A program made the position numbers and the translations under genes. A stretch of DNA of 64,000 bases, from NCBI GenBank assembly GCA_052387815.1, contig JBQTIU010000024.1, positions 3,028-67,027 on the forward strand, read 5' to 3'. Positions 1 through 64,000 of this stretch are shown here, in pieces. The first letter of the stretch is position 1. Each line of letters begins with the position of its first letter. The stretch comes from Pseudomonadota bacterium. Lineage in GTDB: Bacteria; Pseudomonadota; Alphaproteobacteria; CACIAM-22H2. The notes below the pieces were generated by a model that did no database searches, was not told the origin of the DNA, and worked only from the letters and a program-made list of their open reading frames with translations.

Positions 1-249
1 CGTCCGAAAGCTTGGCAAGCAACTCGCTCGGCAAGCGCGCCAATAGCCACTCGGCGTCGCTCGACGCGGTCGATGAGTTCGGCATCGATGGGCTCCCTGG
101 CTCGACGGTGGCGACAAGCCAACCCTCGCTGGGAGCGTTTGTCAAGCGCGCGCGCCCCGAGCCAACGCTTCCTTGCCCGCCTCGAATTTGGTTAATTACC
201 CCGAACTCCCGCTTGCCGAGGGCGACCCCGCGAGGCCGGTGTCAAGACG

Positions 250-687
250 ATGCGCGCGCGCTATCTCGAGGATTTCAAGCCGGGGGATACGTTCACGACC
301 CCCCGCCGGATGCTGTCGGGCGATGACATCGCCGATTTCGCCCGCCGCTTCGCGCCGGCGCCCGCGCCGGCCCTCGCCGTCTTTCACCTGCTGGCCTTGA
401 GCTTCCGCCTGATCCTCGATTCGGGCGTGATTTCGGGCACCAACATGGGTGGAGCGGCGGCCGAGGCAATCAGCCTCGAGCGCTCGGTCGGGCCGGGCGA
501 GGCGGTGGCCGTCACGGCCAGCGTGCTCGAAGCCCGGCCCTCCACCTCCAAGCCCGATCGCGGGACGGCCCGCATCCGCTATGAGCTCGGCAACGACGCC
601 GGCGAGACCGTGTTGGGCTTCACCATCACCCACGTGATGCGGCGCCGGCCTCACCCGGTCATGCACAAGCCGCCGGAAACGCTGTAG
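250..687 (+). CDS. MaoC-like (hotdog-fold) acyl dehydratase
   Basis: 145-aa ORF with the hotdog/MaoC dehydratase pattern (EDFKPGDTF...RIRYELGNDAGETVLGFTITHV) and codon usage matching its neighbours. Assignment is by remembered family motifs only. Confidence 0.55.
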   Translation: MRARYLEDFKPGDTFTTPRRMLSGDDIADFARRFAPAPAPALAVFHLLALSFRLILDSGVISGTNMGGAAAEAISLERSVGPGEAVAVTASVLEARPSTSKPDRGTARIRYELGNDAGETVLGFTITHVMRRRPHPVMHKPPETL

Positions 688-698
688 ACCTGCCCGCC

Positions 699-1562
699 TC
701 ACGGCGTGGCGAGCAACACCTGGCCCTTGTCGATCTCCGCACTCACCTCGCGGCGCGGGCCGAACTCGACCGCCGAGGTCGTGTAGCCGATGGCGGCGAA
801 GAACTTGACGGCGTCAGCGAGGGTGCGGTTCACGCGCCGCCAATACGCGGGCTCGTAGAGAAAGAACACCTTGGGCCGGAAGCGCGCCAGGGTCTCGCGG
901 CCGCCCTCCAAGATGTTCCATTCCTCGCCCTGGGCCAGAAGCTTGACGACGTCGAGCCGGGGCACGGGATGGCCGGCGATGAAATCGTCGAGCGAGACGA
1001 CTTCGATCTCGACGCTCGGGGTCGGCCGCCCGACGTTCTCGGCATAAAGGCTGGCGTTGGCGAAGTTGCCGATGCCCTCGTCATGGCTGTAGAAGCGCCG
1101 CCGCTCGCTGTTGGCCGACAGGGCGATCTGGTGGGTGTCGACGAAGTCGAAGCCGTTCAATGCCAGGTTGCGCTTGAGCCTGGCCAAGGGGTGCGGATCG
1201 GGTTCGAAGCATACCACCTTGCCGCTCGTCCCGACGCGGTTGGCCATCACCACGCTGTGCATGCCGATGTTGGCGCCGATGTCGAAGGCGACATGGCCCG
1301 GGCGCAGCATGCGGTTCAAGAGCTTGCTCACCTCCGGGCGGAAGACGCCGTAGAAGAAGATGTACCACTCGCAAAACGATTGCGTGTCGATGTTGAGCAA
1401 CAGGCCGTCGTCGTAATCGACGACGGTGCGGATCGGGCGCGCGTTGCCGGGCGGGTGGATGGCGCGCAGCAGGCGGTCGGTGCCCTTGGGATGGAAGCGC
1501 CGCGTCAGGCGCGCCAGCGCGTGCACGAGGCCGGGCGGGATCGGCGGGGCGGATGGCGGCAT
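699..1562 (-). CDS. FkbM-family SAM-dependent methyltransferase
   Basis: Motif VAFDIGANIGMHS...VVCFEPDP is typical of Methyltransf_21/FkbM. The first 45 residues of the long ORF are Pro-rich shadow sequence, so the start is set at the internal ATG at 1562. The gene is divergent from gdh. Confidence 0.7.
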   Translation of the reverse strand: MPPSAPPIPPGLVHALARLTRRFHPKGTDRLLRAIHPPGNARPIRTVVDYDDGLLLNIDTQSFCEWYIFFYGVFRPEVSKLLNRMLRPGHVAFDIGANIGMHSVVMANRVGTSGKVVCFEPDPHPLARLKRNLALNGFDFVDTHQIALSANSERRRFYSHDEGIGNFANASLYAENVGRPTPSVEIEVVSLDDFIAGHPVPRLDVVKLLAQGEEWNILEGGRETLARFRPKVFFLYEPAYWRRVNRTLADAVKFFAAIGYTTSAVEFGPRREVSAEIDKGQVLLATP

Positions 1563-1702
1563 GGTCGCTCGGCCAGAACTGGGCGTGGGGTCGGGGGGCA
1601 ACTTATTGGGGCGTTCGGGCGGCCTGTCAACCACGCCGCTCCGCTTTCTGCCCGCCGCCGAATCGGCTAGCCTGGGGCAAGCGGGGCCAGGGAGCATCGG
1701 GG

Positions 1703-4700
1703 ATGTCGCCGTCGGATACCGCGCGCAAGGGCGAGATCGTCGAGGAGGTCGCCGGCCTGGCGCGCCGCCGCCTGGGGCCCGACGAGCGCGCCGCCGCCGA
1801 GGGATTCCTGCGGCGCTTCTACGCCAACGTGGCGCTCGACGATCTCGCCGCCCGGCCGGCCGAGGATCTCTACGGCGCCGCCCTCGCCCTGTGGCGGTTC
1901 GCCCGCCGGCGCGCGCCCGGGCAGCCCTTGGTCCGGGTCTACAACCCGCTTGTGGCCGAGCACGGCTGGGCCTCGCGCCATACGGTGGTCGAAATCGTCA
2001 ACGACGACATGCCGTTCCTGGTCGACTCGGTCACCGCCGAGCTCAACCGCCGCGATCTAGCGGTCCATCTCGTCATCCACCCGGTGATGCGGGTCAAGCG
2101 CGCGCAGGCGGGCGAGCTCTCGGGCCTGGCCGAGGATGGCCGACCCGAGTCGTTCATGCATATCGAGATCGACGAACAGGGCGCGGGCGAGGCGCTCGCC
2201 GAGATCGGGCGCGGGATCGAATCGGTGCTCGCCGATGTGCGTGTGGCGGTCGCCGATTGGCGCCCCATGCGCAAGCGGCTCGACGACATCATCGCCGAGC
2301 TCGACGCCAAGCCGCCGCCGGTGCCGGCCGAGGAGATCGCCGCCGCGCGCGGTTTCCTGGCCTGGATATCGGGCGAAAATTTCACCTTGTTGGGGTGCCG
2401 CGAATACAACTTCGGCGGCGCGGATGGCGAGGCGCGCGCCAATATCGTCACGGGGCGCGGGCTCGGGCTGTGCCGCGACGACGGATTCGTCATCTTCGAC
2501 GGCCTGCGCAACCTTGGCGCCTTGCCGCCCGACGTGCAGGACTTCGTCCGCCGGCCGCAGCTCTTGCGGGTGACCAAGGCCAACCGCCGCTCGAGCGTCC
2601 ACCGGCGCGTCTATCTCGACGCCGTCGGCGTCAAGACCTTCGATGCGGCGGGGCGAGTGTCGGGCGAGCGCCTCCTGGTCGGGCTGTTCACCTCCACGGC
2701 CTATACCGCGCGCCCGCGCGACATCCCGCTGCTGGCTGGCAAGATCGAGCACATCCTCGGCCTCGCCGGGTTCGACCCCGCCGGCCATGACGGCAAGGCC
2801 CTGGTCCATATCCTCGAGACCTTCCCGCGCGACGAGCTGTTCCAGGCCACGGCGGACGAGCTTTACGGCGCCGCCCTCGGCGTCCTTGCCCTTCAGGAGC
2901 GCCAGCGGACCGCGCTGTTCGTGCGCCGCGACCCGTTCGAGCGCTTCATCTCCGCCTTAGTCTATGTCCCGCGCGACCGCTTCAACACCGACTTGAGGAT
3001 CCGGTTCCACCGCATCCTGGCCGACGCCTATGAGGGACGCATCACGGCGTTCTACGTCCAGTTCTCCGACGAGTCCTTGCTCGCGCGCGTGCACTACATC
3101 GTCGGCACGACGCCGGGCCGCGTTCCCGAGGTTGCGGTCAAGGACCTCGAGCGGCGGTTGATCGAGGCCGGGCGCAGCTTCGCCGACAAGCTCAAGGACG
3201 CGCTGGTGGGCACCCTGGGCGAGGGGCGGGGACTGGCCACGCTGGCCCGCTACGCCGACGCCTTCCCCGCCGCCTATCGCGACAGTTTTTCGCCCGAGGC
3301 GGCGCTCGCCGACATCGCGCTCGTCGAGCGCGTGCACTCGGGCGCCGAGGCACTGGGCGTCAACCTCTACCGCGCGCTCGACTCGCCGGAGGCCGAGCTG
3401 CGCCTGCGCGTTTTCCACAGCGGCCGGCCGTTGCCGCTCTCGGATATGCTGCCGATGATCGAGAATATGGGCCTCCGGGTGATCAGCGAGCAGCCGTTCC
3501 GGATCGCGCCGGCGGGCGTCGCGGAGCCGGTGTTCATGTACGATTTCGCGATGCTGATGCGCGATGCGGCGGCGATCGACCTCACCCAAGTCAAGCCGGA
3601 ATTCGAGGCGGCCCTCAAGTCGGTGTGGGCCGGGGCGGCGGAAAACGACGGCTTCAACCGGCTGGTGATCGGGGCCGGGCTGTCGGGGGGGGAGGTGACG
3701 GCGTTGCGCGCCTATGCGAAGTACCTGCGCCAGATCGGCATCCCCTTCAGCCAAGCCTATATGGAGGACACGCTGGCGCGCCACCCCATGATCGCGCGCG
3801 CGCTCGTCGATCTGTTCCGCCTGCTCCATGACCCGAGTGCCCCCGCCAGCGCCGAGGCCGCGGGCGCGGCCCGCGCGGGCGAGATCGAGCGCCTGCTCGA
3901 TGCGGTCGCCAATCTCGACGAGGACCGCATCCTGCGCCGCTTCCTCAACCTCGTGCGCGCGACGCTCCGGACCAACTTCTTCCAGCGCGACAAGGACGGA
4001 GCGCCGAAGCGCCACCTGTCCTTGAAGCTCGACAGCCAGGCGATCGACGAGCTGCCGCTGCCGCGACCGCTGGCTGAAATTTTCGTCTATGCGCCCGAGG
4101 TCGAGGCGGTGCACTTGCGCGGCGGGCGCGTGGCCCGCGGCGGCATCCGCTGGTCCGACCGGCGCGAGGATTTCCGCACCGAGATCCTGGGCCTCATGAA
4201 GGCGCAACAGGTCAAGAACGTGGTCATCGTGCCGGTGGGCTCGAAGGGTGGGTTCTTCGTCAAGCGGCCGCCGCCGCCCGAGGCCGGGCGCGAGGCGGCG
4301 CTGGCCGAAGGGATCGCCTGCTACAAGACCATGATGCGCGGCCTGCTCGACCTGACCGACAGCATCGGGCCGGGCGGCGTCGTCCCGCCGCAAGGGGTCG
4401 TGCGCCGCGACGGCGACGATCCCTACCTGGTGGTCGCCGCCGACAAGGGCACCGCGACCTTCTCCGATATCGCCAACGCGGTGGCGCGCGAGTACGGCTT
4501 CTGGCTCGACGACGCGTTCGCCTCGGGCGGCTCGGCGGGCTACGACCACAAGCGCATGGCAATCACCGCGCGCGGCGCCTGGGAGGCGGTCAAGCGCCAT
4601 TTCCGCGAACTCGGCATCGACGTCGAGGCGAGCGACTTCACGGCGGTCGGGGTCGGCGACATGTCGGGCGACGTGTTCGGCAACGCCATGCTGCGCTCGC

Positions 4701-6568
4701 GCCGCATCAGGCTGATCGGCGCCTTCGACCACCGCCACGTCTTCTTCGACCCCGACCCCGACCCCGCTCTCTCCTTCGCCGAGCGGGAGCGCCTGTTCAA
4801 TCTGCCGCGCTCGTCGTGGGCGGATTACGACGCCAAGCTCATCTCCGCGGGCGGCGGGGTGTTCGAGCGCAAGGCGAAGTCGATCAAGCTGTCGCCCGAG
4901 GTGCGGGCGCGCTTCGAGCTCGCGGCCGAGCAGGCCACCCCCGCCGACGTCGTCAAGGCGATGCTGCGCGCCCGGGTCGATCTGCTGTGGCTCGGCGGCA
5001 TCGGCACCTTCGTCAAGGCCGCCCATGAAAGCCACGCCGAAGTCGGCGACCGCGGCAACGACGGGCTGCGCGTTGACGGGCGCGAGCTGCGCGCCCGGGT
5101 CGTCGGCGAGGGCGCCAATCTCGGCTTCACGCAGAACGGGCGCATCGAATACGCGATGGCCGGCGGCGAGGGCGTGGGCGGGCGGATCAACACCGACGCG
5201 ATCGACAACTCGGCCGGCGTTGATACCTCGGACCACGAGGTGAACATAAAGATCCTGCTCGGCGACATCGTGGCGCGCGGCGACATGACCATGAAGCAGC
5301 GCGATGAGCTACTCGCCCGCATGACCGACGAGGTCGCGGCCCTGGTGCTGCGCGACAACTACCGGCAGACGCAGGCGCTGTCGCTCGTCCAAGCGCAAGG
5401 GGCGGCGGCGCTCGACCGCCACGTCCGCCTGATCCGCCGGCTCGAGCGCGCGGGCCGCCTCAACCGCGGGCTCGAATTCCTGCCCGACGACGAGGAGATC
5501 GCCCGGCGCCAGGCGGCGGGCAAGGGCCTGACGCGGCCCGAGCTCGCGATCCTCCTCGCCTATGCCAAGATGTCGCTCTACGACGAGCTGTTGGCGAGCG
5601 ATCTGCCCGACGATCCGACCCTCGCCGACGACCTCAAGAATTATTTCCCGGCCCCGCTCCGCACCCGCCACAAGGACGCCATCCACCGCCATCGCCTGCG
5701 GCGCGAGATCATCGCCACCGCGGTGACCAACAGCGTCGTCAATCGCGCCGGCCCGAGCTTCGTCGGCGACGTTGCCGAGCGCACCGGCTCCCCCGCCGCT
5801 GCCGTCGCCCGCGCTTATCTCGCCGCCCGCCAGGTCTTCGATTTGCGGCGGCTGTGGGCGGCGATCGAGGGCCTCGACAACCGCGTTGCCGCCGCCGTGC
5901 AGACGCAGATGCTGCTCGCGGCGCTCTCGCTCCTCGAGCGGGCCACCCTATGGTTCCTCCGCCATTTCGCGGTCGCGGGCGCGGCGGGGATCGACATTGC
6001 CGCCTCCCTAGCGCGGTTCAAGCCGGGGGTGGACGCGCTCAGGCCGGCGCTCGAGCGCGTCCTCGATCGGGCCCGGGCCGCCGCGCTCGCCGAGCGCGCA
6101 GGCCGGATCGCCAATGACGGCGTGCCCGCCGATCTGGCGGCCGAAATGGCGGGGCTCGACGATCTTGCCGCCGCTCCCGACCTGGTGTCGATCGCCGAGC
6201 GCCTGGCGGCCGGCCAGCCGGGGCCGGTCGAGGCCGTGGCGAAGGTCTATTTCGCGCTCGGCGCGCGGCTCGGCTTCGACTGGCTGCGCGAGGTGGCAGG
6301 CAGGATCAAGGCCGAGACGGCGTGGCAGAAGCGCGCGCTCGAAGCGGTGGTCGACGACCTCTTGGGACAGCAGGCCGAGCTCGCGGCCCACGCCATCGCC
6401 GCTGCCGGCGGCGACCCCGCGGGCGCCGATGGGGCGTGGCTCGGCCGCCACGTCGCCGGGCTCCTGCGGATCGATGCGCTGATCGCCGAACTCAAGGCGG
6501 CGCCTGCCGTCGATCTCGCCGCGCTCACGGTGGCGAGTCGTGAGCTTCGGGCGCTGGTCGCCGGGTGA
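1703..6568 (+). CDS. gdhB: NAD-specific glutamate dehydrogenase (large GdhB/Bac_GDH type, about 1622 aa)
   Basis: About 1620 residues is the hallmark length of bacterial NAD-GDH. The ORF shows conserved blocks such as GGIRWSDRREDFRTEILGLMKAQQVKN and the catalytic-domain pattern. The start is set at ATG 1703, not the ORF-track start at 1553. Confidence 0.9.
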   Translation: MSPSDTARKGEIVEEVAGLARRRLGPDERAAAEGFLRRFYANVALDDLAARPAEDLYGAALALWRFARRRAPGQPLVRVYNPLVAEHGWASRHTVVEIVNDDMPFLVDSVTAELNRRDLAVHLVIHPVMRVKRAQAGELSGLAEDGRPESFMHIEIDEQGAGEALAEIGRGIESVLADVRVAVADWRPMRKRLDDIIAELDAKPPPVPAEEIAAARGFLAWISGENFTLLGCREYNFGGADGEARANIVTGRGLGLCRDDGFVIFDGLRNLGALPPDVQDFVRRPQLLRVTKANRRSSVHRRVYLDAVGVKTFDAAGRVSGERLLVGLFTSTAYTARPRDIPLLAGKIEHILGLAGFDPAGHDGKALVHILETFPRDELFQATADELYGAALGVLALQERQRTALFVRRDPFERFISALVYVPRDRFNTDLRIRFHRILADAYEGRITAFYVQFSDESLLARVHYIVGTTPGRVPEVAVKDLERRLIEAGRSFADKLKDALVGTLGEGRGLATLARYADAFPAAYRDSFSPEAALADIALVERVHSGAEALGVNLYRALDSPEAELRLRVFHSGRPLPLSDMLPMIENMGLRVISEQPFRIAPAGVAEPVFMYDFAMLMRDAAAIDLTQVKPEFEAALKSVWAGAAENDGFNRLVIGAGLSGGEVTALRAYAKYLRQIGIPFSQAYMEDTLARHPMIARALVDLFRLLHDPSAPASAEAAGAARAGEIERLLDAVANLDEDRILRRFLNLVRATLRTNFFQRDKDGAPKRHLSLKLDSQAIDELPLPRPLAEIFVYAPEVEAVHLRGGRVARGGIRWSDRREDFRTEILGLMKAQQVKNVVIVPVGSKGGFFVKRPPPPEAGREAALAEGIACYKTMMRGLLDLTDSIGPGGVVPPQGVVRRDGDDPYLVVAADKGTATFSDIANAVAREYGFWLDDAFASGGSAGYDHKRMAITARGAWEAVKRHFRELGIDVEASDFTAVGVGDMSGDVFGNAMLRSRRIRLIGAFDHRHVFFDPDPDPALSFAERERLFNLPRSSWADYDAKLISAGGGVFERKAKSIKLSPEVRARFELAAEQATPADVVKAMLRARVDLLWLGGIGTFVKAAHESHAEVGDRGNDGLRVDGRELRARVVGEGANLGFTQNGRIEYAMAGGEGVGGRINTDAIDNSAGVDTSDHEVNIKILLGDIVARGDMTMKQRDELLARMTDEVAALVLRDNYRQTQALSLVQAQGAAALDRHVRLIRRLERAGRLNRGLEFLPDDEEIARRQAAGKGLTRPELAILLAYAKMSLYDELLASDLPDDPTLADDLKNYFPAPLRTRHKDAIHRHRLRREIIATAVTNSVVNRAGPSFVGDVAERTGSPAAAVARAYLAARQVFDLRRLWAAIEGLDNRVAAAVQTQMLLAALSLLERATLWFLRHFAVAGAAGIDIAASLARFKPGVDALRPALERVLDRARAAALAERAGRIANDGVPADLAAEMAGLDDLAAAPDLVSIAERLAAGQPGPVEAVAKVYFALGARLGFDWLREVAGRIKAETAWQKRALEAVVDDLLGQQAELAAHAIAAAGGDPAGADGAWLGRHVAGLLRIDALIAELKAAPAVDLAALTVASRELRALVAG

Positions 6569-7830
6569 GCGTCCCCATTGACCGCCGGGCGGTCGCCGCC
6601 TGGTGCCTGTTCGACTGGGCGAACTCGGCCTTTCCGGCGGTCATCACCACCTTCGTGTTCGCCACCTATTTCACCACCGCGGTCGCCGCCGACCCGGTCA
6701 TCGGCACGGCCTTGTGGAGCCAGGCGCTGGCGATCGCCGGGCTGGTCATCGCCGTCGTGAGCCCGGTCCTCGGCTCGGTCGCCGACCTGACCGGCCGGCG
6801 CAAGCTCTGGCTGGGCCTGTTTGCGAGCCTCAACGTGATCGCCGTCGCCGCCCTGTGGTTCGTCCGCCCGTCCCCCGATTGGGTCGTTCCGGCTTTGGTC
6901 GGGATGGCGATCGCCACCGTCGCCTTCGAGGTCGCCATGGTGTTCTACAACGCGCTCCTCCCGGAACTGGCGCCGGCCTCGCATATCGGGCGCGTGTCGG
7001 GCTGGGGCTGGGGCCTCGGCTATATCGGCGGCATCGTCTGCCTGTCCGCCATCCTGGTCCTGTTCGTCGAGGCCGAGCCGCCGCCCTTCGGCCTCGAGCG
7101 CGAGTCGGCCGAGCACGTGCGCATCGCCCAGCCCTTCGCGGCCCTGTGGTACGCGGCCTTCGCCCTACCGCTGTTCTTCCTGGTGCCGGAGCCGCGCGGG
7201 GTAGGCCTGGCGCTGTGGCCCGCGGTCAGGCGCGGGCTCGACGATCTGTGGCGGACCGCCCGCGGGCTGCGCGCGCAGCCGGCGGTCGCCTGGTTCCTGT
7301 TGGCGCAGATGATCTACGCCGACGGGCTGCACACGTTGTTCGCCTTCGGCGGCATCTATGCCGCCGGCACCTTCGGCATGGATTTGAGCGAGGTCATCGT
7401 CTTCGGCATCGCCCTCAACCTCACGGCCGGTCTCGGCGCCTTCGGCTTCGCCTGGGTGGACGACTGGCTCGGGCCCAAGCGCACCATCGCGCTGGCGCTT
7501 GGCGCGCTGACGGTGGTCGGCGCGGCCCTGCTGGTCGTCGACGACAAGGCCTGGTTCTGGGCGTTCGGCCTGCTGCTCGGCGCCTTCTTCGGGCCGGCGC
7601 AGGCGGCGAGCCGGTCGTTGATCGCCCACCTGGCGCCGCCCGCCAGCCGGGCGCAGATGTTCGGGCTGTTCGCGCTCTCGGGCCGGATCACCGCCTTCCT
7701 CGGGCCGGCCGTGCTCGGCTGGGCGACCCATGCCGCCGACAGCCAGCGCGCCGGGATGGCAACCATCCTGGCGTTCTTCCTCGCCGGCCTCGCGATCCTG
7801 TTGTGGAAGGTGCCGGAGCCGGCGCGATAG
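6565..7830 (+). CDS. MFS transporter (UMF1/Atg22-like family)
   Basis: 421 aa with about 12 predicted transmembrane segments and an N-terminus (WCLFDWANSAF) typical of UMF1-family MFS proteins. The GTG start overlaps the gdh stop in a GTGA arrangement. The first in-frame ATG lies about 115 codons downstream, inside the protein. Confidence 0.65.
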   Translation: MSVPIDRRAVAAWCLFDWANSAFPAVITTFVFATYFTTAVAADPVIGTALWSQALAIAGLVIAVVSPVLGSVADLTGRRKLWLGLFASLNVIAVAALWFVRPSPDWVVPALVGMAIATVAFEVAMVFYNALLPELAPASHIGRVSGWGWGLGYIGGIVCLSAILVLFVEAEPPPFGLERESAEHVRIAQPFAALWYAAFALPLFFLVPEPRGVGLALWPAVRRGLDDLWRTARGLRAQPAVAWFLLAQMIYADGLHTLFAFGGIYAAGTFGMDLSEVIVFGIALNLTAGLGAFGFAWVDDWLGPKRTIALALGALTVVGAALLVVDDKAWFWAFGLLLGAFFGPAQAASRSLIAHLAPPASRAQMFGLFALSGRITAFLGPAVLGWATHAADSQRAGMATILAFFLAGLAILLWKVPEPAR

Positions 7831-7859
7831 CCCCCGCCACCGAGATCGAAGGAGATGCC

Positions 7860-8411
7860 ATGACCACCGCTCATCCGCCCCAAGCCACGATCATCGACTA
7901 CGCCGGCAAGCGGCCGCGGGTCGCGCCCGGCGTGTTCATCGCGCCCTCGGCGACACTGATCGGCGACGTCGTGATCGCCGCGCGTGCCAGCATCTGGTTC
8001 AACTGCGTCTTGCGCGGCGACGACACCTATATCCGCATCGGCGAGGGCACCAACGTGCAGGACGGAACGGTGATCCACGTCTTCATGGACACCCACCCGA
8101 CGGTGATCGGCGCCGGCGTGACCATCGGCCACGGCGCCATCCTGCATGGCTGCACGATCGAGGACCGCTCGATGATCGGCATCGGCGCCATCGTCCTCGA
8201 CGGGGTGGTGGTCGAGGAAGGGGCGGTGGTCGCCGCCGGGGCGGTGGTCGCGCCCGGCAAGCGCGTCCGGCGCGGCGAGATGTGGGGCGGCTGCCCGGCC
8301 AAGCCGCTGCGGGCGGTCAAGCCCGAGGAACTCCAGTTCATCGCTAATAACGGCCCCCATTATTCGAGCGTGGCGGAACGCTACCTGCGGGCTGGCGCCG
8401 GCCGGCGTTGA
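7860..8411 (+). CDS. gamma-class carbonic anhydrase / hexapeptide-repeat (LbH) protein
   Basis: 184 aa with left-handed beta-helix hexapeptide repeats (IGDVVIAARASIWFNCVLRGDDTYIRIGEGTNVQDGTVIH...) and His ligands as in the CamH/YrdA family. The start is the in-frame ATG at 7860. Confidence 0.75.
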   Translation: MTTAHPPQATIIDYAGKRPRVAPGVFIAPSATLIGDVVIAARASIWFNCVLRGDDTYIRIGEGTNVQDGTVIHVFMDTHPTVIGAGVTIGHGAILHGCTIEDRSMIGIGAIVLDGVVVEEGAVVAAGAVVAPGKRVRRGEMWGGCPAKPLRAVKPEELQFIANNGPHYSSVAERYLRAGAGRR

Positions 8412-8435
8412 TGGCGGCCGGCTGCGGAAAAAACG

Positions 8436-8500
8436 CGCTTGACAAGATGCCAAGGGAGATGTATTTAACATATAGGTTAATTAGCTGGCTTGTTAAATAG
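8436..8500 (+). promoter_or_regulatory. sigma-70-like promoter with an overlapping palindromic operator upstream of the ArsR regulator
   Basis: This is the only AT-rich stretch nearby. It carries a TTGACA element, then a 17-bp spacer, then TATTTA. It is followed by the inverted repeat TTAAC-ATATAG-GTTAA and further TTAA half-sites, resembling an ArsR/SmtB operator. Confidence 0.35.
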
Positions 8501-8505
8501 AAAAC

Positions 8506-9309
8506 ATGGACTCGCTCAGCGCCACTTGCGCCGCCTTGGCGGACCCGACGCGCCGGGCGATCCTGGCCCGGCTGGCGGCCGGCGTGGCCAATGCCGGCGC
8601 CATCGCCGGTGGCTTCAACATCTCGGCGCCAGCGATCTCGCGCCACCTGCGGGTGCTCGAGGCGGCGCGGCTGATCGACCGCACCAAGGACAAGCAATGG
8701 CGCCGCTGCCGGCTGCGCCCCGAGCCGCTCCAGGAGATGTCCGACTGGCTCGCTCGCTACCGCCGGTTCTGGGACTCCCAGTTCGACGCCCTGGCCGAAT
8801 TTCTGACCCTAACCAAGGAGAAACCGACGATGGCCAATCCGGCGCCCCAAAAGACGGCCGCGGCGGCCGGGTATACCCTCACCCTGGCGCGGGTGTTCAA
8901 GGCGCCGCGCGCGCGGGTCTTCGCCGCGTTCACCGACCCCGAGCTGTTGCGGCTGTGGTGGGGCCCCAAGGGCTTCACCACGCCGGTGGCCGAAATCGAC
9001 CTCAAGGTCGGCGGCCCTTACCGGCTGGAGATGAAATCCCCGGACGGCAAGATCCATCGCCTGTCGGGGGTATACCGCGCCATCGTCCGGCCCGAGCGGC
9101 TGGCGTACACCTTCATCTGGGCCCAAGGGGAGATGGCCGGCCTCAAGACCCAAGTCGTGCTGGAATTCCGGGATCACCCGCAGGGAACCGAACTTATCCT
9201 CACTCATTCCGGCTTGCCGTCGGCCGCGCAGCGCGACGATCACAAGACGGGGTGGACGAGCTCGTTCGACTGCCTCCTCGAGGCGATCGCGGAAGGAAAA
9301 ATCCGCTGA
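8506..9309 (+). CDS. ArsR/SmtB-family HTH regulator fused in frame to an SRPBCC (AhSA1/Aha1-like) domain
   Basis: The N-terminus is an ArsR helix-turn-helix (ALADPTRRAILARL...ISAPAISRHLRVLEAARLI). From MANPAPQ onward the sequence matches the SRPBCC/activator-of-Hsp90-ATPase fold (FTDPELLRLWWGPKGF). There is no stop codon between the two modules. Confidence 0.7.
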   Translation: MDSLSATCAALADPTRRAILARLAAGVANAGAIAGGFNISAPAISRHLRVLEAARLIDRTKDKQWRRCRLRPEPLQEMSDWLARYRRFWDSQFDALAEFLTLTKEKPTMANPAPQKTAAAAGYTLTLARVFKAPRARVFAAFTDPELLRLWWGPKGFTTPVAEIDLKVGGPYRLEMKSPDGKIHRLSGVYRAIVRPERLAYTFIWAQGEMAGLKTQVVLEFRDHPQGTELILTHSGLPSAAQRDDHKTGWTSSFDCLLEAIAEGKIR

Positions 9310-9365
9310 CGATATACGGCGACCGGCGCCGATGTGCGCACGGCGCGGGCGAGGCGAGTGCCGCA

Positions 9366-9392
9366 AACGCAAACGGGGCGGCCATGGGCCGC
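9366..9392 (+). terminator. GC-rich hairpin (9-bp perfect stem), candidate terminator downstream of the ArsR-SRPBCC gene
   Basis: The sequence is GGGGCGGCC-ATG-GGCCGCCCC. It is a perfect inverted repeat but has no U-tract. Confidence 0.25.
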
Positions 9393-9590
9393 CCCGGTTG
9401 CGTGTCGCCGCTCGTCGGCAGTGCCGAATCATCATCGCGTGGCGGCGGGCACGATCGCCCCGGTGAGCCCCGCCGCTATCGCGACAACGCTTCACCCGTC
9501 GTTCTCCAGGGGCACAAGCTTCGATAATTCGACAATGAGCGGCTGGAGATCTTCGCTCACCGTCTGCCAGATCATGTCGTCGTCGATGTT

Positions 9591-9839
9591 CTAATAGTCG
9601 TGCCCGACCTTGTGCCGCATACCGATGATCGCGCGCCAGGGGACATCCGGATGGCGTTCCTGGAAGGAGCGTGGGACTCTTCGTGCGGCCTCGCCGACGA
9701 TCCGGAGCAGGTGCGCCAGCGCCATGCGGTGGTTTTCATCCGCGTCAAAATCCCGGCGCGTCTTGGCCTGAATCTTGCTGACGGCCAAGCGCGCCGTATC
9801 AAGCATGTGGCCGACATAGACCAGGTCATCCTTCGACAT
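9591..9839 (-). CDS. hepT: HepT (DUF86) toxin of a HepT/MntA toxin-antitoxin pair
   Basis: The C-terminus carries the Rx4HxY motif (RHKVGHDY). The gene is small, about 82 aa from ATG 9839, and overlaps the upstream MntA gene by 14 bp. Confidence 0.75.
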   Translation of the reverse strand: MSKDDLVYVGHMLDTARLAVSKIQAKTRRDFDADENHRMALAHLLRIVGEAARRVPRSFQERHPDVPWRAIIGMRHKVGHDY

Positions 9840-10134
9840 ATTGGACCTCGGCCTCCGCCAGGATGCGGTGACGGAGCCTGTGGTTGAGGAACTTCGGCGT
9901 GACCATATCGATCTCATGGCCTCCCGCGAGACCGGAAAGCTGGCGCTCCAAGTCATTCAGGCGCAGGAATCCCGGCACATGGCCCGGCTCGAACTCCACG
10001 AGCACGTCGATATCACTGCCGGGTCGGAAGTCATTGCGCAGCACCGAACCAAAGAGGGACAGCTTGCGGATGTGATGTCGCCGGCAGAACTCGGCGATCT
10101 TGTCCTGTGGGATGTCGATCCGTGCCCGCTTCAT
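9826..10134 (-). CDS. mntA: MntA nucleotidyltransferase antitoxin
   Basis: Carries the GSxxR...SDIDVLV minimal nucleotidyltransferase motif (LFGSVLRNDFRPGSDIDVLVEF). It lies immediately upstream of and overlapping hepT. Confidence 0.75.
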   Translation of the reverse strand: MKRARIDIPQDKIAEFCRRHHIRKLSLFGSVLRNDFRPGSDIDVLVEFEPGHVPGFLRLNDLERQLSGLAGGHEIDMVTPKFLNHRLRHRILAEAEVQYVEG

Positions 10135-10199
10135 CGCTCGCTCCGTCGAATCACGTTACTTTCGAGTCGCGACAAGATCCGCGCTGAACCGGCAGGAGT

Positions 10200-11702
10200 C
10201 TACCGCATCAGGAGCAAAGACGGCACGGAAACGCACACGATGCGCGGGTCGGGAACGCTTACCTCATCGCGCTTGGTGACCAGGATGCCGAAGGGGGCGT
10301 TGTAGACGCTCTTTTCCAGGAAGGCGCGCAAGCCCAGCGTGTCCCGGAGCGGGTCGATTCGTTCCCGGTACTTCACTTCCATGGGTATCCGCCGCTCGCC
10401 GATCGTCAGCACGAAATCGACCTCGGGCTCCGCCGCCCGCTCGGGGAAATGCGCGAGATCGAGGTGCGGCAGGCTGCCCAGGAAATAGCCGACGGCGCTT
10501 TCGGCGAGATGCCCCGCGATGTCCGCGAGATGCGGCGACTCCTGCAGGCCGCCGGGGTCGAGCGGGACGACCTCTTGGAGCCAGCTGGCGCGCAAGCCAT
10601 GGTCGCAGAGGCACAGCTTGTGGTTGCCCTTGCGACGCTTGAGCCGCAGTTCCAGGGGATGGACCAGCGTGCGCAGCATCGCGCCATCGAGGAACCGCAA
10701 ATACGTGAGGATGCGCTGCCACCCGATGTCAGCCGCCAGCGCCTCCCTGATCTCGTTGACGAACACCGCTTGCCCCGGGCTCTGGCCGGCATAGCGGCAG
10801 GCCAGGCGGAACACCTCCTCCAAGAGCTGCGCATCGCGTCTGCGCCCCCGCTGCGCCATTCGCAGGTCATGCCGGATCGCCCGTTGGATGACCGTTTCGT
10901 TGAGTTGATCGGCCACTTCGGGCCACGGCACCTCGGCTCTCGCCTGCGCCATCGGGTAGCCGCCGCGCTCGGAAAATGCGGCGAACGCCCGATCGCGCGC
11001 TTGCCGGTGCGCGCGGCCGGAACTTTGCAAGTCGCGCCAGAACTCCTGCCGCAGCAGAGAGTCCAAGCCGTTTTCGGGCAGTCGAGATTCCAGTCGATCG
11101 CCGAATCGCAGGCCGGCGATCTCGCCCACCAGCAGCGTCCCCATCTCGACCTCGGTGATGCGGCCCGCGAGGCTGTCGCGTCCGGCCTCGATGCGCAGCG
11201 CCGAACTGCCAGTGACCAGGATTTTGATCGTGTGGTGATCGACCAGTGTCTTGAGTTGCGGCGCCCAGTCGGCGAGGTTCTGCACTTCGTCGAGGAACAG
11301 ATAGGCGCCCTGTCCGGACTGCGCCGCCTCGTTGAACGAGGCGCCAAGAACGCGGTCCTCGAACCAGCGCGCCATCGCCAGCACGGGGTCCGCGAGGCCG
11401 CGCAACGACGGCAGCTCGTCGAACTGGACCCGCAGGATGCGATGCGGCGCGACCGCCTCGCAAGAGGTCAAGTGCTCGATCAACTGCTGCTGCAAGGTGG
11501 TCTTGCCGACCTGCCGCGGCCCCCGCAGAACGGTGACGGGAGCAAGCCCGCTATGGAGTTTCTTGAGGGTGGTCGCGAAGGCCCAGCGGCGAAAGGCGGG
11601 CAGCACGGGACCGGGCTTGCCCTTCCACCACGGATTGGTTTGGCGAAGGAACTCGTCCACCGCCGGCGGCAGTCGTTCCCTGTCGAAGATGTCTCGTGCC
11701 AT
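10200..11702 (-). CDS. AAA-family ATPase with C-terminal DUF4143 (COG1373-like ATP-binding protein)
   Basis: Walker A motif GPRQVGKTT and Walker B motif YLFLDEVQ, with a C-terminal DUF4143-like region. The start is set at ATG 11702. The remaining N-terminal 344 aa of the 844-aa ORF are antisense to purH and were discarded. Confidence 0.7.
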   Translation of the reverse strand: MARDIFDRERLPPAVDEFLRQTNPWWKGKPGPVLPAFRRWAFATTLKKLHSGLAPVTVLRGPRQVGKTTLQQQLIEHLTSCEAVAPHRILRVQFDELPSLRGLADPVLAMARWFEDRVLGASFNEAAQSGQGAYLFLDEVQNLADWAPQLKTLVDHHTIKILVTGSSALRIEAGRDSLAGRITEVEMGTLLVGEIAGLRFGDRLESRLPENGLDSLLRQEFWRDLQSSGRAHRQARDRAFAAFSERGGYPMAQARAEVPWPEVADQLNETVIQRAIRHDLRMAQRGRRRDAQLLEEVFRLACRYAGQSPGQAVFVNEIREALAADIGWQRILTYLRFLDGAMLRTLVHPLELRLKRRKGNHKLCLCDHGLRASWLQEVVPLDPGGLQESPHLADIAGHLAESAVGYFLGSLPHLDLAHFPERAAEPEVDFVLTIGERRIPMEVKYRERIDPLRDTLGLRAFLEKSVYNAPFGILVTKRDEVSVPDPRIVCVSVPSLLLMR

Positions 11703-11722
11703 GGACGCGACTTCGTGTTGGC

Positions 11723-13309
11723 TCAATGCCGGAAATGCCGCATGCCCGTGAACACCATGGCGAGGCCGCTTGCATCGGCGGCGGCGATCACCTCGGCGTC
11801 GCGCAGCGAGCCGCCCGGCTGGATGAGCGCGGTGGCGCCCGCCTCGGCGCAGGCGATGAGGCCGTCGGCGAACGGGAAAAAGGCGTCGGAGGCGGCGACC
11901 GAACCCTTGCTGCGGGGCTCGTTCTCGCCGGCCTCGGTGGCCGCCGCGGCGGCCTTGAGCGCGGCCATGCGCGCCGCATCGAGCCGGCTCATCTGGCCGG
12001 CGCCGATGCCGACCGTCGCCCCGTCCTTGGCGAAGACGATGGCGTTCGACTTGACGTGCTTGGCGACCGTGAAGGCGAACAGCAGGTCGGCCGATTCCGC
12101 CGCGCTCGGCGCGCGCTTGGTGACGGTCTTGAGGTCGGACGGCTTGAGCCGGCCGGCATCGCGGCCTTGCACGAGCCAGCCGCCGGCGAGCGACCTCACG
12201 GCGAGGGCCGGCGCGCCCGGGTCGGGCATGGCGCCGGCCACCAGCAGGCGCAGGTTCTTCTTCTCGGCCAGGATGGCGAGCGCCGCCTGGTCGGCGGCCG
12301 GGGCGATGATCACCTCGAGGAAGATTTTGGCGATCTCGGCGGCCGTCGGCCCGTCGAGCGTCCGGTTCAAGGCGACGACGCCACCGAAGGCGCTTATGGG
12401 ATCGCAGGCGAGCGCCTTGGCGTACGCCTCGACCGGCCCCGCCCCCTGCGCCACCCCGCACGGATTGGCATGCTTGACGATCGCCGCCGCCGGCTGGTCG
12501 AACTCGGCCACCAGCTCGAAGGCCGCGTCGGCGTCGTTGAGGTTGTTGTAGCCGAGCTCCTTGCCCTGGACCTGACGCGCGCTGCCGACGCCCGGCCGCG
12601 CGCCGGCCGACGGACTGCCGGCGTAGAAGGCCGCGCCTTGATGCGGGTTCTCGCCGTAGCGCAGGACCTGCCGGAGCTCGCCCGCCAGTAAGAGGCGCCG
12701 CGGCCACGCCTCGCCGGTCGCCGCCCCCAACCACATCGCGATCGCCGCGTCATAGGCGCCGGTCCGCGCATAGGCCCGCGCCGCCAAGCTGCGGCGCAGC
12801 TCGAGGCCGATGGCGCCGCCCTTGGCGTCGAGCGCCGCCATCACTTCGCGGTAGTCCTCGGGGTCGATGACCACGACCACGAACTCGTGGTTCTTGGCGG
12901 CGGCGCGGATCAAGGCCGGCCCGCCGATGTCGATGGTCTCGATCGCGGTCGCGAAGTCCGCGCCCCCGGCGACCGCCGCCTCGAAGGGATAAAGGTTCGC
13001 CGCCACGAGGTCGATGGGAGTGATGGCGTGGGCCTGCATCTCGCTTCCGTGCTCGGGGTTGTTGCGCCGGCCCAGGATGCCGCCGTGAATGGCGGGATGC
13101 AGGGTCTTGACGCGGCCATCCAGGATCTCGGGAAACCCGGTATGACGGCTGACCTCGACGACCGGCACGCCGGCTTGGGCGAGCGCCCGGGCCGAGCCGC
13201 CGGTCGACAGGATTTCGGCGCCGTGCCGGACCAGACAGCGGGCGAGATCGACGAGGCCGGTCTTGTTGGAGACCGAGAGCAGCGCCCGGCAAATCCTGAT
13301 GTCGGTCAT
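11723..13309 (-). CDS. purH: bifunctional AICAR transformylase / IMP cyclohydrolase
   Basis: Full-length PurH signature: MGS-like domain [13 protein letters not shown] followed by the AICARFT domain (KHANPCGVA...). The start is the MTDIRI ATG at 13309. Confidence 0.95.
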
Positions 13310-13502
13310 TCGGGTTCGCCTCACGGAAACGGAGAAAAAGATTCACCGCAGAAGGCGCGGAGGGGATGGCGATGAAATCGCGATCCCGGACAGCGCAGCG
13401 GGGATGATTGCGGCGCTTCGCGCCGCGATGCTTTTCTCCGCGACCTCTGCGCTTCGCGGCGTCCTTCGCGGTAAAATTCCGTGTCGCCGCCGCCCCGGCC
13501 GA

Positions 13503-15431
13503 TCAGTCGGCCGCGCGCGCAGGTTCGCCCGCCGGGGCGGCGGCGCGGAACTCGGGCACCAGCCGTTGCAGCACGGCGCGGGTCGCCGGCTCGTCGCCGG
13601 AGCGCGCGCTCGCTTCGAGCTCGTCGAGCGCGCGGGCGATGAGGGCGTAATCGGCGGTGCGCGGGCTCGCCAACAAGACGCCCTTGACCGCCGTCGGTTG
13701 CAGCGCTTCGGCGGCGTGGAACAGCTCCTCTTTCAGCTTCTCGCCGGGTCGCAGCCCCGTGAACACGATGCCGATGTCGCGATCGGGCCGCAAGCCCGCG
13801 AGCCGGATCATCTGCCGCGCGAGGTCGAGAATGCGGACCGGCTGGCCCATGTCGAGGACGAAGATACGGCCGCTCGATTGCGCCTCGCTGGCGCCGAGCG
13901 CCGAGGCCTGCAGGACGAGCTCGACCGCCTCGCGGACGGTCATGAAATAGCGCTCGACATCGGGATGGGTGACGGTGAGCGGCCCACCGGCGCCGAGCTG
14001 GCGCTGGAACAGCGGCACCACCGAGCCGGTCGAGCCCAGGACGTTGCCGAACCGCACGGTCACGAACCGGGTGCGCCCGCCATCCGCCGGCTGGGCGAGG
14101 CCGAGCGCCTGGCAGGTGTTCTCCGCCAAGCGCTTGGTGGCGCCCATGACGCTCGCCGGATTGACCGCCTTGTCGGTCGACACCAGCACCATCGCCGCCA
14201 CGCCCGCCGCCCGGCAGGCCTCGGCGACGTTGCGCGTGCCGAGGGTGTTGGTCAGCGCCCCCTCGCACGGGTTCGCCTCGACCATCGGCACGTGCTTGAG
14301 GGCGGCGGCGTGGAAGACCAGTTCGGGTCGCTCCTCGGCAAGGAGGGCGGCGATGCGCTCGCGGGCGCGGACATCGGCGAGGATGGCGCGGCGCGGGAAG
14401 GGCTTGCGCCGCTCGCCGAGTTCGAGATCGATCGCATAGAGGTTGAACTCCGAATTGTCGACGAGGACCATTCGCGCCGGGCCAAGTTCGGCCACCTGGC
14501 GCACGAGCTCGGCGCCGATCGTGCCGCCGGCGCCGGTGACCATGACTCGCCGTCCGGCGATCAACCGCTCCATGGCCGAGCGGTCGAGCACGGTCTGCGG
14601 CCGGCCGAGCAAGTCCTCGATGTCGATGGGCCGGACCTCGATCTTGTCGGCCGCGGCGGCGCGGAATTCGGTGAGCTGCGGCAGCCTGGCGACGCTGATC
14701 CCCAGGCGGTCGGCGGCCTCGACCAGGCGCCCGAGCGCCAGCCCGGCGATCTCGGACTTGGCGACGATCAGGCGCTGCGGGGTGAGGTTCCGCGCCGCCA
14801 AACGCTCGACCACCGCCGCAAGGTCGTCGAGCCCGCCCAGCACCTCGTGCCCGCCGAGCCGCCGCCCCACCTGGTAGCTGGCATCGTCGAGGATCCCGAC
14901 CACGCGGTACTCGGCGTAGTCCTTGTGGGCCATCGCCTGGATGAACATCTCGGCGTTGTCGCCCGCGCCGACCAACACCACCTTGACGCGGCGGTCGCGG
15001 CTCGGGTCGTAGGTCAGGTCGAAACGGCCGTCCTTGACCAGCCGGTAGATCACCCGGGGCGCCGACAGCAGGATGATCAGCGCCAGCCAGTTGATGACGA
15101 TCAGCGAGCGCGGCACCTCCTGGAGCCGGGTGACCAGGAACATGGCGGGGAGGAAAATCAGGATGATGAGCGTCACCGCCTGGGCGATCGTCACCAGGTC
15201 GTTGATCGAGGCGTAGCGCCACATGCCGCGGTAGAGGCCCATCCGCCACAGCACCGCCGCCGCAACCAAGGTGAATAGCCCGGTCCCGAGCACGATGAAT
15301 TCCTTGGGATAGGTGAAGACATCGCCGCCGACCCGCAAGTACATCGCCGCGACGAACGAGGCCGCCGCCATGGCAACGTCATGGGCAAAGGCGATGCGCG
15401 GACGGGTCAGGCCGGGAAGGGCGAAGCGCAT
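13503..15431 (-). CDS. membrane-anchored UDP-GlcNAc 4,6-dehydratase (CapD/WbpM/PglF family)
   Basis: N-terminal transmembrane segments followed by two Rossmann motifs (VLVGAGDNA; VMVTGAGGTIGAEL), as in the PglF/WbpM polysaccharide-biosynthesis proteins. Confidence 0.85.
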   Translation of the reverse strand: MRFALPGLTRPRIAFAHDVAMAAASFVAAMYLRVGGDVFTYPKEFIVLGTGLFTLVAAAVLWRMGLYRGMWRYASINDLVTIAQAVTLIILIFLPAMFLVTRLQEVPRSLIVINWLALIILLSAPRVIYRLVKDGRFDLTYDPSRDRRVKVVLVGAGDNAEMFIQAMAHKDYAEYRVVGILDDASYQVGRRLGGHEVLGGLDDLAAVVERLAARNLTPQRLIVAKSEIAGLALGRLVEAADRLGISVARLPQLTEFRAAAADKIEVRPIDIEDLLGRPQTVLDRSAMERLIAGRRVMVTGAGGTIGAELVRQVAELGPARMVLVDNSEFNLYAIDLELGERRKPFPRRAILADVRARERIAALLAEERPELVFHAAALKHVPMVEANPCEGALTNTLGTRNVAEACRAAGVAAMVLVSTDKAVNPASVMGATKRLAENTCQALGLAQPADGGRTRFVTVRFGNVLGSTGSVVPLFQRQLGAGGPLTVTHPDVERYFMTVREAVELVLQASALGASEAQSSGRIFVLDMGQPVRILDLARQMIRLAGLRPDRDIGIVFTGLRPGEKLKEELFHAAEALQPTAVKGVLLASPRTADYALIARALDELEASARSGDEPATRAVLQRLVPEFRAAAPAGEPARAAD

Positions 15432-15453
15432 GGCTGGGTCGGTCTTGACACGA

Positions 15454-16971
15454 CTACGCGAGCCCCGCCTGCCGCGCCAGCATTCGGGCGCAGTGCAGGC
15501 GCTCGATCACGCCGCAGATGTAGTCGATCTCGGCATCCGTCAGGCTCAGCGCGGAGGGCAGAGACAGGCCGTTCGCCGACAGATACGTGGCGGCCGGCAT
15601 GGCGCGGTTGCCGGCATGGGCCAGGTAGGGCGGCATGGCGTGGAGCGGATAGAACAGCGGCCGGGATTCGATGCCGGCCTTCTCCAGCCGGGCCATGAAC
15701 TCATCGCGCGAGATGCCGAGGCGCCGCATGTCGCAGATGATCGAAAACGCCCAGAAGCTGTTGACGAGGCCCTCGATCTCGGCCGGAAGGACCAGTCCCT
15801 CGATCGCCCGCATCCCATTGCGATAGCGCCCGGCGATGCGAAGCTTGGTCGCCAGCAGGCGGTCGAACGCTTCGATCTGGGCGCAGCCGATCGCCGCCTG
15901 CAGGTTGGTCAGCCGGTAATTGTAGCCGATTTCGGTGTGCCAGTAGCGCCGCTTCGGGTCCATCCCGTGGTCGCGCAAGATCCGCGCCCGCTCGGCCGCG
16001 GCCCCATCGCGGAACACAGCCATGCCACCCTCGCCGGTGGTGAGCAGCTTGTTCGAGAAGAAGCTGAATGTCCCGGCCTGCCCGATCGACCCGCAGGCGC
16101 GGCCGCGGTGGGACGAGCCCACCGCCTCGGCCGCGTCCTCGATGACCAGCAGCCGGTGTCGGAGGGCGAGCGCCATGATCGCGTCCATGTCGGCGGGCTG
16201 GCCGTAGAGGTGGACTGGAACGATCGCCCGGGTGCGCGCCGACAGCGCCCCCGCGACGGAAGCGGGATCGATGTTCCAGGTGCCGGGGTCGACATCGACG
16301 ATGATCGGCGTGGCGCCGGCATGGATGACGGTGTTGATCGTGGCCGCGAAGGTGAGGTCGGGGACGATGACCTCGTCGCCCGGCCCGATGCCGAGCGCCA
16401 CCAACGCCAGGTGCAGCGCCGCCGTGCCGTTGGCGACCGCCACCGCGTGCGGGGCCCCGATGAGATTGGCGAAATCGGCCTCGAAGCGGCGCACAAACGC
16501 GCCTTGCGAGGAGATCCAGTTGGTCGCCAGGCACTCGTTGACGTATTTGCTTTCGTTGCCGGTGAGCACCGGCTCGGCCACCGGGATGCGCCGGCGCCGC
16601 GCGGGCGAGATCACATCGATGGGGCGGCGCTCATCGTCGATCAGCGGCACGACCGCGCCCGATCCGTTGATCGTGCGCGCGATGGCGGCCGGCCCGGCAG
16701 CTTCCGGCAGGGCCTCGGGCTCGCGCTGCATGGCGTCCTCGACCGGGGCGGCGAGCGATCCGCCCTGGGCGAGCCAATGGGCAATGCCGCGCGCATCGAG
16801 CCGTCCCGCGAGTCGACCCGCGCCATCGACCGCGAAAACGAGCCCGAGCCCGTTGCGATCGCCGCACTTGAGCGCCGTCAAGACCGGATCGGCGACATTG
16901 ACCAGGACGCCGTCAATCGACATGGATGGAGAACCCTGCAATGCACCCAACCGGCTCATTTCAGCAAACAT
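15454..16971 (-). CDS. CBS-domain-fused DegT/DnrJ/EryC1 family sugar aminotransferase (PglE-like)
   Basis: About 120 aa of N-terminal CBS-pair sequence, then the PLP aminotransferase core (VANGTAALHLAL...FSFFSNKLLTTGEGG), with the lysine in the SNK context. Confidence 0.8.
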   Translation of the reverse strand: MFAEMSRLGALQGSPSMSIDGVLVNVADPVLTALKCGDRNGLGLVFAVDGAGRLAGRLDARGIAHWLAQGGSLAAPVEDAMQREPEALPEAAGPAAIARTINGSGAVVPLIDDERRPIDVISPARRRRIPVAEPVLTGNESKYVNECLATNWISSQGAFVRRFEADFANLIGAPHAVAVANGTAALHLALVALGIGPGDEVIVPDLTFAATINTVIHAGATPIIVDVDPGTWNIDPASVAGALSARTRAIVPVHLYGQPADMDAIMALALRHRLLVIEDAAEAVGSSHRGRACGSIGQAGTFSFFSNKLLTTGEGGMAVFRDGAAAERARILRDHGMDPKRRYWHTEIGYNYRLTNLQAAIGCAQIEAFDRLLATKLRIAGRYRNGMRAIEGLVLPAEIEGLVNSFWAFSIICDMRRLGISRDEFMARLEKAGIESRPLFYPLHAMPPYLAHAGNRAMPAATYLSANGLSLPSALSLTDAEIDYICGVIERLHCARMLARQAGLA

Positions 16972-16980
16972 TTGACCCTG

Positions 16981-17215
16981 TAGGGGCGGATCTCACGACC
17001 CGTCCGGGGGGGTCATAAACCCGCCCCTACGGAACCCGACGATATTGTCCTTGTAGGGGCCGGTTTGAAACCGGCCCGTTTCGAACCCGTCCGGGCGGGT
17101 CATAACCCCGCCCCTACGGAACCCGACGATATTGCCCTTGTAGGGGCCGGTTTGAAACCGGCCCGTTTCGAACCCCGTCCGGGCGGGTCATAAACCCGCC
17201 CCTACGGTCGCCGAT
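16981..17215. repeat. REP-like palindromic repeat array: 2 full units (87-88 bp) plus one partial unit (50 bp)
   Basis: Tandem units span 17031-17117 and 17118-17205, with a partial unit at 16981-17030. Each unit contains the nested inverted repeats GTAGGGGC..GCCCCTAC and GGCCGGTTT-G-AAACCGGCC. The array is intergenic within the minus-strand operon. Confidence 0.6.
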
Positions 17216-19380
17216 CCGGGGTCGAGGGGGAGCATGATCCGCTGGCCGGTTTCGAGCGCCTCGATGACGGCGATGGTGGCGAGGCTGGAGGCCACGAGCT
17301 CGCGTTCCTCGACCGGCGGCGGGCCGCCCGCGCGCACCACGGCGACGAACGCCTCGAGCTCGGCGCGGTGCCCCTTGTCCTGGCCGAGGCGGTCGCGCAT
17401 GGGCCGCGCCTTGCCGTCGACCACTAGCGTGAACTCGCGGAAATCCTCGATCCGCACCACGGTCCCGGCGGCATAGGCCTCGATCTGCTCCTTGGGGAAG
17501 GCCGGGTCGCCGAGCCCGGTATAGGCGATGGTGGCGAGGCTGCCGTCGGCGAACGCCAGCATCGCCGCGACGTCGTCGGCCGCTTCCGGGTCGCGCGCGG
17601 CCGAGGCCTGGACGGATGCGATCGGCGCGCCGGCGAGGAAAGCGGCGAGGTCGACGAAATGGCAGACTTCGCCGAGGATCCGGCCCTCGGCGGCGATCCA
17701 GCCTTCGCGGGGGCGGGGGCGGGGGCCGGCATTGATCCTGAGCACGAGAAAGCGCGGCCCCGGCCGCTTGGCGATGAGCTCGCGCGCCCGTATTGCCATC
17801 GGCGCGAAGCGGCGGTTGAAGCCAACCGTGAAAAAACCCGCCGAGGTCTCGCGCGCGCCGACCACGGCATTGAGCTCCTGGCGAGTGAGCGCCAGCGGCT
17901 TTTCGACGAACACCGCCTTGCCGCGCTCGAGCGCGCGCACGACCAGGTCGGCATGGCTCGAATGCGGCGTGGCGATGATCACCGCGTCGATCTCGGGGTC
18001 ATCGAACACGGCTCCGGCCTCGGTCGCGGCGGCGGCGAAGCCGAAGCGCGCGCGCGCGCTCTCGGCGCTCATGCCGCGGGTCGCGACCACGGTCTTGAGG
18101 GTGACGCCGGAAAGGTCCTTGAGCGCCGGCAGCAGCACCGCGCGGGCGAACGCGCCGGCGCCGATCAAGCCCACGACGCAACTCCCGCGCGCCTTCGGGG
18201 ACGACGAGCGCGCGCGCAACACCGGCACGCGCGCCGGCGGCGCCGCGGGCGGATAGTTGAGGACGACGCCCAGCGAGGGCTCGGGACGGTCGACGACCAG
18301 GGCATAGGCTTGCTCAGCCCGCGCGAAATCGAAGCGATGGCTGATCAGCGGTGCGACCTCGAGGCGCGCGCGGCGCCCTTTCGACATCAATCGGAGGCAG
18401 AGCGCGAGGTTGTCGGTCTCGGTCCAGCGCACGAAGCCGACCGGGTACTTGACGCCGCCCGCCTCGAACTCGTCGTCGTAGCGGCCGGGGCCGTAAGAGC
18501 GCGAGACGACGATCGACAGCTCCTTTTTCATGAACTCGCCGAACGGGAACTCGGTGCCGACCTTGCCCACGAGGCTGATGCGGGCGCGGTCGCGCGCGAT
18601 CTCGGCGGCGAGGACCATGGGCTCGTTGCCCTCGCTGGCGGCCGCGATCAGCACGCCGTCGGCGCCGCGCCCCTCGCTCGAGGCCATCACTGCGGACGCG
18701 ACCCCGCCTGCCGAGAGATCGAGCGCGAGCGCGGCGCCGAGCCGCTTGGCGAGCGCCAGGCGCCCCGGATCGGTATCGATCGCCACCACCTCGACCCCCG
18801 ACAGCGCCAAGAGCTGGACGGCGATCTGGCCGACCAAGCCGACGCCGAGGACGGCGACGACGTCGCCCAGGCAGGGCGCGAGGTTACGCACGCCGTGCAG
18901 CGCGATGGCGGCAACCGTGCCGAAGGCCGCCTCCTCGTCGCCGACGTCGTCGGGGATCGGCGCCGCGAGAGAGCGGGGGACGAGGTTGAACCCGGCGTGG
19001 TTGGCGGCGCCCGCGCCGGCGATGGCGACCCGCTGGCCGACCCGATACACGCCTTCCAGCCCGGCGCCCAGCTCGACGATCTCGCCGGCCGCCGAGTAGC
19101 CCAGCGCCATCGGCTCGTCGAGCCGCGCGCGCACCGCCCGCAAGGTCGCAAACAGGCCGTCGCGCCGCGCCTTGGCCAGCAACTTTTGCATCAGGTCCGG
19201 GCGCGATCGCGCCTTCACGGCCAGGTTCCGGCGCGCGAAATCGACCGCCATGCGCTCGGTGCCGGCGGAGATCAGCGAGGCGGCGGTGCGCACCAACAGG
19301 TGCTGCGCGCGCGCGCCGGGCGCCGGCACCTCGACGAGCGCGAGCTTGCCGGTGCGGGTGCTGTAAATGACTTGCTTCAT
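17188..19380 (-). CDS. two-domain oxidoreductase: zinc-type MDR alcohol dehydrogenase fused to a Gfo/Idh/MocA dehydrogenase
   Basis: The N-terminal half is MDR-like (MKQVIYST...GAGLVGQIAVQL). The C-terminal half is Gfo/Idh/MocA-like (VVGLIGAGAFARAVLLPAL...EKPLAL). The start at ATG 19380 makes an ATGA overlap with the upstream gene's stop, and an AAGGAG sits upstream of a nearby alternative ATG. Confidence 0.75.
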   Translation of the reverse strand: MKQVIYSTRTGKLALVEVPAPGARAQHLLVRTAASLISAGTERMAVDFARRNLAVKARSRPDLMQKLLAKARRDGLFATLRAVRARLDEPMALGYSAAGEIVELGAGLEGVYRVGQRVAIAGAGAANHAGFNLVPRSLAAPIPDDVGDEEAAFGTVAAIALHGVRNLAPCLGDVVAVLGVGLVGQIAVQLLALSGVEVVAIDTDPGRLALAKRLGAALALDLSAGGVASAVMASSEGRGADGVLIAAASEGNEPMVLAAEIARDRARISLVGKVGTEFPFGEFMKKELSIVVSRSYGPGRYDDEFEAGGVKYPVGFVRWTETDNLALCLRLMSKGRRARLEVAPLISHRFDFARAEQAYALVVDRPEPSLGVVLNYPPAAPPARVPVLRARSSSPKARGSCVVGLIGAGAFARAVLLPALKDLSGVTLKTVVATRGMSAESARARFGFAAAATEAGAVFDDPEIDAVIIATPHSSHADLVVRALERGKAVFVEKPLALTRQELNAVVGARETSAGFFTVGFNRRFAPMAIRARELIAKRPGPRFLVLRINAGPRPRPREGWIAAEGRILGEVCHFVDLAAFLAGAPIASVQASAARDPEAADDVAAMLAFADGSLATIAYTGLGDPAFPKEQIEAYAAGTVVRIEDFREFTLVVDGKARPMRDRLGQDKGHRAELEAFVAVVRAGGPPPVEERELVASSLATIAVIEALETGQRIMLPLDPGSATVGAGL

Positions 19381-20333
19381 CGCAAGGACCTGTTCTCCTT
19401 GTACCATGCGGCCGTGGCATCGAGGCCCTCGCGAACGGAAAAGGGCGGGGTCCAGGCGAGCGTGGCGCACCAGGAGCTCGGGTCGAGGGCGAGCGAGCCG
19501 GTCAGGCGCCAGGCCGCCTCCCCGCGCCCGGCGATGGCGCCGGCGAGGCGCAGCGATGCTGCGGGCGCGGCGAACAGGCGGGCCGGGCGGCCGAGCGCCT
19601 CGCGCAGGCGCTTGACGAGCTCGGACGTCGACAGGTCCTCGCCGTCGCCGATCAGCCAGGTCCTTCCCACCGCTTTGTCCGTGCCGAGCGAGCGGGCGAG
19701 CGCCGAGACGAGGTTGCCGAGATAAAGCAGGCTGCGACGGTTGTCGATGCCGCCCAGCGGCAGCGGCCAAGGGGTGTCGCAGAGCCGCAGCAGGTCGAGG
19801 AAATTCGCCCCCACCCCCGGCCCATAGACGAGCGGCGGGCGGACCACCGTCACCGCCAAGCCGGTGCGCCCGGAGATCTCGGCGAGCGCCCGCTCGGCCT
19901 CCCATTTCGAGACCGCGTAAGGACCCTGCGGGGCCGGCTTATCGTCGTCGCCAAAGGGGCGCGGGCTTTCCTCGCCCAGCACTTTGGCGGTCGAGACGAA
20001 GACGAACCGCTTGACGCCGCACGCCGCCGCCGAATCGGCGAGGCGCCTGGTGCCGGCGGCGTTGACGCGGCGGAATTCGACCAGCGGATCGGCGGCCGCA
20101 TCGCGCCCGATATGAACGCGGGCGGCGAGATGGATGACCGCCCACACGTTGTCGAGCCCCACCCGCCATTCGGTGTCGGGGCCGATCTCGCCGGCGACGA
20201 ACGGCCGGCCCGCCAGAGTCTCGGCGGGGCTGGCGCGCGTCGCGGCGACCACCTCGTAGCCGTCGGCCGCCAATTGGCGGCACAGCGCGCGGCCGATGAA
20301 GCCGTTGGCGCCGGTGACGAGGACGCGGCTCAG
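19377..20333 (-). CDS. NAD-dependent epimerase/dehydratase (SDR family)
   Basis: VLVTGANGFIGRAL Rossmann motif and a YxxxK region (YAVSK). There is no in-frame ATG; the reading frame opens at a CTG that forms a CTGA overlap with the upstream GT4 stop. See finding. Confidence 0.65.
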   Translation of the reverse strand: MSRVLVTGANGFIGRALCRQLAADGYEVVAATRASPAETLAGRPFVAGEIGPDTEWRVGLDNVWAVIHLAARVHIGRDAAADPLVEFRRVNAAGTRRLADSAAACGVKRFVFVSTAKVLGEESPRPFGDDDKPAPQGPYAVSKWEAERALAEISGRTGLAVTVVRPPLVYGPGVGANFLDLLRLCDTPWPLPLGGIDNRRSLLYLGNLVSALARSLGTDKAVGRTWLIGDGEDLSTSELVKRLREALGRPARLFAAPAASLRLAGAIAGRGEAAWRLTGSLALDPSSWCATLAWTPPFSVREGLDATAAWYKENRSLR

Positions 20334-21577
20334 CCTCGCCTCGCATCCCCGGCCGCCGCGGCGGCCGCGCGTTCGAGCACGCGCGCCATGTCGCGCGCCT
20401 GGCGCTCGCGGCTGTAGCGCGGCGCGGCGCCAAGTGAAGCGGCGGCGAGCCGGCGCAGCAGGCCGGGATCGTCCGCGAGCCGGCGCGCCGCTCCGGCCAG
20501 CGCGCGCGCGTCTCCGGCCGGGACCCACAGGCCCGCGCCCTCGCCCTCGACGATGGCCGCCGCCTCGCCGCGCGGGGACGCCAGCAGCAGCGGAAGGCCC
20601 ATCGCCATCGCCTCGAACATCTTCGATGGGATGACGTCGGCGAACACCGCCGAATCCTTGAGATGGACGAGCGCCACGTCGCACAGGCTCCACACACGCG
20701 GCATCGTCTCCTTGGGCTGGGGCGGCGCGAACACGACGTTGCGCAAGCCACGGCGCACGGCCTCGGCCATGAGCCCGGCGCGTTCGGCCCCCGGCCCGAC
20801 CAGGAGGAAGCACAAATCCTGGCGCTCGGCGAGACGCGCGGCCGCGACGAGCAGGTTGGCAAGGCCGTGGGCCATGCCGAGCGTCCCGACATAGCCGACC
20901 ACGAACTTGCCGGTAAGGCCCCACTCGGCCGCCAGCCCCTGGTCGCGGGGCCGCGGTGCGTAGCGCGGCAGGTCGACGCCGTTGATCACCACCGCGATCT
21001 TGTCCGCCGCGATGCCGCGGCGCACGACGTCGTCCTTGAAGGCGCGGGTGAGCGCAACCACGCAGGCCGCGCGGCGGTAGAGGAACAGCTCGAGCTTTTC
21101 CACGAGCCGCAAGGCCAGGCCCGGCGCGAGCGCGCCGACCGCGGCGATCGAGGCCGGCCACAGGTCGCCGAGCTCGAAAACGAAGGGCCGGCGGCGGACC
21201 GCCGCCAGCCCCCAACCGGCCACCGCGACGAACAACTGCGGCGAGGTCGCCACCACGATGTCGGGCCGCCGCTCGACCAGCCCGCCCGCGAAACCGGTCG
21301 CCATCAGCGACAGGAAGTCGAGGGTGCGCGCGAGGACGCCCTCGTTTGGCGCCATGAAGGTCTTCATGCGCACGACCCGGATTCCCCCCATGTCCTCGAC
21401 TTGGCGCCAGCGGTTGCGGTAGCCGGGGAAAATCTTGCCGTCGGGGAAATTCGGCGCCGAGGTGATCACGCTGACCTCGTGGCCCCAGCGCACCCAGTAG
21501 CAGGCGCGCTCGAACACCCGGCTCGCCGCGGCGTTGGTCTCGGGCGGAAAGTTCTCGCTCAAGAACAGGATACGCAA
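20330..21577 (-). CDS. GT4-family glycosyltransferase (WbuB-like)
   Basis: MRILFLSENFPPETNAAASRVFE N-terminus and an EX7E-type C-terminal region (FEAMAMGLPLL). Confidence 0.8.
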   Translation of the reverse strand: MRILFLSENFPPETNAAASRVFERACYWVRWGHEVSVITSAPNFPDGKIFPGYRNRWRQVEDMGGIRVVRMKTFMAPNEGVLARTLDFLSLMATGFAGGLVERRPDIVVATSPQLFVAVAGWGLAAVRRRPFVFELGDLWPASIAAVGALAPGLALRLVEKLELFLYRRAACVVALTRAFKDDVVRRGIAADKIAVVINGVDLPRYAPRPRDQGLAAEWGLTGKFVVGYVGTLGMAHGLANLLVAAARLAERQDLCFLLVGPGAERAGLMAEAVRRGLRNVVFAPPQPKETMPRVWSLCDVALVHLKDSAVFADVIPSKMFEAMAMGLPLLLASPRGEAAAIVEGEGAGLWVPAGDARALAGAARRLADDPGLLRRLAAASLGAAPRYSRERQARDMARVLERAAAAAAGDARRG

Positions 21578-21799
21578 AAGCGGGCCACTGCGACGTGCGG
21601 AAGGAACATATTCGCTATCCTCAAGGCATGGATCGAACCGGGGTCTCCGGGACGCCCTTCAGGTCGATCGCGTATTCCGCGCGGGACGGCATGGCTGAAG
21701 CGTGCGGTGAGGACACGAGGCCCACACGCCAACCCGGCGCAGCCGCATCGTTTGACTGTCCGAGACGCTCCGCCTTCGAACCGCGCGAGATAGCACGCG

Positions 21800-22672
21800 T
21801 TGGTCGAGCCGAGCGATGCGTCCATGGCATTGGCGGATGCGGGTCGCCGAGTGGTATACACACATGGCGTGCACTGCGTGGGGCGAGTCCGAATGCGCAA
21901 ACGCCCGGGTCCTTCTTCCGAGCCAAGACCGTTCGAAATCTCCGAGCTAAGCTGGCGCGCTCGCTTTACGTACGTGGCCCATGCGGCAAAGGCGGTTTTC
22001 AAATCGTATCACCACGAGATGAGAACAGCCCTTGGCCCTCTTATCGCGTCCGATGCGGCCGTATTCGACGTCGGCGGCCACGCCGGGCAATTCGCCAAGC
22101 TTTTCGCTCGCTTGGCGCCCAAAGGACAAATTTACGTCTTTGAGCCCGGCGGCTACGCCCTGTCGATCCTGCGCCTCGCCGTCCAGCTCAATCGTCTTAA
22201 GAACGTGCATATCGTGCCCATGGGTCTCGGCGATCGACCCGACCGGCTAATCCTGAACGTACCGATCAAGTCGTCGGGGAGCTACGGCTTTGGTCTAAGC
22301 CACCTCGGCGCCCCGGCCGATAGCCGCCCTCGACGGCGTGAATACATCACCGTCACCACGATGGACCGATTCGTATCCGAATGCGGGCTGAGCCGACTGG
22401 ATCTCATCAAGGCGGACATCGAAGGCTGGGAGTTGCGCATGCTGGTCGGCGGCGCCGCCACGGTCGATAAACTGAGACCCGCGCTGTTGTTGGAAGTCAA
22501 CGATACCGCTTTGCGCCGGGCGGGCGACGATGCGGCCTCGCTGTGGCAATGGCTCACGACGCGCGACTACGTTCCATTCGCGATCGGCGCGGACGGTTCG
22601 CCGAAGCCGGTCGATGCACCCGAGGACGGCGATGTCCTTTGGCTGCCGCGCGAATGTGTCGGGCGCGGGTGA
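21800..22672 (+). CDS. FkbM-family methyltransferase
   Basis: Motif AVFDVGGHAGQFA...IYVFEPGG. It is the only plus-strand gene inside the polysaccharide locus and is convergent with the ligase-family gene. Confidence 0.7.
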   Translation: MVEPSDASMALADAGRRVVYTHGVHCVGRVRMRKRPGPSSEPRPFEISELSWRARFTYVAHAAKAVFKSYHHEMRTALGPLIASDAAVFDVGGHAGQFAKLFARLAPKGQIYVFEPGGYALSILRLAVQLNRLKNVHIVPMGLGDRPDRLILNVPIKSSGSYGFGLSHLGAPADSRPRRREYITVTTMDRFVSECGLSRLDLIKADIEGWELRMLVGGAATVDKLRPALLLEVNDTALRRAGDDAASLWQWLTTRDYVPFAIGADGSPKPVDAPEDGDVLWLPRECVGRG

Positions 22673-22889
22673 GGCGCTCGGTTCTCGATGAGCAAAAAAA
22701 CTCGCAAATTCCTCGCCCGATATCGAAGGAACCCGGTCATTCGCTTGATCGCGGATCGAGCGGAGAAGATCGTCCTCGCGTACAAAAACCTCGGCTACGA
22801 TATTCGATCCGAAGCATTTCTTCGACATCGGCGCAACCGACCGCGGTCGCTGCCAAGAGCGAGCCTGGCCGCGGAGGAGGCGCATCGCG

Positions 22890-24098
22890 CTATGCCGGCC
22901 GGATTCCGCGCAACACCGCCGCCGACAGGCTCGCGGCGATCCACAGCACGGCGATCCACCAGCTTTGCCAGATTCCATAGGACAGCAGCGCCACGCACGC
23001 CATCGACACGGCGGCGGCGCTGGCGGCGGCGAGCACCCAGCGGTCGGGAAGATGCCGGGGGAGCCGCGCCACCGGCCAGGCGAACAGGAAGGCTCCGAGG
23101 AGCGCCGCCGGCAGGCCGAGCTCGACGCGCCACTGGAGGGCCGCGCTGTGCGGATGCAGCGGCAGAATCTCGCCCTGCCCGTCGGCATCCGCGTGCCCGC
23201 CGGGCAGGGCGCGGGCGGCATCGAGGCCCCAGCCGAGCAGCGGCCGCTCGGCGATGCGATCGCGCGCGAACTCCCAGATCATCACGCGGTGATAGGCGGA
23301 CGGCGCCGCCGCGCGCAGGAATTCGGTGACGCCCGGCACCGCCCGGATCGCCCCCGGCGCCAGCGGGGCGAACAGGACGATCGCGGCGACACAAGCCGCG
23401 AGCGCCGCCGGGGCGACCCGGGGCCAGGTGGCGGCCGCCGCGCCGACCGCGAGGCCGAGGACCACGGCCAGGGTCGCGGCATCGCTCTTGAAATTGGCCA
23501 CCACGGCGAGCACGGCGAGGATCAGGACGGCAGCCGCCAGGCGGCCGAAGCGGCCGTGCACGGCATAGGCCGCCGGCCACAGCAGGATCGCCGCCACGGT
23601 GGCGCCGCGGTTGTAGGCCTGGAGCGGGAACGACGCGGCGTCGGGATGGACCAGGTGGTAGATCATCCCTTGGGTCGCGTACTCGAAGACCAGCAGCGCC
23701 AAGGCGACGACGAGGCCGGCGGCCAGCGCCTGGCCGACCCCTTGCCGCCGGTCGCTCGGCATGGTCCGCGCCGCGCCCCACAGCGCCAGCCCGAGGGCGA
23801 ACAACAGCGCCATCTGTCCCGCCTTATAGAGCGACTTGGCGGGATCGAGCGACCACAGCGCGCTCAACAGCCCCAGCGCCAGCAGCCCGAAGAGGGCCAC
23901 GGCGACCGCGCGCGGGGCGCCCGCCGCAAGCGTGCGCGGCGGAACCGCAATGAGTGCCGCGAGCGCAGCCAGCGCCAAGAGCACGGTCGCGCCGTTGGGG
24001 GCGAGCACGCCGACCGGGGCGGCCAAGAACGCCAGCGCGGTCAGCGCCCCGGCGACCAGCCCGGGGGCGAGGCAGCGCCTCACCGGGCGCGCACCCAT
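22890..24098 (-). CDS. O-antigen ligase/polymerase-family (Wzy_C domain) integral membrane protein
   Basis: About 10-12 hydrophobic segments with a large loop, consistent with the WaaL/Wzy_C family. The start at ATG 24098 overlaps the upstream stop by 1 nt (TGATG). Confidence 0.65.
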   Translation of the reverse strand: MGARPVRRCLAPGLVAGALTALAFLAAPVGVLAPNGATVLLALAALAALIAVPPRTLAAGAPRAVAVALFGLLALGLLSALWSLDPAKSLYKAGQMALLFALGLALWGAARTMPSDRRQGVGQALAAGLVVALALLVFEYATQGMIYHLVHPDAASFPLQAYNRGATVAAILLWPAAYAVHGRFGRLAAAVLILAVLAVVANFKSDAATLAVVLGLAVGAAAATWPRVAPAALAACVAAIVLFAPLAPGAIRAVPGVTEFLRAAAPSAYHRVMIWEFARDRIAERPLLGWGLDAARALPGGHADADGQGEILPLHPHSAALQWRVELGLPAALLGAFLFAWPVARLPRHLPDRWVLAAASAAAVSMACVALLSYGIWQSWWIAVLWIAASLSAAVLRGIRPA

Positions 24099-26074
24099 CA
24101 AGTCATCTCGCCGAGCGCGGATTCGGAGGCGGGCCGCGCGGGTCGGCAAGATTCGATCACGTCCGCGAGGCGCCGGGCGGTGTCGACCCACGAGAACAGG
24201 CAAGCGCGGGCGAGCGCCTTGGCGGCCAGCGAGCGGCGCAACGCCGGATCGGTGAGCAGGCGGGTCAGCACTTCCGCGATGTCGGCCGGATCATCGGGGT
24301 CGAAGAACAAGGCCGCGTCGCCGGCCACCTCGGGCATGGCCGCGGCCCGCGAGCTCGCCACCGCGGCGCCGCACGCCATCGCCTCGACCAGCGACAGCCC
24401 GAAGCTCTCGACGCTCGAGGGCATGACGAACACCGTGGCGGCGCGGAACAGCCCAACCAGGGCGTCGGGCGACTGCTCGCCGAGGAACCGCACGTGGGTT
24501 CCAAGGCCGAGGGCGTCAACCTGGTTTTGCAACTCGGCGAGATAGTCGCGGTCGATCGCCCGCCCGGCGATCCAAAGCCTCGCCTCGGGCACGCGCATCG
24601 TCACCTCGACGAAGGCCGCGATCAGTCGGTGGTAGTTCTTCTGCACGTAGATGTCGCCGACGGCGAGCACGAACGGCGGGTCGGCGGGGCCACCGCCCGG
24701 CGTATAGCGGGGATCGACGCCCATCGGGATCACCGCGATGCGGGACCCGAGCCGGCGGCCGAGGCCCAACGGCAGGGCCCGGCGCATGTATTGGCTGGCG
24801 ACCACCGCCCGCCGACAGGTGAGCAGCGACAGCGTCGTGGCGAGGACCAGGGCTCGCCAATACATCCGCTTGGCCTCCCGTCGCTCGATCGCGCCGACGG
24901 CGAGCGCGTTGCGGACCACGATCACCGGGCGGGGCGCCAGGATCGGGCCGTAATTCGCCGGCGACAACGTGACCTCCGCGCCCAGCTTGCGCGCCAGGCG
25001 TGGCAAGGCGATCTGCTCCCAAACGAGGCGACCCCAGAACCCGTGCGGGAGAGCGGTATGGACGCGGATGCGGGAATCAAGCGGACCCAAAGCGTCGCGC
25101 TGCTCGGCCAGCAGCACGAGGTCGAGGTCGAGGCGCGGATCGGCGGCGAGGTGCGGCAGCATGTTGCGCAGGTAAGTGAGCCCCCCGCCGCTGCGCCCGT
25201 GGATGCCGTTGACCAGCAATTTGAGCCGCCGCTTGCTCGGGGCGGCGGCGGGCTTCTCGAACTCGGCCACCAGGTACCAGCCGAAGCGGTGCTTGAGCCA
25301 GGCGTCGAGGAAGCCGGGGACGAGCGGCAGGATTTTTTGCTGCTGCTGGGTGGCGAACAGCCGCACGGGCTTCAATCCGGCCGCCGCGAGGCAGGCGGCC
25401 ATTTCGTTGCGGGTGAAGTGCCGGTGGTAATAGCCGTCGACGTAGAAGTCCTGGACCGTCGCCAACCTGTAGCCGGAAAACAGCTTGCCGCGGGCGACCA
25501 GCCAGAGGAGGCCCTTGAGGTAATAAACCAGGCTCCGCCGGTGATACACCATGAGAAGGCCTCGCGCTCCGGGCTTCAGGACGCGGGCGACCTCGGCGAG
25601 CGCGCGCTCGGTGCTCGGCGAATGGTGCAACACCCCCCATGAGAGCACGTAGTCGAACGCGCAATCGGCCAGGCCCAGGCGCTCGGCGTCGGCGCCCACG
25701 ACGCGCACATCGAGCCCTTGGGCAAGCGCGTTGCGAGCGGCCAGCCGCACACCCCGATCGGTGAGGTCGGCGGCGGTGACCCGGGCGCCTTCCCGCGCCA
25801 GCCGGCAGGCGAGCACGCCGGAGCCGCAGCCGAGATCGAGGACCGCGAGCCCGCACAGCGCCGCGACGTCGAAGCGCTCGCGCAAGAACGGGCTGGCGGC
25901 GAGCAGCGTGCGCTCGATGGACTCGAACTCGGCGCGGGTGCGGGGCAGCCGGTCCTTCGCCTCCCAGGCGGCATAGGTCATCGGCATCGACTCCCACCAC
26001 ATGCGGTTGCGCGCCTGTGCATCGCCCGTCACCTGCTCGGCGGCGTCGCGGGTGCGCTGAAAGACGTTCTTCAT
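24098..26074 (-). CDS. bifunctional class I SAM-methyltransferase (N-terminal) and GT4 glycosyltransferase (C-terminal)
   Basis: The N-terminal 250 aa carry the VLDLGCGSGVLACRLA SAM motif and an acidic-residue-loop motif. The C-terminal 400 aa carry a GT4 EX7E region (FGLSLVEAMACGAAV). Confidence 0.75.
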   Translation of the reverse strand: MKNVFQRTRDAAEQVTGDAQARNRMWWESMPMTYAAWEAKDRLPRTRAEFESIERTLLAASPFLRERFDVAALCGLAVLDLGCGSGVLACRLAREGARVTAADLTDRGVRLAARNALAQGLDVRVVGADAERLGLADCAFDYVLSWGVLHHSPSTERALAEVARVLKPGARGLLMVYHRRSLVYYLKGLLWLVARGKLFSGYRLATVQDFYVDGYYHRHFTRNEMAACLAAAGLKPVRLFATQQQQKILPLVPGFLDAWLKHRFGWYLVAEFEKPAAAPSKRRLKLLVNGIHGRSGGGLTYLRNMLPHLAADPRLDLDLVLLAEQRDALGPLDSRIRVHTALPHGFWGRLVWEQIALPRLARKLGAEVTLSPANYGPILAPRPVIVVRNALAVGAIERREAKRMYWRALVLATTLSLLTCRRAVVASQYMRRALPLGLGRRLGSRIAVIPMGVDPRYTPGGGPADPPFVLAVGDIYVQKNYHRLIAAFVEVTMRVPEARLWIAGRAIDRDYLAELQNQVDALGLGTHVRFLGEQSPDALVGLFRAATVFVMPSSVESFGLSLVEAMACGAAVASSRAAAMPEVAGDAALFFDPDDPADIAEVLTRLLTDPALRRSLAAKALARACLFSWVDTARRLADVIESCRPARPASESALGEMT

Positions 26075-27381
26075 ACCGTGGCCGCCCGCTTGGCGCGAGC
26101 CAACGCCGGACCGGAGGCGATGAGACCCTGATAGTCCGCGGCGATGGTCTCGATGCGGAATCCCGCCACGAAGTCGGCGGCGGTTGCGGGATCGACCGGC
26201 GGCGGATCGAGCACGAAATCGAGGGCCCGCGCCACCGCGGCCGCGGTTGGTGCGCCGCTCGCCGTCAGTGTCATCGCCGCCGGGTAGCGGGCCAGGAACT
26301 CGGCTGCGGTGTCCCCGGGCCCGCTCGCGAGGTTGAGGATCGGCTTGCCGAGGCTCGCATACTCCACCAGCTTGCTGGGCAACTGGTGCGGCGTCGCGTT
26401 GCCGATATTGACCAGCACGTCGGCCTCGCGCATGGCTTGCGCGACCTCCTCGCGCGAGACGAGGCCGTGGAGATGGAGCCGCCTTCCAACCAGCGGCCGG
26501 TAGGGTCGGAACGACTCCGCGGCATCATTGAGGCTGCCGAAGAAATGCAGGTGGAGGCCGTCGTGACGCCGCGCCAGGGCGTCGAACAGCGCCAGCAGGA
26601 AATCGGGCCGCCGCACCCTCCGGTACAGCGTGCCGACATAGACGAGGTGCCGCCCCGCCGCTCCGAGCCGCAAGCGGGCGGACGCTTGCGGCAGCGACAG
26701 CAGCGGCCCGATCACCATGATCCTACCGACGCAAGCGGCGAAGGCCGCCTCGTAGGCCCGCCGGCAGCCTTCGACGGTGACCGCGACCGCGTCCGCGCGC
26801 GCCAGGATCCCGGCTTCGGTGCGGCGGTTGAGCCGGCCGTACAGCACCCGGTTGTTGAGCGCGATATCGTCCGGCAGGCTGAACGGATCGCCGACATCGG
26901 CGAGCCAGCGCAAGGCGGGAAACTTCCGCTTGACGCCGAGCCCGACCAGGTGGCCGGTGAAGGGATGGGAAACGCTGACCAGCGCCTCGAAGTCGATCGC
27001 CTGGGCGAGCCGCCTCGCCGCGCGGAGCGCCGGCCGATACCACAGGCACGCATAGTCCGGCCACAAGACCTGTTTCAAGGTCGCATCGTAGATCGCCTTG
27101 GCCGCCCGGCCGATGAGCGCGCGGGCGGACCCGGGCGGGCTGGCGAGCGCCTCGCCGTGCGGGCGCCGGCCGATGAGGCCGCGCACGGCCTCGAGCGCGC
27201 CGCCGGCGCGGTGGATATGGACGCCGTGGCGGCGCTCGGCGGGCCGGTCGCCGCTTTTCCAGCCGCTCACGACATGGATCTCGTGCCCGCGCCCGGCCCA
27301 GTGCTCGGCGATCGCCGTCCACCGGTAGGCGCGCGGCGCGCGGTCCGGCCAATAGGCGTAGGTGACGATCAGGACCTTCAT
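26071..27381 (-). CDS. GT4-family glycosyltransferase
   Basis: MKVLIVTYAYWP N-terminus and a GT-B C-terminal domain. It has ATGA overlaps at both ends. Confidence 0.75.
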   Translation of the reverse strand: MKVLIVTYAYWPDRAPRAYRWTAIAEHWAGRGHEIHVVSGWKSGDRPAERRHGVHIHRAGGALEAVRGLIGRRPHGEALASPPGSARALIGRAAKAIYDATLKQVLWPDYACLWYRPALRAARRLAQAIDFEALVSVSHPFTGHLVGLGVKRKFPALRWLADVGDPFSLPDDIALNNRVLYGRLNRRTEAGILARADAVAVTVEGCRRAYEAAFAACVGRIMVIGPLLSLPQASARLRLGAAGRHLVYVGTLYRRVRRPDFLLALFDALARRHDGLHLHFFGSLNDAAESFRPYRPLVGRRLHLHGLVSREEVAQAMREADVLVNIGNATPHQLPSKLVEYASLGKPILNLASGPGDTAAEFLARYPAAMTLTASGAPTAAAVARALDFVLDPPPVDPATAADFVAGFRIETIAADYQGLIASGPALARAKRAATV

Positions 27382-29348
27382 CGCTTGAGCAGCACACCGT
27401 AGCCGGGCGAGATCGGAAGCGGTGGCTGGAGGCTCGCACTCGTCTCGTCGCGGCCGGTGCAAACGATCGCGGCGGGCGGTCCGGCATCGGCCTTCTCGGT
27501 GCGGTCCTCGATCACGATCGAGGTCTCGCCGACCGCCACCTGCCGCGTGATGACCTTGCCGAAGCCGCGATGGCTGCCCAAGAACCCGTCGGGCGCGAAG
27601 CGGTGGCAGCACGCCAGCGGGTCGTCGGGCAGCCAGAACAGGCCGCGGTCAAGCCGCGCCGGCTCGGCCGCGCCCAGCCGCGGCGCGAAATGCGCCTTGA
27701 CCGAGCGGTAGCGGTTCCGCGCCTCGGGGTCGGGCGTGTAGACATAGGTGCCGGGGTCGACGATCCAGTCCTCGCCGTCGATCGCCAGCTCGACCGCGAG
27801 CTGATCGTTGTGGGCGTGGCCGCCGCGCCCGCGCTGGCCGATCGCCCCGCAGCGGATGAGCAGGTAGAGCCGGCGCGAGCGATAGAGGTAGAGCCCGAAA
27901 TCGGGGAAGGCTTGCAGCGCGAGGCCGTCGCGCAGGCTGCCGCCCGGGGCGACGATCTCGATGCGGGCGAGCAGGTTGGGCGCGGCCGGGGGCGGCGAAA
28001 GGTCGAGCCGCGGGACGGCGACGGGCGGCGCCGGCGGCAGCGTGCGACCGCCGGCGAGCGCGCGCACGACCGCGGTCTCCAGGCGGTCAGGCGCGGCGTC
28101 GCCGAACAGCCCCGCTACCGCCGCGACCAGGCTGCGATGGTCGAGGGCGTCCTCGTCCCAGTAGGTCGTCCCGGGCGCAAGCCCGTTCCAGTTGGCGAGC
28201 GTGGCATAGCGCCGCTTTGCCTCGGCGACGCTGATGGCGCGATAGACCGGGGCGAGCTTGAGGAACCGGCCGCTGTCGTTGTCGCCGATCTGGGGCGAGC
28301 GGCCCGACGGCTTGGCGATCGCCTGCGTGAACCGGGCCATGCCGGCGAGGCGCCGGATGTGGCGCTCCGAAAAGGGTCCGGGCAGGATCGCGGTCGTGTA
28401 GACGACCATCTCGGCCGACAGCGCGTGATAGCAGGTCGAAGCCTCGAAATTCGAGCCGTCGTCGTTGAACTGGGCCTCGACCTCGGCCGCGAGCTCGCGG
28501 GCGGCGAAGTCGCGCCAAGCGTCGGTCTCGGGGCCGGCCGGCAGCCAGTGGGCGCAAAAGGCCAGGCCGCAAATGTCGGCGAGATAATGGTTGGCGCGCA
28601 AGCTGCCGAGGGTCTCCAGATTGGCGGCGATGTGGCGGGCGTGTTCGCGGATAGAGCGCGCGAGCACGGCCTCGAAGGCGGCATCGAAGCGCGTGCCCGC
28701 GCCCTCCAGGAGCGCGCGCGCGATGAGCCAGTTGACCGCCCGGATCGCCACATCCATGGCTGTGCGCCAGTTGCCGCCGAAGCGCGGCGGGTTGGTGGCG
28801 ATGAAGTCGAGGATCTGGTTGCGGATCTCGCGCGCGTTGGTTCCGGGGGCGGCGAACCCTGGCTCGCCGGAAGCGGCCAGGCGATAGGCGAGCGCCAGTT
28901 GCGGCAGGTGCTGCATGCGCGCGAGTTCCCACGGTACCTTGATGTCGGCGCCGGGCGCATGCCCGAAGGGCACGTCGAGATACCAGCAATCCTCCCGCCA
29001 GCGAGTGCCCGACTTGACATCGAGCTGCCAGTCGATGGGCCGGTAAGCGGGGTCGTCGATCAGCCGCCAGATGCGTTGCGCCTCGGCGAGGTTGGCGGCG
29101 TTGATCCGGCCCTCGAGCCAGGCGGCTGCATCGGCGCCCTCGCGCCCGACCTCCACCCAGCCCGAGCCCAGGAGGTCGAAGCGGTGGGCGAGATAATGCG
29201 GCGTGACCCCGGCGAGCCAGGTGCGGTGGGGGGCAATCGCCGCGAGGGGCGGCGCGAGCGGCCGCTCCAAGAGCATGCCGCCGTCTTTGGCATAAGTGGA
29301 GCGCGCGCCATCGCGCCGCCGGGCCACGAAGGCGCGGGCGTGGCGCAT
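27378..29348 (-). CDS. heparinase II/III-like (alginate-lyase-fold) protein
   Basis: Alpha/alpha-toroid plus beta-sheet pattern typical of the Hepar_II_III family (WELARMQHL..., NHYLADICGLAF..., GHAHNDQLA). The start is uncertain, either ATG 29348 or 29639. Confidence 0.6.
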   Translation of the reverse strand: MRHARAFVARRRDGARSTYAKDGGMLLERPLAPPLAAIAPHRTWLAGVTPHYLAHRFDLLGSGWVEVGREGADAAAWLEGRINAANLAEAQRIWRLIDDPAYRPIDWQLDVKSGTRWREDCWYLDVPFGHAPGADIKVPWELARMQHLPQLALAYRLAASGEPGFAAPGTNAREIRNQILDFIATNPPRFGGNWRTAMDVAIRAVNWLIARALLEGAGTRFDAAFEAVLARSIREHARHIAANLETLGSLRANHYLADICGLAFCAHWLPAGPETDAWRDFAARELAAEVEAQFNDDGSNFEASTCYHALSAEMVVYTTAILPGPFSERHIRRLAGMARFTQAIAKPSGRSPQIGDNDSGRFLKLAPVYRAISVAEAKRRYATLANWNGLAPGTTYWDEDALDHRSLVAAVAGLFGDAAPDRLETAVVRALAGGRTLPPAPPVAVPRLDLSPPPAAPNLLARIEIVAPGGSLRDGLALQAFPDFGLYLYRSRRLYLLIRCGAIGQRGRGGHAHNDQLAVELAIDGEDWIVDPGTYVYTPDPEARNRYRSVKAHFAPRLGAAEPARLDRGLFWLPDDPLACCHRFAPDGFLGSHRGFGKVITRQVAVGETSIVIEDRTEKADAGPPAAIVCTGRDETSASLQPPLPISPGYGVLLKR

Positions 29349-29419
29349 GGCAAAGCCCCCGGCCCGGCGCCAGACGGCGCCGGGCGGCAGGCGCCGGGCC
29401 TTCTCGAGAGTGGCGCGGA

Positions 29420-30253
29420 TCACCGCGGGGCCGCGGTGGCTCGCCAGCGCCGCTCGCTCAAGCGCTTGCGCCACCTGCCCCAGGCGTTGCGCCCCCGCAC
29501 CGCCCCGCTCGGCGGCCCGGCCGGCTCGAGGACGAACATCCAGTCGCTGTTCATCCAATGCGGCAGGCGGTCGGCGATGCGCGCGTTCCAGGCGACGACA
29601 AGCGGCGAGCGCAGCAGCAGGTCGAGCCCCCAGCCGCACAGGAAGGTCGAGGGCGCGTACCGGCGCACCTTGAGGCCGCTCGCCGCGAACAGGCGCACGA
29701 GCCCGCCCATGGAAAAGAAATTGACGTGCGGGCTGGTCGCAAGGGTCATCTCGGGCTCGTTCGCCTGCGGCTCGTCCAAGAGCGCGCGTTTGAGCGCGCG
29801 CAGAGGGCGCGCGAGCCCCGAGAAATGGAGGCCCAATTCGATCAGCGCCATGATCTCGAACGGGCCGTAGCCGTTCGGAGTGGTCAAGACCACGCGCCCG
29901 CTCTGGGCCAAGTTACGGCGCAGGGACACAAGGAAACCGAGCGGGTCCTCGACATGCTCCAGGACTTCGGCGGCGACGATCAGGTCGAAGACGCCGCCCC
30001 CCGGCAGCGCCGCGAAATCGTCAAAGGCGAGGTTGGGAAGCGGCGCCTGCGCGCGCGCCCAGGCGATCGAGCGCGCGTCGGTATCGACGCCGAGCACGGA
30101 GATGCCGGGGAAGGCCTTGGCGAGCGGCCGGGTGAGCTGCGCGCCGGTGCCGCAGCCGACGTCGAGGATGCGGCGGGGCGTGAGCTCGCGCACCGCGCGG
30201 GCGACGAACTCGAGCCGCTTGGCGTGCCCGTAGGCGTTCTCAGGCAGCGACAA
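29420..30253 (-). CDS. class I SAM-dependent methyltransferase
   Basis: ILDVGCGTGAQL motif I and VVLTTPN post-II region. Confidence 0.7.
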   Translation of the reverse strand: MSLPENAYGHAKRLEFVARAVRELTPRRILDVGCGTGAQLTRPLAKAFPGISVLGVDTDARSIAWARAQAPLPNLAFDDFAALPGGGVFDLIVAAEVLEHVEDPLGFLVSLRRNLAQSGRVVLTTPNGYGPFEIMALIELGLHFSGLARPLRALKRALLDEPQANEPEMTLATSPHVNFFSMGGLVRLFAASGLKVRRYAPSTFLCGWGLDLLLRSPLVVAWNARIADRLPHWMNSDWMFVLEPAGPPSGAVRGRNAWGRWRKRLSERRWRATAAPR

Positions 30254-32141
30254 ATCGGCGCCACCACAGGGCGAAGTTCATAAGGTACCAGGCTTGCGGG
30301 CCGCGCCGCCGGGCCAAGAGCCTGGCGACCGCGGCCCGATCGAGGAAGTCGGTCTCGGCGCAAAAGCGGTCCAGCACGGCGCCCATTTCGGCGCCCAGGC
30401 GGCCCTGCATCCAGTCGGCCATCGGCACCGCGAAGCCCTGCTTGCGGCGGTCGATGATCCGGTCGGGAACGAGGCCGCGCACGGCGCGCTTCAAGACCGC
30501 CTTCAATTCGCCGTTGGCGAGCTTCCGGGTCTCGGGGATGCTCATGGCAAGCGTCGCGAACTCGTGGTCGAGGAACGGCACGCGGGCCTCGACGCTCGCC
30601 CCCATGCTCATCTTGTCGACGCGCATGAGAAGCAGCTCGGGCAGGCGCAGCGACAGATCGAGGTAGGTCATCCAGGCGAGCGGCGACTTCTCCCACGCCT
30701 TGGTCTCGAAGCGCCGGCGGATCGGGGCCAGCGCCTCCCACGAGGTGGTGCCGGCGAAGCGCTCTCTGAGCCGCGGCGAGAGGAGCGCCTGCTTCTCGGC
30801 CTCGGTGAAGGCCTCGGCCCCGCCCCAGAAGATCGGCAGCCCGGCGATGCCGCGGCGCAGGTACTCGGTCGCGGCGTGCCCGCCCAAGCCCGCGAGACGC
30901 AAGGCGGCGAGGCCGGCGCGCTTCAAGAACCGGGCAACGGGCAGCGCGTTGGCGCGCTCGAGCCCGCGCATCGCCTTCCAGTAGGGGTAGCCGCAGAACA
31001 GCTCGTCGGCGCCCTCGCCGACCTGCGCGACGATGACGCCGTGCTCGCGCGCCAGCTTCGAGACGTAGTAGACCGGCACGCACACCGGGTCGCCGATCGG
31101 CTCGTCCTGGAGCTCGATCATGCGCGGCAGGAAATCGAGAAGCCGCGCCTGGGTGAGCTCGAGAACGTGGTGCTCGGCGCCCACCTGTTGCGCGATCTGG
31201 CGCGCGTAGGGCATCTCGTCGGCGACGCTCGACTGGTCGCCGGGGAAGGCGATCGAGAAGGCCTTGACGCGGCCACGCTCGCCTTCCGAGAACAGCGCGA
31301 GGTTGGTGCTGGAATCGATGCCGCCCGACAGGAACACGCCGACCGGAACGTCCGAAACCTTTCGCAGCTTGACGGCGACGCGCAGCTCCGCGAGCACCCG
31401 CGCCGCCGTCTCCTGCTCGCTCATGGCGGAGAGCGGGCGCGCGTGGTCGAGCATGTCCCACCACTTTCGTTCGGTCGTCGTTCCGTCAGCGTCGACGCGG
31501 AGCCAGGTTCCGGCCGGCAGCTTGCAGATGCCCTTGAACAGGGTGGCCGGCGCCGGCGCGGTCAAGAACGAGAGGTAGTGGTAGAACGCCTCCTCGCCCA
31601 CCGCGCGCTCGCGCGTGGGATCGGCGAGGATCGCCTTGATCTCGGAGGCGAAGGCGACCCCGCGCGCATCGAGCGCGTAATAGAGCGGCTTGACCCCAAT
31701 GCGGTCGCGCACCAGCCACAGCGCCCGCGCGCGTGCATCCCACAGCGCGAAGGCGAACATGCCGCGCAAGCGCTCCAGGCAGTCGATCCCCCATTCCTCG
31801 AAGGCATGGAGGATGACCTCGGTATCGGCATGGTCGGTCTTCCACCTATGCCCGCCCTTGGCCTCGAGCTCGGCGCGGATCTCGGCGTGGTTGTAGATCT
31901 CGCCGTTGTAGACGATCATGAGCGTGCCGTCCTCGTTCGACATCGGCTGGCTTGCGGCCTCCGAGAGGTCGATGATGGCGAGGCGCCGGTGGGCGAGGCC
32001 GATCCGGCCGTCGGGCGAGCGCCACAGGCCGATGCCGTCGGGGCCGCGATGGGCCATGGTGTCGCGCATGGCGGCGAGCAGAGGCTCGCCGACCGCAAGC
32101 CGCGCCGGGTCGAAGGTCAGGATGCCGGCGATGCCGCACAT
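30240..32141 (-). CDS. asnB: asparagine synthase (glutamine-hydrolysing) family amidotransferase (WbpS/AsnB-like)
   Basis: MCGIAGI N-terminal nucleophile, a GATase-2 domain and the SGGIDSS PP-loop. Confidence 0.9.
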   Translation of the reverse strand: MCGIAGILTFDPARLAVGEPLLAAMRDTMAHRGPDGIGLWRSPDGRIGLAHRRLAIIDLSEAASQPMSNEDGTLMIVYNGEIYNHAEIRAELEAKGGHRWKTDHADTEVILHAFEEWGIDCLERLRGMFAFALWDARARALWLVRDRIGVKPLYYALDARGVAFASEIKAILADPTRERAVGEEAFYHYLSFLTAPAPATLFKGICKLPAGTWLRVDADGTTTERKWWDMLDHARPLSAMSEQETAARVLAELRVAVKLRKVSDVPVGVFLSGGIDSSTNLALFSEGERGRVKAFSIAFPGDQSSVADEMPYARQIAQQVGAEHHVLELTQARLLDFLPRMIELQDEPIGDPVCVPVYYVSKLAREHGVIVAQVGEGADELFCGYPYWKAMRGLERANALPVARFLKRAGLAALRLAGLGGHAATEYLRRGIAGLPIFWGGAEAFTEAEKQALLSPRLRERFAGTTSWEALAPIRRRFETKAWEKSPLAWMTYLDLSLRLPELLLMRVDKMSMGASVEARVPFLDHEFATLAMSIPETRKLANGELKAVLKRAVRGLVPDRIIDRRKQGFAVPMADWMQGRLGAEMGAVLDRFCAETDFLDRAAVARLLARRRGPQAWYLMNFALWWRRFVAA

Positions 32142-32160
32142 GTCATGATCGAACAGGATT

Positions 32161-32212
32161 CGTGGCGGGTTTCCATCTCGCGCAGGCGGGTTGAAAACCC
32201 ACCCCTACCTGG
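32161..32212. repeat. single degenerate copy of the REP-like element
   Basis: GGCGGGTTGAAAACCCACCCCTACC resembles the 3' part of the 16981-17215 units (GGCGGGTCATAAACCCGCCCCTACGG). It is also intergenic in the operon. Confidence 0.35.
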
Positions 32213-33008
32213 TCGCATGGATGGCGATGAACGAGCCGAGCGCCTCGGGGATAAGGCGGCCGAGCCAGCCGAGGTGCTGGCGATCGTAAGGGGTGACGAT
32301 CGGCCACGCCTCCATATCGGCAAAGGCGCCGAACAAGGCGCGGATCTCGGAGAGCGTATAGGCCTTGGTGCCGGGGCTCTCGAAGTGGCTGGCGATGACC
32401 TCGGCAAGGTTGCGGAAGGGGCGGCCGGCGCAGAGAGCGTGTTTCAACCATTCCTTCAAGAACGCGGCCGACCAGCGCTTGTAGAACATGCCGCGGAACT
32501 CGCCGCCCGGCTTGAGCACGCGATGGATTTGGGCGACGACCCGGTCCGGGTGCGGGGCGTGGTGGATCACGCCCCACGACCACACGAGATCGAAGAACTG
32601 GTCCGCGAAGGGCAGGCCTTCGGCGTCCACCCGCTGGAGCTCGGAGGCGAGGCCGTGGAGCGCAAGGCGCCGGCGCGTCGCCTCGACGGCCGCCTCGGTC
32701 AGGTCGACGCCCCAGCACCGGGCGCCGGCCCGCGCCCATTGCAGGTGGTCGGTGCCGGCCCCGACCCCGATCTCGAGCACCCGCTTGCCGCGATAGCGGG
32801 TGAACTGGGCGACCGCGTGGATGAAGGGCTCGTTGGCGTAGCGGCGCTCCTCGACCCGCTCGCACCAGGCGAGGCTGCCGGGCTCGATGCCGCCGGTCAC
32901 CAGGGGGCCGGTCCCGCACGGCTCCTTCTCCCAGAAGGCGCGGACTTGCTCGTTGAGGGTGTCGGCCATGATCGCCCGCGTCCAGGCCCTTACAACCTCA
33001 CCGGCCAT
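32205..33008 (-). CDS. class I SAM-dependent methyltransferase
   Basis: VLEIGVGAGTDHL motif I and a VLKPGG motif. There is an alternative start at 32969. Confidence 0.7.
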   Translation of the reverse strand: MAGEVVRAWTRAIMADTLNEQVRAFWEKEPCGTGPLVTGGIEPGSLAWCERVEERRYANEPFIHAVAQFTRYRGKRVLEIGVGAGTDHLQWARAGARCWGVDLTEAAVEATRRRLALHGLASELQRVDAEGLPFADQFFDLVWSWGVIHHAPHPDRVVAQIHRVLKPGGEFRGMFYKRWSAAFLKEWLKHALCAGRPFRNLAEVIASHFESPGTKAYTLSEIRALFGAFADMEAWPIVTPYDRQHLGWLGRLIPEALGSFIAIHATR

Positions 33009-33336
33009 AAACGAGGCGGCCGTAATGCCGGGCCGTATAGGTCAGGGTGCCGACTTCATCCTTGTAGCGCTCGAACCGCGACCGCCGGCAGGGAAACACG
33101 TCGGCCGCAATCCCGAGCCCGCGCGTGGCCTCGAACCCGGCGATGACGTTGCACTGCTTAGCGGGAGTGTCGTCGGGGACGACGACCAGAAGGTCGTAGT
33201 CGCTATCCCCGCGGGAATCCTCCCGCGCTCTCAAGCCGAACAAATAGACCGCTTCGGCCCGGAATGCCGGCACGATCCGCGCCAACAATCGCTCCAAGTC
33301 TGCGTCGACGTGAGCGGGCGGCGAGTCGATCATCAT
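32998..33336 (-). CDS. nucleotidyltransferase-domain protein (MNT-like, no HepT partner)
   Basis: GLRAREDSRGDSDYDLLVVV nucleotidyltransferase motif. It stands alone, with no adjacent HEPN gene. Confidence 0.5.
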   Translation of the reverse strand: MMIDSPPAHVDADLERLLARIVPAFRAEAVYLFGLRAREDSRGDSDYDLLVVVPDDTPAKQCNVIAGFEATRGLGIAADVFPCRRSRFERYKDEVGTLTYTARHYGRLVYGR

Positions 33337-33382
33337 GCTTCTATTCTACCCGGCAAGATCGCGCCGCGGACAACGTTCCGAG

Positions 33383-34738
33383 TCACGTGTCGGCTGGTTC
33401 CCGCACCGCCGCGATGAGCGCTTCCTGGAAGCGCCGCCGCACCACGCTAGCGTCGTGGTTGGCCAGCGCCACCGCGCGCGCCCGCGCGACCAGGCTCATG
33501 CGCAGGCCGGCGCCGTCGAGCAAGCGCACGATGCCCTCCGCCGCGCGGCCGGGTTCGCCAACCACGTGCGCCCAGCCCTCGCGCTTGGCATAGGCGATTT
33601 GCGCCGTCGCCTCGGGCCCGTAGGCGAGGACCGGCGTCCCGGACACGAGGTAGGCCGGCAGCTTGGTCGGCATGGAGAAGCGGACGAGGCGCACGCTCTC
33701 GGCGTCGAAGTTGACGGGCAGGACGAGGATGTCGGCAGCGCCGATGGCGCCGAAGAATTCCTCGTCATCGGCGATGGTGTCGTGGAGGCGGACGCAGGGC
33801 GCGACCTCGAGCCGGGCGCGGAAGCGCTCGGCGAGGAAGGCGGGGCTGTGGATGTCGAAGCGCAGGCGACGGCCGCCGCGGACGAGCGCGGCGACGGCAT
33901 GGGCGACGTCGATCAAGCTTTGCGCCTGGGCGTTGTCGAAGATCGAGCCCACGTAGAGCACCCGGGCGGGGTCGCCGACCGGCCGTGACGACGGCGGGGT
34001 GCCGGCGCGGATTCCCATATCGACGGCGTTCTGAAAGGCTTGGAACGGGACGCCGTAGCGCGCCGCGTAAGCCCCGGCCATGTCCCCGCCGATGGCAAGC
34101 CGCGCCGCGGCGGTCGCGACCAGCCGTCGGACGAGGGCGCGCATGCGCGCATTCGGCAGCGCCGACAACAGACCGCCGCGATAGAGATACGAGGGCCAGT
34201 CGTCCATGAAGTGGACGACCAGCTTGAGGCCGAAGCGGCGGCGGATCGCCTCGACGAGCTCCATCATGCCGATCGTCCCGAAGGCGGCGTAGATGAGCTC
34301 GGGACGGAAGGCGGCGATCCAACGCTCGAGCTCGAGCGACAGCCGGCCGCTATCCGGCCACGCATTGCCGATCAGCGCGCGCTTGATCTGCCGGGCCACG
34401 CTCGAGTGAGCTTTCGATGTCGGGGCCGCCTCGCCCGCGGCGCCGCCGTTCGCCTCAAGGCTCAGCCAGCGGCCGAGCCCCGGCCAGCGGCCGATCTCGC
34501 GCGCCGACAGGCGATAGAAATGACGGCAAACCTCGCTCGTCACCGGCACCGGGTCGTCGTGCACGGTGGCGAGCCGGTCGGCCGGCCAGGACCGGAACAG
34601 GTTGGAGAAGGTGATTCCGCCGCCGGTCGTGCGGTTGAACGCGGCGGAGGTCACGAACAGGACGCGCGGGCGGGGGTCGGCGGAGGGCTCCGCCACGCCC
34701 GAGCGGCGGTCAGACGAAGTGAAGGTTGTTGACGCCAA
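33383..34738 (-). CDS. GT4-family glycosyltransferase
   Basis: GT-B pattern with a C-terminal E..E region and PRVLFVTSAAF at the N-terminus. Confidence 0.6.
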   Translation of the reverse strand: MASTTFTSSDRRSGVAEPSADPRPRVLFVTSAAFNRTTGGGITFSNLFRSWPADRLATVHDDPVPVTSEVCRHFYRLSAREIGRWPGLGRWLSLEANGGAAGEAAPTSKAHSSVARQIKRALIGNAWPDSGRLSLELERWIAAFRPELIYAAFGTIGMMELVEAIRRRFGLKLVVHFMDDWPSYLYRGGLLSALPNARMRALVRRLVATAAARLAIGGDMAGAYAARYGVPFQAFQNAVDMGIRAGTPPSSRPVGDPARVLYVGSIFDNAQAQSLIDVAHAVAALVRGGRRLRFDIHSPAFLAERFRARLEVAPCVRLHDTIADDEEFFGAIGAADILVLPVNFDAESVRLVRFSMPTKLPAYLVSGTPVLAYGPEATAQIAYAKREGWAHVVGEPGRAAEGIVRLLDGAGLRMSLVARARAVALANHDASVVRRRFQEALIAAVREPADT

Positions 34739-35675
34739 GAGCCAGACGCTTCGCTTGAATCATTATCCGCATCGGGTGCTTGAAAATGGGATCGATGCCG
34801 AACCGAAAGCCGGGGGTTGCCTGGCGCAGACTGTCGATCGCGGCGCGCAGGCTCAGCACGTAGGGGCGGTAGATGTGCCGTGCCGCCTCCGCAGGCACCT
34901 TCATGTGGCCGGCGTAGAGGTCGTACAGCCGCGCCCCGAAGATCTGCAGTCCCTGGAAATGAAAGAGCAGCAGCTCGTCGTCGTCGAGAAAGACGGTTCC
35001 GTCCCGCACCGCGACGCGGTAGCCCTCGATATTCCACGGCGCCGCGTTGAGGCCCTTGTGCGCCGAGGCGTGCACGCCGTCGAACAGTCCGGGCAGTTGC
35101 TCGAGATATTTCTGGTCGCCGCAGGCGTCGGCGGTCGGTACGTTGGGACAGAATTCGAGGCAACGCTCGCCCCACCAGGCGAGCGCGCGCCGAGCTGGCG
35201 GGGAACTGCGGCACGCCACGTAGCCGGCGTTGTAACGGCCCGACGGCCCTTCATGGATGGCAAAGGCGGGGGTCGCGAAGCGATGGGCCGTGAGCACGAC
35301 GTTCGCACCCGCGGCGGCCGCAAGGCCCCGATCCGGATCGCCGAACGCCATCATGTCGCCGTCGAGATAGACGGCCCAGTCCGGCGACGGGTCGCCGGAG
35401 AGTGCGTGCAGCAGGGCGAACGGCTTCGCGGTCCAGCAATACTCGTTGAGGGCGCGGTCGGGCTTGACGGCCCGCAGCGCCTCGGTCTCGAAATCGCGGC
35501 CGCGCACCACCCGCGCCTTGGGCAGGCGCAGGCGCTCGAGGACATCGGCGCAGGGCTCATCCATGCAGTAGAACGCGAAGCGGCGCTCGCCGAGGTACGG
35601 TTCCAGTGACCGGTAGAGGCACAGCGCCCGCGCGGCGTAGTAAACGGTAATGACCGTCAGGTACAGCACCTTCAT
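34710..35675 (-). CDS. hypothetical protein, possible DxD-type sugar transferase
   Basis: 321-aa coding ORF, trimmed from the 665-aa track ORF to ATG 35675 (ATGA overlap). It contains a YLDGDMMAF DxD-like motif. No confident family assignment. Confidence 0.35.
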   Translation of the reverse strand: MKVLYLTVITVYYAARALCLYRSLEPYLGERRFAFYCMDEPCADVLERLRLPKARVVRGRDFETEALRAVKPDRALNEYCWTAKPFALLHALSGDPSPDWAVYLDGDMMAFGDPDRGLAAAAGANVVLTAHRFATPAFAIHEGPSGRYNAGYVACRSSPPARRALAWWGERCLEFCPNVPTADACGDQKYLEQLPGLFDGVHASAHKGLNAAPWNIEGYRVAVRDGTVFLDDDELLLFHFQGLQIFGARLYDLYAGHMKVPAEAARHIYRPYVLSLRAAIDSLRQATPGFRFGIDPIFKHPMRIMIQAKRLALGVNNLHFV

Positions 35676-36634
35676 GGCGCGGTCGGTGCCGTAACCCGGG
35701 CGGCTTCGATGACGCGGTCGATTCCTTCCTCGAGGCCGATTCTCGGCCGCCACCCGGTCGCCGCCGCGATGCGGCGGTTGTCGCCGACCAGCCAGGGCGG
35801 ATCTTCGGCCCGATAGGGAAGGGCGCCGAACTTCAGGAGCTCGGCCGGGGCACCGAGGCGCAAGGCGACCAGCGTTGCCGCCGCACGTACGGTCGTCGCT
35901 CGGCCCGTGCAGACGTTGTAAGCCTCGTAGTCGGCCACCGAGGCGGAGGTCGCGAGCGCCTCGAGCACGGTCGCGACGTCGTCGACGAAGACGAAATCCC
36001 GGACTTGCTCGCCGGGACTGAGGGCGACGGGCTCGCCGCAACGAAGCTGCCGGGCGAGCGCCGACATCAAACGGTGCGGCGCTTCGCTGGGGCCGTAGGT
36101 GAGGAACGGCCGCGCGACCACGAAAGGCAGCCCGAGGGCCCGCGCCCGCGCCGTACCCTCGCGGGTGGCCGCCGCCTTGGCGCCGCCATAGCCACTTTCG
36201 TCCGGCAGCACAAGCGGGGCATCCTCGGCGACCAGGGTGCCCGGCCTTGCGGTCGCGTATTCCGAGCAACTCCCGGCATGCACGAAACGGCGGAGCGGCC
36301 AGCGCGCGCTCGCCTCGATGAGAGCAAGCAACAGATCCGCGTTGCCGGCCCGCAACTCGCGCTCGTCGCGATCGCGCGGGTTGACGCCGTAGGCGGCCAG
36401 ATTGAAGACCGCCTCGGAAAGGTGCCCGGACAGGGCGGCGGCGAGTGTGCGCGGGGCGAACGTGTCGAGCGCGACGACATCGGCGCCGGCGAGCCCGGCG
36501 TGCCGCTCGGGTGCGTAGGAACGGGCGCGCACGAGGCAGACGACGGCCGTGCCGCGCGCCAGCAGCCGCCGGACAAGGACACCGCCGACGAAACCGGTCG
36601 CCCCGCTGACGACCGCCGTTCGTAGCCGCGTCAT
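35672..36634 (-). CDS. NAD-dependent epimerase/dehydratase (SDR), CDP-sugar branch
   Basis: VVSGATGFVGGVLVRRL Rossmann motif and a YGGAK catalytic motif. Confidence 0.75.
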   Translation of the reverse strand: MTRLRTAVVSGATGFVGGVLVRRLLARGTAVVCLVRARSYAPERHAGLAGADVVALDTFAPRTLAAALSGHLSEAVFNLAAYGVNPRDRDERELRAGNADLLLALIEASARWPLRRFVHAGSCSEYATARPGTLVAEDAPLVLPDESGYGGAKAAATREGTARARALGLPFVVARPFLTYGPSEAPHRLMSALARQLRCGEPVALSPGEQVRDFVFVDDVATVLEALATSASVADYEAYNVCTGRATTVRAAATLVALRLGAPAELLKFGALPYRAEDPPWLVGDNRRIAAATGWRPRIGLEEGIDRVIEAARVTAPTAP

Positions 36635-37701
36635 CGAGCGTAGAGGACCGCGGCGAAGGCATCGATCTGCCGCAGCAGGATGGCCCGCGCGCTGGCGCGG
36701 TCAGCAAGGCAGGCCTGGTACCAATCGCAGGTCAGCGCGACCCCATCGTCGAGCGACAGAAGCGGCTGCCAACCGAGCCGGTCGCGCGCCTTCGCGGTGT
36801 CGAGCCTAAGCAGCGTCTGTTCGTGAAAGCTCGCGCTCTCCGGACGCTCCTCGATCAATCCCGTGCCCCAGCGGCGGACCAGCCGTTGGGCGAGATCGCG
36901 GACGGTGATGGCGTCGTCCGGCGGCGGGCCGAAGTTCCAGCCTTCGGCGAAGGCACGGCCTTGGTCGACGAGCGACTTGCCGAGCAGGAGGTAGCCGTGC
37001 AAGGGATCGAGGACGTGCTGCCACGGCCTGGTCGCTTGCGGCCGGCGCAGGACCAGCGACTGGCCGCCGGCGATGGCGCGCACGAAGTCGGGTACCAGGC
37101 GGTGGTGCGACCAGTCGCCGCCGCCGATGACGTTGCCGCTGCGCGCGCTGGCGACGGCGGCGCTGCCCGCGGCGGCGAAGAACGAGCTGCGGTAGGCGTG
37201 CGTCGCCAGCTCGGCGCACGCCTTGCTGGCGCTGTAGGGATCGGCGCCGCCGAGGGGATCGTCCTCGCGATGGGCCCGGCTCGGGTTGCGGTTGTCGTAG
37301 ACCTTGTCGCTGGTCGCCACGACGACGGCCGCCACCGAGGGCGTGTGCCGGGCCGCTTCGAGCACGTTCACCGTGCCGAGGAGGTTGATGGCGAACGTCG
37401 CCTGCGGCTGTTCGTAGGAGCGGCCGACGAGCGACTGCCCGGCGAGATGAAAGACCACCTCCGGCCGGACCTGCGCGAACAGCGCCGCCACACCGTCGCT
37501 GTCGCGCACGTCGCCGATGACCGAGACGCAATCCCGCTCGATTTCGGCCTCGGCGAAGAACTCGCTCTCCGGCGGCAAGGCGAAGCCGACCGTCCGGGCG
37601 CCCAGGCGCGCAAGCCAGGCGACGAGCCATCCGCCCTTGAAGCCGGTGTGCCCGGTCACCAGCACCCGACGGTCGCGATAGGTGCTTGCGAGCGCGTCCA
37701 T
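36631..37701 (-). CDS. rfbG: CDP-glucose 4,6-dehydratase
   Basis: VLVTGHTGFKGGWL and YSASKA motifs and 356 aa, typical of RfbG/DdhB. The start is ATG 37701, 1 nt from the rfbF stop. Confidence 0.8.
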   Translation of the reverse strand: MDALASTYRDRRVLVTGHTGFKGGWLVAWLARLGARTVGFALPPESEFFAEAEIERDCVSVIGDVRDSDGVAALFAQVRPEVVFHLAGQSLVGRSYEQPQATFAINLLGTVNVLEAARHTPSVAAVVVATSDKVYDNRNPSRAHREDDPLGGADPYSASKACAELATHAYRSSFFAAAGSAAVASARSGNVIGGGDWSHHRLVPDFVRAIAGGQSLVLRRPQATRPWQHVLDPLHGYLLLGKSLVDQGRAFAEGWNFGPPPDDAITVRDLAQRLVRRWGTGLIEERPESASFHEQTLLRLDTAKARDRLGWQPLLSLDDGVALTCDWYQACLADRASARAILLRQIDAFAAVLYAR

Positions 37702-38471
37702 CACGCCCAGATCTTCCACGCCGCGCGGCCGCTCGCCCACAGCGCCTCGAGGAGCTGCTTCTCGCGCAGCGTGTCCATGGGCTGCCAGAACCCGTCGTGG
37801 CGGTAGGCCATGAGCTGGCCGTCGTTGGCGAGCCGCTCGAGCGGCTGCTGCTCGAGCATCGCGTCGTCGCCGGCAAGATAGGCGAACACGTCCGGCTCGA
37901 AGACGAAGAAGCCGCCGTTGATCCAGCCCTCGCCGATCTGCGGCTTCTCCGCGAAGCGCTTGACGGTATCGCCTTCGATGTCGAGGCCGCCGAACCTGGC
38001 GGGAGGACGGACCGCCGTCACGGTGGCGAGCTTGCCGTGCCCGAGGTGGAAAGCGAGCAGTTTGCGGAGGTCGATATCGGCGACCCCATCGCCGTAGGTG
38101 ACCATGAACCGGGTCGAGCCCAGAAGGCTCGTCAAGCGCAGGAGCCGGCCGCCGGTCAACGTATCGAGGCCGGTATCGATTACCGTGACCCGCCACTCCA
38201 CCCGATTCGGCGACAAGATCGTCGTCTTGCCCGACTTGAGGTCGATGGTGAAATCGCTGCTGCGCACGAAGAAATCGTGGAAATACTCCTTGATGGCTTC
38301 GGCTTTGAAGCCGCACGCGACGATGAACTCCTTGAAGCCGTGGGCGGCATAGATGTTCATGATGTGCCAGAGCATCGGCTTGCCGCCGATCTCGACCATC
38401 GGTTTTGGCCGCGCCGACGTCTCCTCGGCCAGGCGCGAGCCGGTGCCGCCGGCGAGAATGACGACTTTCAT
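37701..38471 (-). CDS. rfbF: glucose-1-phosphate cytidylyltransferase
   Basis: MKVVILAGGTGSRL...KPMVEIGGKP N-terminus and 256 aa, typical of RfbF/DdhA. Confidence 0.85.
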   Translation of the reverse strand: MKVVILAGGTGSRLAEETSARPKPMVEIGGKPMLWHIMNIYAAHGFKEFIVACGFKAEAIKEYFHDFFVRSSDFTIDLKSGKTTILSPNRVEWRVTVIDTGLDTLTGGRLLRLTSLLGSTRFMVTYGDGVADIDLRKLLAFHLGHGKLATVTAVRPPARFGGLDIEGDTVKRFAEKPQIGEGWINGGFFVFEPDVFAYLAGDDAMLEQQPLERLANDGQLMAYRHDGFWQPMDTLREKQLLEALWASGRAAWKIWA

Positions 38472-39403
38472 CGATCGAGGTTCATGGCAACGGCCTTCCG
38501 GAACACGGCGAGATGCGATTCGCCGGCGAGTCCGTGGCGCTGGAGCTCGAACGCGATCGGCGCAAGCGCATCGACGGCGAGCCGCCGCGCGAAATTGCTG
38601 CATTTGTGGAGAATCGCGCCCCTGCCGGCGGGGCGGGCATGGCGCAAAAGATACAGTTTATATTGCGCGCGGTTGATCGGCTCAGTCCGGTAGTCGATGA
38701 AGTCAAGGCCGAACCGTTCGGCCGCGACCTCGAAGCAAGACTTGCGCCACAGTGTGGCATGGTGAGGCGGCAGGTTGAGGTAGTTGCCGACCAGCTCTCC
38801 CACGAACCCGTCCTGGTTCGGCAGGGAGACCAGGAGGAATCCATCGGCCGCGAGCTTAGCGGCACCGGCGCGGAAAAACGCGGCCGGATCGGCAAGATGC
38901 TCGACGACGTGGAACGCCACGATGGCCTCCTGTCCCGGTTCGACCGATTCGAGCGCATGATCGGAGACCGGGAGGTCGACCTTACGAGCTGCGGCGACAG
39001 CGGCAGGGTTGAACTCTAGCCCCTCGACCCTCGCAATGGCGTGCCGCGCCTGGTTCAGAAAATCGCCGCGCCCGGCACCGAGTTCCAGCACGCTATCGAC
39101 TCCCGCCTGGACCAGGACCTCGATCGCTACCGCCCATTCCCATCTCCCCGCGCTGTAATAGGGCGCCCAATCGGAAAGCCGCGCGTAGAGAGACGCCGGT
39201 CCAATCATCGCGGGAACGAACCGGTGCAGGCCGCAGCCCGCGCACCGCCGTTGTTCGAGCGCCGGCGGCAAGTCGGGAAAATCCGCATCGATGTCGTAGC
39301 CGAATCCGCGCCAATAGGTACGAATGCCGGCGACCGGGACCGGCGGTTCGCCGACATAAGCAGGGCTCCCGCACAGCGGACACAACGACCCGTCAGCTGG
39401 CAT
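38468..39403 (-). CDS. class I SAM-methyltransferase with an N-terminal CxxC...CxxC zinc ribbon
   Basis: CPLCGS...CAGCG zinc ribbon followed by a LELGAGRGDF SAM motif. The start is ATG 39403. Confidence 0.6.
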   Translation of the reverse strand: MPADGSLCPLCGSPAYVGEPPVPVAGIRTYWRGFGYDIDADFPDLPPALEQRRCAGCGLHRFVPAMIGPASLYARLSDWAPYYSAGRWEWAVAIEVLVQAGVDSVLELGAGRGDFLNQARHAIARVEGLEFNPAAVAAARKVDLPVSDHALESVEPGQEAIVAFHVVEHLADPAAFFRAGAAKLAADGFLLVSLPNQDGFVGELVGNYLNLPPHHATLWRKSCFEVAAERFGLDFIDYRTEPINRAQYKLYLLRHARPAGRGAILHKCSNFARRLAVDALAPIAFELQRHGLAGESHLAVFRKAVAMNLDR

Positions 39404-41087
39404 CGGCCGCCGCGGCCTCGATATAGTCCACGTCCCCGCCTTGCGCCCACCTGCTGAAGCGCTCAAGATCGCCGTTGCGCCTTGCCTCGTCGAGGGAGCG
39501 CGCCACCGCGACCAGGTTGTGATCGAGCGGATGCCCGCCGCGTTCGGTGTGGTCGAGGAACGCCGACTTGAAGCTGCGCATGCGCCAGGGCCGCAGCACG
39601 AAGGCGGCATGGGCGTGGCGGCGCGCGAGCTCGCGTTCGGCCTCGGTCATGGGCGCAAGCAAGTGCAGCCGCGCGAGGCGCTCGAGGTACTCTGCCGCGG
39701 ACGCCGAATCGACCGTGAAGCCGAGTCCTGAATAACGGCCCGTGCCGGCGGTGAGCGTCGGCTTGCCCAAGCAGGGGAGTTCCATGCCGGCGGTCCCGCG
39801 CACGGTCACCCCGTAATCGGCGAATTCGAACAGCGAGCGCGTCGAGATGTCGCTGTCGGGATAGAGCAACTTGACGTGGGGGGGCAGGGCGCCCACGCGC
39901 GCGCGGATGAGGCCGAGCTCCGAGTATTCGCCCTCGACCCCCTCGCGCGCCCGCTTCCACAGATTGGCCGGGTGGAGCTTGACGAGCCAGTTGAGGTTGG
40001 GGTTGGCCGCGAGCGCCCGGACCGTCTCAGCGAACCAGTCGCCGTAGTCCTCGAACAGATCCTCGCCGAAGAACAGGTTAGCATCCCACAGCACGGGCGA
40101 GAACACGACGGCCGTTTTCTTCGCCGGGTCCAGGGTGAGGCGTGCGCCGATCGCGGCCCGGTGGGCGTCGCGCACCCCGGGCTGGTTGCGGCTTTGCAGG
40201 AACCATTTGCCGCTGTAGCGGTCGGCGAACATGCGGTCGACCTCATCGTCCTCGCGCGCCGTCCACGGCCGCCGCAGCACGGCTTTGAAGGTGGCGGGCG
40301 ATACCGAGGACGGATGCATGCGGCGCGTCTCGGCGGTCAAGCGCTTCAGCGTCAGCGCGTCGTCGCGCCACGGCTGGACCACCTGGATGACGCCCGCTCC
40401 GTCGGCGATCAGGCGGTCGACGACCGGGCCGTTGGTGGCGTAATTCGCCTCGATGACCAGGCCCAATTCCGCGCGCACGGCCGCGACCAGGCGTTCGGCC
40501 ACCACGACGCGGGCAAGGAGCCCCGGCAGCGTGGCGGCGATCTCGGCGTGCGTGCCGGGCTGGCGCGGGTCGGGCGCGCCCTCGTGGCGCTGGCGCGATA
40601 CGGTGGCCAGGATCTGGGGCCCGATCCACGAGCCCTCGAACCGCCACTGCTTGACCGCCTGGAACGACATGTCGCCGGCGAGGAGCCGCGTCGCCTCCGC
40701 GGCGGCGCGTTCCCGCTCGGCGTCGGCGGGCGGGAACTCGTCGAGATAGACGAAATCGCCGATGCCGAAGGCGCGGAAGTAGCGCTGCGCCCGGGTGTTG
40801 GTCCGCGAGTTGGTCAGCACGACCGGCCGCCAGCCTTCAAGCTTTAGGGCCGCCCCCAGCATCGCCTCAAGCTTCATCTGGTAGACCATGTCGGTGTTCG
40901 ACACGATCAACAGGCGCTTGGCCGCGGCTGGCGGCTCGGGCATTGCCGACCTCAGCCAGGCGATTTCGGCCACGGTCTTGAGATAGTCGGCGCGCACGGC
41001 CCGTTCCGTCTCCGGATCGCGAAGCCCGCGCGCGAGATCGATGAGGGCGGGCCCGAGGATCGGCACCCGGGCGATGTGCCTACGCAT
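39393..41087 (-). CDS. Capsule_synth-family protein (KpsC/KpsS-like putative Kdo/nonulosonate transferase)
   Basis: 564 aa with a WLVKLHP...motif and overall architecture resembling PF05159 capsule-biosynthesis (beta-Kdo transferase) proteins. It is adjacent to the NeuA/B/C homologues. Family assignment is from memory only. Confidence 0.4.
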   Translation of the reverse strand: MRRHIARVPILGPALIDLARGLRDPETERAVRADYLKTVAEIAWLRSAMPEPPAAAKRLLIVSNTDMVYQMKLEAMLGAALKLEGWRPVVLTNSRTNTRAQRYFRAFGIGDFVYLDEFPPADAERERAAAEATRLLAGDMSFQAVKQWRFEGSWIGPQILATVSRQRHEGAPDPRQPGTHAEIAATLPGLLARVVVAERLVAAVRAELGLVIEANYATNGPVVDRLIADGAGVIQVVQPWRDDALTLKRLTAETRRMHPSSVSPATFKAVLRRPWTAREDDEVDRMFADRYSGKWFLQSRNQPGVRDAHRAAIGARLTLDPAKKTAVVFSPVLWDANLFFGEDLFEDYGDWFAETVRALAANPNLNWLVKLHPANLWKRAREGVEGEYSELGLIRARVGALPPHVKLLYPDSDISTRSLFEFADYGVTVRGTAGMELPCLGKPTLTAGTGRYSGLGFTVDSASAAEYLERLARLHLLAPMTEAERELARRHAHAAFVLRPWRMRSFKSAFLDHTERGGHPLDHNLVAVARSLDEARRNGDLERFSRWAQGGDVDYIEAAAADAS

Positions 41088-41796
41088 GGCGGGCGTGCCG
41101 GCGCGCGGCGATCAGCAGCTCGGCGAGGCGCAGGTCCCAGGGGTCGTCGATGTCGAGCGAATCGCGTTCGTCCATGACGTAGCCGACCGAAGGATTCCCA
41201 TAGAGCGCGCCGCGGCCGAGTACGGCCGAGCGCACGATCAGGATCGCCGGCCCGTTGCGGGCGAACACCCTGGGCTTGTCCTGGCGGCGCAGGAGCTCGG
41301 GGCCGGGCCGGAACGGGGAGAGCACGCCGTCCTTCATGGTCAGTATCGAGACCGGATTGAAGCGGTGCGGCACCTCGACGACGCTGACCACGGTCTCCGC
41401 GCCGGCCCGCTCCATGAGCTCGATCGCCTCGTCGATATGCCGGCTCTCTCGCATGGGCGAGGTCGGCTGCAACAGCGCCACGGCCTCGACCTCGAGGCCC
41501 TCGCCGCGGGCCCAATCGAGGGCGTGGCGCATCACCGGCAGCATCGGCGCCTCGTCGCGGGCGAGCTCGGGCGGCCGCAGGAACGGCACCTCGAGCCCGA
41601 GCGAGCGCCCCACTGCCGCGATCTCGGGATCGTCGGTGGACAAGAGCACGCGGCCTAGGCGCTTGGCGGCGAGCGCCGCCTCGACGGTGTAGGCGAGAAG
41701 CGGCCGGCCGGCCAAGGGCGCCACGTTCTTGCGCGGGATCGCCTTCGAGCCGCCGCGCGCCGGGATGAGGCCGAGGACAGCGGAGCCGTCAATCAT
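41080..41796 (-). CDS. neuA: CMP-nonulosonate (acylneuraminate) cytidylyltransferase family
   Basis: LIPARGGSKAIPRKN P-loop-like motif as in NeuA/PseF/LegF, and 238 aa. Confidence 0.8.
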   Translation of the reverse strand: MIDGSAVLGLIPARGGSKAIPRKNVAPLAGRPLLAYTVEAALAAKRLGRVLLSTDDPEIAAVGRSLGLEVPFLRPPELARDEAPMLPVMRHALDWARGEGLEVEAVALLQPTSPMRESRHIDEAIELMERAGAETVVSVVEVPHRFNPVSILTMKDGVLSPFRPGPELLRRQDKPRVFARNGPAILIVRSAVLGRGALYGNPSVGYVMDERDSLDIDDPWDLRLAELLIAARRHARHA

Positions 41797-42903
41797 AAAG
41801 CCGTCGGCCGCGCAAGACGTTGCGCAGGCCCATCAGCGGCCGCTCGGCGGCGGCATGAACCAGCGTTGAAGCCGCGAGGGTTACGAGGAAAACGAATGCG
41901 AAGGCGATCGGTCCTGCAAGCGAGAGAAAAACCGAAATAGAAATGATCGGCACATGCAACAGGTAAACCGCGTAGGTGACGTCGCCGAGGCGCCGGTCGA
42001 CAAGCTTGACCCTGTCGGAAGGCGGAACGGCGATCAGAGCGCACAGCAAGGCGACGCCGGCGACAAACAAAACGGTTGTGGTCACGCTGTCGATCATGGG
42101 CGCATGGAGATTGTATTGGTAGTAGTGGTGCCCCGCCTGTACCAACGCGAAGAAGCCCAACAGAAACATGTGAAACCGGCGGCGCGTGGCATAGAAATAC
42201 ACCGCTGAGCCAAGGAGAAAATAGGGCGCGAACTGCAGGATGCCGTAGAACCTCACATAGCCGTTCATCCACCAGACGAAAGGGTAGAACGCGAGCGCCG
42301 CGACCGCCACGGCGCCCAAGCACCACTGGCGATCGGCGAGCGCGAACACGAGCCCGGCGAGAATGTAGAAGATGAGCTCGATGACGACCCAGCCGGCGAT
42401 CGGGATCACCAGGAGGTTGTTGCCTTGGCGCAGATAGGCGGGCAGCAGCGTCATATTGACGAAAAGCGCCCAGGGGTCGACACGTATAGGGAGCAACCCT
42501 ATGTCGATCGTGGGTATTCCCAACCCGATGAAAAGCGCATAGGCGAGAGCGGCGGCGACCCACCAAGTGGGGTAGATTCTGAGGAACCGATTGACGAGAA
42601 ACCGGCCGAACGACTTGCAATAGAACAGATCGAGGGCCTCGGATATGACGAAGCCGGAGACGACCAGGAACAGAAAACGCCAATGTTCCCCAAAGCCAAC
42701 GGTCGCAGATTCCCGGGCAGATACCCGCTCGTGTGGCTTACGAACACGAGCATCGCAAGCAGGAACCGGAACGAGCCGAGGAACCGGTAAGGATGGGCGA
42801 CGAAGCCAGCTCCGCGGAGGTCGGCAGGGGTCGCCGCCGGGATGTCTTCTTTCTTTATGGCAAGCGTGGCGTCCTTCGAAAGACTCATGGGTCCGGGCGT
42901 CAA
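41789..42903 (-). pseudogene. acyltransferase-3 (OafA-like O-acyltransferase) gene interrupted by a frameshift at an A4/T4 homopolymer near 42674-42677
   Basis: The N-terminal 75 codons (MTPG...LGNIGVF) are in one frame (ORF 42499..42903). The rest (FLFLVVSGFVISE...RIYPTWW, about 296 codons) is in another frame (ORF 41789..43054). Joined, they give a normal acyltransferase-3 of about 370 aa. Confidence 0.6.
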
Positions 42904-44051
42904 TACGCGATCCGCTTCTGGATGCCGACGGTCTTGGTCGACAGGATGTCGGCGATCCGCTGGCCGGCGTTGCCGTCGCCGTAGATCGCGTCCATGGCGT
43001 AGCGGCCGTGCTGGACCTGGCGGCGGATCGCAGCGGCGATCGCGCCCCGCTCATGGGGCGCGTCGATGACGTTGTGGCCGCGCTCGCGTCCCGCCTGCCG
43101 GGTGCCGATGTTGGCCACCGGCGCGCCGATATAGGCGCCCTCGCGGATGCCGCTCGACGAGTTGCCCACCAGGCACGCGGCGCGGGCCATCAGGCCGATA
43201 TAGGTCTCGGCCGGCAGGTTCTTGAAGAAATGCATGCCCCGGGCAAGGCCCCGCTCGCGCCACTTGCGGATGCCGCGGGCGATGTGCTCGGACCCGGCAT
43301 CGGCGTTGGGCCACAGGACGATGGCGGGGAGCCCCGTATCGCTGACCGCTTCGAGGCTCGCCGTGATCTGGCGCTCGCCCTCGCCGTATTCGGTCGTCAC
43401 CGGATGCTGGGCCACCACCAGGAACGGCCGCTCGAGGTCGAAACGCTCGCCGACCCCCAGCCTGAAAATGTCGGGACCAAGCGCCGCCTCGCCGTTGGCC
43501 AGGGTCTCGGCCACGAGATCGACGCGCGGGCACCCCACGAGGTGGACGTCCTCCGCGCGCTCGCCCAGCCTGATGATGCGCTCGCGCGCCCCGGGGCTGG
43601 CCGGGAAATGGATGTGGGCGAACTTGGTGACGGCATGCCGGATGCTCTCGTCGATCGTCCCCGAAACCTCGCCGCCCATGGTGTGCGCGATCGGGATGTT
43701 CATGTAAGCGGCGGCGAGGGTGGTCGCCATGGTCTCGAAGCGGTCGCCGACCGTGAGCACGATGTCGGGCTTCAGGCTCTCGAACACGGTGGGGAGTTCG
43801 AGCAGCCCGAGGCCGGTCGACTTGGCCATGGTCGCGGGCGTCTCGCCCTCGATCAGCATGTGGACCTTGGCCGCCGCCTCGAAGCCGTCGCGCTCGATCA
43901 GGTCGACGACCGCCCCGTAGCGGTCCAAGAGCGCCGAGGCGCCGACCACGACCTGGAGCGTCAAGTCGGGATGGGCCGCGATCGCCCGCATCGCCGACTT
44001 GATGGAGCTGTAGTTGGCGCGCGAGCCGACGACGACGCAAATCTTTCTCAA
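42900..44051 (-). CDS. neuC: UDP-N-acetylglucosamine 2-epimerase (hydrolysing), NeuC/LegG family
   Basis: RKICVVVGSRANYSS...HTMGGEVSG...HLVGCP motifs. There is no in-frame ATG; the predicted TTG start at 44051 forms a TTGA overlap with the neuB stop. Confidence 0.8.
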   Translation of the reverse strand: MRKICVVVGSRANYSSIKSAMRAIAAHPDLTLQVVVGASALLDRYGAVVDLIERDGFEAAAKVHMLIEGETPATMAKSTGLGLLELPTVFESLKPDIVLTVGDRFETMATTLAAAYMNIPIAHTMGGEVSGTIDESIRHAVTKFAHIHFPASPGARERIIRLGERAEDVHLVGCPRVDLVAETLANGEAALGPDIFRLGVGERFDLERPFLVVAQHPVTTEYGEGERQITASLEAVSDTGLPAIVLWPNADAGSEHIARGIRKWRERGLARGMHFFKNLPAETYIGLMARAACLVGNSSSGIREGAYIGAPVANIGTRQAGRERGHNVIDAPHERGAIAAAIRRQVQHGRYAMDAIYGDGNAGQRIADILSTKTVGIQKRIAY

Positions 44052-45040
44052 CTCAAATCCGTCCGTGCGAGCTTGTGGTCGGCGGGCAGCGCCCGGGCGG
44101 CGCGCCGGCCGACGACGTCCTGCCAACGGGCGGCCGAGATGCCGTCGCCCGGCTTCTTGAAGGCGAGGTCGGCGCGCGTCAGCGCCGTGCCGGCCGGGAT
44201 GGGCCGCGCGGTGACGATGCTCTTTTCGAAGATGCGCTTCATGTCGCGATAGGGGCCGAGGTCGTCCTTGTCGACGGGATGGCCCAGCATCGCCCACACG
44301 TCCCGCAAGGCCTCGGCGAGGCGCTTGAAGTCGGCGGGCTCCATGGCATTCGCCGCGTCGCTGCCATACATCAGGCGCGAGAAGGTGAAATGCTTCTCGA
44401 TGACCGTGGCGCCGAGCGCCGCGGCGGCGAGCGCGGCGGCGGGGCCGTCGGTGTGGTCGGAAAAGCCGACCGCCACCCCGTAGCGGGCCCGCATTTCGCC
44501 AAGCACGTTCAAGCCGACGCGCTCGGGCGGACAGGGGTAGAGCGAGCTGCATTGCAGGACGACGAGCGGCCCGCCGCGCCGCAACACCGCGACCGCGGCG
44601 TCGAGCTCCGCCCAGTCGCTCATGCCCGAGGACAACAGAACCGGCTTGCCGGTGGCGGCAATCCGTTCGAGGAGCGGCAGGTTGGTGACCTCGCCCGAGG
44701 GAATCTTGTAGGCGCCGACTCCGACCTCCTCCAGGAGGTCGACCGCCTCGAGGCTGAACGGCGAGGACAGGAACTCGACCTTGTGCGATTCCGCATGCGC
44801 CTTCAAGGCCCTCCACTGGTCGAGGGAAAACGCCGTGCGGCGGAAATAGGCGGCGCGCGGCTCGGCCTGGAAATAGGGCGGCGGCGGCGCGTCGGCGAGC
44901 GTCTCGGCCGCGGCGATGTGGGTCTGGAACTTGACCGCGTCGGCCCCGCACGAGGCCGCCGCCTCGATGAGCCTCGAGGCGTTGCCGAACGAGCCGTCAT
45001 GGACCGAACCGAGCTCGGCGATGAGCGAGCATGGGCGCAT
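44048..45040 (-). CDS. neuB: N-acetylneuraminate synthase family (NeuB/LegI/PseI)
   Basis: TIM-barrel NeuB motifs (IAELGSVHDGS, KFQTH) and a C-terminal antifreeze-like (SAF) domain. Confidence 0.85.
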   Translation of the reverse strand: MRPCSLIAELGSVHDGSFGNASRLIEAAASCGADAVKFQTHIAAAETLADAPPPPYFQAEPRAAYFRRTAFSLDQWRALKAHAESHKVEFLSSPFSLEAVDLLEEVGVGAYKIPSGEVTNLPLLERIAATGKPVLLSSGMSDWAELDAAVAVLRRGGPLVVLQCSSLYPCPPERVGLNVLGEMRARYGVAVGFSDHTDGPAAALAAAALGATVIEKHFTFSRLMYGSDAANAMEPADFKRLAEALRDVWAMLGHPVDKDDLGPYRDMKRIFEKSIVTARPIPAGTALTRADLAFKKPGDGISAARWQDVVGRRAARALPADHKLARTDLS

Positions 45041-45049
45041 GGGGATGCC

Positions 45050-46087
45050 CTAGGCGCGACCGAGAATCCGCCGCAAGCCTCCATAGACGGCATAAGGGAC
45101 CTTCTGCCAGGTGCGGTTGAGCCAGCGCTCGATGGGCGGGCGGGAGAGCGCACCTTCGATCGCCCGGATGTCCGCCTCGGGCGTCAGTCGGGCCTCCTCC
45201 ATGAGGCCGATGGCGAACGAATTGAAGCCGTAGACGAGCGCGATCGCGGCGAGGCGCTGGCGCGTCTCGGCCGACAAGTCCGTCCGCTCGGGATCGATGA
45301 CGAAGATGGCGTCGCCGGCGTGGATCAGGCGCCGGTCCGCCATGGCGGACAGCCTCGTGGGCGCGCGCGTATAGGCCTGATGGCCGAGCTCGAGGTCGAT
45401 GAGGCGCATCCCGTGGTCGCGGAGATAGACGTGCTGGTCGCCGAGCAGCGGGTGCTCCCGGTAGTAGGGGACGGCGACGAACTCGGTATACACGAACAGG
45501 ATGCGGCCGCGCTCGAGCAGGCCCTCGGCGCCTTTGAGGACCCTGAGTTCCGCCCCCTCGGTGTCGATTTTCAGGAAATCCACGGTCGCCTCGGGGTCGA
45601 GCACCCGGTCCAGCCGCCGGCACCGCATCGGCAAGGTGCGGTTGACCTTTCCGTGCACCTCGAGGAACGACTTGCCGGACCGGCGGTCCTTGCGTGGATA
45701 GGTCTGAAAGATGCGCACGCCGATCTCCGGCTGGGTCTCGCCCATCATGGTGCAGGCGCCGGGGCCCGCGGTGACGTAGAAGGGGCGCTCCTCCTCGCGA
45801 TCCCAGGCCGCGCAGTCGAAGTAGCGCAGCGAGCGGAAGGCCGGCATCCTCATGCCCGCCTTCATGGCATCGGTGTCGCCAGCCACCAGCTTGCGGTACT
45901 CCTCAGGGTTCGGTTCGAAGCCGATCAAGTCCGCGCGGCGGGTATAGGAGGCGGGGAGGAAGAACATGCCGTTGCGGGCGCCGACATCGACGACGGTCGG
46001 CGCGATTTTGGCCTCCTCCAGCGGCGCGAACACGATGTCGCCGACCGTCCGTCCGGTGGCCGTGCGGTAATCGAGGCTGTTCAGCAT
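45050..46087 (-). CDS. FkbM-family methyltransferase
   Basis: VDVGARNGMFF...IGFEPNP motif. The start is ATG 46087, preceded by GGGAGG; the alternative is GTG 46171. Confidence 0.65.
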   Translation of the reverse strand: MLNSLDYRTATGRTVGDIVFAPLEEAKIAPTVVDVGARNGMFFLPASYTRRADLIGFEPNPEEYRKLVAGDTDAMKAGMRMPAFRSLRYFDCAAWDREEERPFYVTAGPGACTMMGETQPEIGVRIFQTYPRKDRRSGKSFLEVHGKVNRTLPMRCRRLDRVLDPEATVDFLKIDTEGAELRVLKGAEGLLERGRILFVYTEFVAVPYYREHPLLGDQHVYLRDHGMRLIDLELGHQAYTRAPTRLSAMADRRLIHAGDAIFVIDPERTDLSAETRQRLAAIALVYGFNSFAIGLMEEARLTPEADIRAIEGALSRPPIERWLNRTWQKVPYAVYGGLRRILGRA

Positions 46088-46121
46088 GCGGGCAAACCTC
46101 CCAAGATCGTTGCCCTTAAGC

Positions 46122-47099
46122 TCAGGTCGCCTTGAGGCGCAAAGTTGGCTGCGCCTTGACGGAGGTGGCACCGAGCGCCCGCAGAACGTCGTTGCCGTCG
46201 AGCGCGAATTCGTCGGGGTTCGGCGGGATGGCAGCCTCGGTCGGCGCGCGCTCGCGCACCACCACGGTGGCCGGAAGGGCGGCGCGCCAAATCGCCAACT
46301 GTAGCTGGTGGCTCAGTCGGTTGGTGCTGCGCGAATCGTCGAGCACCACGAGCCGCAAGGTGGCGGCGACGTCGTCGAGGATCGGGGTCCAGTCGTCGAT
46401 GAGCAGGCCGTTCACGGAAAACAGGGAGGCCCGCATCCCCTTCTCCGCCATCTGCCGGGCGAGCCGGCGGCCTTGCGGGAAGGCGAGATTGAAGCAGACG
46501 ATGGTGGCGTCGGGCCCGCTCGCATAGCGGAACAGGGCGCCGTCGCCGAAGCACTCGACCGGTCCCTCGACGGCCTCGATCTCGTGGCGCAACAGCCGCT
46601 GGCTCACGGCGATGATCCGGAAGCCGGGGGCGACGAGATGCCGGCCGAAGATGGCGTCGGCGTCGTGACGGTTGCTCACCGTATAGGCGGGGATGCGGGC
46701 CATCGAACAGAAATCCCCGAGATTGTTGAGGCGCGATTGCGGCCCCTCGAAGCCGCTGTCGACGACGGCGGCGACGATGGAAAAGGACGCCCGCGGGGGA
46801 TAGAGCCGCACCATGTTGTAGGTGTTGACCAGATGGTCCGTCGACAGCAGGAGGAAATCCTGCTGCTTCATGAAAAAGGCCGAATCGACCCCTTCCAGCA
46901 TCAACCCGAAGCCCATGCCGACCAGCGCGTTCTCGCAGTTGGGCGTGTTGATGACCTTGAGCCCGTCACGGCTCTCCAGCCCCGCGGTCAGCCCAGCCAG
47001 CCGGCTGCCGGCGGCGATGTTCTGGCCGTAGAGTACGAAGGGCGCGCGGCCGGCCAGGAGCTTGCGGACCAGCGCGTTGAGGTAGCCGACGTAAGTCAT
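46122..47099 (-). CDS. TPP-enzyme E1 beta-subunit-like (transketolase C-terminal-like) protein
   Basis: MTYVGYLNALVRKLL...FVLYGQNIAAG pattern of 2-oxoacid dehydrogenase E1-beta and split transketolases. ATGA overlap with the alpha-like gene. Confidence 0.7.
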   Translation of the reverse strand: MTYVGYLNALVRKLLAGRAPFVLYGQNIAAGSRLAGLTAGLESRDGLKVINTPNCENALVGMGFGLMLEGVDSAFFMKQQDFLLLSTDHLVNTYNMVRLYPPRASFSIVAAVVDSGFEGPQSRLNNLGDFCSMARIPAYTVSNRHDADAIFGRHLVAPGFRIIAVSQRLLRHEIEAVEGPVECFGDGALFRYASGPDATIVCFNLAFPQGRRLARQMAEKGMRASLFSVNGLLIDDWTPILDDVAATLRLVVLDDSRSTNRLSHQLQLAIWRAALPATVVVRERAPTEAAIPPNPDEFALDGNDVLRALGATSVKAQPTLRLKAT

Positions 47100-48022
47100 T
47101 GCATCTCGACCTGCAGGCGCGCGAGCAGCGAGTCGGAAAGCGCCGCGATCTCGGCGACGCCGAACCGCTGCCCGAGCGCGTAGACCGGGTCGCCGTCGTC
47201 CTCGCGGATGATCGGCGGCGAGCACAGCATCACGCTCGGCGCGACGCCGTGATGGTAGTTGACGTGGCGGCCGGGACGGCCGGGTTCCTCGATGATCCAG
47301 TCGCCGAGGGTGTGGAGCAAGACCTCGACGAGGACGGGTGTGCGCCCGGCGATCGCCGCCGCGCGCAGCGCCGAGAGCGCCTCGCGATAGGCGCACACGT
47401 CGTTGCCGGCAAGCCGCCGGTAGGGGACGCCGAGGCCGCTGCCCAGGCGCTCGACGTCGATCGGGCAGCGGCGCTCCTCGATGCGCGTGTACATCGACCA
47501 CTGGTTGTTCTCGATCACCACCAGGGCCGGCAGCGCGAAGCTTTTCAAGAGCAGCAGGGACTCGTAGAACTGGCCTTCCTCCATGGCGCCGTCGCCGCTC
47601 ACCACGACGGTGATCCCCGGCCGGCCGGCCATCTGCCCGCCGAGCGCGACGCCGGCCCCGACGCCGAGATTGTTGCCGAGGACGCTCGAAGTGTAGACGA
47701 TCCCGGCCGCCGGATTGGCGAGGTTCATGGAGCCGAGCCGGCCCCCCGCTAGCCCTGAGGGCAGCAGGCGATATTCGTCGATCTCGGCGCGCAGCGAGGG
47801 TTGGCGGGCGAGGTTGTAATGGATATTGCGGTGGCTGAGCAGCAGGCGGTCCTCCTCGGCGAGCGCGGCGACCACGGCCACCGCCACCGCCTCGTGGCCG
47901 AGCCCGAGATGGACGGGGACCGGGAAATCGCGCGCCTTGTTGCGCTCGTTCACCAGCATCTGGGCGAGGCGCACGCGCACGACCTCCGCCGCCAACGCGC
48001 GATCGGCGTCAGAAACCGCCAT
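47096..48022 (-). CDS. TPP-binding E1 alpha-subunit-like protein
   Basis: GDGAMEEGQFYESL TPP-binding motif (GDG...N) and HLGLGHEAV region. Confidence 0.7.
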   Translation of the reverse strand: MAVSDADRALAAEVVRVRLAQMLVNERNKARDFPVPVHLGLGHEAVAVAVVAALAEEDRLLLSHRNIHYNLARQPSLRAEIDEYRLLPSGLAGGRLGSMNLANPAAGIVYTSSVLGNNLGVGAGVALGGQMAGRPGITVVVSGDGAMEEGQFYESLLLLKSFALPALVVIENNQWSMYTRIEERRCPIDVERLGSGLGVPYRRLAGNDVCAYREALSALRAAAIAGRTPVLVEVLLHTLGDWIIEEPGRPGRHVNYHHGVAPSVMLCSPPIIREDDGDPVYALGQRFGVAEIAALSDSLLARLQVEMQ

Positions 48023-48563
48023 GGGTCGCCTTGAAGGTCCTGAAATCGGGGTACGCCGCGTGCGCCGCCGAGACGAGCGGCCTGGCCTCGGGGGCGAGCG
48101 GCCAGTCGATGGCGAGGGTCGGATCGTTCCAGGCGATGCCGGCGCCCGAGGCGGCGGCATAGATGTTGTCGGCGGTGATCGCCAGGGCGGCGCCGTCGGT
48201 GAGCGACAAGGTCCCGTTGGCGAAGCCGCGCGGCACGAACAGCGCCCGCGGGCTATCGGCCGACAGCTCGAAGCCCTGCCAGGCGCCGAACCGCCCGTCG
48301 CGGCGCAGATCGACGACGACCCAGAACGTTCGCCCGCTCAAGGGCACGATCAGCTTCGCCTCGACATGGGGTGGCAACTGGACGTAGAGCCCCCTAAGCG
48401 TATTGGCCCGCGCCGTCCATTGGTAGATGCATTGCCGGACGCCCAAGTCGATGCCGGCCGGCGCCAGTTCCTCGGCATCGAAGGTGTGCACGAGCCATCC
48501 CCGCTCGTCGCGGAAGGGATCGAGCGGGACGAGCCGGGCGTGGTCGGGGCGGGTCATGCGCAT
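48009..48563 (-). CDS. RmlC-like cupin sugar-nucleotide 3,5-epimerase
   Basis: dTDP-4-dehydrorhamnose 3,5-epimerase fold pattern (FRDERGWL...RGLYVQ...FVPRGFANG). The start is ATG 48563. Confidence 0.65.
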   Translation of the reverse strand: MRMTRPDHARLVPLDPFRDERGWLVHTFDAEELAPAGIDLGVRQCIYQWTARANTLRGLYVQLPPHVEAKLIVPLSGRTFWVVVDLRRDGRFGAWQGFELSADSPRALFVPRGFANGTLSLTDGAALAITADNIYAAASGAGIAWNDPTLAIDWPLAPEARPLVSAAHAAYPDFRTFKATHGGF

Positions 48564-48630
48564 CCGGGCGCCGCAGAGCGGTCGAAGATCCGGAAACCGG
48601 GATCGGCGCACGGCATTGAGACCGCTTGCG

Positions 48631-49548
48631 TCATCGGGACGGCGCCAGCTCGAGATAATCGACGACCGTCTTGACGCCCATTCCAAGATCGATGCGCGCA
48701 CTCCAGCCGAGACGCGCGCGGGCCTTGTCGTCCGAGACCGGCCGGATGCTGGGGTTGTCGGGGTCGCGCTCGATCACGCGCGGGCGCCGGCCGAGCAGCC
48801 CAGCAGCGGTATCGATCACCTCGCCGAGCGAGACCAGTCGGGGTCCCTGGATGTTGAAGACCTCGAATCCGGGCACCCCGAGCACTGCCAGCACCGCGCC
48901 GGCGACGTCCTCGACATGGATGAACCTTCGCGCGGTGGCGCGCGATCCGATCGTCACGGCGTCCTTGGTCGCGACCTCATGGACCAGGGTGTCGACCGCC
49001 GACCAGTTGTCCCGGTGGGGTCCGTAGAGGATGCCGAAGCGCAACACGGTCGCCGGGCAGAAGCCCTGGGCGTGGCGCTGGCGCAAATTCGCTTCGCTGA
49101 CCAGCTTGGAAAGCGCGTATTCGGAGGAAAGGCGCGCCGGGTCGATGGCGTCGGTCTCCTTGCGGGGCGCGTCCATGGGGAAGGAATCGTAGACCCATTC
49201 GCTCGACGCGAAGACGAACTGGCGAGCCCCGCGCGCCGCCGCCGCGTCCATGAGGGCGAGATTGCCGATGACGTTGACCTCGAAGCAGGCCCTCGCGCGG
49301 CCGCGGCATTCCGAATCGCGCGCCAGCGCCGCAAGATTGACCACGGCATCGACGCCTTCCGGTATGAGGTCGGCGATCCGCTGGTCCCTGATGTCGGCAA
49401 CATGGCAGTCGGGGCGGCCGGTGGGCTTGAGATCGACGCCGCTCACCGCGATTCCGGCAGCATCGCACTGGGCGAGCAGGCGCCGGCCGACGAAGCTTGC
49501 GGCGCCGGCCACGAAGATGCGCTTGGGCTCGGCGGCGGTCCCGGTCAT
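48631..49548 (-). CDS. NAD-dependent epimerase/dehydratase (SDR)
   Basis: IFVAGAASFVGRRL Rossmann motif and a YALSK catalytic motif. Confidence 0.7.
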   Translation of the reverse strand: MTGTAAEPKRIFVAGAASFVGRRLLAQCDAAGIAVSGVDLKPTGRPDCHVADIRDQRIADLIPEGVDAVVNLAALARDSECRGRARACFEVNVIGNLALMDAAAARGARQFVFASSEWVYDSFPMDAPRKETDAIDPARLSSEYALSKLVSEANLRQRHAQGFCPATVLRFGILYGPHRDNWSAVDTLVHEVATKDAVTIGSRATARRFIHVEDVAGAVLAVLGVPGFEVFNIQGPRLVSLGEVIDTAAGLLGRRPRVIERDPDNPSIRPVSDDKARARLGWSARIDLGMGVKTVVDYLELAPSR

Positions 49549-50468
49549 CGTCCCACCATCGCGCCGATTTCGCGCACGATCAGCTCCATCGATCCCTTCC
49601 TTGGCGCATAGCCGATCTTCGCCGCCGCGTCATGGCGGCTGATGGTCGCCGGCTTGACGAGATCGCGATCGGCGAAATCCGCCGCGCCCTCGATCCGGAA
49701 TTCGAGCCCGTAGCGCTGGGCCAGCACTTCGATGACCTCGACCTTGGTGACCGGCGCGGCGCTGCAAATATCATAGGCGTTGTTCGGCGCTCCGGCCGCG
49801 ACCAAAAGCCGGATCAGGTGCGCGAGATCGTCGGCGCCGACAAAGTCGCGCACGAAATTGTGGGCCGAGGTCAGGAACCGTTGCCCGTTGACGAGGCAGT
49901 TGGCAAGTTCGGCGAGGAAGAACCCGCCGTCGAGATCGATCTGCCGGCTGAAATAGCCGAACACCCGGATGTCGGCAATCCTAAACTGCGACAGGGCGCG
50001 ATGCCTCGCCTCGGCCACGAGCTTGGCGAGCGCGTAGACATGCCGCGGCCCCAGCCGATTGACCGGCAGGCGGGCTTCCGAGTCGGGTCCCGCCGCCTCG
50101 CCCTCGGCGAGGGAATAGATGGCCCCGGTGCTGAGGAAGACATAGATCGTCGCCGGGCGTCGCGCCACATAGTCGAGGACCAGATCGTCGACCTTAGCGG
50201 TCCAGCCCAAGAGCTCGGCGCCGGCCCTGTCGATCGCGCGCGGGTCGCCCGGGCCGGCGGCATTGATCACGACCTCGCACTCGGCGCCCGCGAAGGCCGC
50301 GTAGGGGCCGACCTCGATCCCGCGCCGGTCGGCCAGGTTGGCGTCGAGGTAGGCCTCGATCGAGCGCGGGTTGCGGGCGAACAGGGACAGGCGCGCCTGG
50401 TCGCGGAACTCGCCGACCAGTCCCTTGGCGATGTGGCCCGAGGCGCCGAGGATGGCGATGGTTCGCAT
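49545..50468 (-). CDS. NAD(P)-dependent sugar reductase/epimerase (SDR-like)
   Basis: IAILGASGHIAKGL Rossmann motif and a YALAK motif. The start is ATG 50468. Confidence 0.6.
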   Translation of the reverse strand: MRTIAILGASGHIAKGLVGEFRDQARLSLFARNPRSIEAYLDANLADRRGIEVGPYAAFAGAECEVVINAAGPGDPRAIDRAGAELLGWTAKVDDLVLDYVARRPATIYVFLSTGAIYSLAEGEAAGPDSEARLPVNRLGPRHVYALAKLVAEARHRALSQFRIADIRVFGYFSRQIDLDGGFFLAELANCLVNGQRFLTSAHNFVRDFVGADDLAHLIRLLVAAGAPNNAYDICSAAPVTKVEVIEVLAQRYGLEFRIEGAADFADRDLVKPATISRHDAAAKIGYAPRKGSMELIVREIGAMVGR

Positions 50469-50652
50469 CGGCTCGTTCGTGGCCGAGGGAGGCCGCCCTG
50501 GGGCGCTCACCCGCACGCGGCGCTATGCCTACGCCTTCGCGGCCGGCGAAAGCCGACGCTTGATCGACTGTCCACTGCCCGGTCTTCCATCAAAAGTGGG
50601 CGGTTTCACGGGCAAAGTCGGCTGACCGCTCCTTGCACATACATCGCGTCCT

Positions 50653-51417
50653 TCAGCGAATGCGTCGCACAAAACCACCCCGCCAATAAGTCACCCACCG
50701 GTCGACCTGACCCTCGTTAAACGCAAACGGCGGCTCTACGATCGCGAAGTCAGGGTTTAGCGCCACGAATGCCTCCGCCGCCGCTTTCGGATGGTTCCAA
50801 CTCCAATCAGGTGCGGTTCGCGGGCCGCCCGCGACCAACTCTTTGATCCCGTCGGCAGCAATAATGTACGACCCAACGGAGACCAGGGAGGCATAAGCTT
50901 CGAGTTCGGCCAACACGTGATCCTTGGTGTGATTGCTGTCGAGGATGACCAGCACTTTTTCTCCGGGGGCAACCAATCGGCAGACTCGATCGACTGTGGC
51001 TGGAGCAATCGAACTACCCTCAACCAATGTGATGAACGGGAACAACTCATGCGCTTGGATCGCGACGAGATTGTGCGGCCGAATCTCGATGTCGATGCCG
51101 ATGACGCGACCACGTCCAATCAGCCGACAAAGGCTGGCATAGAACACCAGCGAGCCTCCGTGCGCGATTCCCGTCTCGACGATCACGTCGGGCTTGATCG
51201 AATAGACCACCTCCTGCATCCTGACCAGGTCCTCGGCAAGCTGAATGATCGGACGGCCGAGCCACGTGAAGCTATACACGTGCTTAACGTCCCAGCCACA
51301 ACGCAGCCACGCTTCTGACGCCAAAGCGAAGGCCTCCGGCGAGCTCATCGGATAGACGACTTCAGTACCGTCGCTTTCGACGATCACCACTGACCGCTCC
51401 GAGTCGATTTTGATCAC
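50653..51417 (-). CDS. CmcI/cephalosporin-hydroxylase-family class I methyltransferase (sugar O-methyltransferase-like)
   Basis: VIVETGIAHGGSLVFYA motif as in CmcI/rhamnosyl O-MT family. GC content is clearly lower than in neighbouring genes. Confidence 0.7.
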   Translation of the reverse strand: MIKIDSERSVVIVESDGTEVVYPMSSPEAFALASEAWLRCGWDVKHVYSFTWLGRPIIQLAEDLVRMQEVVYSIKPDVIVETGIAHGGSLVFYASLCRLIGRGRVIGIDIEIRPHNLVAIQAHELFPFITLVEGSSIAPATVDRVCRLVAPGEKVLVILDSNHTKDHVLAELEAYASLVSVGSYIIAADGIKELVAGGPRTAPDWSWNHPKAAAEAFVALNPDFAIVEPPFAFNEGQVDRWVTYWRGGFVRRIR

Positions 51418-51562
51418 GGTTCTTCAACCTCTCTCGAAATGCGGCCACCAGAGATTCAAAGTCATCCAGGCGGCGCTTCGGACGGCGCCCAAACTCATCA
51501 CGCAGCGGTCGGGCAGCGCGCTGCCCGCCAGCCAAAAATTAACCCGCTCGTGAATAATTCGG

Positions 51563-53470
51563 CTAGGCCTCGAATACCAAATCTTCGTACCGGCGCTCGT
51601 CCCGCGGCGGCTGGCCGGGCAGGAGGCGCGGGATTTCCTTGCCCTTAAAGTCGCGGGTCCGCAAGTCGTCGACCGCCAACCCGAACGCCTCGAGCCGTTC
51701 GCGCCAATAGTTCGAGCCGTCGAGCTTCGCCTGCAGCCGGTCGATGACGCCGGGCTCGATCGTGCCGTCGAGCTTGTGCTGCAGATAGCCGATGAAATAC
51801 AAGGCCAGGCCGTGCTCGGGCGAGATGACGTCGCGAAGCGTGTTCAGGTTCTTGAGCTGCTGCTCGATCTTCGCCGGCCGGTCCTCGGAGAACAGGCGGT
51901 GAAAATTGAGGTGATAATTCATGTAGAACCAGATGTCGGTGATTTGCTGCGGCGTCGGCACCGCATCCATGGGGATGGCGCAAAACGCCTCTTCGAACCC
52001 GACGGTCGCCAGGCGCAGGCCGAGGTCGATCTCGTCCTGTTTGCCGTAGCCCCCGGCCATGAATCGCACTTCCGAGCTGCCGACGTTCTGGATGAGCCCC
52101 TGCTCGACCATCGAGTCGTAGATGGGCGTGTTGGGAAGTGGCTGGAGCGGCGTGATCCCGCACCAGTCGAGGTCCATGTGGCGCGCGACGTTGATGGTGT
52201 CGTTGATCATCGCCAGGGTCTCGCCCGGGAACCCGATCATCAGGAACACGCGGGAGTGGATCTGCTCGTAGCGCCGCAGGACCTCGGCCGCGGCGAGGAA
52301 GGTGCGCACCGTGCCCGGCTTCTTGATCTGCCGCAGGACCACCGGGTTTCCGGATTCCATCCCGATGTTGAGCGCGATGCAGCCGCTTTCGGCCATGGCG
52401 TGCACGATCTCATCGGTGCACGAGGCGGCGATCAGCCCGTTGGTCGCATCCCAGGTCATGCCCAGCCGGCGTTTGACCATGCCGTTGAACAGGGCGATCG
52501 CGCGGGCGTGGTCCTTCAACAGATCGTCGTCGAGCCAGACGAAATGGCCGATGCCGTGCTCGTTTTTCAACAACTCGAGCTCGTCGAGCACCGAATCGAC
52601 CGAACGCTGCCGGACCGCCTTGCCGTTGAAATTCCGTACGCTGCAGAAAGTGCACTGGGCACGGCAGCCGCGGTTCGAGAGCACGGTGGCAAAACGCGTG
52701 CCGGGCGGCTTGAAGCCGTGGAAATTGCCGATGACGCCGACCTTAGAGAGATCGCGGACGTTGAACAGATCGTAGGCCGGGATGACGTCAATTTCCCCGG
52801 CCGTGGGCTGGCACTGGGCAAGGAACCGGAACCGTTCCCGCCCATCGTCGAGGATCACCTGCCCGAGACCGGTCGGTCCGAGTTCGCCGCCGACCGCCCG
52901 GCAGAACAGCTTGATGGCGACATCGCCCTCCCGCAGGAAGGCGATCCGTGCCGCCTTGATGTCGTCGAGCACGCGCTCGACGTCGTTGTTCACATGCACC
53001 CCGCCGATGGCCACCGGGATGCCCGAAAGCGCCGCATGTTCGCACACGCGCTTCAACGAGGCGTGCGTCATGGTGAACATGCACGTCACGCCGATCAAAT
53101 CCGGCTTGAAGCCCGCGATGGCGTCGTCCAGGGCCGCCTGCCAAGTGCGGTCGAAATCGAACTCCCGCTTCGAGGCGGCGGCGCGCGCCGCCTTCAGGAC
53201 CTCGTCGTTCAGGTTGACGATCTTGGGCTCGACGCCGATCGCGCGCAGGTGCTGCGCCAGCACGCCCAAGCCATAGGGCGGATAGTTGGGATAGCGCTTG
53301 CGCCGTGCCGTCGCAAAGCGGAACAGGCCGGACTCGCCGTCGGGCGGGTTGACCAACAGGACGCGCTCGATCTTGCCGCGCGGGAAATGGCGAGCGAAAA
53401 AGGCCTCCACCGCCGCCGCGTCGTGCGGCACCGACAAGGGATCGACGGCAACCGATGCGCACCCGCTCAT
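51563..53470 (-). CDS. B12-binding-domain radical SAM protein (class B radical SAM methyltransferase-like)
   Basis: N-terminal cobalamin-binding Rossmann region, then a CxxxCxxC cluster motif (RGCRAQCTFCSV). 635 aa from ATG 53470. Confidence 0.8.
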   Translation of the reverse strand: MSGCASVAVDPLSVPHDAAAVEAFFARHFPRGKIERVLLVNPPDGESGLFRFATARRKRYPNYPPYGLGVLAQHLRAIGVEPKIVNLNDEVLKAARAAASKREFDFDRTWQAALDDAIAGFKPDLIGVTCMFTMTHASLKRVCEHAALSGIPVAIGGVHVNNDVERVLDDIKAARIAFLREGDVAIKLFCRAVGGELGPTGLGQVILDDGRERFRFLAQCQPTAGEIDVIPAYDLFNVRDLSKVGVIGNFHGFKPPGTRFATVLSNRGCRAQCTFCSVRNFNGKAVRQRSVDSVLDELELLKNEHGIGHFVWLDDDLLKDHARAIALFNGMVKRRLGMTWDATNGLIAASCTDEIVHAMAESGCIALNIGMESGNPVVLRQIKKPGTVRTFLAAAEVLRRYEQIHSRVFLMIGFPGETLAMINDTINVARHMDLDWCGITPLQPLPNTPIYDSMVEQGLIQNVGSSEVRFMAGGYGKQDEIDLGLRLATVGFEEAFCAIPMDAVPTPQQITDIWFYMNYHLNFHRLFSEDRPAKIEQQLKNLNTLRDVISPEHGLALYFIGYLQHKLDGTIEPGVIDRLQAKLDGSNYWRERLEAFGLAVDDLRTRDFKGKEIPRLLPGQPPRDERRYEDLVFEA

Positions 53471-53706
53471 GATCCGGAACCCCGAGTCATTCGCTGTTGT
53501 CGTCCTTGGGCCGACCCGCCCGTTTGCCGCGCCTTCGGCCGTCACCCCGATCTCTTGGGAATAGTACGGCGAACCGCCCGGCGGAACAAGCGATTACCCG
53601 AATGGAGCGTCCACATATCCAAGAACATACCTAGAAATGGCTATATTCGAACACCGACTTGCCCGCTGTTGCCAATACCTTTCCGGGCCACCCGGCGAGG
53701 GCCCGC

Positions 53707-54930
53707 TCAAATCTCCCGCACGTCGGGGACCGGCACCAGGAAGCGCCCGCCTCGGCGCCGGTACTCCGCCTGCTGGGCGACGATCTCCTCGGCGAAGTTC
53801 CAGGCCAGGATCAAGAGGTAATCCGGCCGGTCGGCGAGCAATCGATCGGGCGCCACGACCTCGATATGGGTGCCGGGGGTCAACCGGCCCTGCTTCAACG
53901 GGTTGCGGTCGGCGATATAGTCGATGTCCGCCGGCCCCAGCTCGAGAAAGCTTAGCAGGGTGTTGCCCTTGGCCGGCGCCCCGTAGCCCGCGACCCGGCC
54001 GCCGGCCCGGCGGATGCGTTCGAGCCGCGCCCTCAGGTTCGATTTGTTGGCAAGGATGCGCTGGGCGAAGCCCCGGTAGGTCCCGATGTCGCGCAGGCCG
54101 CGGCGCTCTTCCATGGCGAGCAGCGCGGCCACCCCCGGATCAGGCCTCGCCCGTCCCTGGCGCCGTATCCATGCCCTGAGCTGGCCGTGATGGATCGCCA
54201 AGCGCTCGACGGCGACGATCTCGAAGCCGTGGAGCTGGAACAAACGCTGCATGGGCCCGAGCGACCAATACGACACGTGCTCGTGGTAAATGGTGTCGAA
54301 CGCCAACATGTCGAGGAGGTCCGTGAGGTAATGCGCCTCGAGCACCACCACGCCGTCGGGAGCGAGCGCGAGATCGATGCCGTCGAGGAACCCGTGCAGG
54401 TCGGGGATGTGGGGAAAGGTGTTGGTGAACGCGAACACCCGGACCGGGCCGTGGTCGTCGCGGATGCGGCGCGCCGTCTCGGGGTTGAAGAACGCGGTCA
54501 TGACCTCGATGCCGTTCAAGCGGGCGAACGGCGCGAGATTGGCGGCCGGATCCACCCCCAGCGTGCGCGCCGGGCACGCCCGGCGAAAGCCGTCGAGCAG
54601 CGTGCCGTCGTTGCAGCCGATATCGACGACCAAATCGCCGGGCCCAAGCGGGATTCGCTCGGCGGCCGCGCCGGCGAGAGAGCGCAGATGCTGGGTGAGC
54701 GTGTCGGATGCCGACGACACGTAGAGGTAGTCCTCGAACATGGCCGCGGGCGGGACACGCTCGGTCAACTGGACGTGGCCGCAATCATGGCAGTACCCGA
54801 TCCTGAGCGGGAATTTCGGCTCCGCGGCGGCGGCCAGCTCGGCGGCGGTCACGAACTTGTTCGCCAACGCCATCGGCCCCAAGTCGAGGAACGTCTCGAC
54901 GGTGGCGGAACGGCATACGATGCAGCTCAT
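53707..54930 (-). CDS. NDP-hexose C-methyltransferase (TylC3/EvaC-like, zinc-ribbon N-terminus)
   Basis: CxxC...CxxC N-terminus (MSCIVCRS...CHDCGH), SAM motif VVDIGCNDGTLL, and a C-terminal C-methyltransferase domain. Confidence 0.75.
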   Translation of the reverse strand: MSCIVCRSATVETFLDLGPMALANKFVTAAELAAAAEPKFPLRIGYCHDCGHVQLTERVPPAAMFEDYLYVSSASDTLTQHLRSLAGAAAERIPLGPGDLVVDIGCNDGTLLDGFRRACPARTLGVDPAANLAPFARLNGIEVMTAFFNPETARRIRDDHGPVRVFAFTNTFPHIPDLHGFLDGIDLALAPDGVVVLEAHYLTDLLDMLAFDTIYHEHVSYWSLGPMQRLFQLHGFEIVAVERLAIHHGQLRAWIRRQGRARPDPGVAALLAMEERRGLRDIGTYRGFAQRILANKSNLRARLERIRRAGGRVAGYGAPAKGNTLLSFLELGPADIDYIADRNPLKQGRLTPGTHIEVVAPDRLLADRPDYLLILAWNFAEEIVAQQAEYRRRGGRFLVPVPDVREI

Positions 54931-54947
54931 CGCCGGTGCTCGCCCCC

Positions 54948-55949
54948 CTACTCGACGACCGCGTTGATCACCCGCACGCCTTGCGGCTCATAGCCGACCG
55001 CGAGCTCGAGGAGCTCGCCGAGCGAGCGCCGGATCGGGGCGTGGCGCTCCGGGGCCGCGATGAACATCAGGAAGCCGCCCCCGCCCGCCCCGCAAATCTT
55101 GCCGCCATAGGCCCCGGCCGCCATCGCGCGGGCGTACCAGTCGTCGATGCGGTCGTTGGTGATGGTCGAGGCGAGGCCGCGCTTGATCTCCCAGCCCCGG
55201 CCGAGCGCGGCGCCGAAGGCGGCCGGATCGAAGTCGCCGTTCAAGAGGTTGCGCAGCTCGTGCGCCTGGTCGCGCAGGCTCGCCAGGCGGTCGAAGTTGC
55301 GAGGCACGCCCTGCTTCTGCTCGTCGAGAATCTCGCCGGCATCGCGCTCGATCCCGGTCCAGAATACCAGCACGTAGTCGAACAGGCGCTCCATCTGGGA
55401 GGCGGGCAGCGGCAGCGGCTCGATCGCCACCTGGTCGTTCGGGTAGAACAAGATCAGGTTGAGGCCGCCGAAGGCGGCGGCGAAATGGTCCTGCTTGCCG
55501 ATCGGGCGGCCGAGCAGGGTCATCTCGACGTGGGCGGCCTCCTTGGCGATCTCGGCGCTCGAGACGCGCTCGTTGCGCATGACGTGCAGCGCCTGCAAGA
55601 GGCCGACGGCGAAGCTGCTCGACGAGCCGAGGCCGGAGCTCGCCGGCACGTCGCCGATCGTCGCGATATAGAGCGGCGGGTCGACCGACACCAGCCGCAG
55701 GCATTCGCGCGCGATGCTGTTCTTGATGTCGTCGAGCCGGTCGACGTTCTCGGACTCCGAATAGTTGAGCCGGTAGCGGCGATTGAACAGCTCGCTCACC
55801 CGCTTCACGGTTACGAACACGCGCTTGTCGATCGCCGTGCTCAACACGGCGCCGGTCTCGCGGCGATAGAAGTCGGGCAGGTCGGTGCCGCCGCCGGCGA
55901 AGCTCAAGCGCAACGGGGCGCAGGTGGTGACGTAGTTGACGACCGGCAT
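54948..55949 (-). CDS. hddA: GHMP kinase, D-glycero-alpha-D-manno-heptose 7-phosphate kinase-like
   Basis: PLRLSFAGGGTD and GLGSSSSFAV GHMP motifs. It sits in the heptose gene block. Confidence 0.75.
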   Translation of the reverse strand: MPVVNYVTTCAPLRLSFAGGGTDLPDFYRRETGAVLSTAIDKRVFVTVKRVSELFNRRYRLNYSESENVDRLDDIKNSIARECLRLVSVDPPLYIATIGDVPASSGLGSSSSFAVGLLQALHVMRNERVSSAEIAKEAAHVEMTLLGRPIGKQDHFAAAFGGLNLILFYPNDQVAIEPLPLPASQMERLFDYVLVFWTGIERDAGEILDEQKQGVPRNFDRLASLRDQAHELRNLLNGDFDPAAFGAALGRGWEIKRGLASTITNDRIDDWYARAMAAGAYGGKICGAGGGGFLMFIAAPERHAPIRRSLGELLELAVGYEPQGVRVINAVVE

Positions 55950-55951
55950 GC

Positions 55952-56401
55952 TCAGCCGTGCCTTACCGACCAGTCATAGGGGATGTCGTTCTTGAACGGG
56001 TCGATATAGATGAGCTCCTCGCGATCGTAGGGCAGGGTCGCGCAGTTGGCGAGGATCGCCATCTTGTCGCCGTACGCCTTGTAACCGTTGGTGATGCCGG
56101 GCGGGATCTGGACCAGGCAGTAATTGTGCTCGCCGATGAACAGCTCGACGAGCGCGTTGCGGGTGGGCGAAGCCTCGCGTCCGTCGAACAGCACCAGCTT
56201 GATCATGCCGGCGATGCAGCAGTTGTTGAGCGTCATCCGCTTGTGGATGTGCCAGGCCTTCACCACCCCGGGATAGCCGCACGAGAAATAGATCTCCCCG
56301 AACTCGAGGAAGTGCGGGTCGGTGCGCTTGAGCATGTGCATGACCATGCCCCGCTCGTCGGGGATCCTGGGCAAGGGAATGACCTTCACGCCGTCGATCA
56401 T
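55952..56401 (-). CDS. RmlC-like cupin epimerase (GDP-4-keto-6-deoxyheptose 3,5-epimerase-like)
   Basis: 149-aa cupin (DERGMV...GEHNYCLVQIPPGITNGY). ATGA overlap with the dehydratase gene. Confidence 0.65.
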   Translation of the reverse strand: MIDGVKVIPLPRIPDERGMVMHMLKRTDPHFLEFGEIYFSCGYPGVVKAWHIHKRMTLNNCCIAGMIKLVLFDGREASPTRNALVELFIGEHNYCLVQIPPGITNGYKAYGDKMAILANCATLPYDREELIYIDPFKNDIPYDWSVRHG

Positions 56402-57411
56402 GCTTGCTCTCGTTGGCGGGGAATGGCGCCGGCGCGCATTTGCTGGCGCCAGTAGTCGAGCGTGTCGGAGAGAATCTGCTCGAACGGGATGTTCGGCACC
56501 CAGCCGGTCGCCTGCCGGAACTTGGCGGTGTCGGCGATCAGCCGCGGCACGTTGGTCGGCCGTACGTAGCGCGGGTCGGTCTCGTAGGCGATGCCCTTGA
56601 CGCTCGACATGGCGATCAGCCGCTCGAGGGCCTGGCGAAAGGTATGGATGCTGGCCTCGTCCTCCGAGCCGATCAGATAGAGCTCGCCCGGCGCGCATTT
56701 CTCGACCGCCAGCCAATAGGCTTCGACGATGTCGCGGACGTGCGTGAAATTGCGCCGGTCGTCGAGATGGCCGACCTTGAGCATCTTGTCCTGCCGGCCG
56801 GCCTCGACGCGGGCGATCTGGTAGGCGTACCAGGGAATGCCGAACGCCTTGTCGCGGCGCGGCCCCTCGTGGTTGAAGGCGCGCGTGCGGATGACGTTGA
56901 GGCCGTAGGAGCGGAAGTAGACGTAGCCGATCAGGTCCTGCGCGATCTTGGTCACGGCGTAGGGGTTGACGGGGCGCAGCACGGTGGACTCGAGGATCGG
57001 GATCTCGTGCTCCAGGATGTCGCCGTATTCCTCGCCCGAGCCGGGGATCAGCAGGCGCGCCTTCGAGCCCGCCTGGCGCAACGCCTCGAGGAGGTTGACC
57101 GTGCCGTTGTAGTTGACCGCCATGTAGCGGTGCGGGTTGTTCCACGACGGGCTGACGAAGCTCTCGGCGGCGAAATGCAGCACCATTTCGGGTGCCGCCT
57201 CGTCGAGCGCGGCGCGGGTGGCCACCGGGTCGGTCAAGTCGCAATCGACCCAGCGGATCCGATCCTCGATGTGGCGCACGTTGTCCAGGCGCGACAGATG
57301 CCAGCGCTTGGTGCCCCAAAGTTCCGCCGCGCCGCCGGCGGACAACAGATAGTCGGCGGCGTGCGAGCCGACGAAGCCGGTGATGCCGGTGATCAGGACG
57401 CGTCGAGCCAC
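56398..57411 (-). CDS. GDP-mannose / GDP-heptose 4,6-dehydratase family
   Basis: RVLITGITGFVGSHAADYLL and YAVTK motifs, resembling GMD/DmhA. No in-frame ATG; the predicted GTG start at 57411 has GGAG 7 nt upstream. Confidence 0.75.
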   Translation of the reverse strand: MARRVLITGITGFVGSHAADYLLSAGGAAELWGTKRWHLSRLDNVRHIEDRIRWVDCDLTDPVATRAALDEAAPEMVLHFAAESFVSPSWNNPHRYMAVNYNGTVNLLEALRQAGSKARLLIPGSGEEYGDILEHEIPILESTVLRPVNPYAVTKIAQDLIGYVYFRSYGLNVIRTRAFNHEGPRRDKAFGIPWYAYQIARVEAGRQDKMLKVGHLDDRRNFTHVRDIVEAYWLAVEKCAPGELYLIGSEDEASIHTFRQALERLIAMSSVKGIAYETDPRYVRPTNVPRLIADTAKFRQATGWVPNIPFEQILSDTLDYWRQQMRAGAIPRQREQA

Positions 57412-58646
57412 GGGCGCTCCTGCGGGTGCGCGGGGTCGGCGATCAGGCGAGCGACGATGTCGAGGAGACCCGTTCCCTCCTCGACCATGGCGAAGGGAGC
57501 GCCGGCGCGCCGGGCGGCCTCGCCGTCGCGTGGGTCGTCGCCCACGAACAGGGTGCGCGAGAGGTCGAGCGCGAAGTCGCGTTGCGCCTGGAACAGCATG
57601 CCGGGCGCGGGCTTGCGGCACCAGCAGCCCTCGTCCCAGTCGTGCGGGCAGTGGTAGACGGCATCGATGCGGCCGCCGGCCGCCGCGGCTTCCCTTAGCA
57701 TCCGCTCGTGGATCGCCTCGAGGTCGGCAAGGGTCATGAAAGAGCGCGCGATCCCGGACTGGTTGGTCACCACGATCACGCGATAACCGGACTCGGCGAG
57801 CAGCCGCAGCGCGTCGAGCGCGCCGGGCAGCCAGCGCCAATCCCGCCACGAGGTCACGTACCGGCCGCCGCGCGCCTTGCGATTGAGGACACCGTCGCGA
57901 TCGACCAGGATCGTCTTGGGGCGAGCGAGGAAGCGCCCGGTCTCGTCCAGCCGTTCGATCGTCCCGACGCTGTAATAGCGATGGTCGGTCTCGAAGGCGC
58001 GGAGCTGCCGGGCCGCGACCAGCCGCGGATAGACCGCTGCCTCGAAGGAGGGATTGAGATCCTCGGGCAGGAGATCGAGCACCGCGCGCTCGGCGATCAG
58101 GAAGCCGATATCGACTCCCGCGAGCCCGGTCGCGGCCCGCTGTTTGTCGTAGAGGTCGACGAACCCGTCGGCGCCGACGCTGAGGTTGCCGCGGGTGTAG
58201 CCGTCGCGGTTGCGGTAGACCGCGACCTGCGCCATCGCGCCGCCGGCGCGATAGGCGTCCCACATGTCGGCGAACGGCATCGGCCAGTAATTATCGCAAT
58301 ACGCCAGGAGGAACCGCGGCTCGATCATCGGGGCCGCGAGCTTGAGGCGCCGGCCGGTGTCGTCCTCGACGCCGCTGAGCGCGTACTCGATCTCGACCCC
58401 GAGGGGTCGTCCGTCCCCGAAATAGCCGCTGATCGCCTCGGGCAGATAGCCGAGGAGCAAGAGGAAGCGCTCGAAACCCTGGTCGCGCAGCATTTCGATC
58501 AGGTACTCGAGGAAGGGCCGGCCGTGGAATTCGATCATCGGCTTGGGGCGCGTCTCGGTGAGCGGGCGCAGGCGCATCCCCCGCCCGCCGGCGAGGATGA
58601 CCGCCTGGCGCGGCCGTTCGAACGCGACGCCGGTGCTGTTGCTCAC
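57393..58646 (-). CDS. bifunctional D-glycero-alpha-D-manno-heptose-1-phosphate guanylyltransferase (HddC-like) and D,D-heptose 1,7-bisphosphate phosphatase (GmhB-like)
   Basis: N-terminal AVILAGGRGMRLRPLTETRPKPM nucleotidyltransferase domain. C-terminal HAD domain (ILVDRDGVLN...CWCRKP..GDDPRD). Confidence 0.8.
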   Translation of the reverse strand: MSNSTGVAFERPRQAVILAGGRGMRLRPLTETRPKPMIEFHGRPFLEYLIEMLRDQGFERFLLLLGYLPEAISGYFGDGRPLGVEIEYALSGVEDDTGRRLKLAAPMIEPRFLLAYCDNYWPMPFADMWDAYRAGGAMAQVAVYRNRDGYTRGNLSVGADGFVDLYDKQRAATGLAGVDIGFLIAERAVLDLLPEDLNPSFEAAVYPRLVAARQLRAFETDHRYYSVGTIERLDETGRFLARPKTILVDRDGVLNRKARGGRYVTSWRDWRWLPGALDALRLLAESGYRVIVVTNQSGIARSFMTLADLEAIHERMLREAAAAGGRIDAVYHCPHDWDEGCWCRKPAPGMLFQAQRDFALDLSRTLFVGDDPRDGEAARRAGAPFAMVEEGTGLLDIVARLIADPAHPQERPWLDAS

Positions 58647-59242
58647 CGACCGTCAACGCCCTTGGTTCGTCGCTGGCCAAGGTCGAGCACCGCATGGCAG
58701 AGGGCAAGGTGGGACACTTCGACGAAGCCGTATTCCGCCGCGCCGACATGGAAGTTGAGGTCGCCCATGCGGCGCAACGGATTGTCCGCCGAAAAACCGC
58801 TGAGCGTGGCGACGAAGCAGTCCTTGGCCCGCGCCGCCTCGACCGCGCGCAGGATATTGGCCGAGCGCCCCGAGCTCGAAATGGCGATCAGCATGTCGCC
58901 CGGGCGGGCATGAAATTCGATCTGCTTGGCGAACACGCTCTCGTAGCCGAGATCGTTGCCAAGACAGGTCAGCGCCGCGCCGTCGTTGAAGGCAAGCGCG
59001 CGCAGGCCGCCGTTCTTCGAGTAGTCGATGGCGAGATGGCTGGCGATGCCGGCGCTGCCGCCGTTGCCTACGAACATCAGCTTGTTGCCCCGGCCATGCG
59101 CCGTCCGCGCCGCGCCGGCGAAATGGGAAAAAGCCACCTCGATGCCGATCGGCCGGCCCGCGCCGTCGCTCGCCGCGGTCTCCTCGAGGCAGCGATGCAG
59201 GGTCGCGAAATAGTCGGTGATGCGATCGAGCGGGATATCCAT
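58643..59242 (-). CDS. gmhA: SIS-domain phosphoheptose isomerase
   Basis: FVGNGGSAGIASH and SSSGRS motifs. The start is ATG 59242; an upstream in-frame TTG at 59281 is the alternative. Confidence 0.8.
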   Translation of the reverse strand: MDIPLDRITDYFATLHRCLEETAASDGAGRPIGIEVAFSHFAGAARTAHGRGNKLMFVGNGGSAGIASHLAIDYSKNGGLRALAFNDGAALTCLGNDLGYESVFAKQIEFHARPGDMLIAISSSGRSANILRAVEAARAKDCFVATLSGFSADNPLRRMGDLNFHVGAAEYGFVEVSHLALCHAVLDLGQRRTKGVDGR

Positions 59243-59327
59243 GTCGCGGTCCAAGGGTTCGAGGGGGGTCCTGTCAGGCAAAGCGCTGCGTGACCCGGCC
59301 GAGATATTGCGCGCAGTCGAAGATGTC
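59112..59327. repeat. direct repeat copy 1 (216 bp, about 97% identical to 60341-60556): gmhA 5' end plus GT2 3' end junction
   Basis: Base-by-base comparison shows about 6 mismatches over 216 bp. Homology continues at protein level into the GT2-like remnant. Confidence 0.7.
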
Positions 59328-59474
59328 GTTCAGTCCAAGCCTGTGGGCCTCGACGAACAGCCGGCCGGCACGCTCGCGCAAGAGCGCGAGCTTGCCCGCG
59401 AGGCGCTCGATCGCGTCGGCGTCGAGCTCGCGGTTGATGCGGCTCGCCTGCTTGAGATAGGTGCGAGCGTGGCT
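59274..59474 (-). pseudogene. remnant 3' end of a GT2 glycosyltransferase gene (C-terminal 66 codons only)
   Basis: It encodes ...INRELDADAIERLAGKLALLRERAGRLFVEAHRLGLNDIFDCAQYLGRVTQRFA. This aligns with the C-terminus of the GT2 at 60503..61717 (...INRALDGAPRRLVDALHFRFRRPSDRLWVEAQKLGLQDIFDCAQYLGRVTQRFA). Confidence 0.45.
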
Positions 59475-59506
59475 CATTCCGGTCTTCGCTGTCGTCCGCC
59501 GCCGGC

Positions 59507-60277
59507 TCAGGCGGCCGGGTCGTCCTCGATATAGGCGATGAAGGACTGGCCCCACCACCCCACCGACAGGTGGGGCGCGAAGCGAAAGCGGCTGCGGCGG
59601 CAAAATTCGCGGAAGGCCCGCGCGACGCCCTTGGCCGGCGAGCCCTTGTAGCCGGCGAACAGGTCGTCCATGTAAAGCACCGAGCCCTCCTGCAAGAGCG
59701 GCTCGATGAACTTGAACACCGGCACGGCCGACTCGTAGAGATCGCAATCGATAGTTGCGAGCGCGACCTTGTTCCCCTGGTCCAGGAAGCGGCGCTGCAA
59801 TTCGGGGGTCAGGCTATCGGCATAGAAGCCCGCGATCGGGTGGACGCGTTCCGACCAGATGCCGTGCGCCTGCACCATCCTCATGAAGTCCTCGACCGAG
59901 GTGGCCAGCGCGCCGCGTCGCCAAATTTCGTTGACCGGATTCGAGGTCGGCTGCGGCAGCCCTTCGAAGCTGTCGAAGGCGAAGAACTTCATCTCGGAAA
60001 AGTTGTAGCGGCGCGCCTCGGTCAAGGCCATGCGGAATGTCCGGCAGCGGTGGCAGCCATATTCGTGATAATCGCCAGTGATCCGATTCTCGCGGAGGAA
60101 GTCGAAGACTCGGCGGAAGAACAGGTACTTCTCGGTTTGCCGACTCATATGGGTATCAGCGATCTCCTGCTCGCGCCCCCAGTCCCGGAGCTCCGGCCCC
60201 GTCGCGAGCCGCACCCAGGGCTCGCCGTCCTGGGCCTCGATCCGCACCGGGGGCAAGTCGCGCCTCGGCTCGTTCAT
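59507..60277 (-). CDS. TylF/MycF-family (macrocin O-methyltransferase-like) sugar O-methyltransferase
   Basis: TylF-family pattern (YHEYGCHRCRTF...ATIDCDLYES...LYMDD) and 256 aa. Confidence 0.8.
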   Translation of the reverse strand: MNEPRRDLPPVRIEAQDGEPWVRLATGPELRDWGREQEIADTHMSRQTEKYLFFRRVFDFLRENRITGDYHEYGCHRCRTFRMALTEARRYNFSEMKFFAFDSFEGLPQPTSNPVNEIWRRGALATSVEDFMRMVQAHGIWSERVHPIAGFYADSLTPELQRRFLDQGNKVALATIDCDLYESAVPVFKFIEPLLQEGSVLYMDDLFAGYKGSPAKGVARAFREFCRRSRFRFAPHLSVGWWGQSFIAYIEDDPAA

Positions 60278-60471
60278 GGTATCCGTCTCCGCTTGGGTTC
60301 AGCTCTTGAGTGCCTGGGCCACTTGCATGGCCTGGTCGCCGCGCCGGCGAAACGGGAAAAAGCCACCTCGATGCCGATCGGCCGGCCCGCGCTGTCGCTC
60401 GCCGCGGTCTCCTCGAGGCAGCGATGGAGGATCGCGAAATAGTCGGTGATGCGATCGAGCGGGATGTCCAT
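60274..60471 (-). pseudogene. duplicated 5' fragment of gmhA (first about 50 codons) read through to a stop overlapping the TylF-family MT start
   Basis: It encodes MDIPLDRITDYFAILHRCLEETAASDSAGRPIGIEVAFSRFAGAA, then non-homologous sequence. It terminates at 60274, overlapping the ATG at 60277. Confidence 0.4.
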
Positions 60472-60556
60472 GTCGCGGTCCAAGGGTTCGAGGGGGGTCC
60501 TGTCAGGCAAAGCGCTGCGTGACCCGGCCGAGATATTGCGCGCAGTCGAAGATGTC
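60341..60556. repeat. direct repeat copy 2 (216 bp)
   Basis: See copy 1 at 59112..59327. Confidence 0.7.
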
Positions 60557-61717
60557 CTGCAAACCCAGCTTTTGGGCCTCCACCCACAGCCTGTCGGACG
60601 GACGCCGAAAGCGAAAGTGCAGCGCGTCGACGAGGCGCCGCGGCGCCCCGTCAAGCGCCCGGTTGATCGCCCGCGCCGCCGATCGCAGGGCCCCACGCGC
60701 CGGCGTCCCGGCCGCGACCCCCGCCGCCACCGCAGCCTGGATTTCGGCCGGCGCCTCGCCGAGCGCCGCGTGCCAGGCCGCCATTTCGGCGGCAACGTCG
60801 CGGCCCATCCCCTGCATCTCGCGGATGCCGCGCCAGCACGCGAGGAAATAATTGGCAAGGTCGAGGCGGTACGACCCCAGCCGTTCCGGCATGGCCGCCT
60901 GCAGGCGCAGAATCGTGTCCGCGCCGTCGGAGGGGAAAACGCTCATCAGCTTGATCGGCGCGCGCTCGATCCGCATGCCCGCCGTCATGCGAGTAAAGGT
61001 CCGGGGATCGGCGACATGGCCGCCCGAGGAATCGGGCGGGGCGCCGAGGACGGTGAGCGGCAAGTCGAGGCGCAGATGCTTGTGGCTGAAGGCGAGCGCG
61101 GCGGCGGCGGCCGAGGTCATGGGATCGATCGGCAGGAACAGCGCGCCGTCCAGGCGCTCGCGGATGCGCGCGATGAGCTCTCGCCGGTAGACGGCAAAGG
61201 GAAACAACGGCAGCTTGCGTTTCACGGCACCGGCCTTGCCGGTCCCCGAGGCGAACATCTCGGCCAGGAGCTCGGAAGCCTCGTAGACGAAACGCTGGCC
61301 GGAAAACGCGTTGTAACCGAAACGGATCGCGCCGCCGTTCCGCTGGCCGGGGCCTTCCATGTACCCCGCATGCGTCCACGAGACCGTGTCGATGTCGGCA
61401 TGGTCGCTAAGCTCGCGGTCGAGGATGGACAGCAGGTTCGGCGCGATCGCGTCATCTTCGCACAACAACACGTGGGCCTCGCCCCCGGCATGGGCGAACG
61501 CGAAGTTCCAGTGGTCGATGAGCGTCAGGTATTCGGACGGTCGCACGTAGCGGACCCGCGGGTCGGCGAAGCCGCGCACGAGGGCCTCGCAGCCCTCGTC
61601 GCTGTTGTCGGAGACCACCACCTCGAAGTCCTGGAAGCTCTGGGCGAGCGCGGAGCGAATCGCGCACGGCAACAGGCGCGGTCGCGTGGTCGTGATGACG
61701 ATCGAGAACTTAGCCAT
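60503..61717 (-). CDS. GT2-family glycosyltransferase
   Basis: MAKFSIVITTTRPRLLPCAIRSALAQSFQDFEVVVSDNSDEGC N-terminus with a DxD region, as in GT-A/GT2. Confidence 0.8.
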   Translation of the reverse strand: MAKFSIVITTTRPRLLPCAIRSALAQSFQDFEVVVSDNSDEGCEALVRGFADPRVRYVRPSEYLTLIDHWNFAFAHAGGEAHVLLCEDDAIAPNLLSILDRELSDHADIDTVSWTHAGYMEGPGQRNGGAIRFGYNAFSGQRFVYEASELLAEMFASGTGKAGAVKRKLPLFPFAVYRRELIARIRERLDGALFLPIDPMTSAAAAALAFSHKHLRLDLPLTVLGAPPDSSGGHVADPRTFTRMTAGMRIERAPIKLMSVFPSDGADTILRLQAAMPERLGSYRLDLANYFLACWRGIREMQGMGRDVAAEMAAWHAALGEAPAEIQAAVAAGVAAGTPARGALRSAARAINRALDGAPRRLVDALHFRFRRPSDRLWVEAQKLGLQDIFDCAQYLGRVTQRFA

Positions 61718-61753
61718 GGAGTGCTCCTCGGTCCGCGGTAGCGGAGGGTCGCC

Positions 61754-63097
61754 TCATCGGATGACAGGCTCGCCGGTCGTCGCGACCGCGCGGGCCTCGG
61801 CCCTGGCGGGGTCTGCGAGCCGCAGCCAGGCTGGCGAGATGCGCGATTCGGCGAGGGCGTACCAGAGGTGGTCGTGCGGCCTGACAATCTGCTCGATGGG
61901 CACGCCGTAGGGAATATCGGTCGCGATGCCGTCGAGGAAATCGCGGACCGCCGCCTCGATCTCGGCAGCGGCGTTCGACCGTACCGCGTATCCGTCGTGG
62001 CGGTACGACTGCGAGAGGTGCCTGAACGCGCGACGCGGGTCCACGGCCTGGCCCGCGGGGTCCTCCCAAAACTTGAAGAAGACGGTCGCGCGATAGCGCG
62101 TCTGGAAATAGGGGAAATTGTTGACGATCAGGGTCGGGATGCCGTTCACCCCGGGAAGCCAGGAGCCGCCGCCCGACTCGCCGACGAACAGATCCGCCTC
62201 CGTAGCAGCGAACAGCGAGAACAGAAATGGATCCTGTCCGAGGATGCGCGCATCGGCGAGCCAGCCCTCCGTCTCGCGCGCAAACTCGTCGGGAAGGTAT
62301 CGGTCCCCGATCATCAGGCATTGGTAGCCCGCATGAATGAGCGAACGGATCGCCGGCATCCACTCGATCACCACGGAACCCGACCGGCTGCCGGACTCCA
62401 ATTCCTGCTCCGATCCCTTCCATCGCAGATAAAGGCAGCAGAGCTTTCGCGCCTTGCGCTCCGACCGCGCGACCAGCCGGTCGAGCGCCACGCGGATCGG
62501 CTCGACGAGCGGCGCGGGGAGCCGTACCGGCGGGGCGGCCCGAGTACTGAGGAGGCGGAAATAGGCATGGACCGTATGCACCGAACGCGACTCCCGGGTC
62601 GGGTCGGCCTCGCCGTCGCCGCCGAAGCCGACGGACCGCAGCATCGCGAAGTGCAAATCCATCGCCGAGGCAAGGACGATCTTGTTCGGCCACAGCTTTC
62701 GTATCGCCGGAGCCAACAAGCCGCACAGCCATTCCTGAACGCGATATGGCACGCTCAGCGGCGGCCACCGGCCGCTGCGCCCAAGCTTGAAGCCGAAGGG
62801 CAGGAGATGGAGGCGCGGCACGGTCCACAACCTTGGCAGATACCAGTTCTGCACCTCCGGACTCGCGGCGAACAGGAGCGTGACCCGACGCCCCGGGTAC
62901 AGCCGCCGCAAGGCGTCAGGAAACACTATGAGATGCCCGAACCCGCCGCCTTCATTGATGACCACCACTTCCGCGCTCCGTATGTCGCGCCAGGCCCGGC
63001 ATACGCCGTACGCGACCCGCAGCAGGCTCACGGGAAGGACCAGCCACCGCGCCACCCCGTTCAGGCGCCAGCCGACAGCATGCAGAATCCGTCTCAT
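61754..63097 (-). CDS. hypothetical protein, possibly a GT-B (GT9 heptosyltransferase-like) glycosyltransferase
   Basis: 447 aa from ATG 63097. It has a weak GT9-like pattern (VVVINEGGGFGHLIVFPDALRRL ... FVGESGGGSWLPGVNGIPTLIV). The overlapping ORF 61710..62828 was rejected. Confidence 0.35.
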   Translation of the reverse strand: MRRILHAVGWRLNGVARWLVLPVSLLRVAYGVCRAWRDIRSAEVVVINEGGGFGHLIVFPDALRRLYPGRRVTLLFAASPEVQNWYLPRLWTVPRLHLLPFGFKLGRSGRWPPLSVPYRVQEWLCGLLAPAIRKLWPNKIVLASAMDLHFAMLRSVGFGGDGEADPTRESRSVHTVHAYFRLLSTRAAPPVRLPAPLVEPIRVALDRLVARSERKARKLCCLYLRWKGSEQELESGSRSGSVVIEWMPAIRSLIHAGYQCLMIGDRYLPDEFARETEGWLADARILGQDPFLFSLFAATEADLFVGESGGGSWLPGVNGIPTLIVNNFPYFQTRYRATVFFKFWEDPAGQAVDPRRAFRHLSQSYRHDGYAVRSNAAAEIEAAVRDFLDGIATDIPYGVPIEQIVRPHDHLWYALAESRISPAWLRLADPARAEARAVATTGEPVIR

Positions 63098-63099
63098 TG

Positions 63100-63249
63100 C
63101 TAGGTCGCGAACGGCCGGTAAATCGGGCCCCGCCGTCCTTCCTTCAGCAGCAGCATGGCGCCGTAGGCGAGCGGCAGCGCCAGGCGCCGGTAGCCGACAA
63201 GCCCCGCCATGCGGTCGAGGAAGCGCAGGAGCACGGGGTTCGACGCCAT
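63100..63249 (-). CDS. small ORF (49 aa) between the radical SAM gene and the GT9-like gene
   Basis: MASNPVLLRFLDRMAGLVGYRRLALPLAYGAMLLLKEGRRGPIYRPFAT. It has GAGGTG immediately upstream and its TAG stop is 2 nt before the next ATG. Whether it is really coding is uncertain. Confidence 0.2.
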   Translation of the reverse strand: MASNPVLLRFLDRMAGLVGYRRLALPLAYGAMLLLKEGRRGPIYRPFAT

Positions 63250-63338
63250 CACCTCGACCGAACCCTGGAACCGGTCGCGATGGAGCGGCTGGTCCGACAA
63301 ATACTTGTCGCAGAACCGGACGGTCTTGTCGGCTAAGG

Positions 63339-64000
63339 CTAGATTTCCCGCGGCGGGCGTTCCGCCGCATCGCCCCAGTGCTCGCCCGCCTTGTAGCAGC
63401 CCTGGCAGACCTTGGGGATGCGGCCGTCGAGATGGGCCTGGCGGAACGCCTCGTAGGCGGGGCCGAACCACGTTTTGGCGAAGCCGTCCGCGGCGCTGCC
63501 GATCTCCATCACGTCTGGGCTGCCGACATAGCAGCACGGCACGGTGCGCAGGTCCGACGACACGTAGGCCCGCTCGAACGGCCACGGGCACAGCGTGTTG
63601 AGTGACTCGATGCGGTACTTCTCGGTCACGTTCCAGAACCGGACCAGAAGGCCGAGCGCTGCCCCGCGGTCGACGAGCCTCAAGAGAGAATCCGGATCGA
63701 GCCGGTCGTCGACGGTGACCGCCTTGTTGCGCTCGCTCCAGCTCTCGACCCCAAAGTCGCTCAAGTTGAGCGAGAACACGAGCTGCGGGAAGCCGAGCTC
63801 CGCACCGAGGTCGACGAGGTTTTCGAGTTGCCGTACGTTGTCGTGCTGCACCACGACCCACATCTTGGTCCGCAGCCGGTCGACTCGGCGGGCGTAGTCG
63901 TTGACCGTCCGGCAGTTGGCAACGACGCGCCCGAACACCGAGCCGCGGCGGATCTTCTCGAAGGTTGCCTTGTCGGCGCCGTCGATCGAGATCTGCAGCT
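63339..64000 (-). CDS. radical SAM protein with C-terminal SPASM domain (5' end beyond the window)
   Basis: Cys-rich SPASM tail (CPWPF...VPCCYVGSPD...CQGCYKAGEHW). The ORF continues upstream to the window edge (...LQISIDGADKATFEKIRRGSVF). Confidence 0.55.
   Translation of the reverse strand, partial: LQISIDGADKATFEKIRRGSVFGRVVANCRTVNDYARRVDRLRTKMWVVVQHDNVRQLENLVDLGAELGFPQLVFSLNLSDFGVESWSERNKAVTVDDRLDPDSLLRLVDRGAALGLLVRFWNVTEKYRIESLNTLCPWPFERAYVSSDLRTVPCCYVGSPDVMEIGSAADGFAKTWFGPAYEAFRQAHLDGRIPKVCQGCYKAGEHWGDAAERPPREI

Follow-up and report, generated by a model that had tools for sequence, protein, structure and literature searches.

A candidate gene cassette for a carbon-branched 6-deoxyheptose in an alphaproteobacterial polysaccharide locus

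Gene content and extent of the cassette

The DNA analysed here, a 64,000-nucleotide window from an alphaproteobacterium, carries seven co-directional genes on the minus strand between positions 51563 and 59242. In the direction of transcription these encode a gmhA-like sedoheptulose-7-phosphate isomerase (58643..59242; 199 aa), an HddC-like sugar-1-phosphate nucleotidyltransferase fused to a GmhB-like HAD-IIIA heptose-1,7-bisphosphate phosphatase (57393..58646; 417 aa), a GDP-sugar 4,6-dehydratase-like extended SDR (56398..57411; 337 aa), a small RmlC-superfamily cupin (55952..56401; 149 aa), a GHMP kinase resembling the D-glycero-D-manno-heptose-7-phosphate kinase HddA (54948..55949; 333 aa), an NDP-4-keto-sugar C-methyltransferase (C-MT) of the TcaB9/KijD1/TylC3 type (53707..54930; 407 aa) and a B12-binding-domain radical SAM enzyme (rSAM) of an uncharacterized family (51563..53470; 635 aa). 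The interval runs from the rSAM stop codon at 51563 to the gmhA ATG at 59242, and the GC3 of its genes is 0.82–0.95. Identities were assigned with Pfam and NCBIfam profile searches and PDB sequence matches, and the fold of the rSAM with an AF2 model and Foldseek. At family level this profiling bears out the original prediction for all seven genes. The C-MT and rSAM genes had been placed directly upstream of the heptose genes; relative to transcription, they lie downstream.

Comparison with 132 related loci extends the functional unit to 13 minus-strand genes (46122–59242). The additional members (46122–51417) encode a CmcI-type methyltransferase, two SDRs, an RmlC-like cupin and a stand-alone ThDP E1 alpha/beta pair. 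Two sets of loci define this unit. Nine genome loci seeded with the rSAM, from Alphaproteobacteria and Verrucomicrobiota, contain the same 12–13 genes in differing order. Among 20 metagenome loci seeded independently with the dehydratase, the C-MT is found in 18, the RmlC-like cupin in 17, the hddC-gmhB fusion at full length and one of the SDRs (SDR_48631) in 16 each, E1 alpha, E1 beta and the CmcI-type enzyme in 15 each, and the GHMP kinase in 14. The downstream partners are kept about as well as the C-MT (15–17 of 20 loci), so the seven predicted genes are real but, taken as a unit, omit core members. Heptose genes, C-MT and E1 pair co-occur across phyla with shuffled gene order, and the cassette is present in many environmental bacteria, Jiella sp. 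LLJ827 among them. Because dozens of unrelated contigs share this gene set, its assembly is far beyond chance. Gene overlaps within the cassette (−4, −19, −4, −4, −14 and −4 bp) indicate translational coupling, and no coding-strand terminator was found within it. As part of a single joint estimate for the whole preferred explanation, we consider it somewhat probable that a conserved cassette of 13 genes, with these seven as its upstream half, lies within a large Wzy-type polysaccharide locus.

Predicted heptose activation, dehydration and C-methylation

The isomerase matches Pfam SIS_2 (9e-13) and, as its best NCBIfam family, gmhA (2e-25, below the equivalog cut-off). Its gene overlaps the next by 4 bp, and orthologues in four related cassettes are 53–58% identical. 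In the fusion protein, residues 15–147 form the NTP_transferase domain (6e-16) and residues 244–393 the GmhB-type phosphatase (5e-48; NF006506, 163 bits versus a cut-off of 178). The kinase carries GHMP_kinases_N and _C, and its best NCBIfam match is HddA (159 bits, 2e-46, versus a cut-off of 600). Because none of these proteins reaches its NCBIfam equivalog cut-off, the assignments hold at family level only, and we infer the substrate and the GDP carrier from homology to the established GDP-heptose pathway. On this basis, GmhA, the kinase and the fused GmhB-HddC would convert sedoheptulose-7-phosphate to a nucleotide-activated, probably GDP-linked, D-glycero-alpha-D-manno-heptose.

The dehydratase-like SDR (GDP_Man_Dehyd, 1.5e-73) is translated from a GTG start at 57411 preceded by an AGGAG ribosome-binding site. 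The original description of this protein as GMD-like is complicated by its PDB matches: it scores higher against the GDP-4-keto-6-deoxymannose reductase RMD (2pk3, 211 bits) than against the GDP-heptose 4,6-dehydratase of C. jejuni (7us5, 155 bits). Despite this, the alignment reveals an NHEGPRR motif of the dehydratase type, the C-terminal tail is shared with 7us5, and motif inspection favours a dehydratase, which would yield a 6-deoxy-4-keto-heptose. Heptose activation genes are absent from the flanks in 4–6 of the 20 dehydratase-seeded loci, so in some lineages the enzyme could use GDP-mannose.

Conservation within the cassette is highest for the small cupin (70–81% identity in most related cassettes, about 46–49% in more divergent ones), which has invariant DERG, WH.H and KLV motifs. 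Matches to dTDP_sugar_isom (6e-11), to the PDB entry 3ejk ('dTDP sugar isomerase', 4e-29) and, weakly in the Pfam search, to FdtA suggest an epimerase or keto-isomerase. The original prediction was of a complete 6-deoxyheptose route comparable to DmhA/DmhB. No dedicated C4 reductase is found in 51563–59242, and it is more likely that the 4-keto intermediate is used by branching enzymes than that it is reduced.

The first such enzyme is the C-MT. It combines Methyltransf_13 (the zinc ribbon) and Methyltransf_14 domains (1.6e-53) with Methyltransf_23, aligns with solved sugar 3-C-methyltransferases in the PDB at 300–317 bits, and keeps the four zinc-ribbon cysteines and the Y-x-E-H catalytic motif. 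The known substrates of TcaB9-family enzymes all derive from hexoses. A GDP-hexose 3-C-methylation route has been proposed for the virenose of Coxiella (PMC3539893). Genes for a glucose-1-phosphate cytidylyltransferase and a CDP-glucose 4,6-dehydratase (35672–38603), both genuine and above equivalog cut-offs, are present in the window itself, and the dehydratase-like SDR resembles GMD/RMD enzymes. The C-MT, and possibly the rSAM, might then act on CDP-4-keto-6-deoxyglucose or a GDP-mannose-derived keto sugar, the heptose genes supplying an unrelated, unbranched heptose. Gene linkage makes this distinctly unlikely. The CDP-glucose genes lie at a distance of 15 kb, and related cassettes lack counterparts of them, whereas in the 18 seeded loci with a C-MT homologue this gene is at most 4.6 kb from the dehydratase orthologue (median distance 2.2 kb), alongside heptose kinase and transferase genes. 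In the window, 17 bp separate the hddA stop from the start of the C-MT. Neither manB nor manC was seen in the window's cassette or among the annotated cassette genes of related loci, a survey covering part of the flanking ORFs, and the C-terminal tail of the dehydratase is the one found in heptose-specific 7us5. The predicted association of the C-MT with the heptose genes, not the CDP-hexose branch, is therefore supported.

Candidate carbon-branching and tailoring enzymes of the downstream half

The E1 alpha subunit (47096..48022; 308 aa) is pyruvate-dehydrogenase-like (E1_dh, 1.7e-29; PDB match to PDH E1 alpha, 2e-20) and contains the GDG-X26-NN ThDP motif. Its gene overlaps that of E1 beta (46122..47099; 325 aa) by 4 bp. 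The beta subunit is divergent: it has no Pfam match and is recognized through a 2-oxo acid dehydrogenase beta subunit in the PDB (1um9_B, 6e-12) and NCBIfam PDH E1 beta (1.6e-5), and it has the activating glutamate in a TP-x-x-E motif. The window yielded no gene for an E2 or E3 component. Attachment of a two-carbon branch to a C-4 keto sugar by E1 alpha/beta-type enzymes has precedent (PMC4753412), and the pair is of the type that puts such branches on 4-keto sugars in actinomycete antibiotics. By analogy with AviB1/AviB2 and Pau11/Pau12, it would take a two-carbon acetyl unit from pyruvate and attach it at the carbonyl carbon. Known branch-forming pairs belong to actinomycete TDP-sugar pathways; in the polysaccharide pathways so far described from Gram-negative bacteria, the enzymes are of the single-chain YerE type (PMC4753412, PMC9306805). 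This counts against the preferred explanation.

The remaining partners would tailor the branched sugar. The CmcI/rhamnosyl-O-methyltransferase-family enzyme (50653..51417; 254 aa; RMNT_CmcI, 1.6e-66) scores 90 bits, below cut-off, against the NCBIfam rhamnosyl O-methyltransferase; its GC3 is about 0.7, compared with about 0.9 in its neighbours. SDR_48631 (48631..49548; 305 aa) is an extended SDR (Epimerase, 4.5e-36; RmlD_sub_bind, 3e-15) with a YxxxK motif and is likely a ketoreductase. The RmlC-like cupin (48009..48557; 182 aa) matches dTDP_sugar_isom (1e-37) and NCBIfam rmlC (104 bits, below cut-off). Its canonical catalytic His is replaced by Tyr (RGLYVQ), which also counts against the preferred explanation.

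The radical SAM enzyme and its SDR partner

The rSAM contains Pfam B12-binding (43 bits) and Radical_SAM (74 bits) domains, both above cut-offs, and a single CX3CX2C motif at residue 269. A GTG start at 53545 was rejected in favour of the ATG at 53470, as an identical 635-aa MAG protein is on record and the source gene calls agree. The predicted B12-binding radical SAM identity is confirmed by these domains; the proposed place in the cassette is not. The enzyme occurs in only 2–3 of the 20 dehydratase-seeded cassettes, and three compact cassettes lack it. The rSAM is an optional add-on, not a core member. Its homologues also adjoin split ThDP enzymes in 12 loci without heptose genes, which counts in favour of the preferred explanation.

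Its assignment as a class B methylase did not hold up in full. The architecture is that of class B and the best NCBIfam profile matches are methyltransferase families, yet no NCBIfam family is reached (best Sden_1168, 98 bits versus a cut-off of 575), and the more than 1200 homologues bear generic names only. In the AF2 model (pLDDT 85) the nearest folds are TsrM, OxsB, MgmA, AprD4, CysS and TokK. By sequence and fold, the enzyme is about equally close to methylases, the ring-contracting OxsB and the cobalamin-free diol dehydratase AprD4. A review describes the majority of Cbl-rSAMs as methylases (PMC9204698). Methylation is the favoured chemistry on these profile data; AprD4/AprD3-like deoxygenation or rearrangement is possible.

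The case for deoxygenation begins with SDR_49545 (49545..50468; 307 aa; start as in the source gene call), a divergent extended SDR (Pfam Epimerase, 3e-12) with Rossmann GxSGxIxxG and YxxxK motifs. It is adjacent or nearly adjacent to the rSAM in about 13 loci and was never seen without it among the related loci; for a methylase, a reductase partner would be superfluous. AprD4 is near the rSAM by PDB match (6fd2, 4e-9), Foldseek (2e-16, with the highest TM-score normalized to target, 0.68) and NCBIfam rSAM_AprD4 (44 bits). The pair might dehydrate a 1,2-diol by radical chemistry and then reduce the product with NAD(P)H, with net loss of one more hydroxyl, for example at C7, C3 or C2 of the heptose-derived sugar. 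We regard this as a tentative alternative, unlikely but deserving some weight. Methyltransferase families score roughly twice as high as AprD4 in NCBIfam profiles, and the rSAM occurs without SDR_49545 in non-cassette loci. AprD4 is not known to use cobalamin. The N-terminal domain of the rSAM passes the Pfam B12-binding cut-off, and its G156-G157 is invariant across 40 homologues, this GG motif being listed among Cbl-contacting elements (PMC9204698).

A skeletal rearrangement of the branched sugar, carbocycle-forming or ring-contracting in the manner of HpnJ, OxsB or BchE, would give a carbocyclic or ring-contracted product in place of a methylated one. HpnJ is the second-best NCBIfam match (93 bits), OxsB is among the top fold matches (7e-18), non-methylase Cbl-rSAMs acting on sugar rings are documented (PMC9204698), and the linked ThDP carboligases could make a keto-branched substrate usable by such chemistry. 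Set against this, every score falls well short of its family cut-off, the rSAM showed no diagnostic motif, and methylases dominate the characterized members of the class (PMC9204698). We consider rearrangement highly improbable.

Proposed product and its transfer

Taken as a whole, the explanation in which the cassette makes a multiply C-branched, 6-deoxyheptose-derived higher sugar for a surface polysaccharide is favoured by a small margin over even chances. Domain identities and gene linkage are observed, whereas the substrates, the order of the reactions, their regiochemistry and the nucleotide carrier are inferred. The keto sugar would be a platform for carbon branching and not simply be reduced. 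(i) The TcaB9/TylC3-type enzyme would use SAM to C-methylate the position adjacent to the keto group, and the E1 pair would add its acetyl unit. (ii) An SDR would reduce the product, the two cupins would set stereochemistry and the CmcI-type enzyme would methylate. (iii) In a minority of cassettes, including this one, the rSAM and its SDR partner may add a further radical-dependent change, most likely methylation of an unactivated carbon; this step is the least certain. The predicted product is a nucleotide-linked 6-deoxy-4-keto-heptose that acquires a C2 branch as well as one C-methyl and one O-methyl group. No published description of it was found in the literature, nor any report of a C-methylated heptose, in keeping with the original statement that such sugars are not commonly reported. 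Most likely this sugar, with its additional carbon branches, has not been described before and would be destined for a polysaccharide at the cell surface.

A neighbouring glycosyltransferase would finally insert the sugar into the polysaccharide. The candidate is a loosely associated minus-strand GT2 enzyme (60503..61717; Glycos_transf_2, 6e-12), with a 45%-identical homologue inside one related cassette and weaker homologues in two others. A TylF-family O-methyltransferase (59507..60277, minus strand; TylF, 3.7e-11) is also loosely associated, and homologues of 37–41% identity lie inside three related cassettes.

Gene content and distribution of the cassette

The window has a G+C content of about 69%, so raw ORF lists are full of spurious frames. 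Third-position G+C reveals a single uninterrupted array of minus-strand genes, about 13.5 kb to the window end. The interval 51563–59242 contains exactly seven of these genes, and its ends are the stop codon of a B12-binding radical SAM protein (rSAM, 51563–53470) and the ATG of gmhA. Between them lie a TcaB9/TylC3-type C-methyltransferase (C-MT, 53707–54930), a small cupin (55952–56401), a dehydratase-like SDR (56398–57411), a fused hddC-gmhB and the GHMP kinase gene hddA. Profiling of each ORF with Pfam and NCBIfam bore out the domains named for all seven in the original prediction. C-MT and rSAM, placed there upstream of the heptose genes, are in fact downstream in the direction of transcription. 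Gene calls on the matching public contig agree with those made here. The rSAM protein has 635 aa with its start at 53470 and is identical to one recorded for a metagenome-assembled genome labelled Pseudomonadota bacterium; an exact-sequence look-up of C-MT returned no match. Six further minus-strand genes extend the set to a cassette of 13 (46122–59242): a CmcI-type methyltransferase, the SDRs SDR_49545 and SDR_48631, an RmlC-like cupin (48009–48557), E1 alpha (47096–48022) and E1 beta (46122–47099). Overlaps of 4–19 bp occur within the gmhA-to-cupin group, between the two SDRs and along RmlC–E1 alpha–E1 beta, and no terminator was seen on the coding strand. This gene spacing is compatible with co-transcription. 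A promoter and terminator scan produced fewer matches than shuffled controls and gave no usable boundary.

Conservation was assessed in two independent collections of related loci (L001–L132). The first comprises 52 loci from genomes, seeded with rSAM. The second comprises 80 metagenome loci seeded with the dehydratase-like SDR, of which the 20 whose flanks each span 5 kb or more were counted. At nine loci (L001–L006, L010, L028 and L040), an rSAM homologue lies among homologues of hddC-gmhB, the dehydratase, the cupin, hddA, C-MT, CmcI, both SDRs, RmlC, E1 alpha and E1 beta. The hosts are Rhodospirillaceae, Jiella, Stellaceae, Opitutaceae and Verrucomicrobiia, and gene order varies from locus to locus. 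The cassette at L002, from the cultured Jiella sp. LLJ827, is complete. At the 20 dehydratase-seeded loci, C-MT was found at 18, RmlC at 17, hddC-gmhB and SDR_48631 at 16 each, E1 alpha, E1 beta and CmcI at 15 each, hddA at 14 and the small cupin at 13. The rSAM gene was present at three of the 20 (two above 40% identity), and compact cassettes lacking it include L062, L065 and L071. The E1 alpha/beta carboligase-type pair was seen in metagenomes of marine, soil and groundwater origin, and in both Alphaproteobacteria and Verrucomicrobiota.

In these comparisons the seven genes emerge as the upstream half of a larger cassette, conserved and widespread and apparently not yet described, whose predicted product is a C-branched sugar derived from heptose; rSAM is an optional member. 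The original interpretation, a candidate C-methylated heptose made by the seven genes, is thus partly supported: it keeps its link to heptose and loses its completeness, as the set is only part of the conserved unit and rSAM is dispensable to it. Action of C-MT and rSAM on the CDP-hexose branch had been named as one outcome that would refute that interpretation. The CDP-glucose gene pair of the window has no counterpart in the related cassettes, which favours the heptose link.

Base composition differs locally. The rSAM–CmcI segment (50000–54000) has a G+C content of 0.63–0.65 against about 0.69, GC3 of the CmcI gene is approximately 0.7 against approximately 0.9 in neighbouring genes, and the rSAM and CmcI genes are bordered by the module's three widest intergenic gaps (236, 145 and 184 bp). 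Together these features suggest that the segment is mosaic or a more recent insertion, in agreement with rSAM as an optional add-on. Other extras also vary among related cassettes, namely PhyH dioxygenases, a classical SDR, SPASM-type radical SAM proteins and a second B12-binding radical SAM protein; the cassette is accordingly viewed as a shared core to which tailoring genes are variably added. Genes for PhyH-family Fe/2-oxoglutarate dioxygenases are carried by many related cassettes (L002 at 11900–12745 and 17960–18712, with equivalents in L028, L010 and L062), and one lies between rSAM and its SDR partner. Their presence implies hydroxylated variants of the sugar. The window itself has no PhyH gene.

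Predicted heptose activation, dehydration and C-methylation

The four activities needed for heptose activation are all encoded, as judged by Pfam and NCBIfam: an SIS isomerase, a GHMP anomeric kinase, a HAD-IIIA 7-phosphatase and a nucleotidyltransferase. HddA is the top-scoring NCBIfam family for the GHMP kinase. Scores fall below the NCBIfam equivalog cut-offs (gmhA, 90 bits versus 209; HddA, 159 versus 600; HddC, 60 versus 300; GmhB, 163 versus 178), and the resemblance of these sequences to known heptose enzymes is at the family level only. From the GHMP-kinase route and the GDP-type downstream SDR, we infer GTP as nucleotide donor and specificity for the alpha-anomer. The paradigms are the GDP-6-deoxy-heptose pathways of Campylobacter jejuni, Yersinia pseudotuberculosis and Burkholderia pseudomallei, which comprise GmhA, HddA, GmhB and HddC with a DmhA/WcbK dehydratase and a DmhB/WcbJ reductase. 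The four activation activities are common to these pathways and the cassette, which uses a GHMP kinase and nucleotidyltransferase rather than HldE. As in C. jejuni, RmlC-type cupins accompany the dehydratase. The cassette differs in the fusion of HddC to GmhB, and in the addition of C-MT, the ThDP-dependent E1 pair, a CmcI-type methyltransferase and the optional rSAM.

In PDB searches with the 56398–57411 protein, a GDP-4-keto-6-deoxymannose reductase (RMD) ranks first (211 bits) and the C. jejuni GDP-heptose 4,6-dehydratase 7us5 second (155 bits). The alignment contains the motifs GSGEEYG, YAVTK and NHEGPRR, and hence the extended-SDR dehydratase signature (Ser/Thr-x-Glu, YxxxK, NHE-x-P-x-R). 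The segment equivalent to NHEGPRR reads NHESPxRG in GMDs, THSGPRR in 7us5 and NHIGPGQ in RMDs; its Arg residue distinguishes dehydratases from RMD reductases. The protein aligns end to end with the C. jejuni heptose dehydratase; both have the segment RW...DN..H..DRI and end in a tail of the form R-x-G-x-IP. Despite the top RMD score, the alignment favours a dehydratase.

Two cupins are encoded. The small cupin is the most conserved protein of the cassette, with 70–81% identity in most related cassettes and approximately 46–49% in more divergent ones, and has the invariant motifs DERG, WH.H and KLV. Its nearest structure in the PDB is an uncharacterised 'dTDP sugar isomerase', and its WHxH motif resembles the HxH motif of FdtA; the protein may be either an epimerase or a 3,4-keto-isomerase. 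The RmlC-like cupin reads RGLYVQ where canonical RmlC has RGLH.Q, the His of which is the catalytic base. In an alignment of 51 orthologues from L001–L132, a minority have Tyr or Phe at this position and most retain His. By its sequence, the window's protein may be a non-epimerase or a cupin of altered mechanism.

Over its full length, C-MT aligns with KijD1, MycC and TcaB9, sugar 3-C-methyltransferases of solved structure (300–317 bits). Its Pfam matches, PF08421 (72 bits), PF13489 and PF08484 (Methyltransf_14, 181 bits), are all above cut-offs. The zinc ribbon, SAM domain, C-terminal domain and Y-x-E-H residues of the TcaB9/KijD1/TylC3/MycC group are conserved. Zinc-ribbon residues C3, C6, C47 and C50 align with cysteines of TcaB9, and FDTIYHEH aligns with FDQIYDEH (Y222, E224 and H225 in TcaB9). 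The Tyr of MFEDYLY and the His of NTFPHIP are likewise matched (TcaB9 Y76 and H181). We take the catalytic roles of this Tyr/Glu/His cluster to be those described for TcaB9. The substrates of known members of the group are TDP-hexose derivatives or, in a proposal for Coxiella burnetii, a GDP-hexose, whereas the partner genes of C-MT point to a predicted heptose-derived substrate. The closest lipopolysaccharide analogue is that Coxiella proposal, in which GDP-virenose would arise from a GDP-4-keto-6-deoxy sugar through a TylC3-like enzyme (PMC3539893, PMC3204966).

Proposed two-carbon branching and the radical SAM enzyme

The last two genes of the cassette encode a split E1. E1 alpha is of the pyruvate dehydrogenase type and carries the ThDP motif GDG-X26-NN. 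E1 beta (ORF 46122–47105) has no Pfam match and was identified by PDB entry 1um9_B (6e-12) and NCBIfam; the activating glutamate is found in TP-x-x-E. No E2 or E3 of a 2-oxoacid dehydrogenase was detected among the window proteins scanned for domains. E1-like pairs such as AviB1/AviB2 and Pau11/Pau12 are credited with transferring the acetyl unit of pyruvate to a C-4 carbonyl, after which a ketoreductase yields a hydroxyethyl branch (PMC4753412). In avilamycin and paulomycin biosynthesis, as here, the split E1-like pair occurs without E2 and E3, among sugar-tailoring genes, and adjoins a ketoreductase. The likeness is one of architecture, and the beta subunit of the cassette is too divergent for Pfam. 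The settings differ: actinomycete antibiotic clusters with deoxyhexoses or pentoses on the one hand, Gram-negative-type polysaccharide loci with heptose genes on the other.

The logic proposed for the cassette is also that of YerE/YerF and ErwE/ErwF in Gram-negative and mycobacterial glycans containing yersiniose, erwiniose or caryophyllose: a ThDP-dependent enzyme attaches an acyl unit to a nucleotide-linked 4-keto sugar, and an NAD(P)H-dependent reduction follows, the product being destined for a surface polysaccharide (PMC9306805). YerE-type enzymes are single-chain, acetolactate synthase-like proteins acting on CDP-4-keto-3,6-dideoxyglucose, whereas the cassette has a split E1 and a predicted heptose-derived sugar. 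Because Gram-negative polysaccharide pathways use single-chain YerE (PMC4753412), the logic of which extends to erwiniose and caryophyllose (PMC9306805), the split E1 is an unexpected enzyme in this setting. Erwiniose and caryophyllose were considered as 6-deoxy, 4-C-hydroxyethyl products and rejected, as the literature route runs from CDP-4-keto-3,6-dideoxyglucose through YerE-type enzymes. For bradyrhizose no link was found; its candidate cluster is centred on a dTDP-glucose dehydratase, with genes otherwise uncharacterised.

Three domains make up the rSAM protein: an N-terminal B12-type Rossmann domain, a radical SAM barrel and, at the C terminus, a helical domain. A single CX3CX2C motif is present, the B12-binding domain scores above the Pfam cut-off, and the Rossmann domain has an invariant GG motif that is at most suggestive of cobalamin binding. 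More than 1200 homologues exist, under generic names only. The best NCBIfam scores are those of the Sden_1168 P-methyltransferase (98 bits versus a cut-off of 575), HpnJ (93) and PhpK (89). All 27 matches to characterised subfamilies (PhpK, Sden_1168, HpnJ, BchE, Mmp10, TsrM, KedN5, AprD4 and others) are far below cut-off, which places the protein in none of these. A confident AlphaFold model computed with 40 homologues (pLDDT 85, pTM 0.85) matched TsrM, OxsB, MgmA, AprD4, CysS and TokK in Foldseek (E 1e-18 to 1e-13, TM approximately 0.5, 15–19% identity). The methylases (TsrM, MgmA, CysS and TokK), ring-contracting OxsB and the diol dehydratase AprD4 are about equally close, and the fold search did not separate their chemistries. 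The protein is thus regarded as an enzyme of class B architecture to which fold assigns no chemistry. Its domain layout is common to GenK, Fom3, TokK, CysS, TsrM, OxsB, HpnJ and AprD4, and its context in a nucleotide-sugar/polysaccharide cassette sets it apart; we know of no characterised member of the cobalamin-dependent radical SAM or AprD4 groups that acts on an NDP-sugar in a polysaccharide pathway.

Gene associations offer two clues, and they point in opposite ways. The rSAM gene is usually adjacent or nearly adjacent to SDR_49545, and at the loci compared this SDR was never seen without it. AprD4 is a cobalamin-free relative of cobalamin-dependent radical SAM enzymes, and the restriction of the SDR to rSAM loci recalls, by analogy, the AprD4/AprD3 pair, which would make the reaction a dehydration followed by reduction. 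PDB and NCBIfam searches with SDR_49545 were uninformative. Conversely, at 12 loci without heptose genes an rSAM homologue adjoins a split ThDP enzyme resembling either E1 or transketolase, which ties rSAM to the ThDP-installed branch and not to heptose as such. Methyl extension of the two-carbon branch would fit this association, by analogy with TokK and CysS on other substrates. Most cobalamin-dependent radical SAM enzymes are methylases, with OxsB, HpnJ and BchE as exceptions (PMC9204698). At the 12 loci (L008, L009, L011, L017, L018, L021, L026, L035, L038, L044, L045 and L051), the ThDP gene lies at most 6 kb from the rSAM homologue. Hosts include Pelagibacter and other marine lineages, and a 220-aa methyltransferase, a GHMP kinase, a DegT aminotransferase and further B12-binding radical SAM proteins are often nearby. 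This looks like a broader, undescribed rSAM–ThDP association in sugar tailoring.

Predicted product and surrounding polysaccharide locus

Domain identities, cofactor motifs and conserved gene linkage are established here; the chemistry of the cassette is predicted from them. (i) Following established pathway knowledge, the GHMP-kinase route would yield GDP-D-glycero-alpha-D-manno-heptose. (ii) The GMD/DmhA-like SDR would convert this to a 6-deoxy-4-keto sugar. (iii) The TcaB9-type C-MT would methylate the carbon adjoining the 4-keto group. (iv) The E1 alpha/beta pair may add the acetyl unit of pyruvate to the C-4 carbonyl, and a ketoreductase may reduce it to hydroxyethyl (PMC4753412). Step order, modified positions, the roles of both cupins and the rSAM reaction are speculative. 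The sugar expected from the cassette would derive from 6-deoxyheptose, be O-methylated and carry several C-branches; its transfer probably falls to a neighbouring glycosyltransferase. One candidate is GT2_60503 (60503–61717), a homologue of which lies inside cassette L059.

The cassette works like a merger of three themes: GDP-6-deoxyheptose synthesis, C-methylation of the TylC3/TcaB9 type and two-carbon branching of the AviB1/B2 type. A wider proposal is put forward tentatively, the balance in our judgement tilting somewhat against it. It envisages a widespread, undescribed class of GDP-heptose-derived surface sugars bearing a C-methyl group and a two-carbon C-branch. The branch would come from an E1 alpha/beta carboligase, a type so far associated with the antibiotics of actinomycetes. 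Some of the cassettes would also contribute B12-radical SAM enzymes of a new family, working on the nucleotide sugar or the ThDP-installed branch and the first of their kind in polysaccharide precursor biosynthesis. Full-text literature searches found no paper joining heptose with C-methyltransferase, ThDP/E1 or B12-radical SAM chemistry, which is weak evidence as most subscription journals fall outside their coverage. If correct, the proposal would define a new branch of nucleotide-sugar biochemistry, the carbon–carbon branching of heptoses. It would make an antibiotic-type sugar carboligase common in environmental Gram-negative polysaccharide loci, and place a generically annotated B12-radical SAM family of more than 1000 proteins in a genomic setting open to study, which suggests a candidate substrate. 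Natural cassettes with and without the rSAM/SDR pair provide a built-in comparison for assigning its reaction.

The remainder of the polysaccharide locus likewise lies on the minus strand. The CDP-glucose branch (35672–38603) encodes a glucose-1-phosphate cytidylyltransferase (365 bits, cut-off 300) and a CDP-glucose 4,6-dehydratase (424 bits, cut-off 278), with an SDR alongside. A genuine CDP-glucose branch implies a second unusual deoxyhexose in the polysaccharide. Directly downstream of the cassette is a nonulosonic acid gene set (41080–46087), with a NeuB-like synthase (44048–45040), a NeuC-like Epimerase_2 protein (42900–44051), a CMP-sugar synthetase-like CTP_transf_3 protein (41080–41796), an Acyl_transf_3 acyltransferase and an FkbM methyltransferase. 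Homologues of NeuB and CTP_transf_3 occur beside cassettes L059 and L097 as well. The region 13503–34738 encodes a WbpM/PglF-like Polysacc_synt_2 protein, a DegT aminotransferase, a 905-aa ADH–GFO/IDH/MocA fusion, several GT4 glycosyltransferases (one fused to a methyltransferase), a Wzy_C protein, a heparinase II/III-like protein, an asparagine synthase homologue and three more SAM methyltransferases. The locus is unusually rich in methylation genes.

A gene for a SPASM/twitch-domain radical SAM protein (63339–64000, minus strand) runs off the window end, leaving the C-terminal part of its product encoded in the window. Its homologues (45–49% identity) adjoin rSAM homologues at L008, L020 and L022, and SPASM-type genes lie inside cassettes L059 and L062, which associates a second radical enzyme with this type of locus. 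Two conserved-looking minus-strand ORFs, at 39393–41087 (564 aa) and 61754–63370 (538 aa), match no Pfam family. The latter matches the TIGR04372 glycosyltransferase domain below threshold, and its homologues, with 27–31% identity, adjoin gmhA-like genes at L012, L013 and L034.

Follow-up and report, generated by a model that had tools for sequence, protein, structure and literature searches.

The 64-kb stretch of DNA analysed here (the window) belongs to a contig from a MAG, and it contains an intact O-methyltransferase (OMT) gene lying between two copies of the boundary of a family-2 glycosyltransferase gene (GT2) and gmhA, in a locus whose genes are all on the minus strand (Table 1). A preliminary description of this DNA had named the three intact genes as GT2, gmhA and a TylF-family OMT, and matches to Pfam models PF00535, PF13580 and PF05711, respectively, agree with it on all three. 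The resident GT2 is a 100% match to P0121, and repeat copy 2 contains its 17 terminal codons; the next GT2 homologues are only 40-48% identical and have the C-terminal motif LGLxDIFDCAxYLG in common. The start of gmhA at 59242 agrees with the deposited 199-aa protein. This protein scores below the cut-offs of the curated equivalog models (TIGR00441, 89.7 bits vs 209; NF001628, 80.8 bits vs 265), and we use the name gmhA because of the gene context (hddA, hddC-gmhB, a dehydratase-like ORF) and because homologues, at most 72% identical, carry the depositor name D-sedoheptulose 7-phosphate isomerase.

Table 1. Features of the OMT locus (positions are those of the window)
Feature	Coordinates	Strand	Basis or content
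HddC-like nucleotidyltransferase-GmhB phosphatase fusion	57393..58646	-	first gene of conserved heptose-nucleotide module
Intact gmhA-like SIS-domain isomerase, 199 aa, MGQ0663108.1	58643..59242	-	PF13580 SIS_2, 48.8 bits (cut-off 27)
Repeat copy 1 core	59108..59327	-	GT2 tail, spacer, 45 initial codons of intact gmhA
GT2-allele relic, 26 terminal codons + stop, in frame with SIS_B stub	59274..59354	-	alignment to GT2
SIS_B relic, 41 initial codons of second-type SIS-domain isomerase gene	59355..59477	-	tblastn, phmmer, synteny
Intact TylF/MycF/NovP-family O-methyltransferase, 256 aa, MGQ0663110.1	59507..60277	-	PF05711, PF13578
65-aa relic ORF, hypothetical protein MGQ0663111.1	60274..60471	-	gmhA codons 1-45, then out of frame through glf tail
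glf relic (UDP-galactopyranose mutase), 12 terminal codons + stop	60299..60337	-	tblastn and position
Repeat copy 2 core	60337..60556	-	GT2 17 terminal codons + stop, 31-nt spacer, 45 initial codons of gmhA relic
Intact family-2 glycosyltransferase (GT2), 404 aa, MGQ0663112.1	60503..61717	-	PF00535, 46.3 bits

The heptose module continues after hddC-gmhB with the dehydratase-like ORF (which is without Pfam support), a 3,5-epimerase, a GHMP kinase and a C-methyltransferase, and the best reading of the cluster is a mosaic surface-polysaccharide locus of the GDP-heptose / 6-deoxyheptose type. In relatives of the GT2 the hddC-gmhB gene directly follows GT2, with no gmhA between them, indicating a modular cluster in which rearrangements separate one lineage from another.

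Ungapped comparison of the two repeat cores gives 215 identical positions out of 220 (97.7%) at a distance of 1,229 bp; the five mismatches leave a longest perfect run of 90 nt (59238-59327). This self-comparison confirms the direct repeats of the preliminary description, placed there at 59112-59327 and 60341-60556, with limits that agree within 4 nt. Each core is made of the last 54 nt of GT2 (17 codons and TGA, 59327-59274 in copy 1), a 31-nt spacer and gmhA codons 1-45 (59242-59108), so that its earlier reading as a GT2-3'/gmhA-5' boundary stands, the lengths of about 19 and about 50 codons given with it being slightly high. A repeat search returned the pair as one family (59108-59368 vs 60337-60597, spacing 1229). 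The only other repeat of at least 45 nt and more than about 75% identity in the 64-kb window is an unrelated 87-nt tandem at 16998-17207; with no comparable repeat elsewhere in the window, the repetition of the GT2/gmhA boundary is far beyond chance.

Four gene stubs and two junctions

Truncated genes flank the OMT on both sides, as had been described; they are not only remnants of GT2 and gmhA, since stubs of a glf gene and of a second SIS-domain isomerase gene (SIS_B) are present too. Upstream of the OMT, the 65-aa relic ORF begins at an ATG at 60471 and, as previously noted, reads through to a stop that overlaps the OMT start codon (TGA 60276-60274, ATG 60277-60275). It differs from intact gmhA by T14I, G27S and H40R, and lacks the GNGGSA SIS motif; polarising these three differences gives a mixed result, with the derived state in the stub for two of them and in the intact gene for the third. 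Out of frame within the same ORF lies a 12-codon glf tail (DQAMQVAQALKS and a stop), in the 60 nt upstream of the OMT where no glf 3' relic had been noticed before. Residues 384-395 of the Glf protein of locus L001 match exactly in place by tblastn (9/12 identical, weak alone at E=1.4), and identity at the DNA level is 80%, a comparison over 12 codons only, so that the support is mainly positional: in 13 of 28 loci, the same Glf C-terminus (ending in TIDHAMKVAQALKA or LKS before the stop) lies a short way upstream of the OMT homologue. No second glf was found in the 64-kb window by tblastn with Glf. Junction A, at about 60337, is thus the point at which codon 45 of gmhA meets the glf tail, with microhomology of about 2 nt.

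Downstream of the OMT, the SIS_B stub and the GT2 tail together form a 67-aa ORF (59274-59477) deposited as hypothetical protein MGQ0663109.1. The segment between the OMT and copy 1 had been taken as a GT2 remnant, and this is right for its last 26 codons; residues 1-41/42 are instead the N-terminus of SIS_B. These residues are collinear with the N-terminus of 194-aa proteins and end just before the sequence LGVGGSA. By tblastn, residues 1-42 are matched in seven loci, with E values down to 5e-10, and in a phmmer search of the whole library 9 of the 10 non-self hits cover residues 1-42/43 only. In three alphaproteobacterial MAG loci (L007, L008 and L010) the match directly follows the OMT homologue and the order glf-OMT-SIS_B-gmhB is intact, the OMTs of these loci being distant (62-64% identical to the OMT here); judging from this gene order, SIS_B is the apparent native downstream neighbour of the OMT. 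We rejected a reading of the whole 67-aa ORF as a diverged GT2 tail, since residues 1-42 match SIS_B N-termini at a syntenic position; an extension of the GT2 match to residue 21 by tblastn was likewise discarded, because it depends on the C-terminal motif and on sequence rich in Ala, Arg and Leu. Junction B, at about 59355/59354, lies inside a shared GGCTGT and leads from SIS_B codon 41 to GT2 codon -26. Neither junction joins gmhA to SIS_B, and homeologous recombination between these two genes was rejected for this reason.

The relic GT2 tail is not uniform along its length. It is identical to the resident GT2 over 59274-59327 (54/54 nt) and differs from it at 8 of the 27 nt of 59328-59354 (about 30%), where it reads RLGLND, like the GT2 family consensus, and the resident gene reads KLGLQD. 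This step in divergence (8/27 vs 5/220 mismatches, Fisher p=6.5e-6) begins precisely where the 90-nt perfect run stops. The divergence of the GT2-like codons 5' of the core means that the sequence combines two alleles of GT2, or two strains in the assembly, and if the relic comes from a different allele the repeats are not a simple duplication in situ.

Between the stubs the OMT gene itself is intact, with its own 21-nt spacer carrying GGAG directly 5'. Its product scores 43.2 bits with TylF (PF05711, cut-off 23) and 27.6 bits with Methyltransf_24 (PF13578, cut-off 26.3); no NCBIfam model for this subfamily was matched. It aligns to PDB structures 5i10, 4cdz and 2wk1 across D-x-D-L-Y-E-S and DD, its IDCDLYES and YMDDLF aligning with LDGDLYES and IIDDYF of 5i10/4cdz; from the residue roles in NovP and MycF we take these to be the metal-binding/catalytic acidic motifs. 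It has the family residue at each of the 82 columns that are invariant in an alignment of 21 members, including D177, D179, Y181, E182, S183, D204 and D205. The OMT is most likely expressed and probably co-transcribed within the long same-strand gene array, as suggested by the intactness of the gene, by the array itself and by the short relic ORFs, whose stops lie at or beside the following start codons; no sigma-70-like promoter was found in 58400-62000, and the single terminator-like site there (60879-60856) is inside the GT2 gene, neither in nor beside the captured slice. Its predicted product most likely adds an O-methyl group to a glycan, as judged from its family and from a context that is a heptose cluster here and linkage to glf in relatives. 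Homologues number more than 1,100, and a large TylF subfamily tightly linked to glf in genomes, a link hitherto undescribed, offers a lead for the substrate, for which heptose and Galf are candidates; a literature search on TylF and galactofuranose returned no papers.

Origin of the duplicated boundary

We regard the arrangement as probably a recombination scar, left in a mosaic cluster for a heptose polysaccharide by recombination of both illegitimate and homologous type, and as one of an ordinary kind that calls for no new mechanism. The preliminary description had proposed a bare OMT cassette between the repeats; what lies there is an operon slice of about 0.98 kb with stubs of both neighbours of the OMT. 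This slice, from glf codon -12 to SIS_B codon 41, would derive from a foreign or paralogous glf-OMT-SIS_B-gmhB operon and would have entered the GT2/gmhA boundary by two illegitimate joins at the level of microhomology, with the outcome that the boundary segment is present twice and the slice lies in between. Junctions A and B, with their shared 2 nt or so and GGCTGT, both adjoin the 220-bp core. The relic GT2 tail matches the resident gene perfectly within the core and is diverged 5' of it, which also implies one homologous exchange or more ending at 59327/60556, a position that may mark the edge between the variable glycosyltransferase region and the conserved heptose-precursor module. The route could have been sequential displacement of the homology-facilitated illegitimate recombination type, or single-crossover integration of a circle carrying the donor boundary; alternatively, the GT2 allele may have been replaced later. 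The repeats would be a by-product and not a device, and recombinational mosaicism at the GT2/gmhA junction, suggested earlier, is supported.

A single event offers a possible but unlikely route to the same structure. Template switching of the microhomology-mediated break-induced replication type would exit at gmhA codon 45, copy 0.98 kb of glf-OMT-SIS_B and re-enter 247 bp upstream at GT2 codon -26, with the GT2 divergence arising later or from an assembly chimera; one Campbell-type crossover of a circle would be equivalent. An insert bordered precisely by a target duplication is what such an event leaves, and the short stretches of microhomology at the joins (some 2 nt at A, GGCTGT at B) fit it equally. 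A template may even exist in the same cell, since another contig of this MAG, the 68,553-nt one that carries MGQ0663490.1, encodes a second OMT; this paralogue is 82% identical in protein, and so is not a recent template. The single event further predicts equal identity along the 247-bp duplication, against the 8/27 and 5/220 mismatches found on the two sides of the step.

That step also bears on whether mixed-strain metagenome assembly made the duplication or the joins, so that they occur in no single genome. The contig does come from a MAG, the second OMT (82%) in the bin hints at paralogy or at a mixture of strains, and the step stands where the 90-nt block ends, a place at which a de Bruijn path might pass from one strain to another; a strain-chimeric assembly with its switch in this block would look like a recombination endpoint. 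Between the two copies there are five differences, which show that the same reads were not used twice, and the sequences meeting at junctions A and B share at most 6 nt, far below an assembler k-mer, so that the joins exist in real molecules. An artefact of this kind is therefore very improbable, and such doubt extends at most to the identity of the sequence upstream of copy 2, not to the duplication.

A mobile element or gene cassette was considered and rejected. No transposase, integrase or recombinase domain was found among about 45 ORFs scanned across the window, and no inverted repeats bounding the 1,229-bp unit were found. The flanking duplication consists of 220-247 bp of coding sequence whose ends are truncated genes, which is not a short target duplication of fixed length. 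The GC content (0.62 vs 0.66-0.71) shows a mild dip that is uninformative on foreign origin.

Possible deletion between the repeats

A crossover between the repeats would, as the preliminary description held, delete the OMT cleanly: exactly 1,229 bp would be lost and an intact GT2-spacer-gmhA left. RecA-dependent deletion between direct repeats occurs at a measurable rate with repeats of this sort, and those here, which are 220 bp long, 1.2 kb apart and 97.7% identical with an unbroken 90-nt match, are long and similar enough, so that a one-way RecA-type deletion of exactly this length is possible in principle. The further proposal, that the OMT is a cassette whose repeats act as a recombinational on/off polymorphism by which methylating and non-methylating cells or strains coexist, has in its favour these repeats and the intact genes that deletion would restore. 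We consider it quite unlikely. Deletion removes the only OMT of the locus and allows no return without re-import, so that the change runs from on to off only; no recombinase or inversion system was found among the ORFs scanned in the window; and the glf and SIS_B stubs point to accidental capture, not to a designed cassette. The five substitutions between the copies indicate, moreover, that the structure has persisted undeleted and has not been homogenised.

The collections searched bear on the same point. No empty site, deletion variant or donor locus was found in any of them, and all relatives retrieved are distant: the nearest are 48% identical for GT2, 72% for gmhA and, outside this MAG, 72% for the OMT. 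Scanning GTDB representatives with the OMT gave 25 loci, the best at 66% identity and with the source MAG and any close relative missing from the set. No exact match to a 29-nt piece of the repeat core was found in the JGI metagenomes. Relatives of GT2 turned up at 15 loci in a profile scan, at 47% identity or lower, and in none of these is GT2 followed by gmhA or an OMT.

It is conceivable, and in our view highly unlikely, that the 1,229-bp unit is a recombinase-free module that can be excised as a circle and re-integrated through its 220-bp homology at a plain GT2/gmhA boundary. Were this so, O-methylation of the glycan would be lost steadily and regained by transfer, giving a polymorphism at the population level in an antigen or phage-receptor structure. 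The recombination scar that we favour would instead provide a base-resolved example of a glycan-modifying enzyme captured into a polysaccharide cluster, in which four gene stubs fix both the type of donor operon (glf-OMT-SIS-gmhB) and the recipient boundary. It also corrects the annotation of the deposited hypothetical proteins MGQ0663109.1 and MGQ0663111.1, which would be recombination debris.

Comparison with known systems

Homology-facilitated illegitimate recombination, in which sequential displacement leaves orphaned 3' pieces of genes, has been described in transformation of Acinetobacter, S. pneumoniae and P. stutzeri, and in the T6SS effector-immunity arrays of V. cholerae and the orphan 3' ends of Rhs/CDI systems (PMC5361080). 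The present locus resembles sequential displacement in having new DNA beside a conserved anchor, stubs of displaced genes, a repeated conserved gene end as flank, and joins with microhomology only and no dedicated recombinase. Unlike the V. cholerae arrays, it is a polysaccharide cluster and not a toxin array, and it holds one unit; unlike the cases of sequential displacement, it shows stubs of four genes around one intact passenger, and its mechanism is inferred from the scar only.

The OMT is like TylF, MycF and NovP (2wk1 is NovP; 4cdz and 5i10 are further structures) in its above-threshold domain, its D-x-D-L-Y-E-S and DD motifs and its equal size. It differs in the typical setting of its subfamily, which is a polysaccharide cluster with glf as the neighbouring gene instead of a macrolide or aminocoumarin pathway.

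Mosaic O-antigen and capsule clusters are familiar from the Campylobacter jejuni capsule (with heptose-modification genes), from rfb of Salmonella and E. coli and from pneumococcal cps. The locus shares with them a conserved heptose module beside a variable region of glycosyltransferase and modification genes, in which accessory methyltransferases come and go and remnants mark old junctions; here, in contrast, there are two copies of the boundary, the passenger stems from an operon linked to glf, and the host is an uncultured high-GC proteobacterium whose database relatives are not close, unlike those named organisms. As in direct-repeat deletion systems, repeats of a few hundred bp surround about 1 kb, and precise deletion is expected to be possible. 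In pneumococcal capsules, on/off switching by duplication is reversible because the gene's own sequence is duplicated; unlike in those switches, deletion here would remove unique DNA and would be irreversible.

Repeat copies at the GT2/gmhA boundary

A repeat search of 57000-62500 reveals one outstanding family, 59108-59368 against 60337-60597 at a spacing of 1,229 bp, whose 220-nt core (59108-59327 versus 60337-60556) carries 5 mismatches in pairwise alignment and ungapped comparison (97.7% identity; perfect runs of 16, 39, 33, 3, 34, and 90 nt). The preliminary description had placed 216-bp direct repeats at this boundary, and the repeat search and alignments bear this out, with coordinates agreeing within 4 nt. 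Copy 1 includes the start of the intact gmhA, copy 2 includes the 3' end of the intact GT2, and a TylF-family O-methyltransferase gene (OMT) sits between them. In transcription order the core consists of the last 17 codons of GT2 plus TGA (54 nt, 54/54 identical between copies), a 31-nt spacer (31/31), and gmhA codons 1-45 (130/135); the five differences, all in the gmhA part, are two synonymous changes plus T14I, G27S, and H40R. The 64-kb window has no other repeat of at least 45 nt above roughly 75% identity except an unrelated 87-nt tandem repeat.

The window belongs to an NCBI MAG carrying the label 'Pseudomonadota bacterium'. From about 13.5 to 64 kb it is one polysaccharide island (Wzy-like, NeuB, several glycosyltransferases, many methyltransferases), with every gene in 39-64 kb on the minus strand and no transposase or integrase domains among the window ORFs scanned. 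Methyltransferase-type genes are unusually many: two FkbM, three class I (one fused to GT4), CmcI, B12 radical SAM, sugar C-methyltransferase, and TylF, an abundance that suggests a heavily methylated glycan. The Arg/Pro/Ala-rich first ~100 residues of the 538-aa ORF upstream of GT2 are probably not translated, so its true start likely lies further downstream.

Genes, relic ORFs, and other features of the window
Feature	Coordinates	Strand	Remarks
GT2	60503-61717	-	PF00535; MGQ0663112.1
OMT	59507-60277	-	PF05711 TylF, 43.2 bits versus cut-off of 23; MGQ0663110.1
gmhA	58643-59242	-	SIS_2; MGQ0663108.1
HddC-like nucleotidyltransferase fused to GmhB phosphatase	57393-58646	-	gene after gmhA
Further downstream		-	dehydratase-like ORF, small 3,5-epimerase, GHMP kinase, C-methyltransferase, B12 radical-SAM enzyme, CmcI-type O-methyltransferase
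Upstream of GT2		-	TIGR04372-type glycosyltransferase and SPASM radical-SAM gene
538-aa ORF upstream of GT2	61754-63370		the TIGR04372-type glycosyltransferase of the row above; weak TIGR04372 match in C-terminal half (40 bits versus cut-off of 45)
67-aa ORF	59274-59477		deposited as hypothetical protein MGQ0663109.1 (ACT4P2_05895)
65-aa ORF (gmhA stub)	60274-60471		deposited as hypothetical protein MGQ0663111.1 (ACT4P2_05905)
Terminator-like site	60879-60856		inside GT2 gene
Methyltransferase-type genes, first five	699-1997, 24098-26524, 29420-30277, 32205-33041, 45050-46171		
Methyltransferase-type genes, last four	50653-51417, 51563-53545, 53707-54930, 59507-60277		
87-nt tandem repeat	16998-17207		2.4 copies, 95% identical, rich in GC palindromes; between aminotransferase gene and large oxidoreductase gene

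The O-methyltransferase insert

When the 67-aa ORF is compared by tblastn with the 28 loci carrying OMT homologues, only residues 1-42 match (7 loci, E down to 5e-10); in L007, L008, and L010, Rhodospirillaceae or alphaproteobacterial MAGs in which the order glf-OMT-SIS_B-gmhB is intact, the match begins ~20 nt past the OMT-homologue stop and the gmhB gene comes next. Extended, the matches are 194-aa SIS-domain proteins (Pfam SIS_2; a second-type isomerase, SIS_B), with whose N-termini the ORF is collinear from Met1 to RERxGRLF, ending exactly before the LGVGGSA motif. Of ten non-self phmmer matches among 1.84 billion representative proteins, nine are confined to query residues 1-42/43; all seven that were inspected are N-termini of the same SIS family. 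The preliminary description had an O-methyltransferase and a GT2 remnant between the repeats; the OMT and the last 26 codons of a GT2-like gene (VEAHRLGLNDIFDCAQYLGRVTQRFA and stop) are indeed there, but the ORF as a whole is a SIS_B/GT2 chimera, and the tail of a UDP-galactopyranose mutase gene (glf) is also present.

This tail, DQAMQVAQALKS plus stop, is encoded in another frame in the 60 nt upstream of the OMT, with 21 nt separating its stop from the OMT ATG; in relatives, Glf ends in TIDHAMKVAQALKA or LKS. The match covers 9/12 residues, with ~80% DNA identity over 40 nt to the OMT-homologue locus L001. The SIS_B stub and glf tail flank the OMT as in relatives; the insert (~59355-60336, ~0.98 kb) is thus a piece of an operon of the order glf-OMT-SIS_B-gmhB, of which only the last 12 codons of glf and the first 41 codons of SIS_B remain beside the OMT.

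Linkage of this TylF subfamily with glf is tight: glf lies directly upstream, ending shortly before the OMT homologue, in 13 of the 28 loci; in L009, L011, L016, and L017 (Microcoleus, Oscillatoriales, Verrucomicrobia-labelled) and L025 (Bacteroidales) it is the gene directly downstream. It is a possible lead to the subfamily's substrate; a literature search linking TylF with galactofuranose found no papers. Since the family is so strongly linked to glf, Galf-containing glycans are suggested as its usual context; in contrast, the 64-kb window holds no glf elsewhere, the OMT having lost this partner.

The OMT itself is full length, keeps every one of the 82 columns that are invariant in a family alignment of 21 sequences, and aligns with solved TylF-family enzymes via the D-x-D-L-Y-E-S and DD motifs; most likely it methylates a sugar of this glycan. 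It retains its own spacer containing GGAG. No promoter-like sites were found in 58400-62000, where the only terminator-like site is that within GT2. The gmhA stub terminates in ATGA on the OMT start and the chimera terminates at GT2's own stop codon, with 31 nt left before gmhA begins; the original coupling is probably kept by translation through the scar.

Joins, allele origin, and assembly

At junction A (~60337), gmhA codon 45 meets the glf tail with ~2 nt (CG) shared; at junction B (~59355/59354), SIS_B ending in GGCTGTTC is joined to GT2 GT(C/G)GAGGCC, with GGCTGT present in both parents. Both are illegitimate, microhomology-level joins. Just 5' of the core, the GT2-like stretch of the relic (27 nt, 59328-59354) shows 8 mismatches to the resident GT2 (60557-60583), versus 5/220 inside the core (Fisher p = 6.5e-6), and the relic encodes RLGLND, the GT2 family consensus, where the resident has KLGLQD. 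The relic therefore stems from a different GT2 allele; simple duplication of 247 bp in place is rejected, since it does not account for the step. Position 59327/60556 marks either an endpoint of homologous recombination or an assembly strain switch where the 90-nt perfect block ends.

The region upstream of copy 2 may come from another strain that was co-assembled. The two copies, however, are distinct at five sites, and an assembler could have invented neither join, because the unrelated sequences meeting there share at most 6 bases. The same MAG carries, on another contig of 68,553 nt, a second OMT (MGQ0663490.1, P0002), 82% identical over all 256 residues, which may be a paralogue or may come from a co-binned strain.

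A crossover in the core, where RecA has more than enough homology in the perfect block of 90 nt, would excise 1,229 bp and leave an intact GT2-spacer-gmhA. The on/off polymorphism proposed in the preliminary description finds no support: such a deletion is a loss, not a switch, and no variant without the 1,229-bp unit was found in GTDB representatives, JGI metagenomes, or the homologue searches. The five substitutions indicate that both copies have coexisted for some time.

Relatives and history of the scar

The nearest homologues are 40-48% (GT2), 72% (gmhA), and, outside this MAG, 72% (OMT) identical; GTDB representatives and JGI metagenomes yielded none closer. More distant GT2 relatives (36-48% identical) lie in syntenic clusters (L029-L031, L033, L034, L039, L040, L044) ordered radical-SAM/SPASM, GT2, hddC-gmhB, dehydratase, 3,5-epimerase, GHMP kinase, C-methyltransferase; in all of them hddC-gmhB directly follows GT2, with no gmhA between, so the GT2/gmhA boundary is lineage-specific and the cluster modular. 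The position of gmhA in the window is thus itself derived. At L033 (1962-4888 of an ENA contig), a stretch of ~80 residues is tandemly duplicated within the GT2 relative (P0122, 478 aa), and the matches to the neighbouring hddC-gmhB gene (487 aa) are duplicated and overlap; either the DNA here is truly prone to duplication, or the pattern is an artefact of assembly.

We infer a history with a minimum of two illegitimate joins plus one homologous exchange, and three routes fit the structure. Incoming DNA could have been anchored at one end by homology and joined illegitimately at the other, orphaned stubs staying behind (sequential displacement, of the homology-facilitated illegitimate recombination type); a circular molecule with a donor copy of the boundary could have integrated by a single crossover; or one template-switch event could have given insert and duplication together, with the GT2 allele replaced afterwards.

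An intact glycan O-methyltransferase has been captured here, and the structure surrounding it is a well-preserved recombination scar; for annotation, the hypothetical proteins MGQ0663109.1 and MGQ0663111.1 are relic ORFs, recombination debris. Sequential displacement leaving orphaned stubs has been put forward for T6SS arrays in V. cholerae and for Rhs loci (PMC5361080); the stubs here are orphaned likewise, and the scar is a new example of an already known kind of event.
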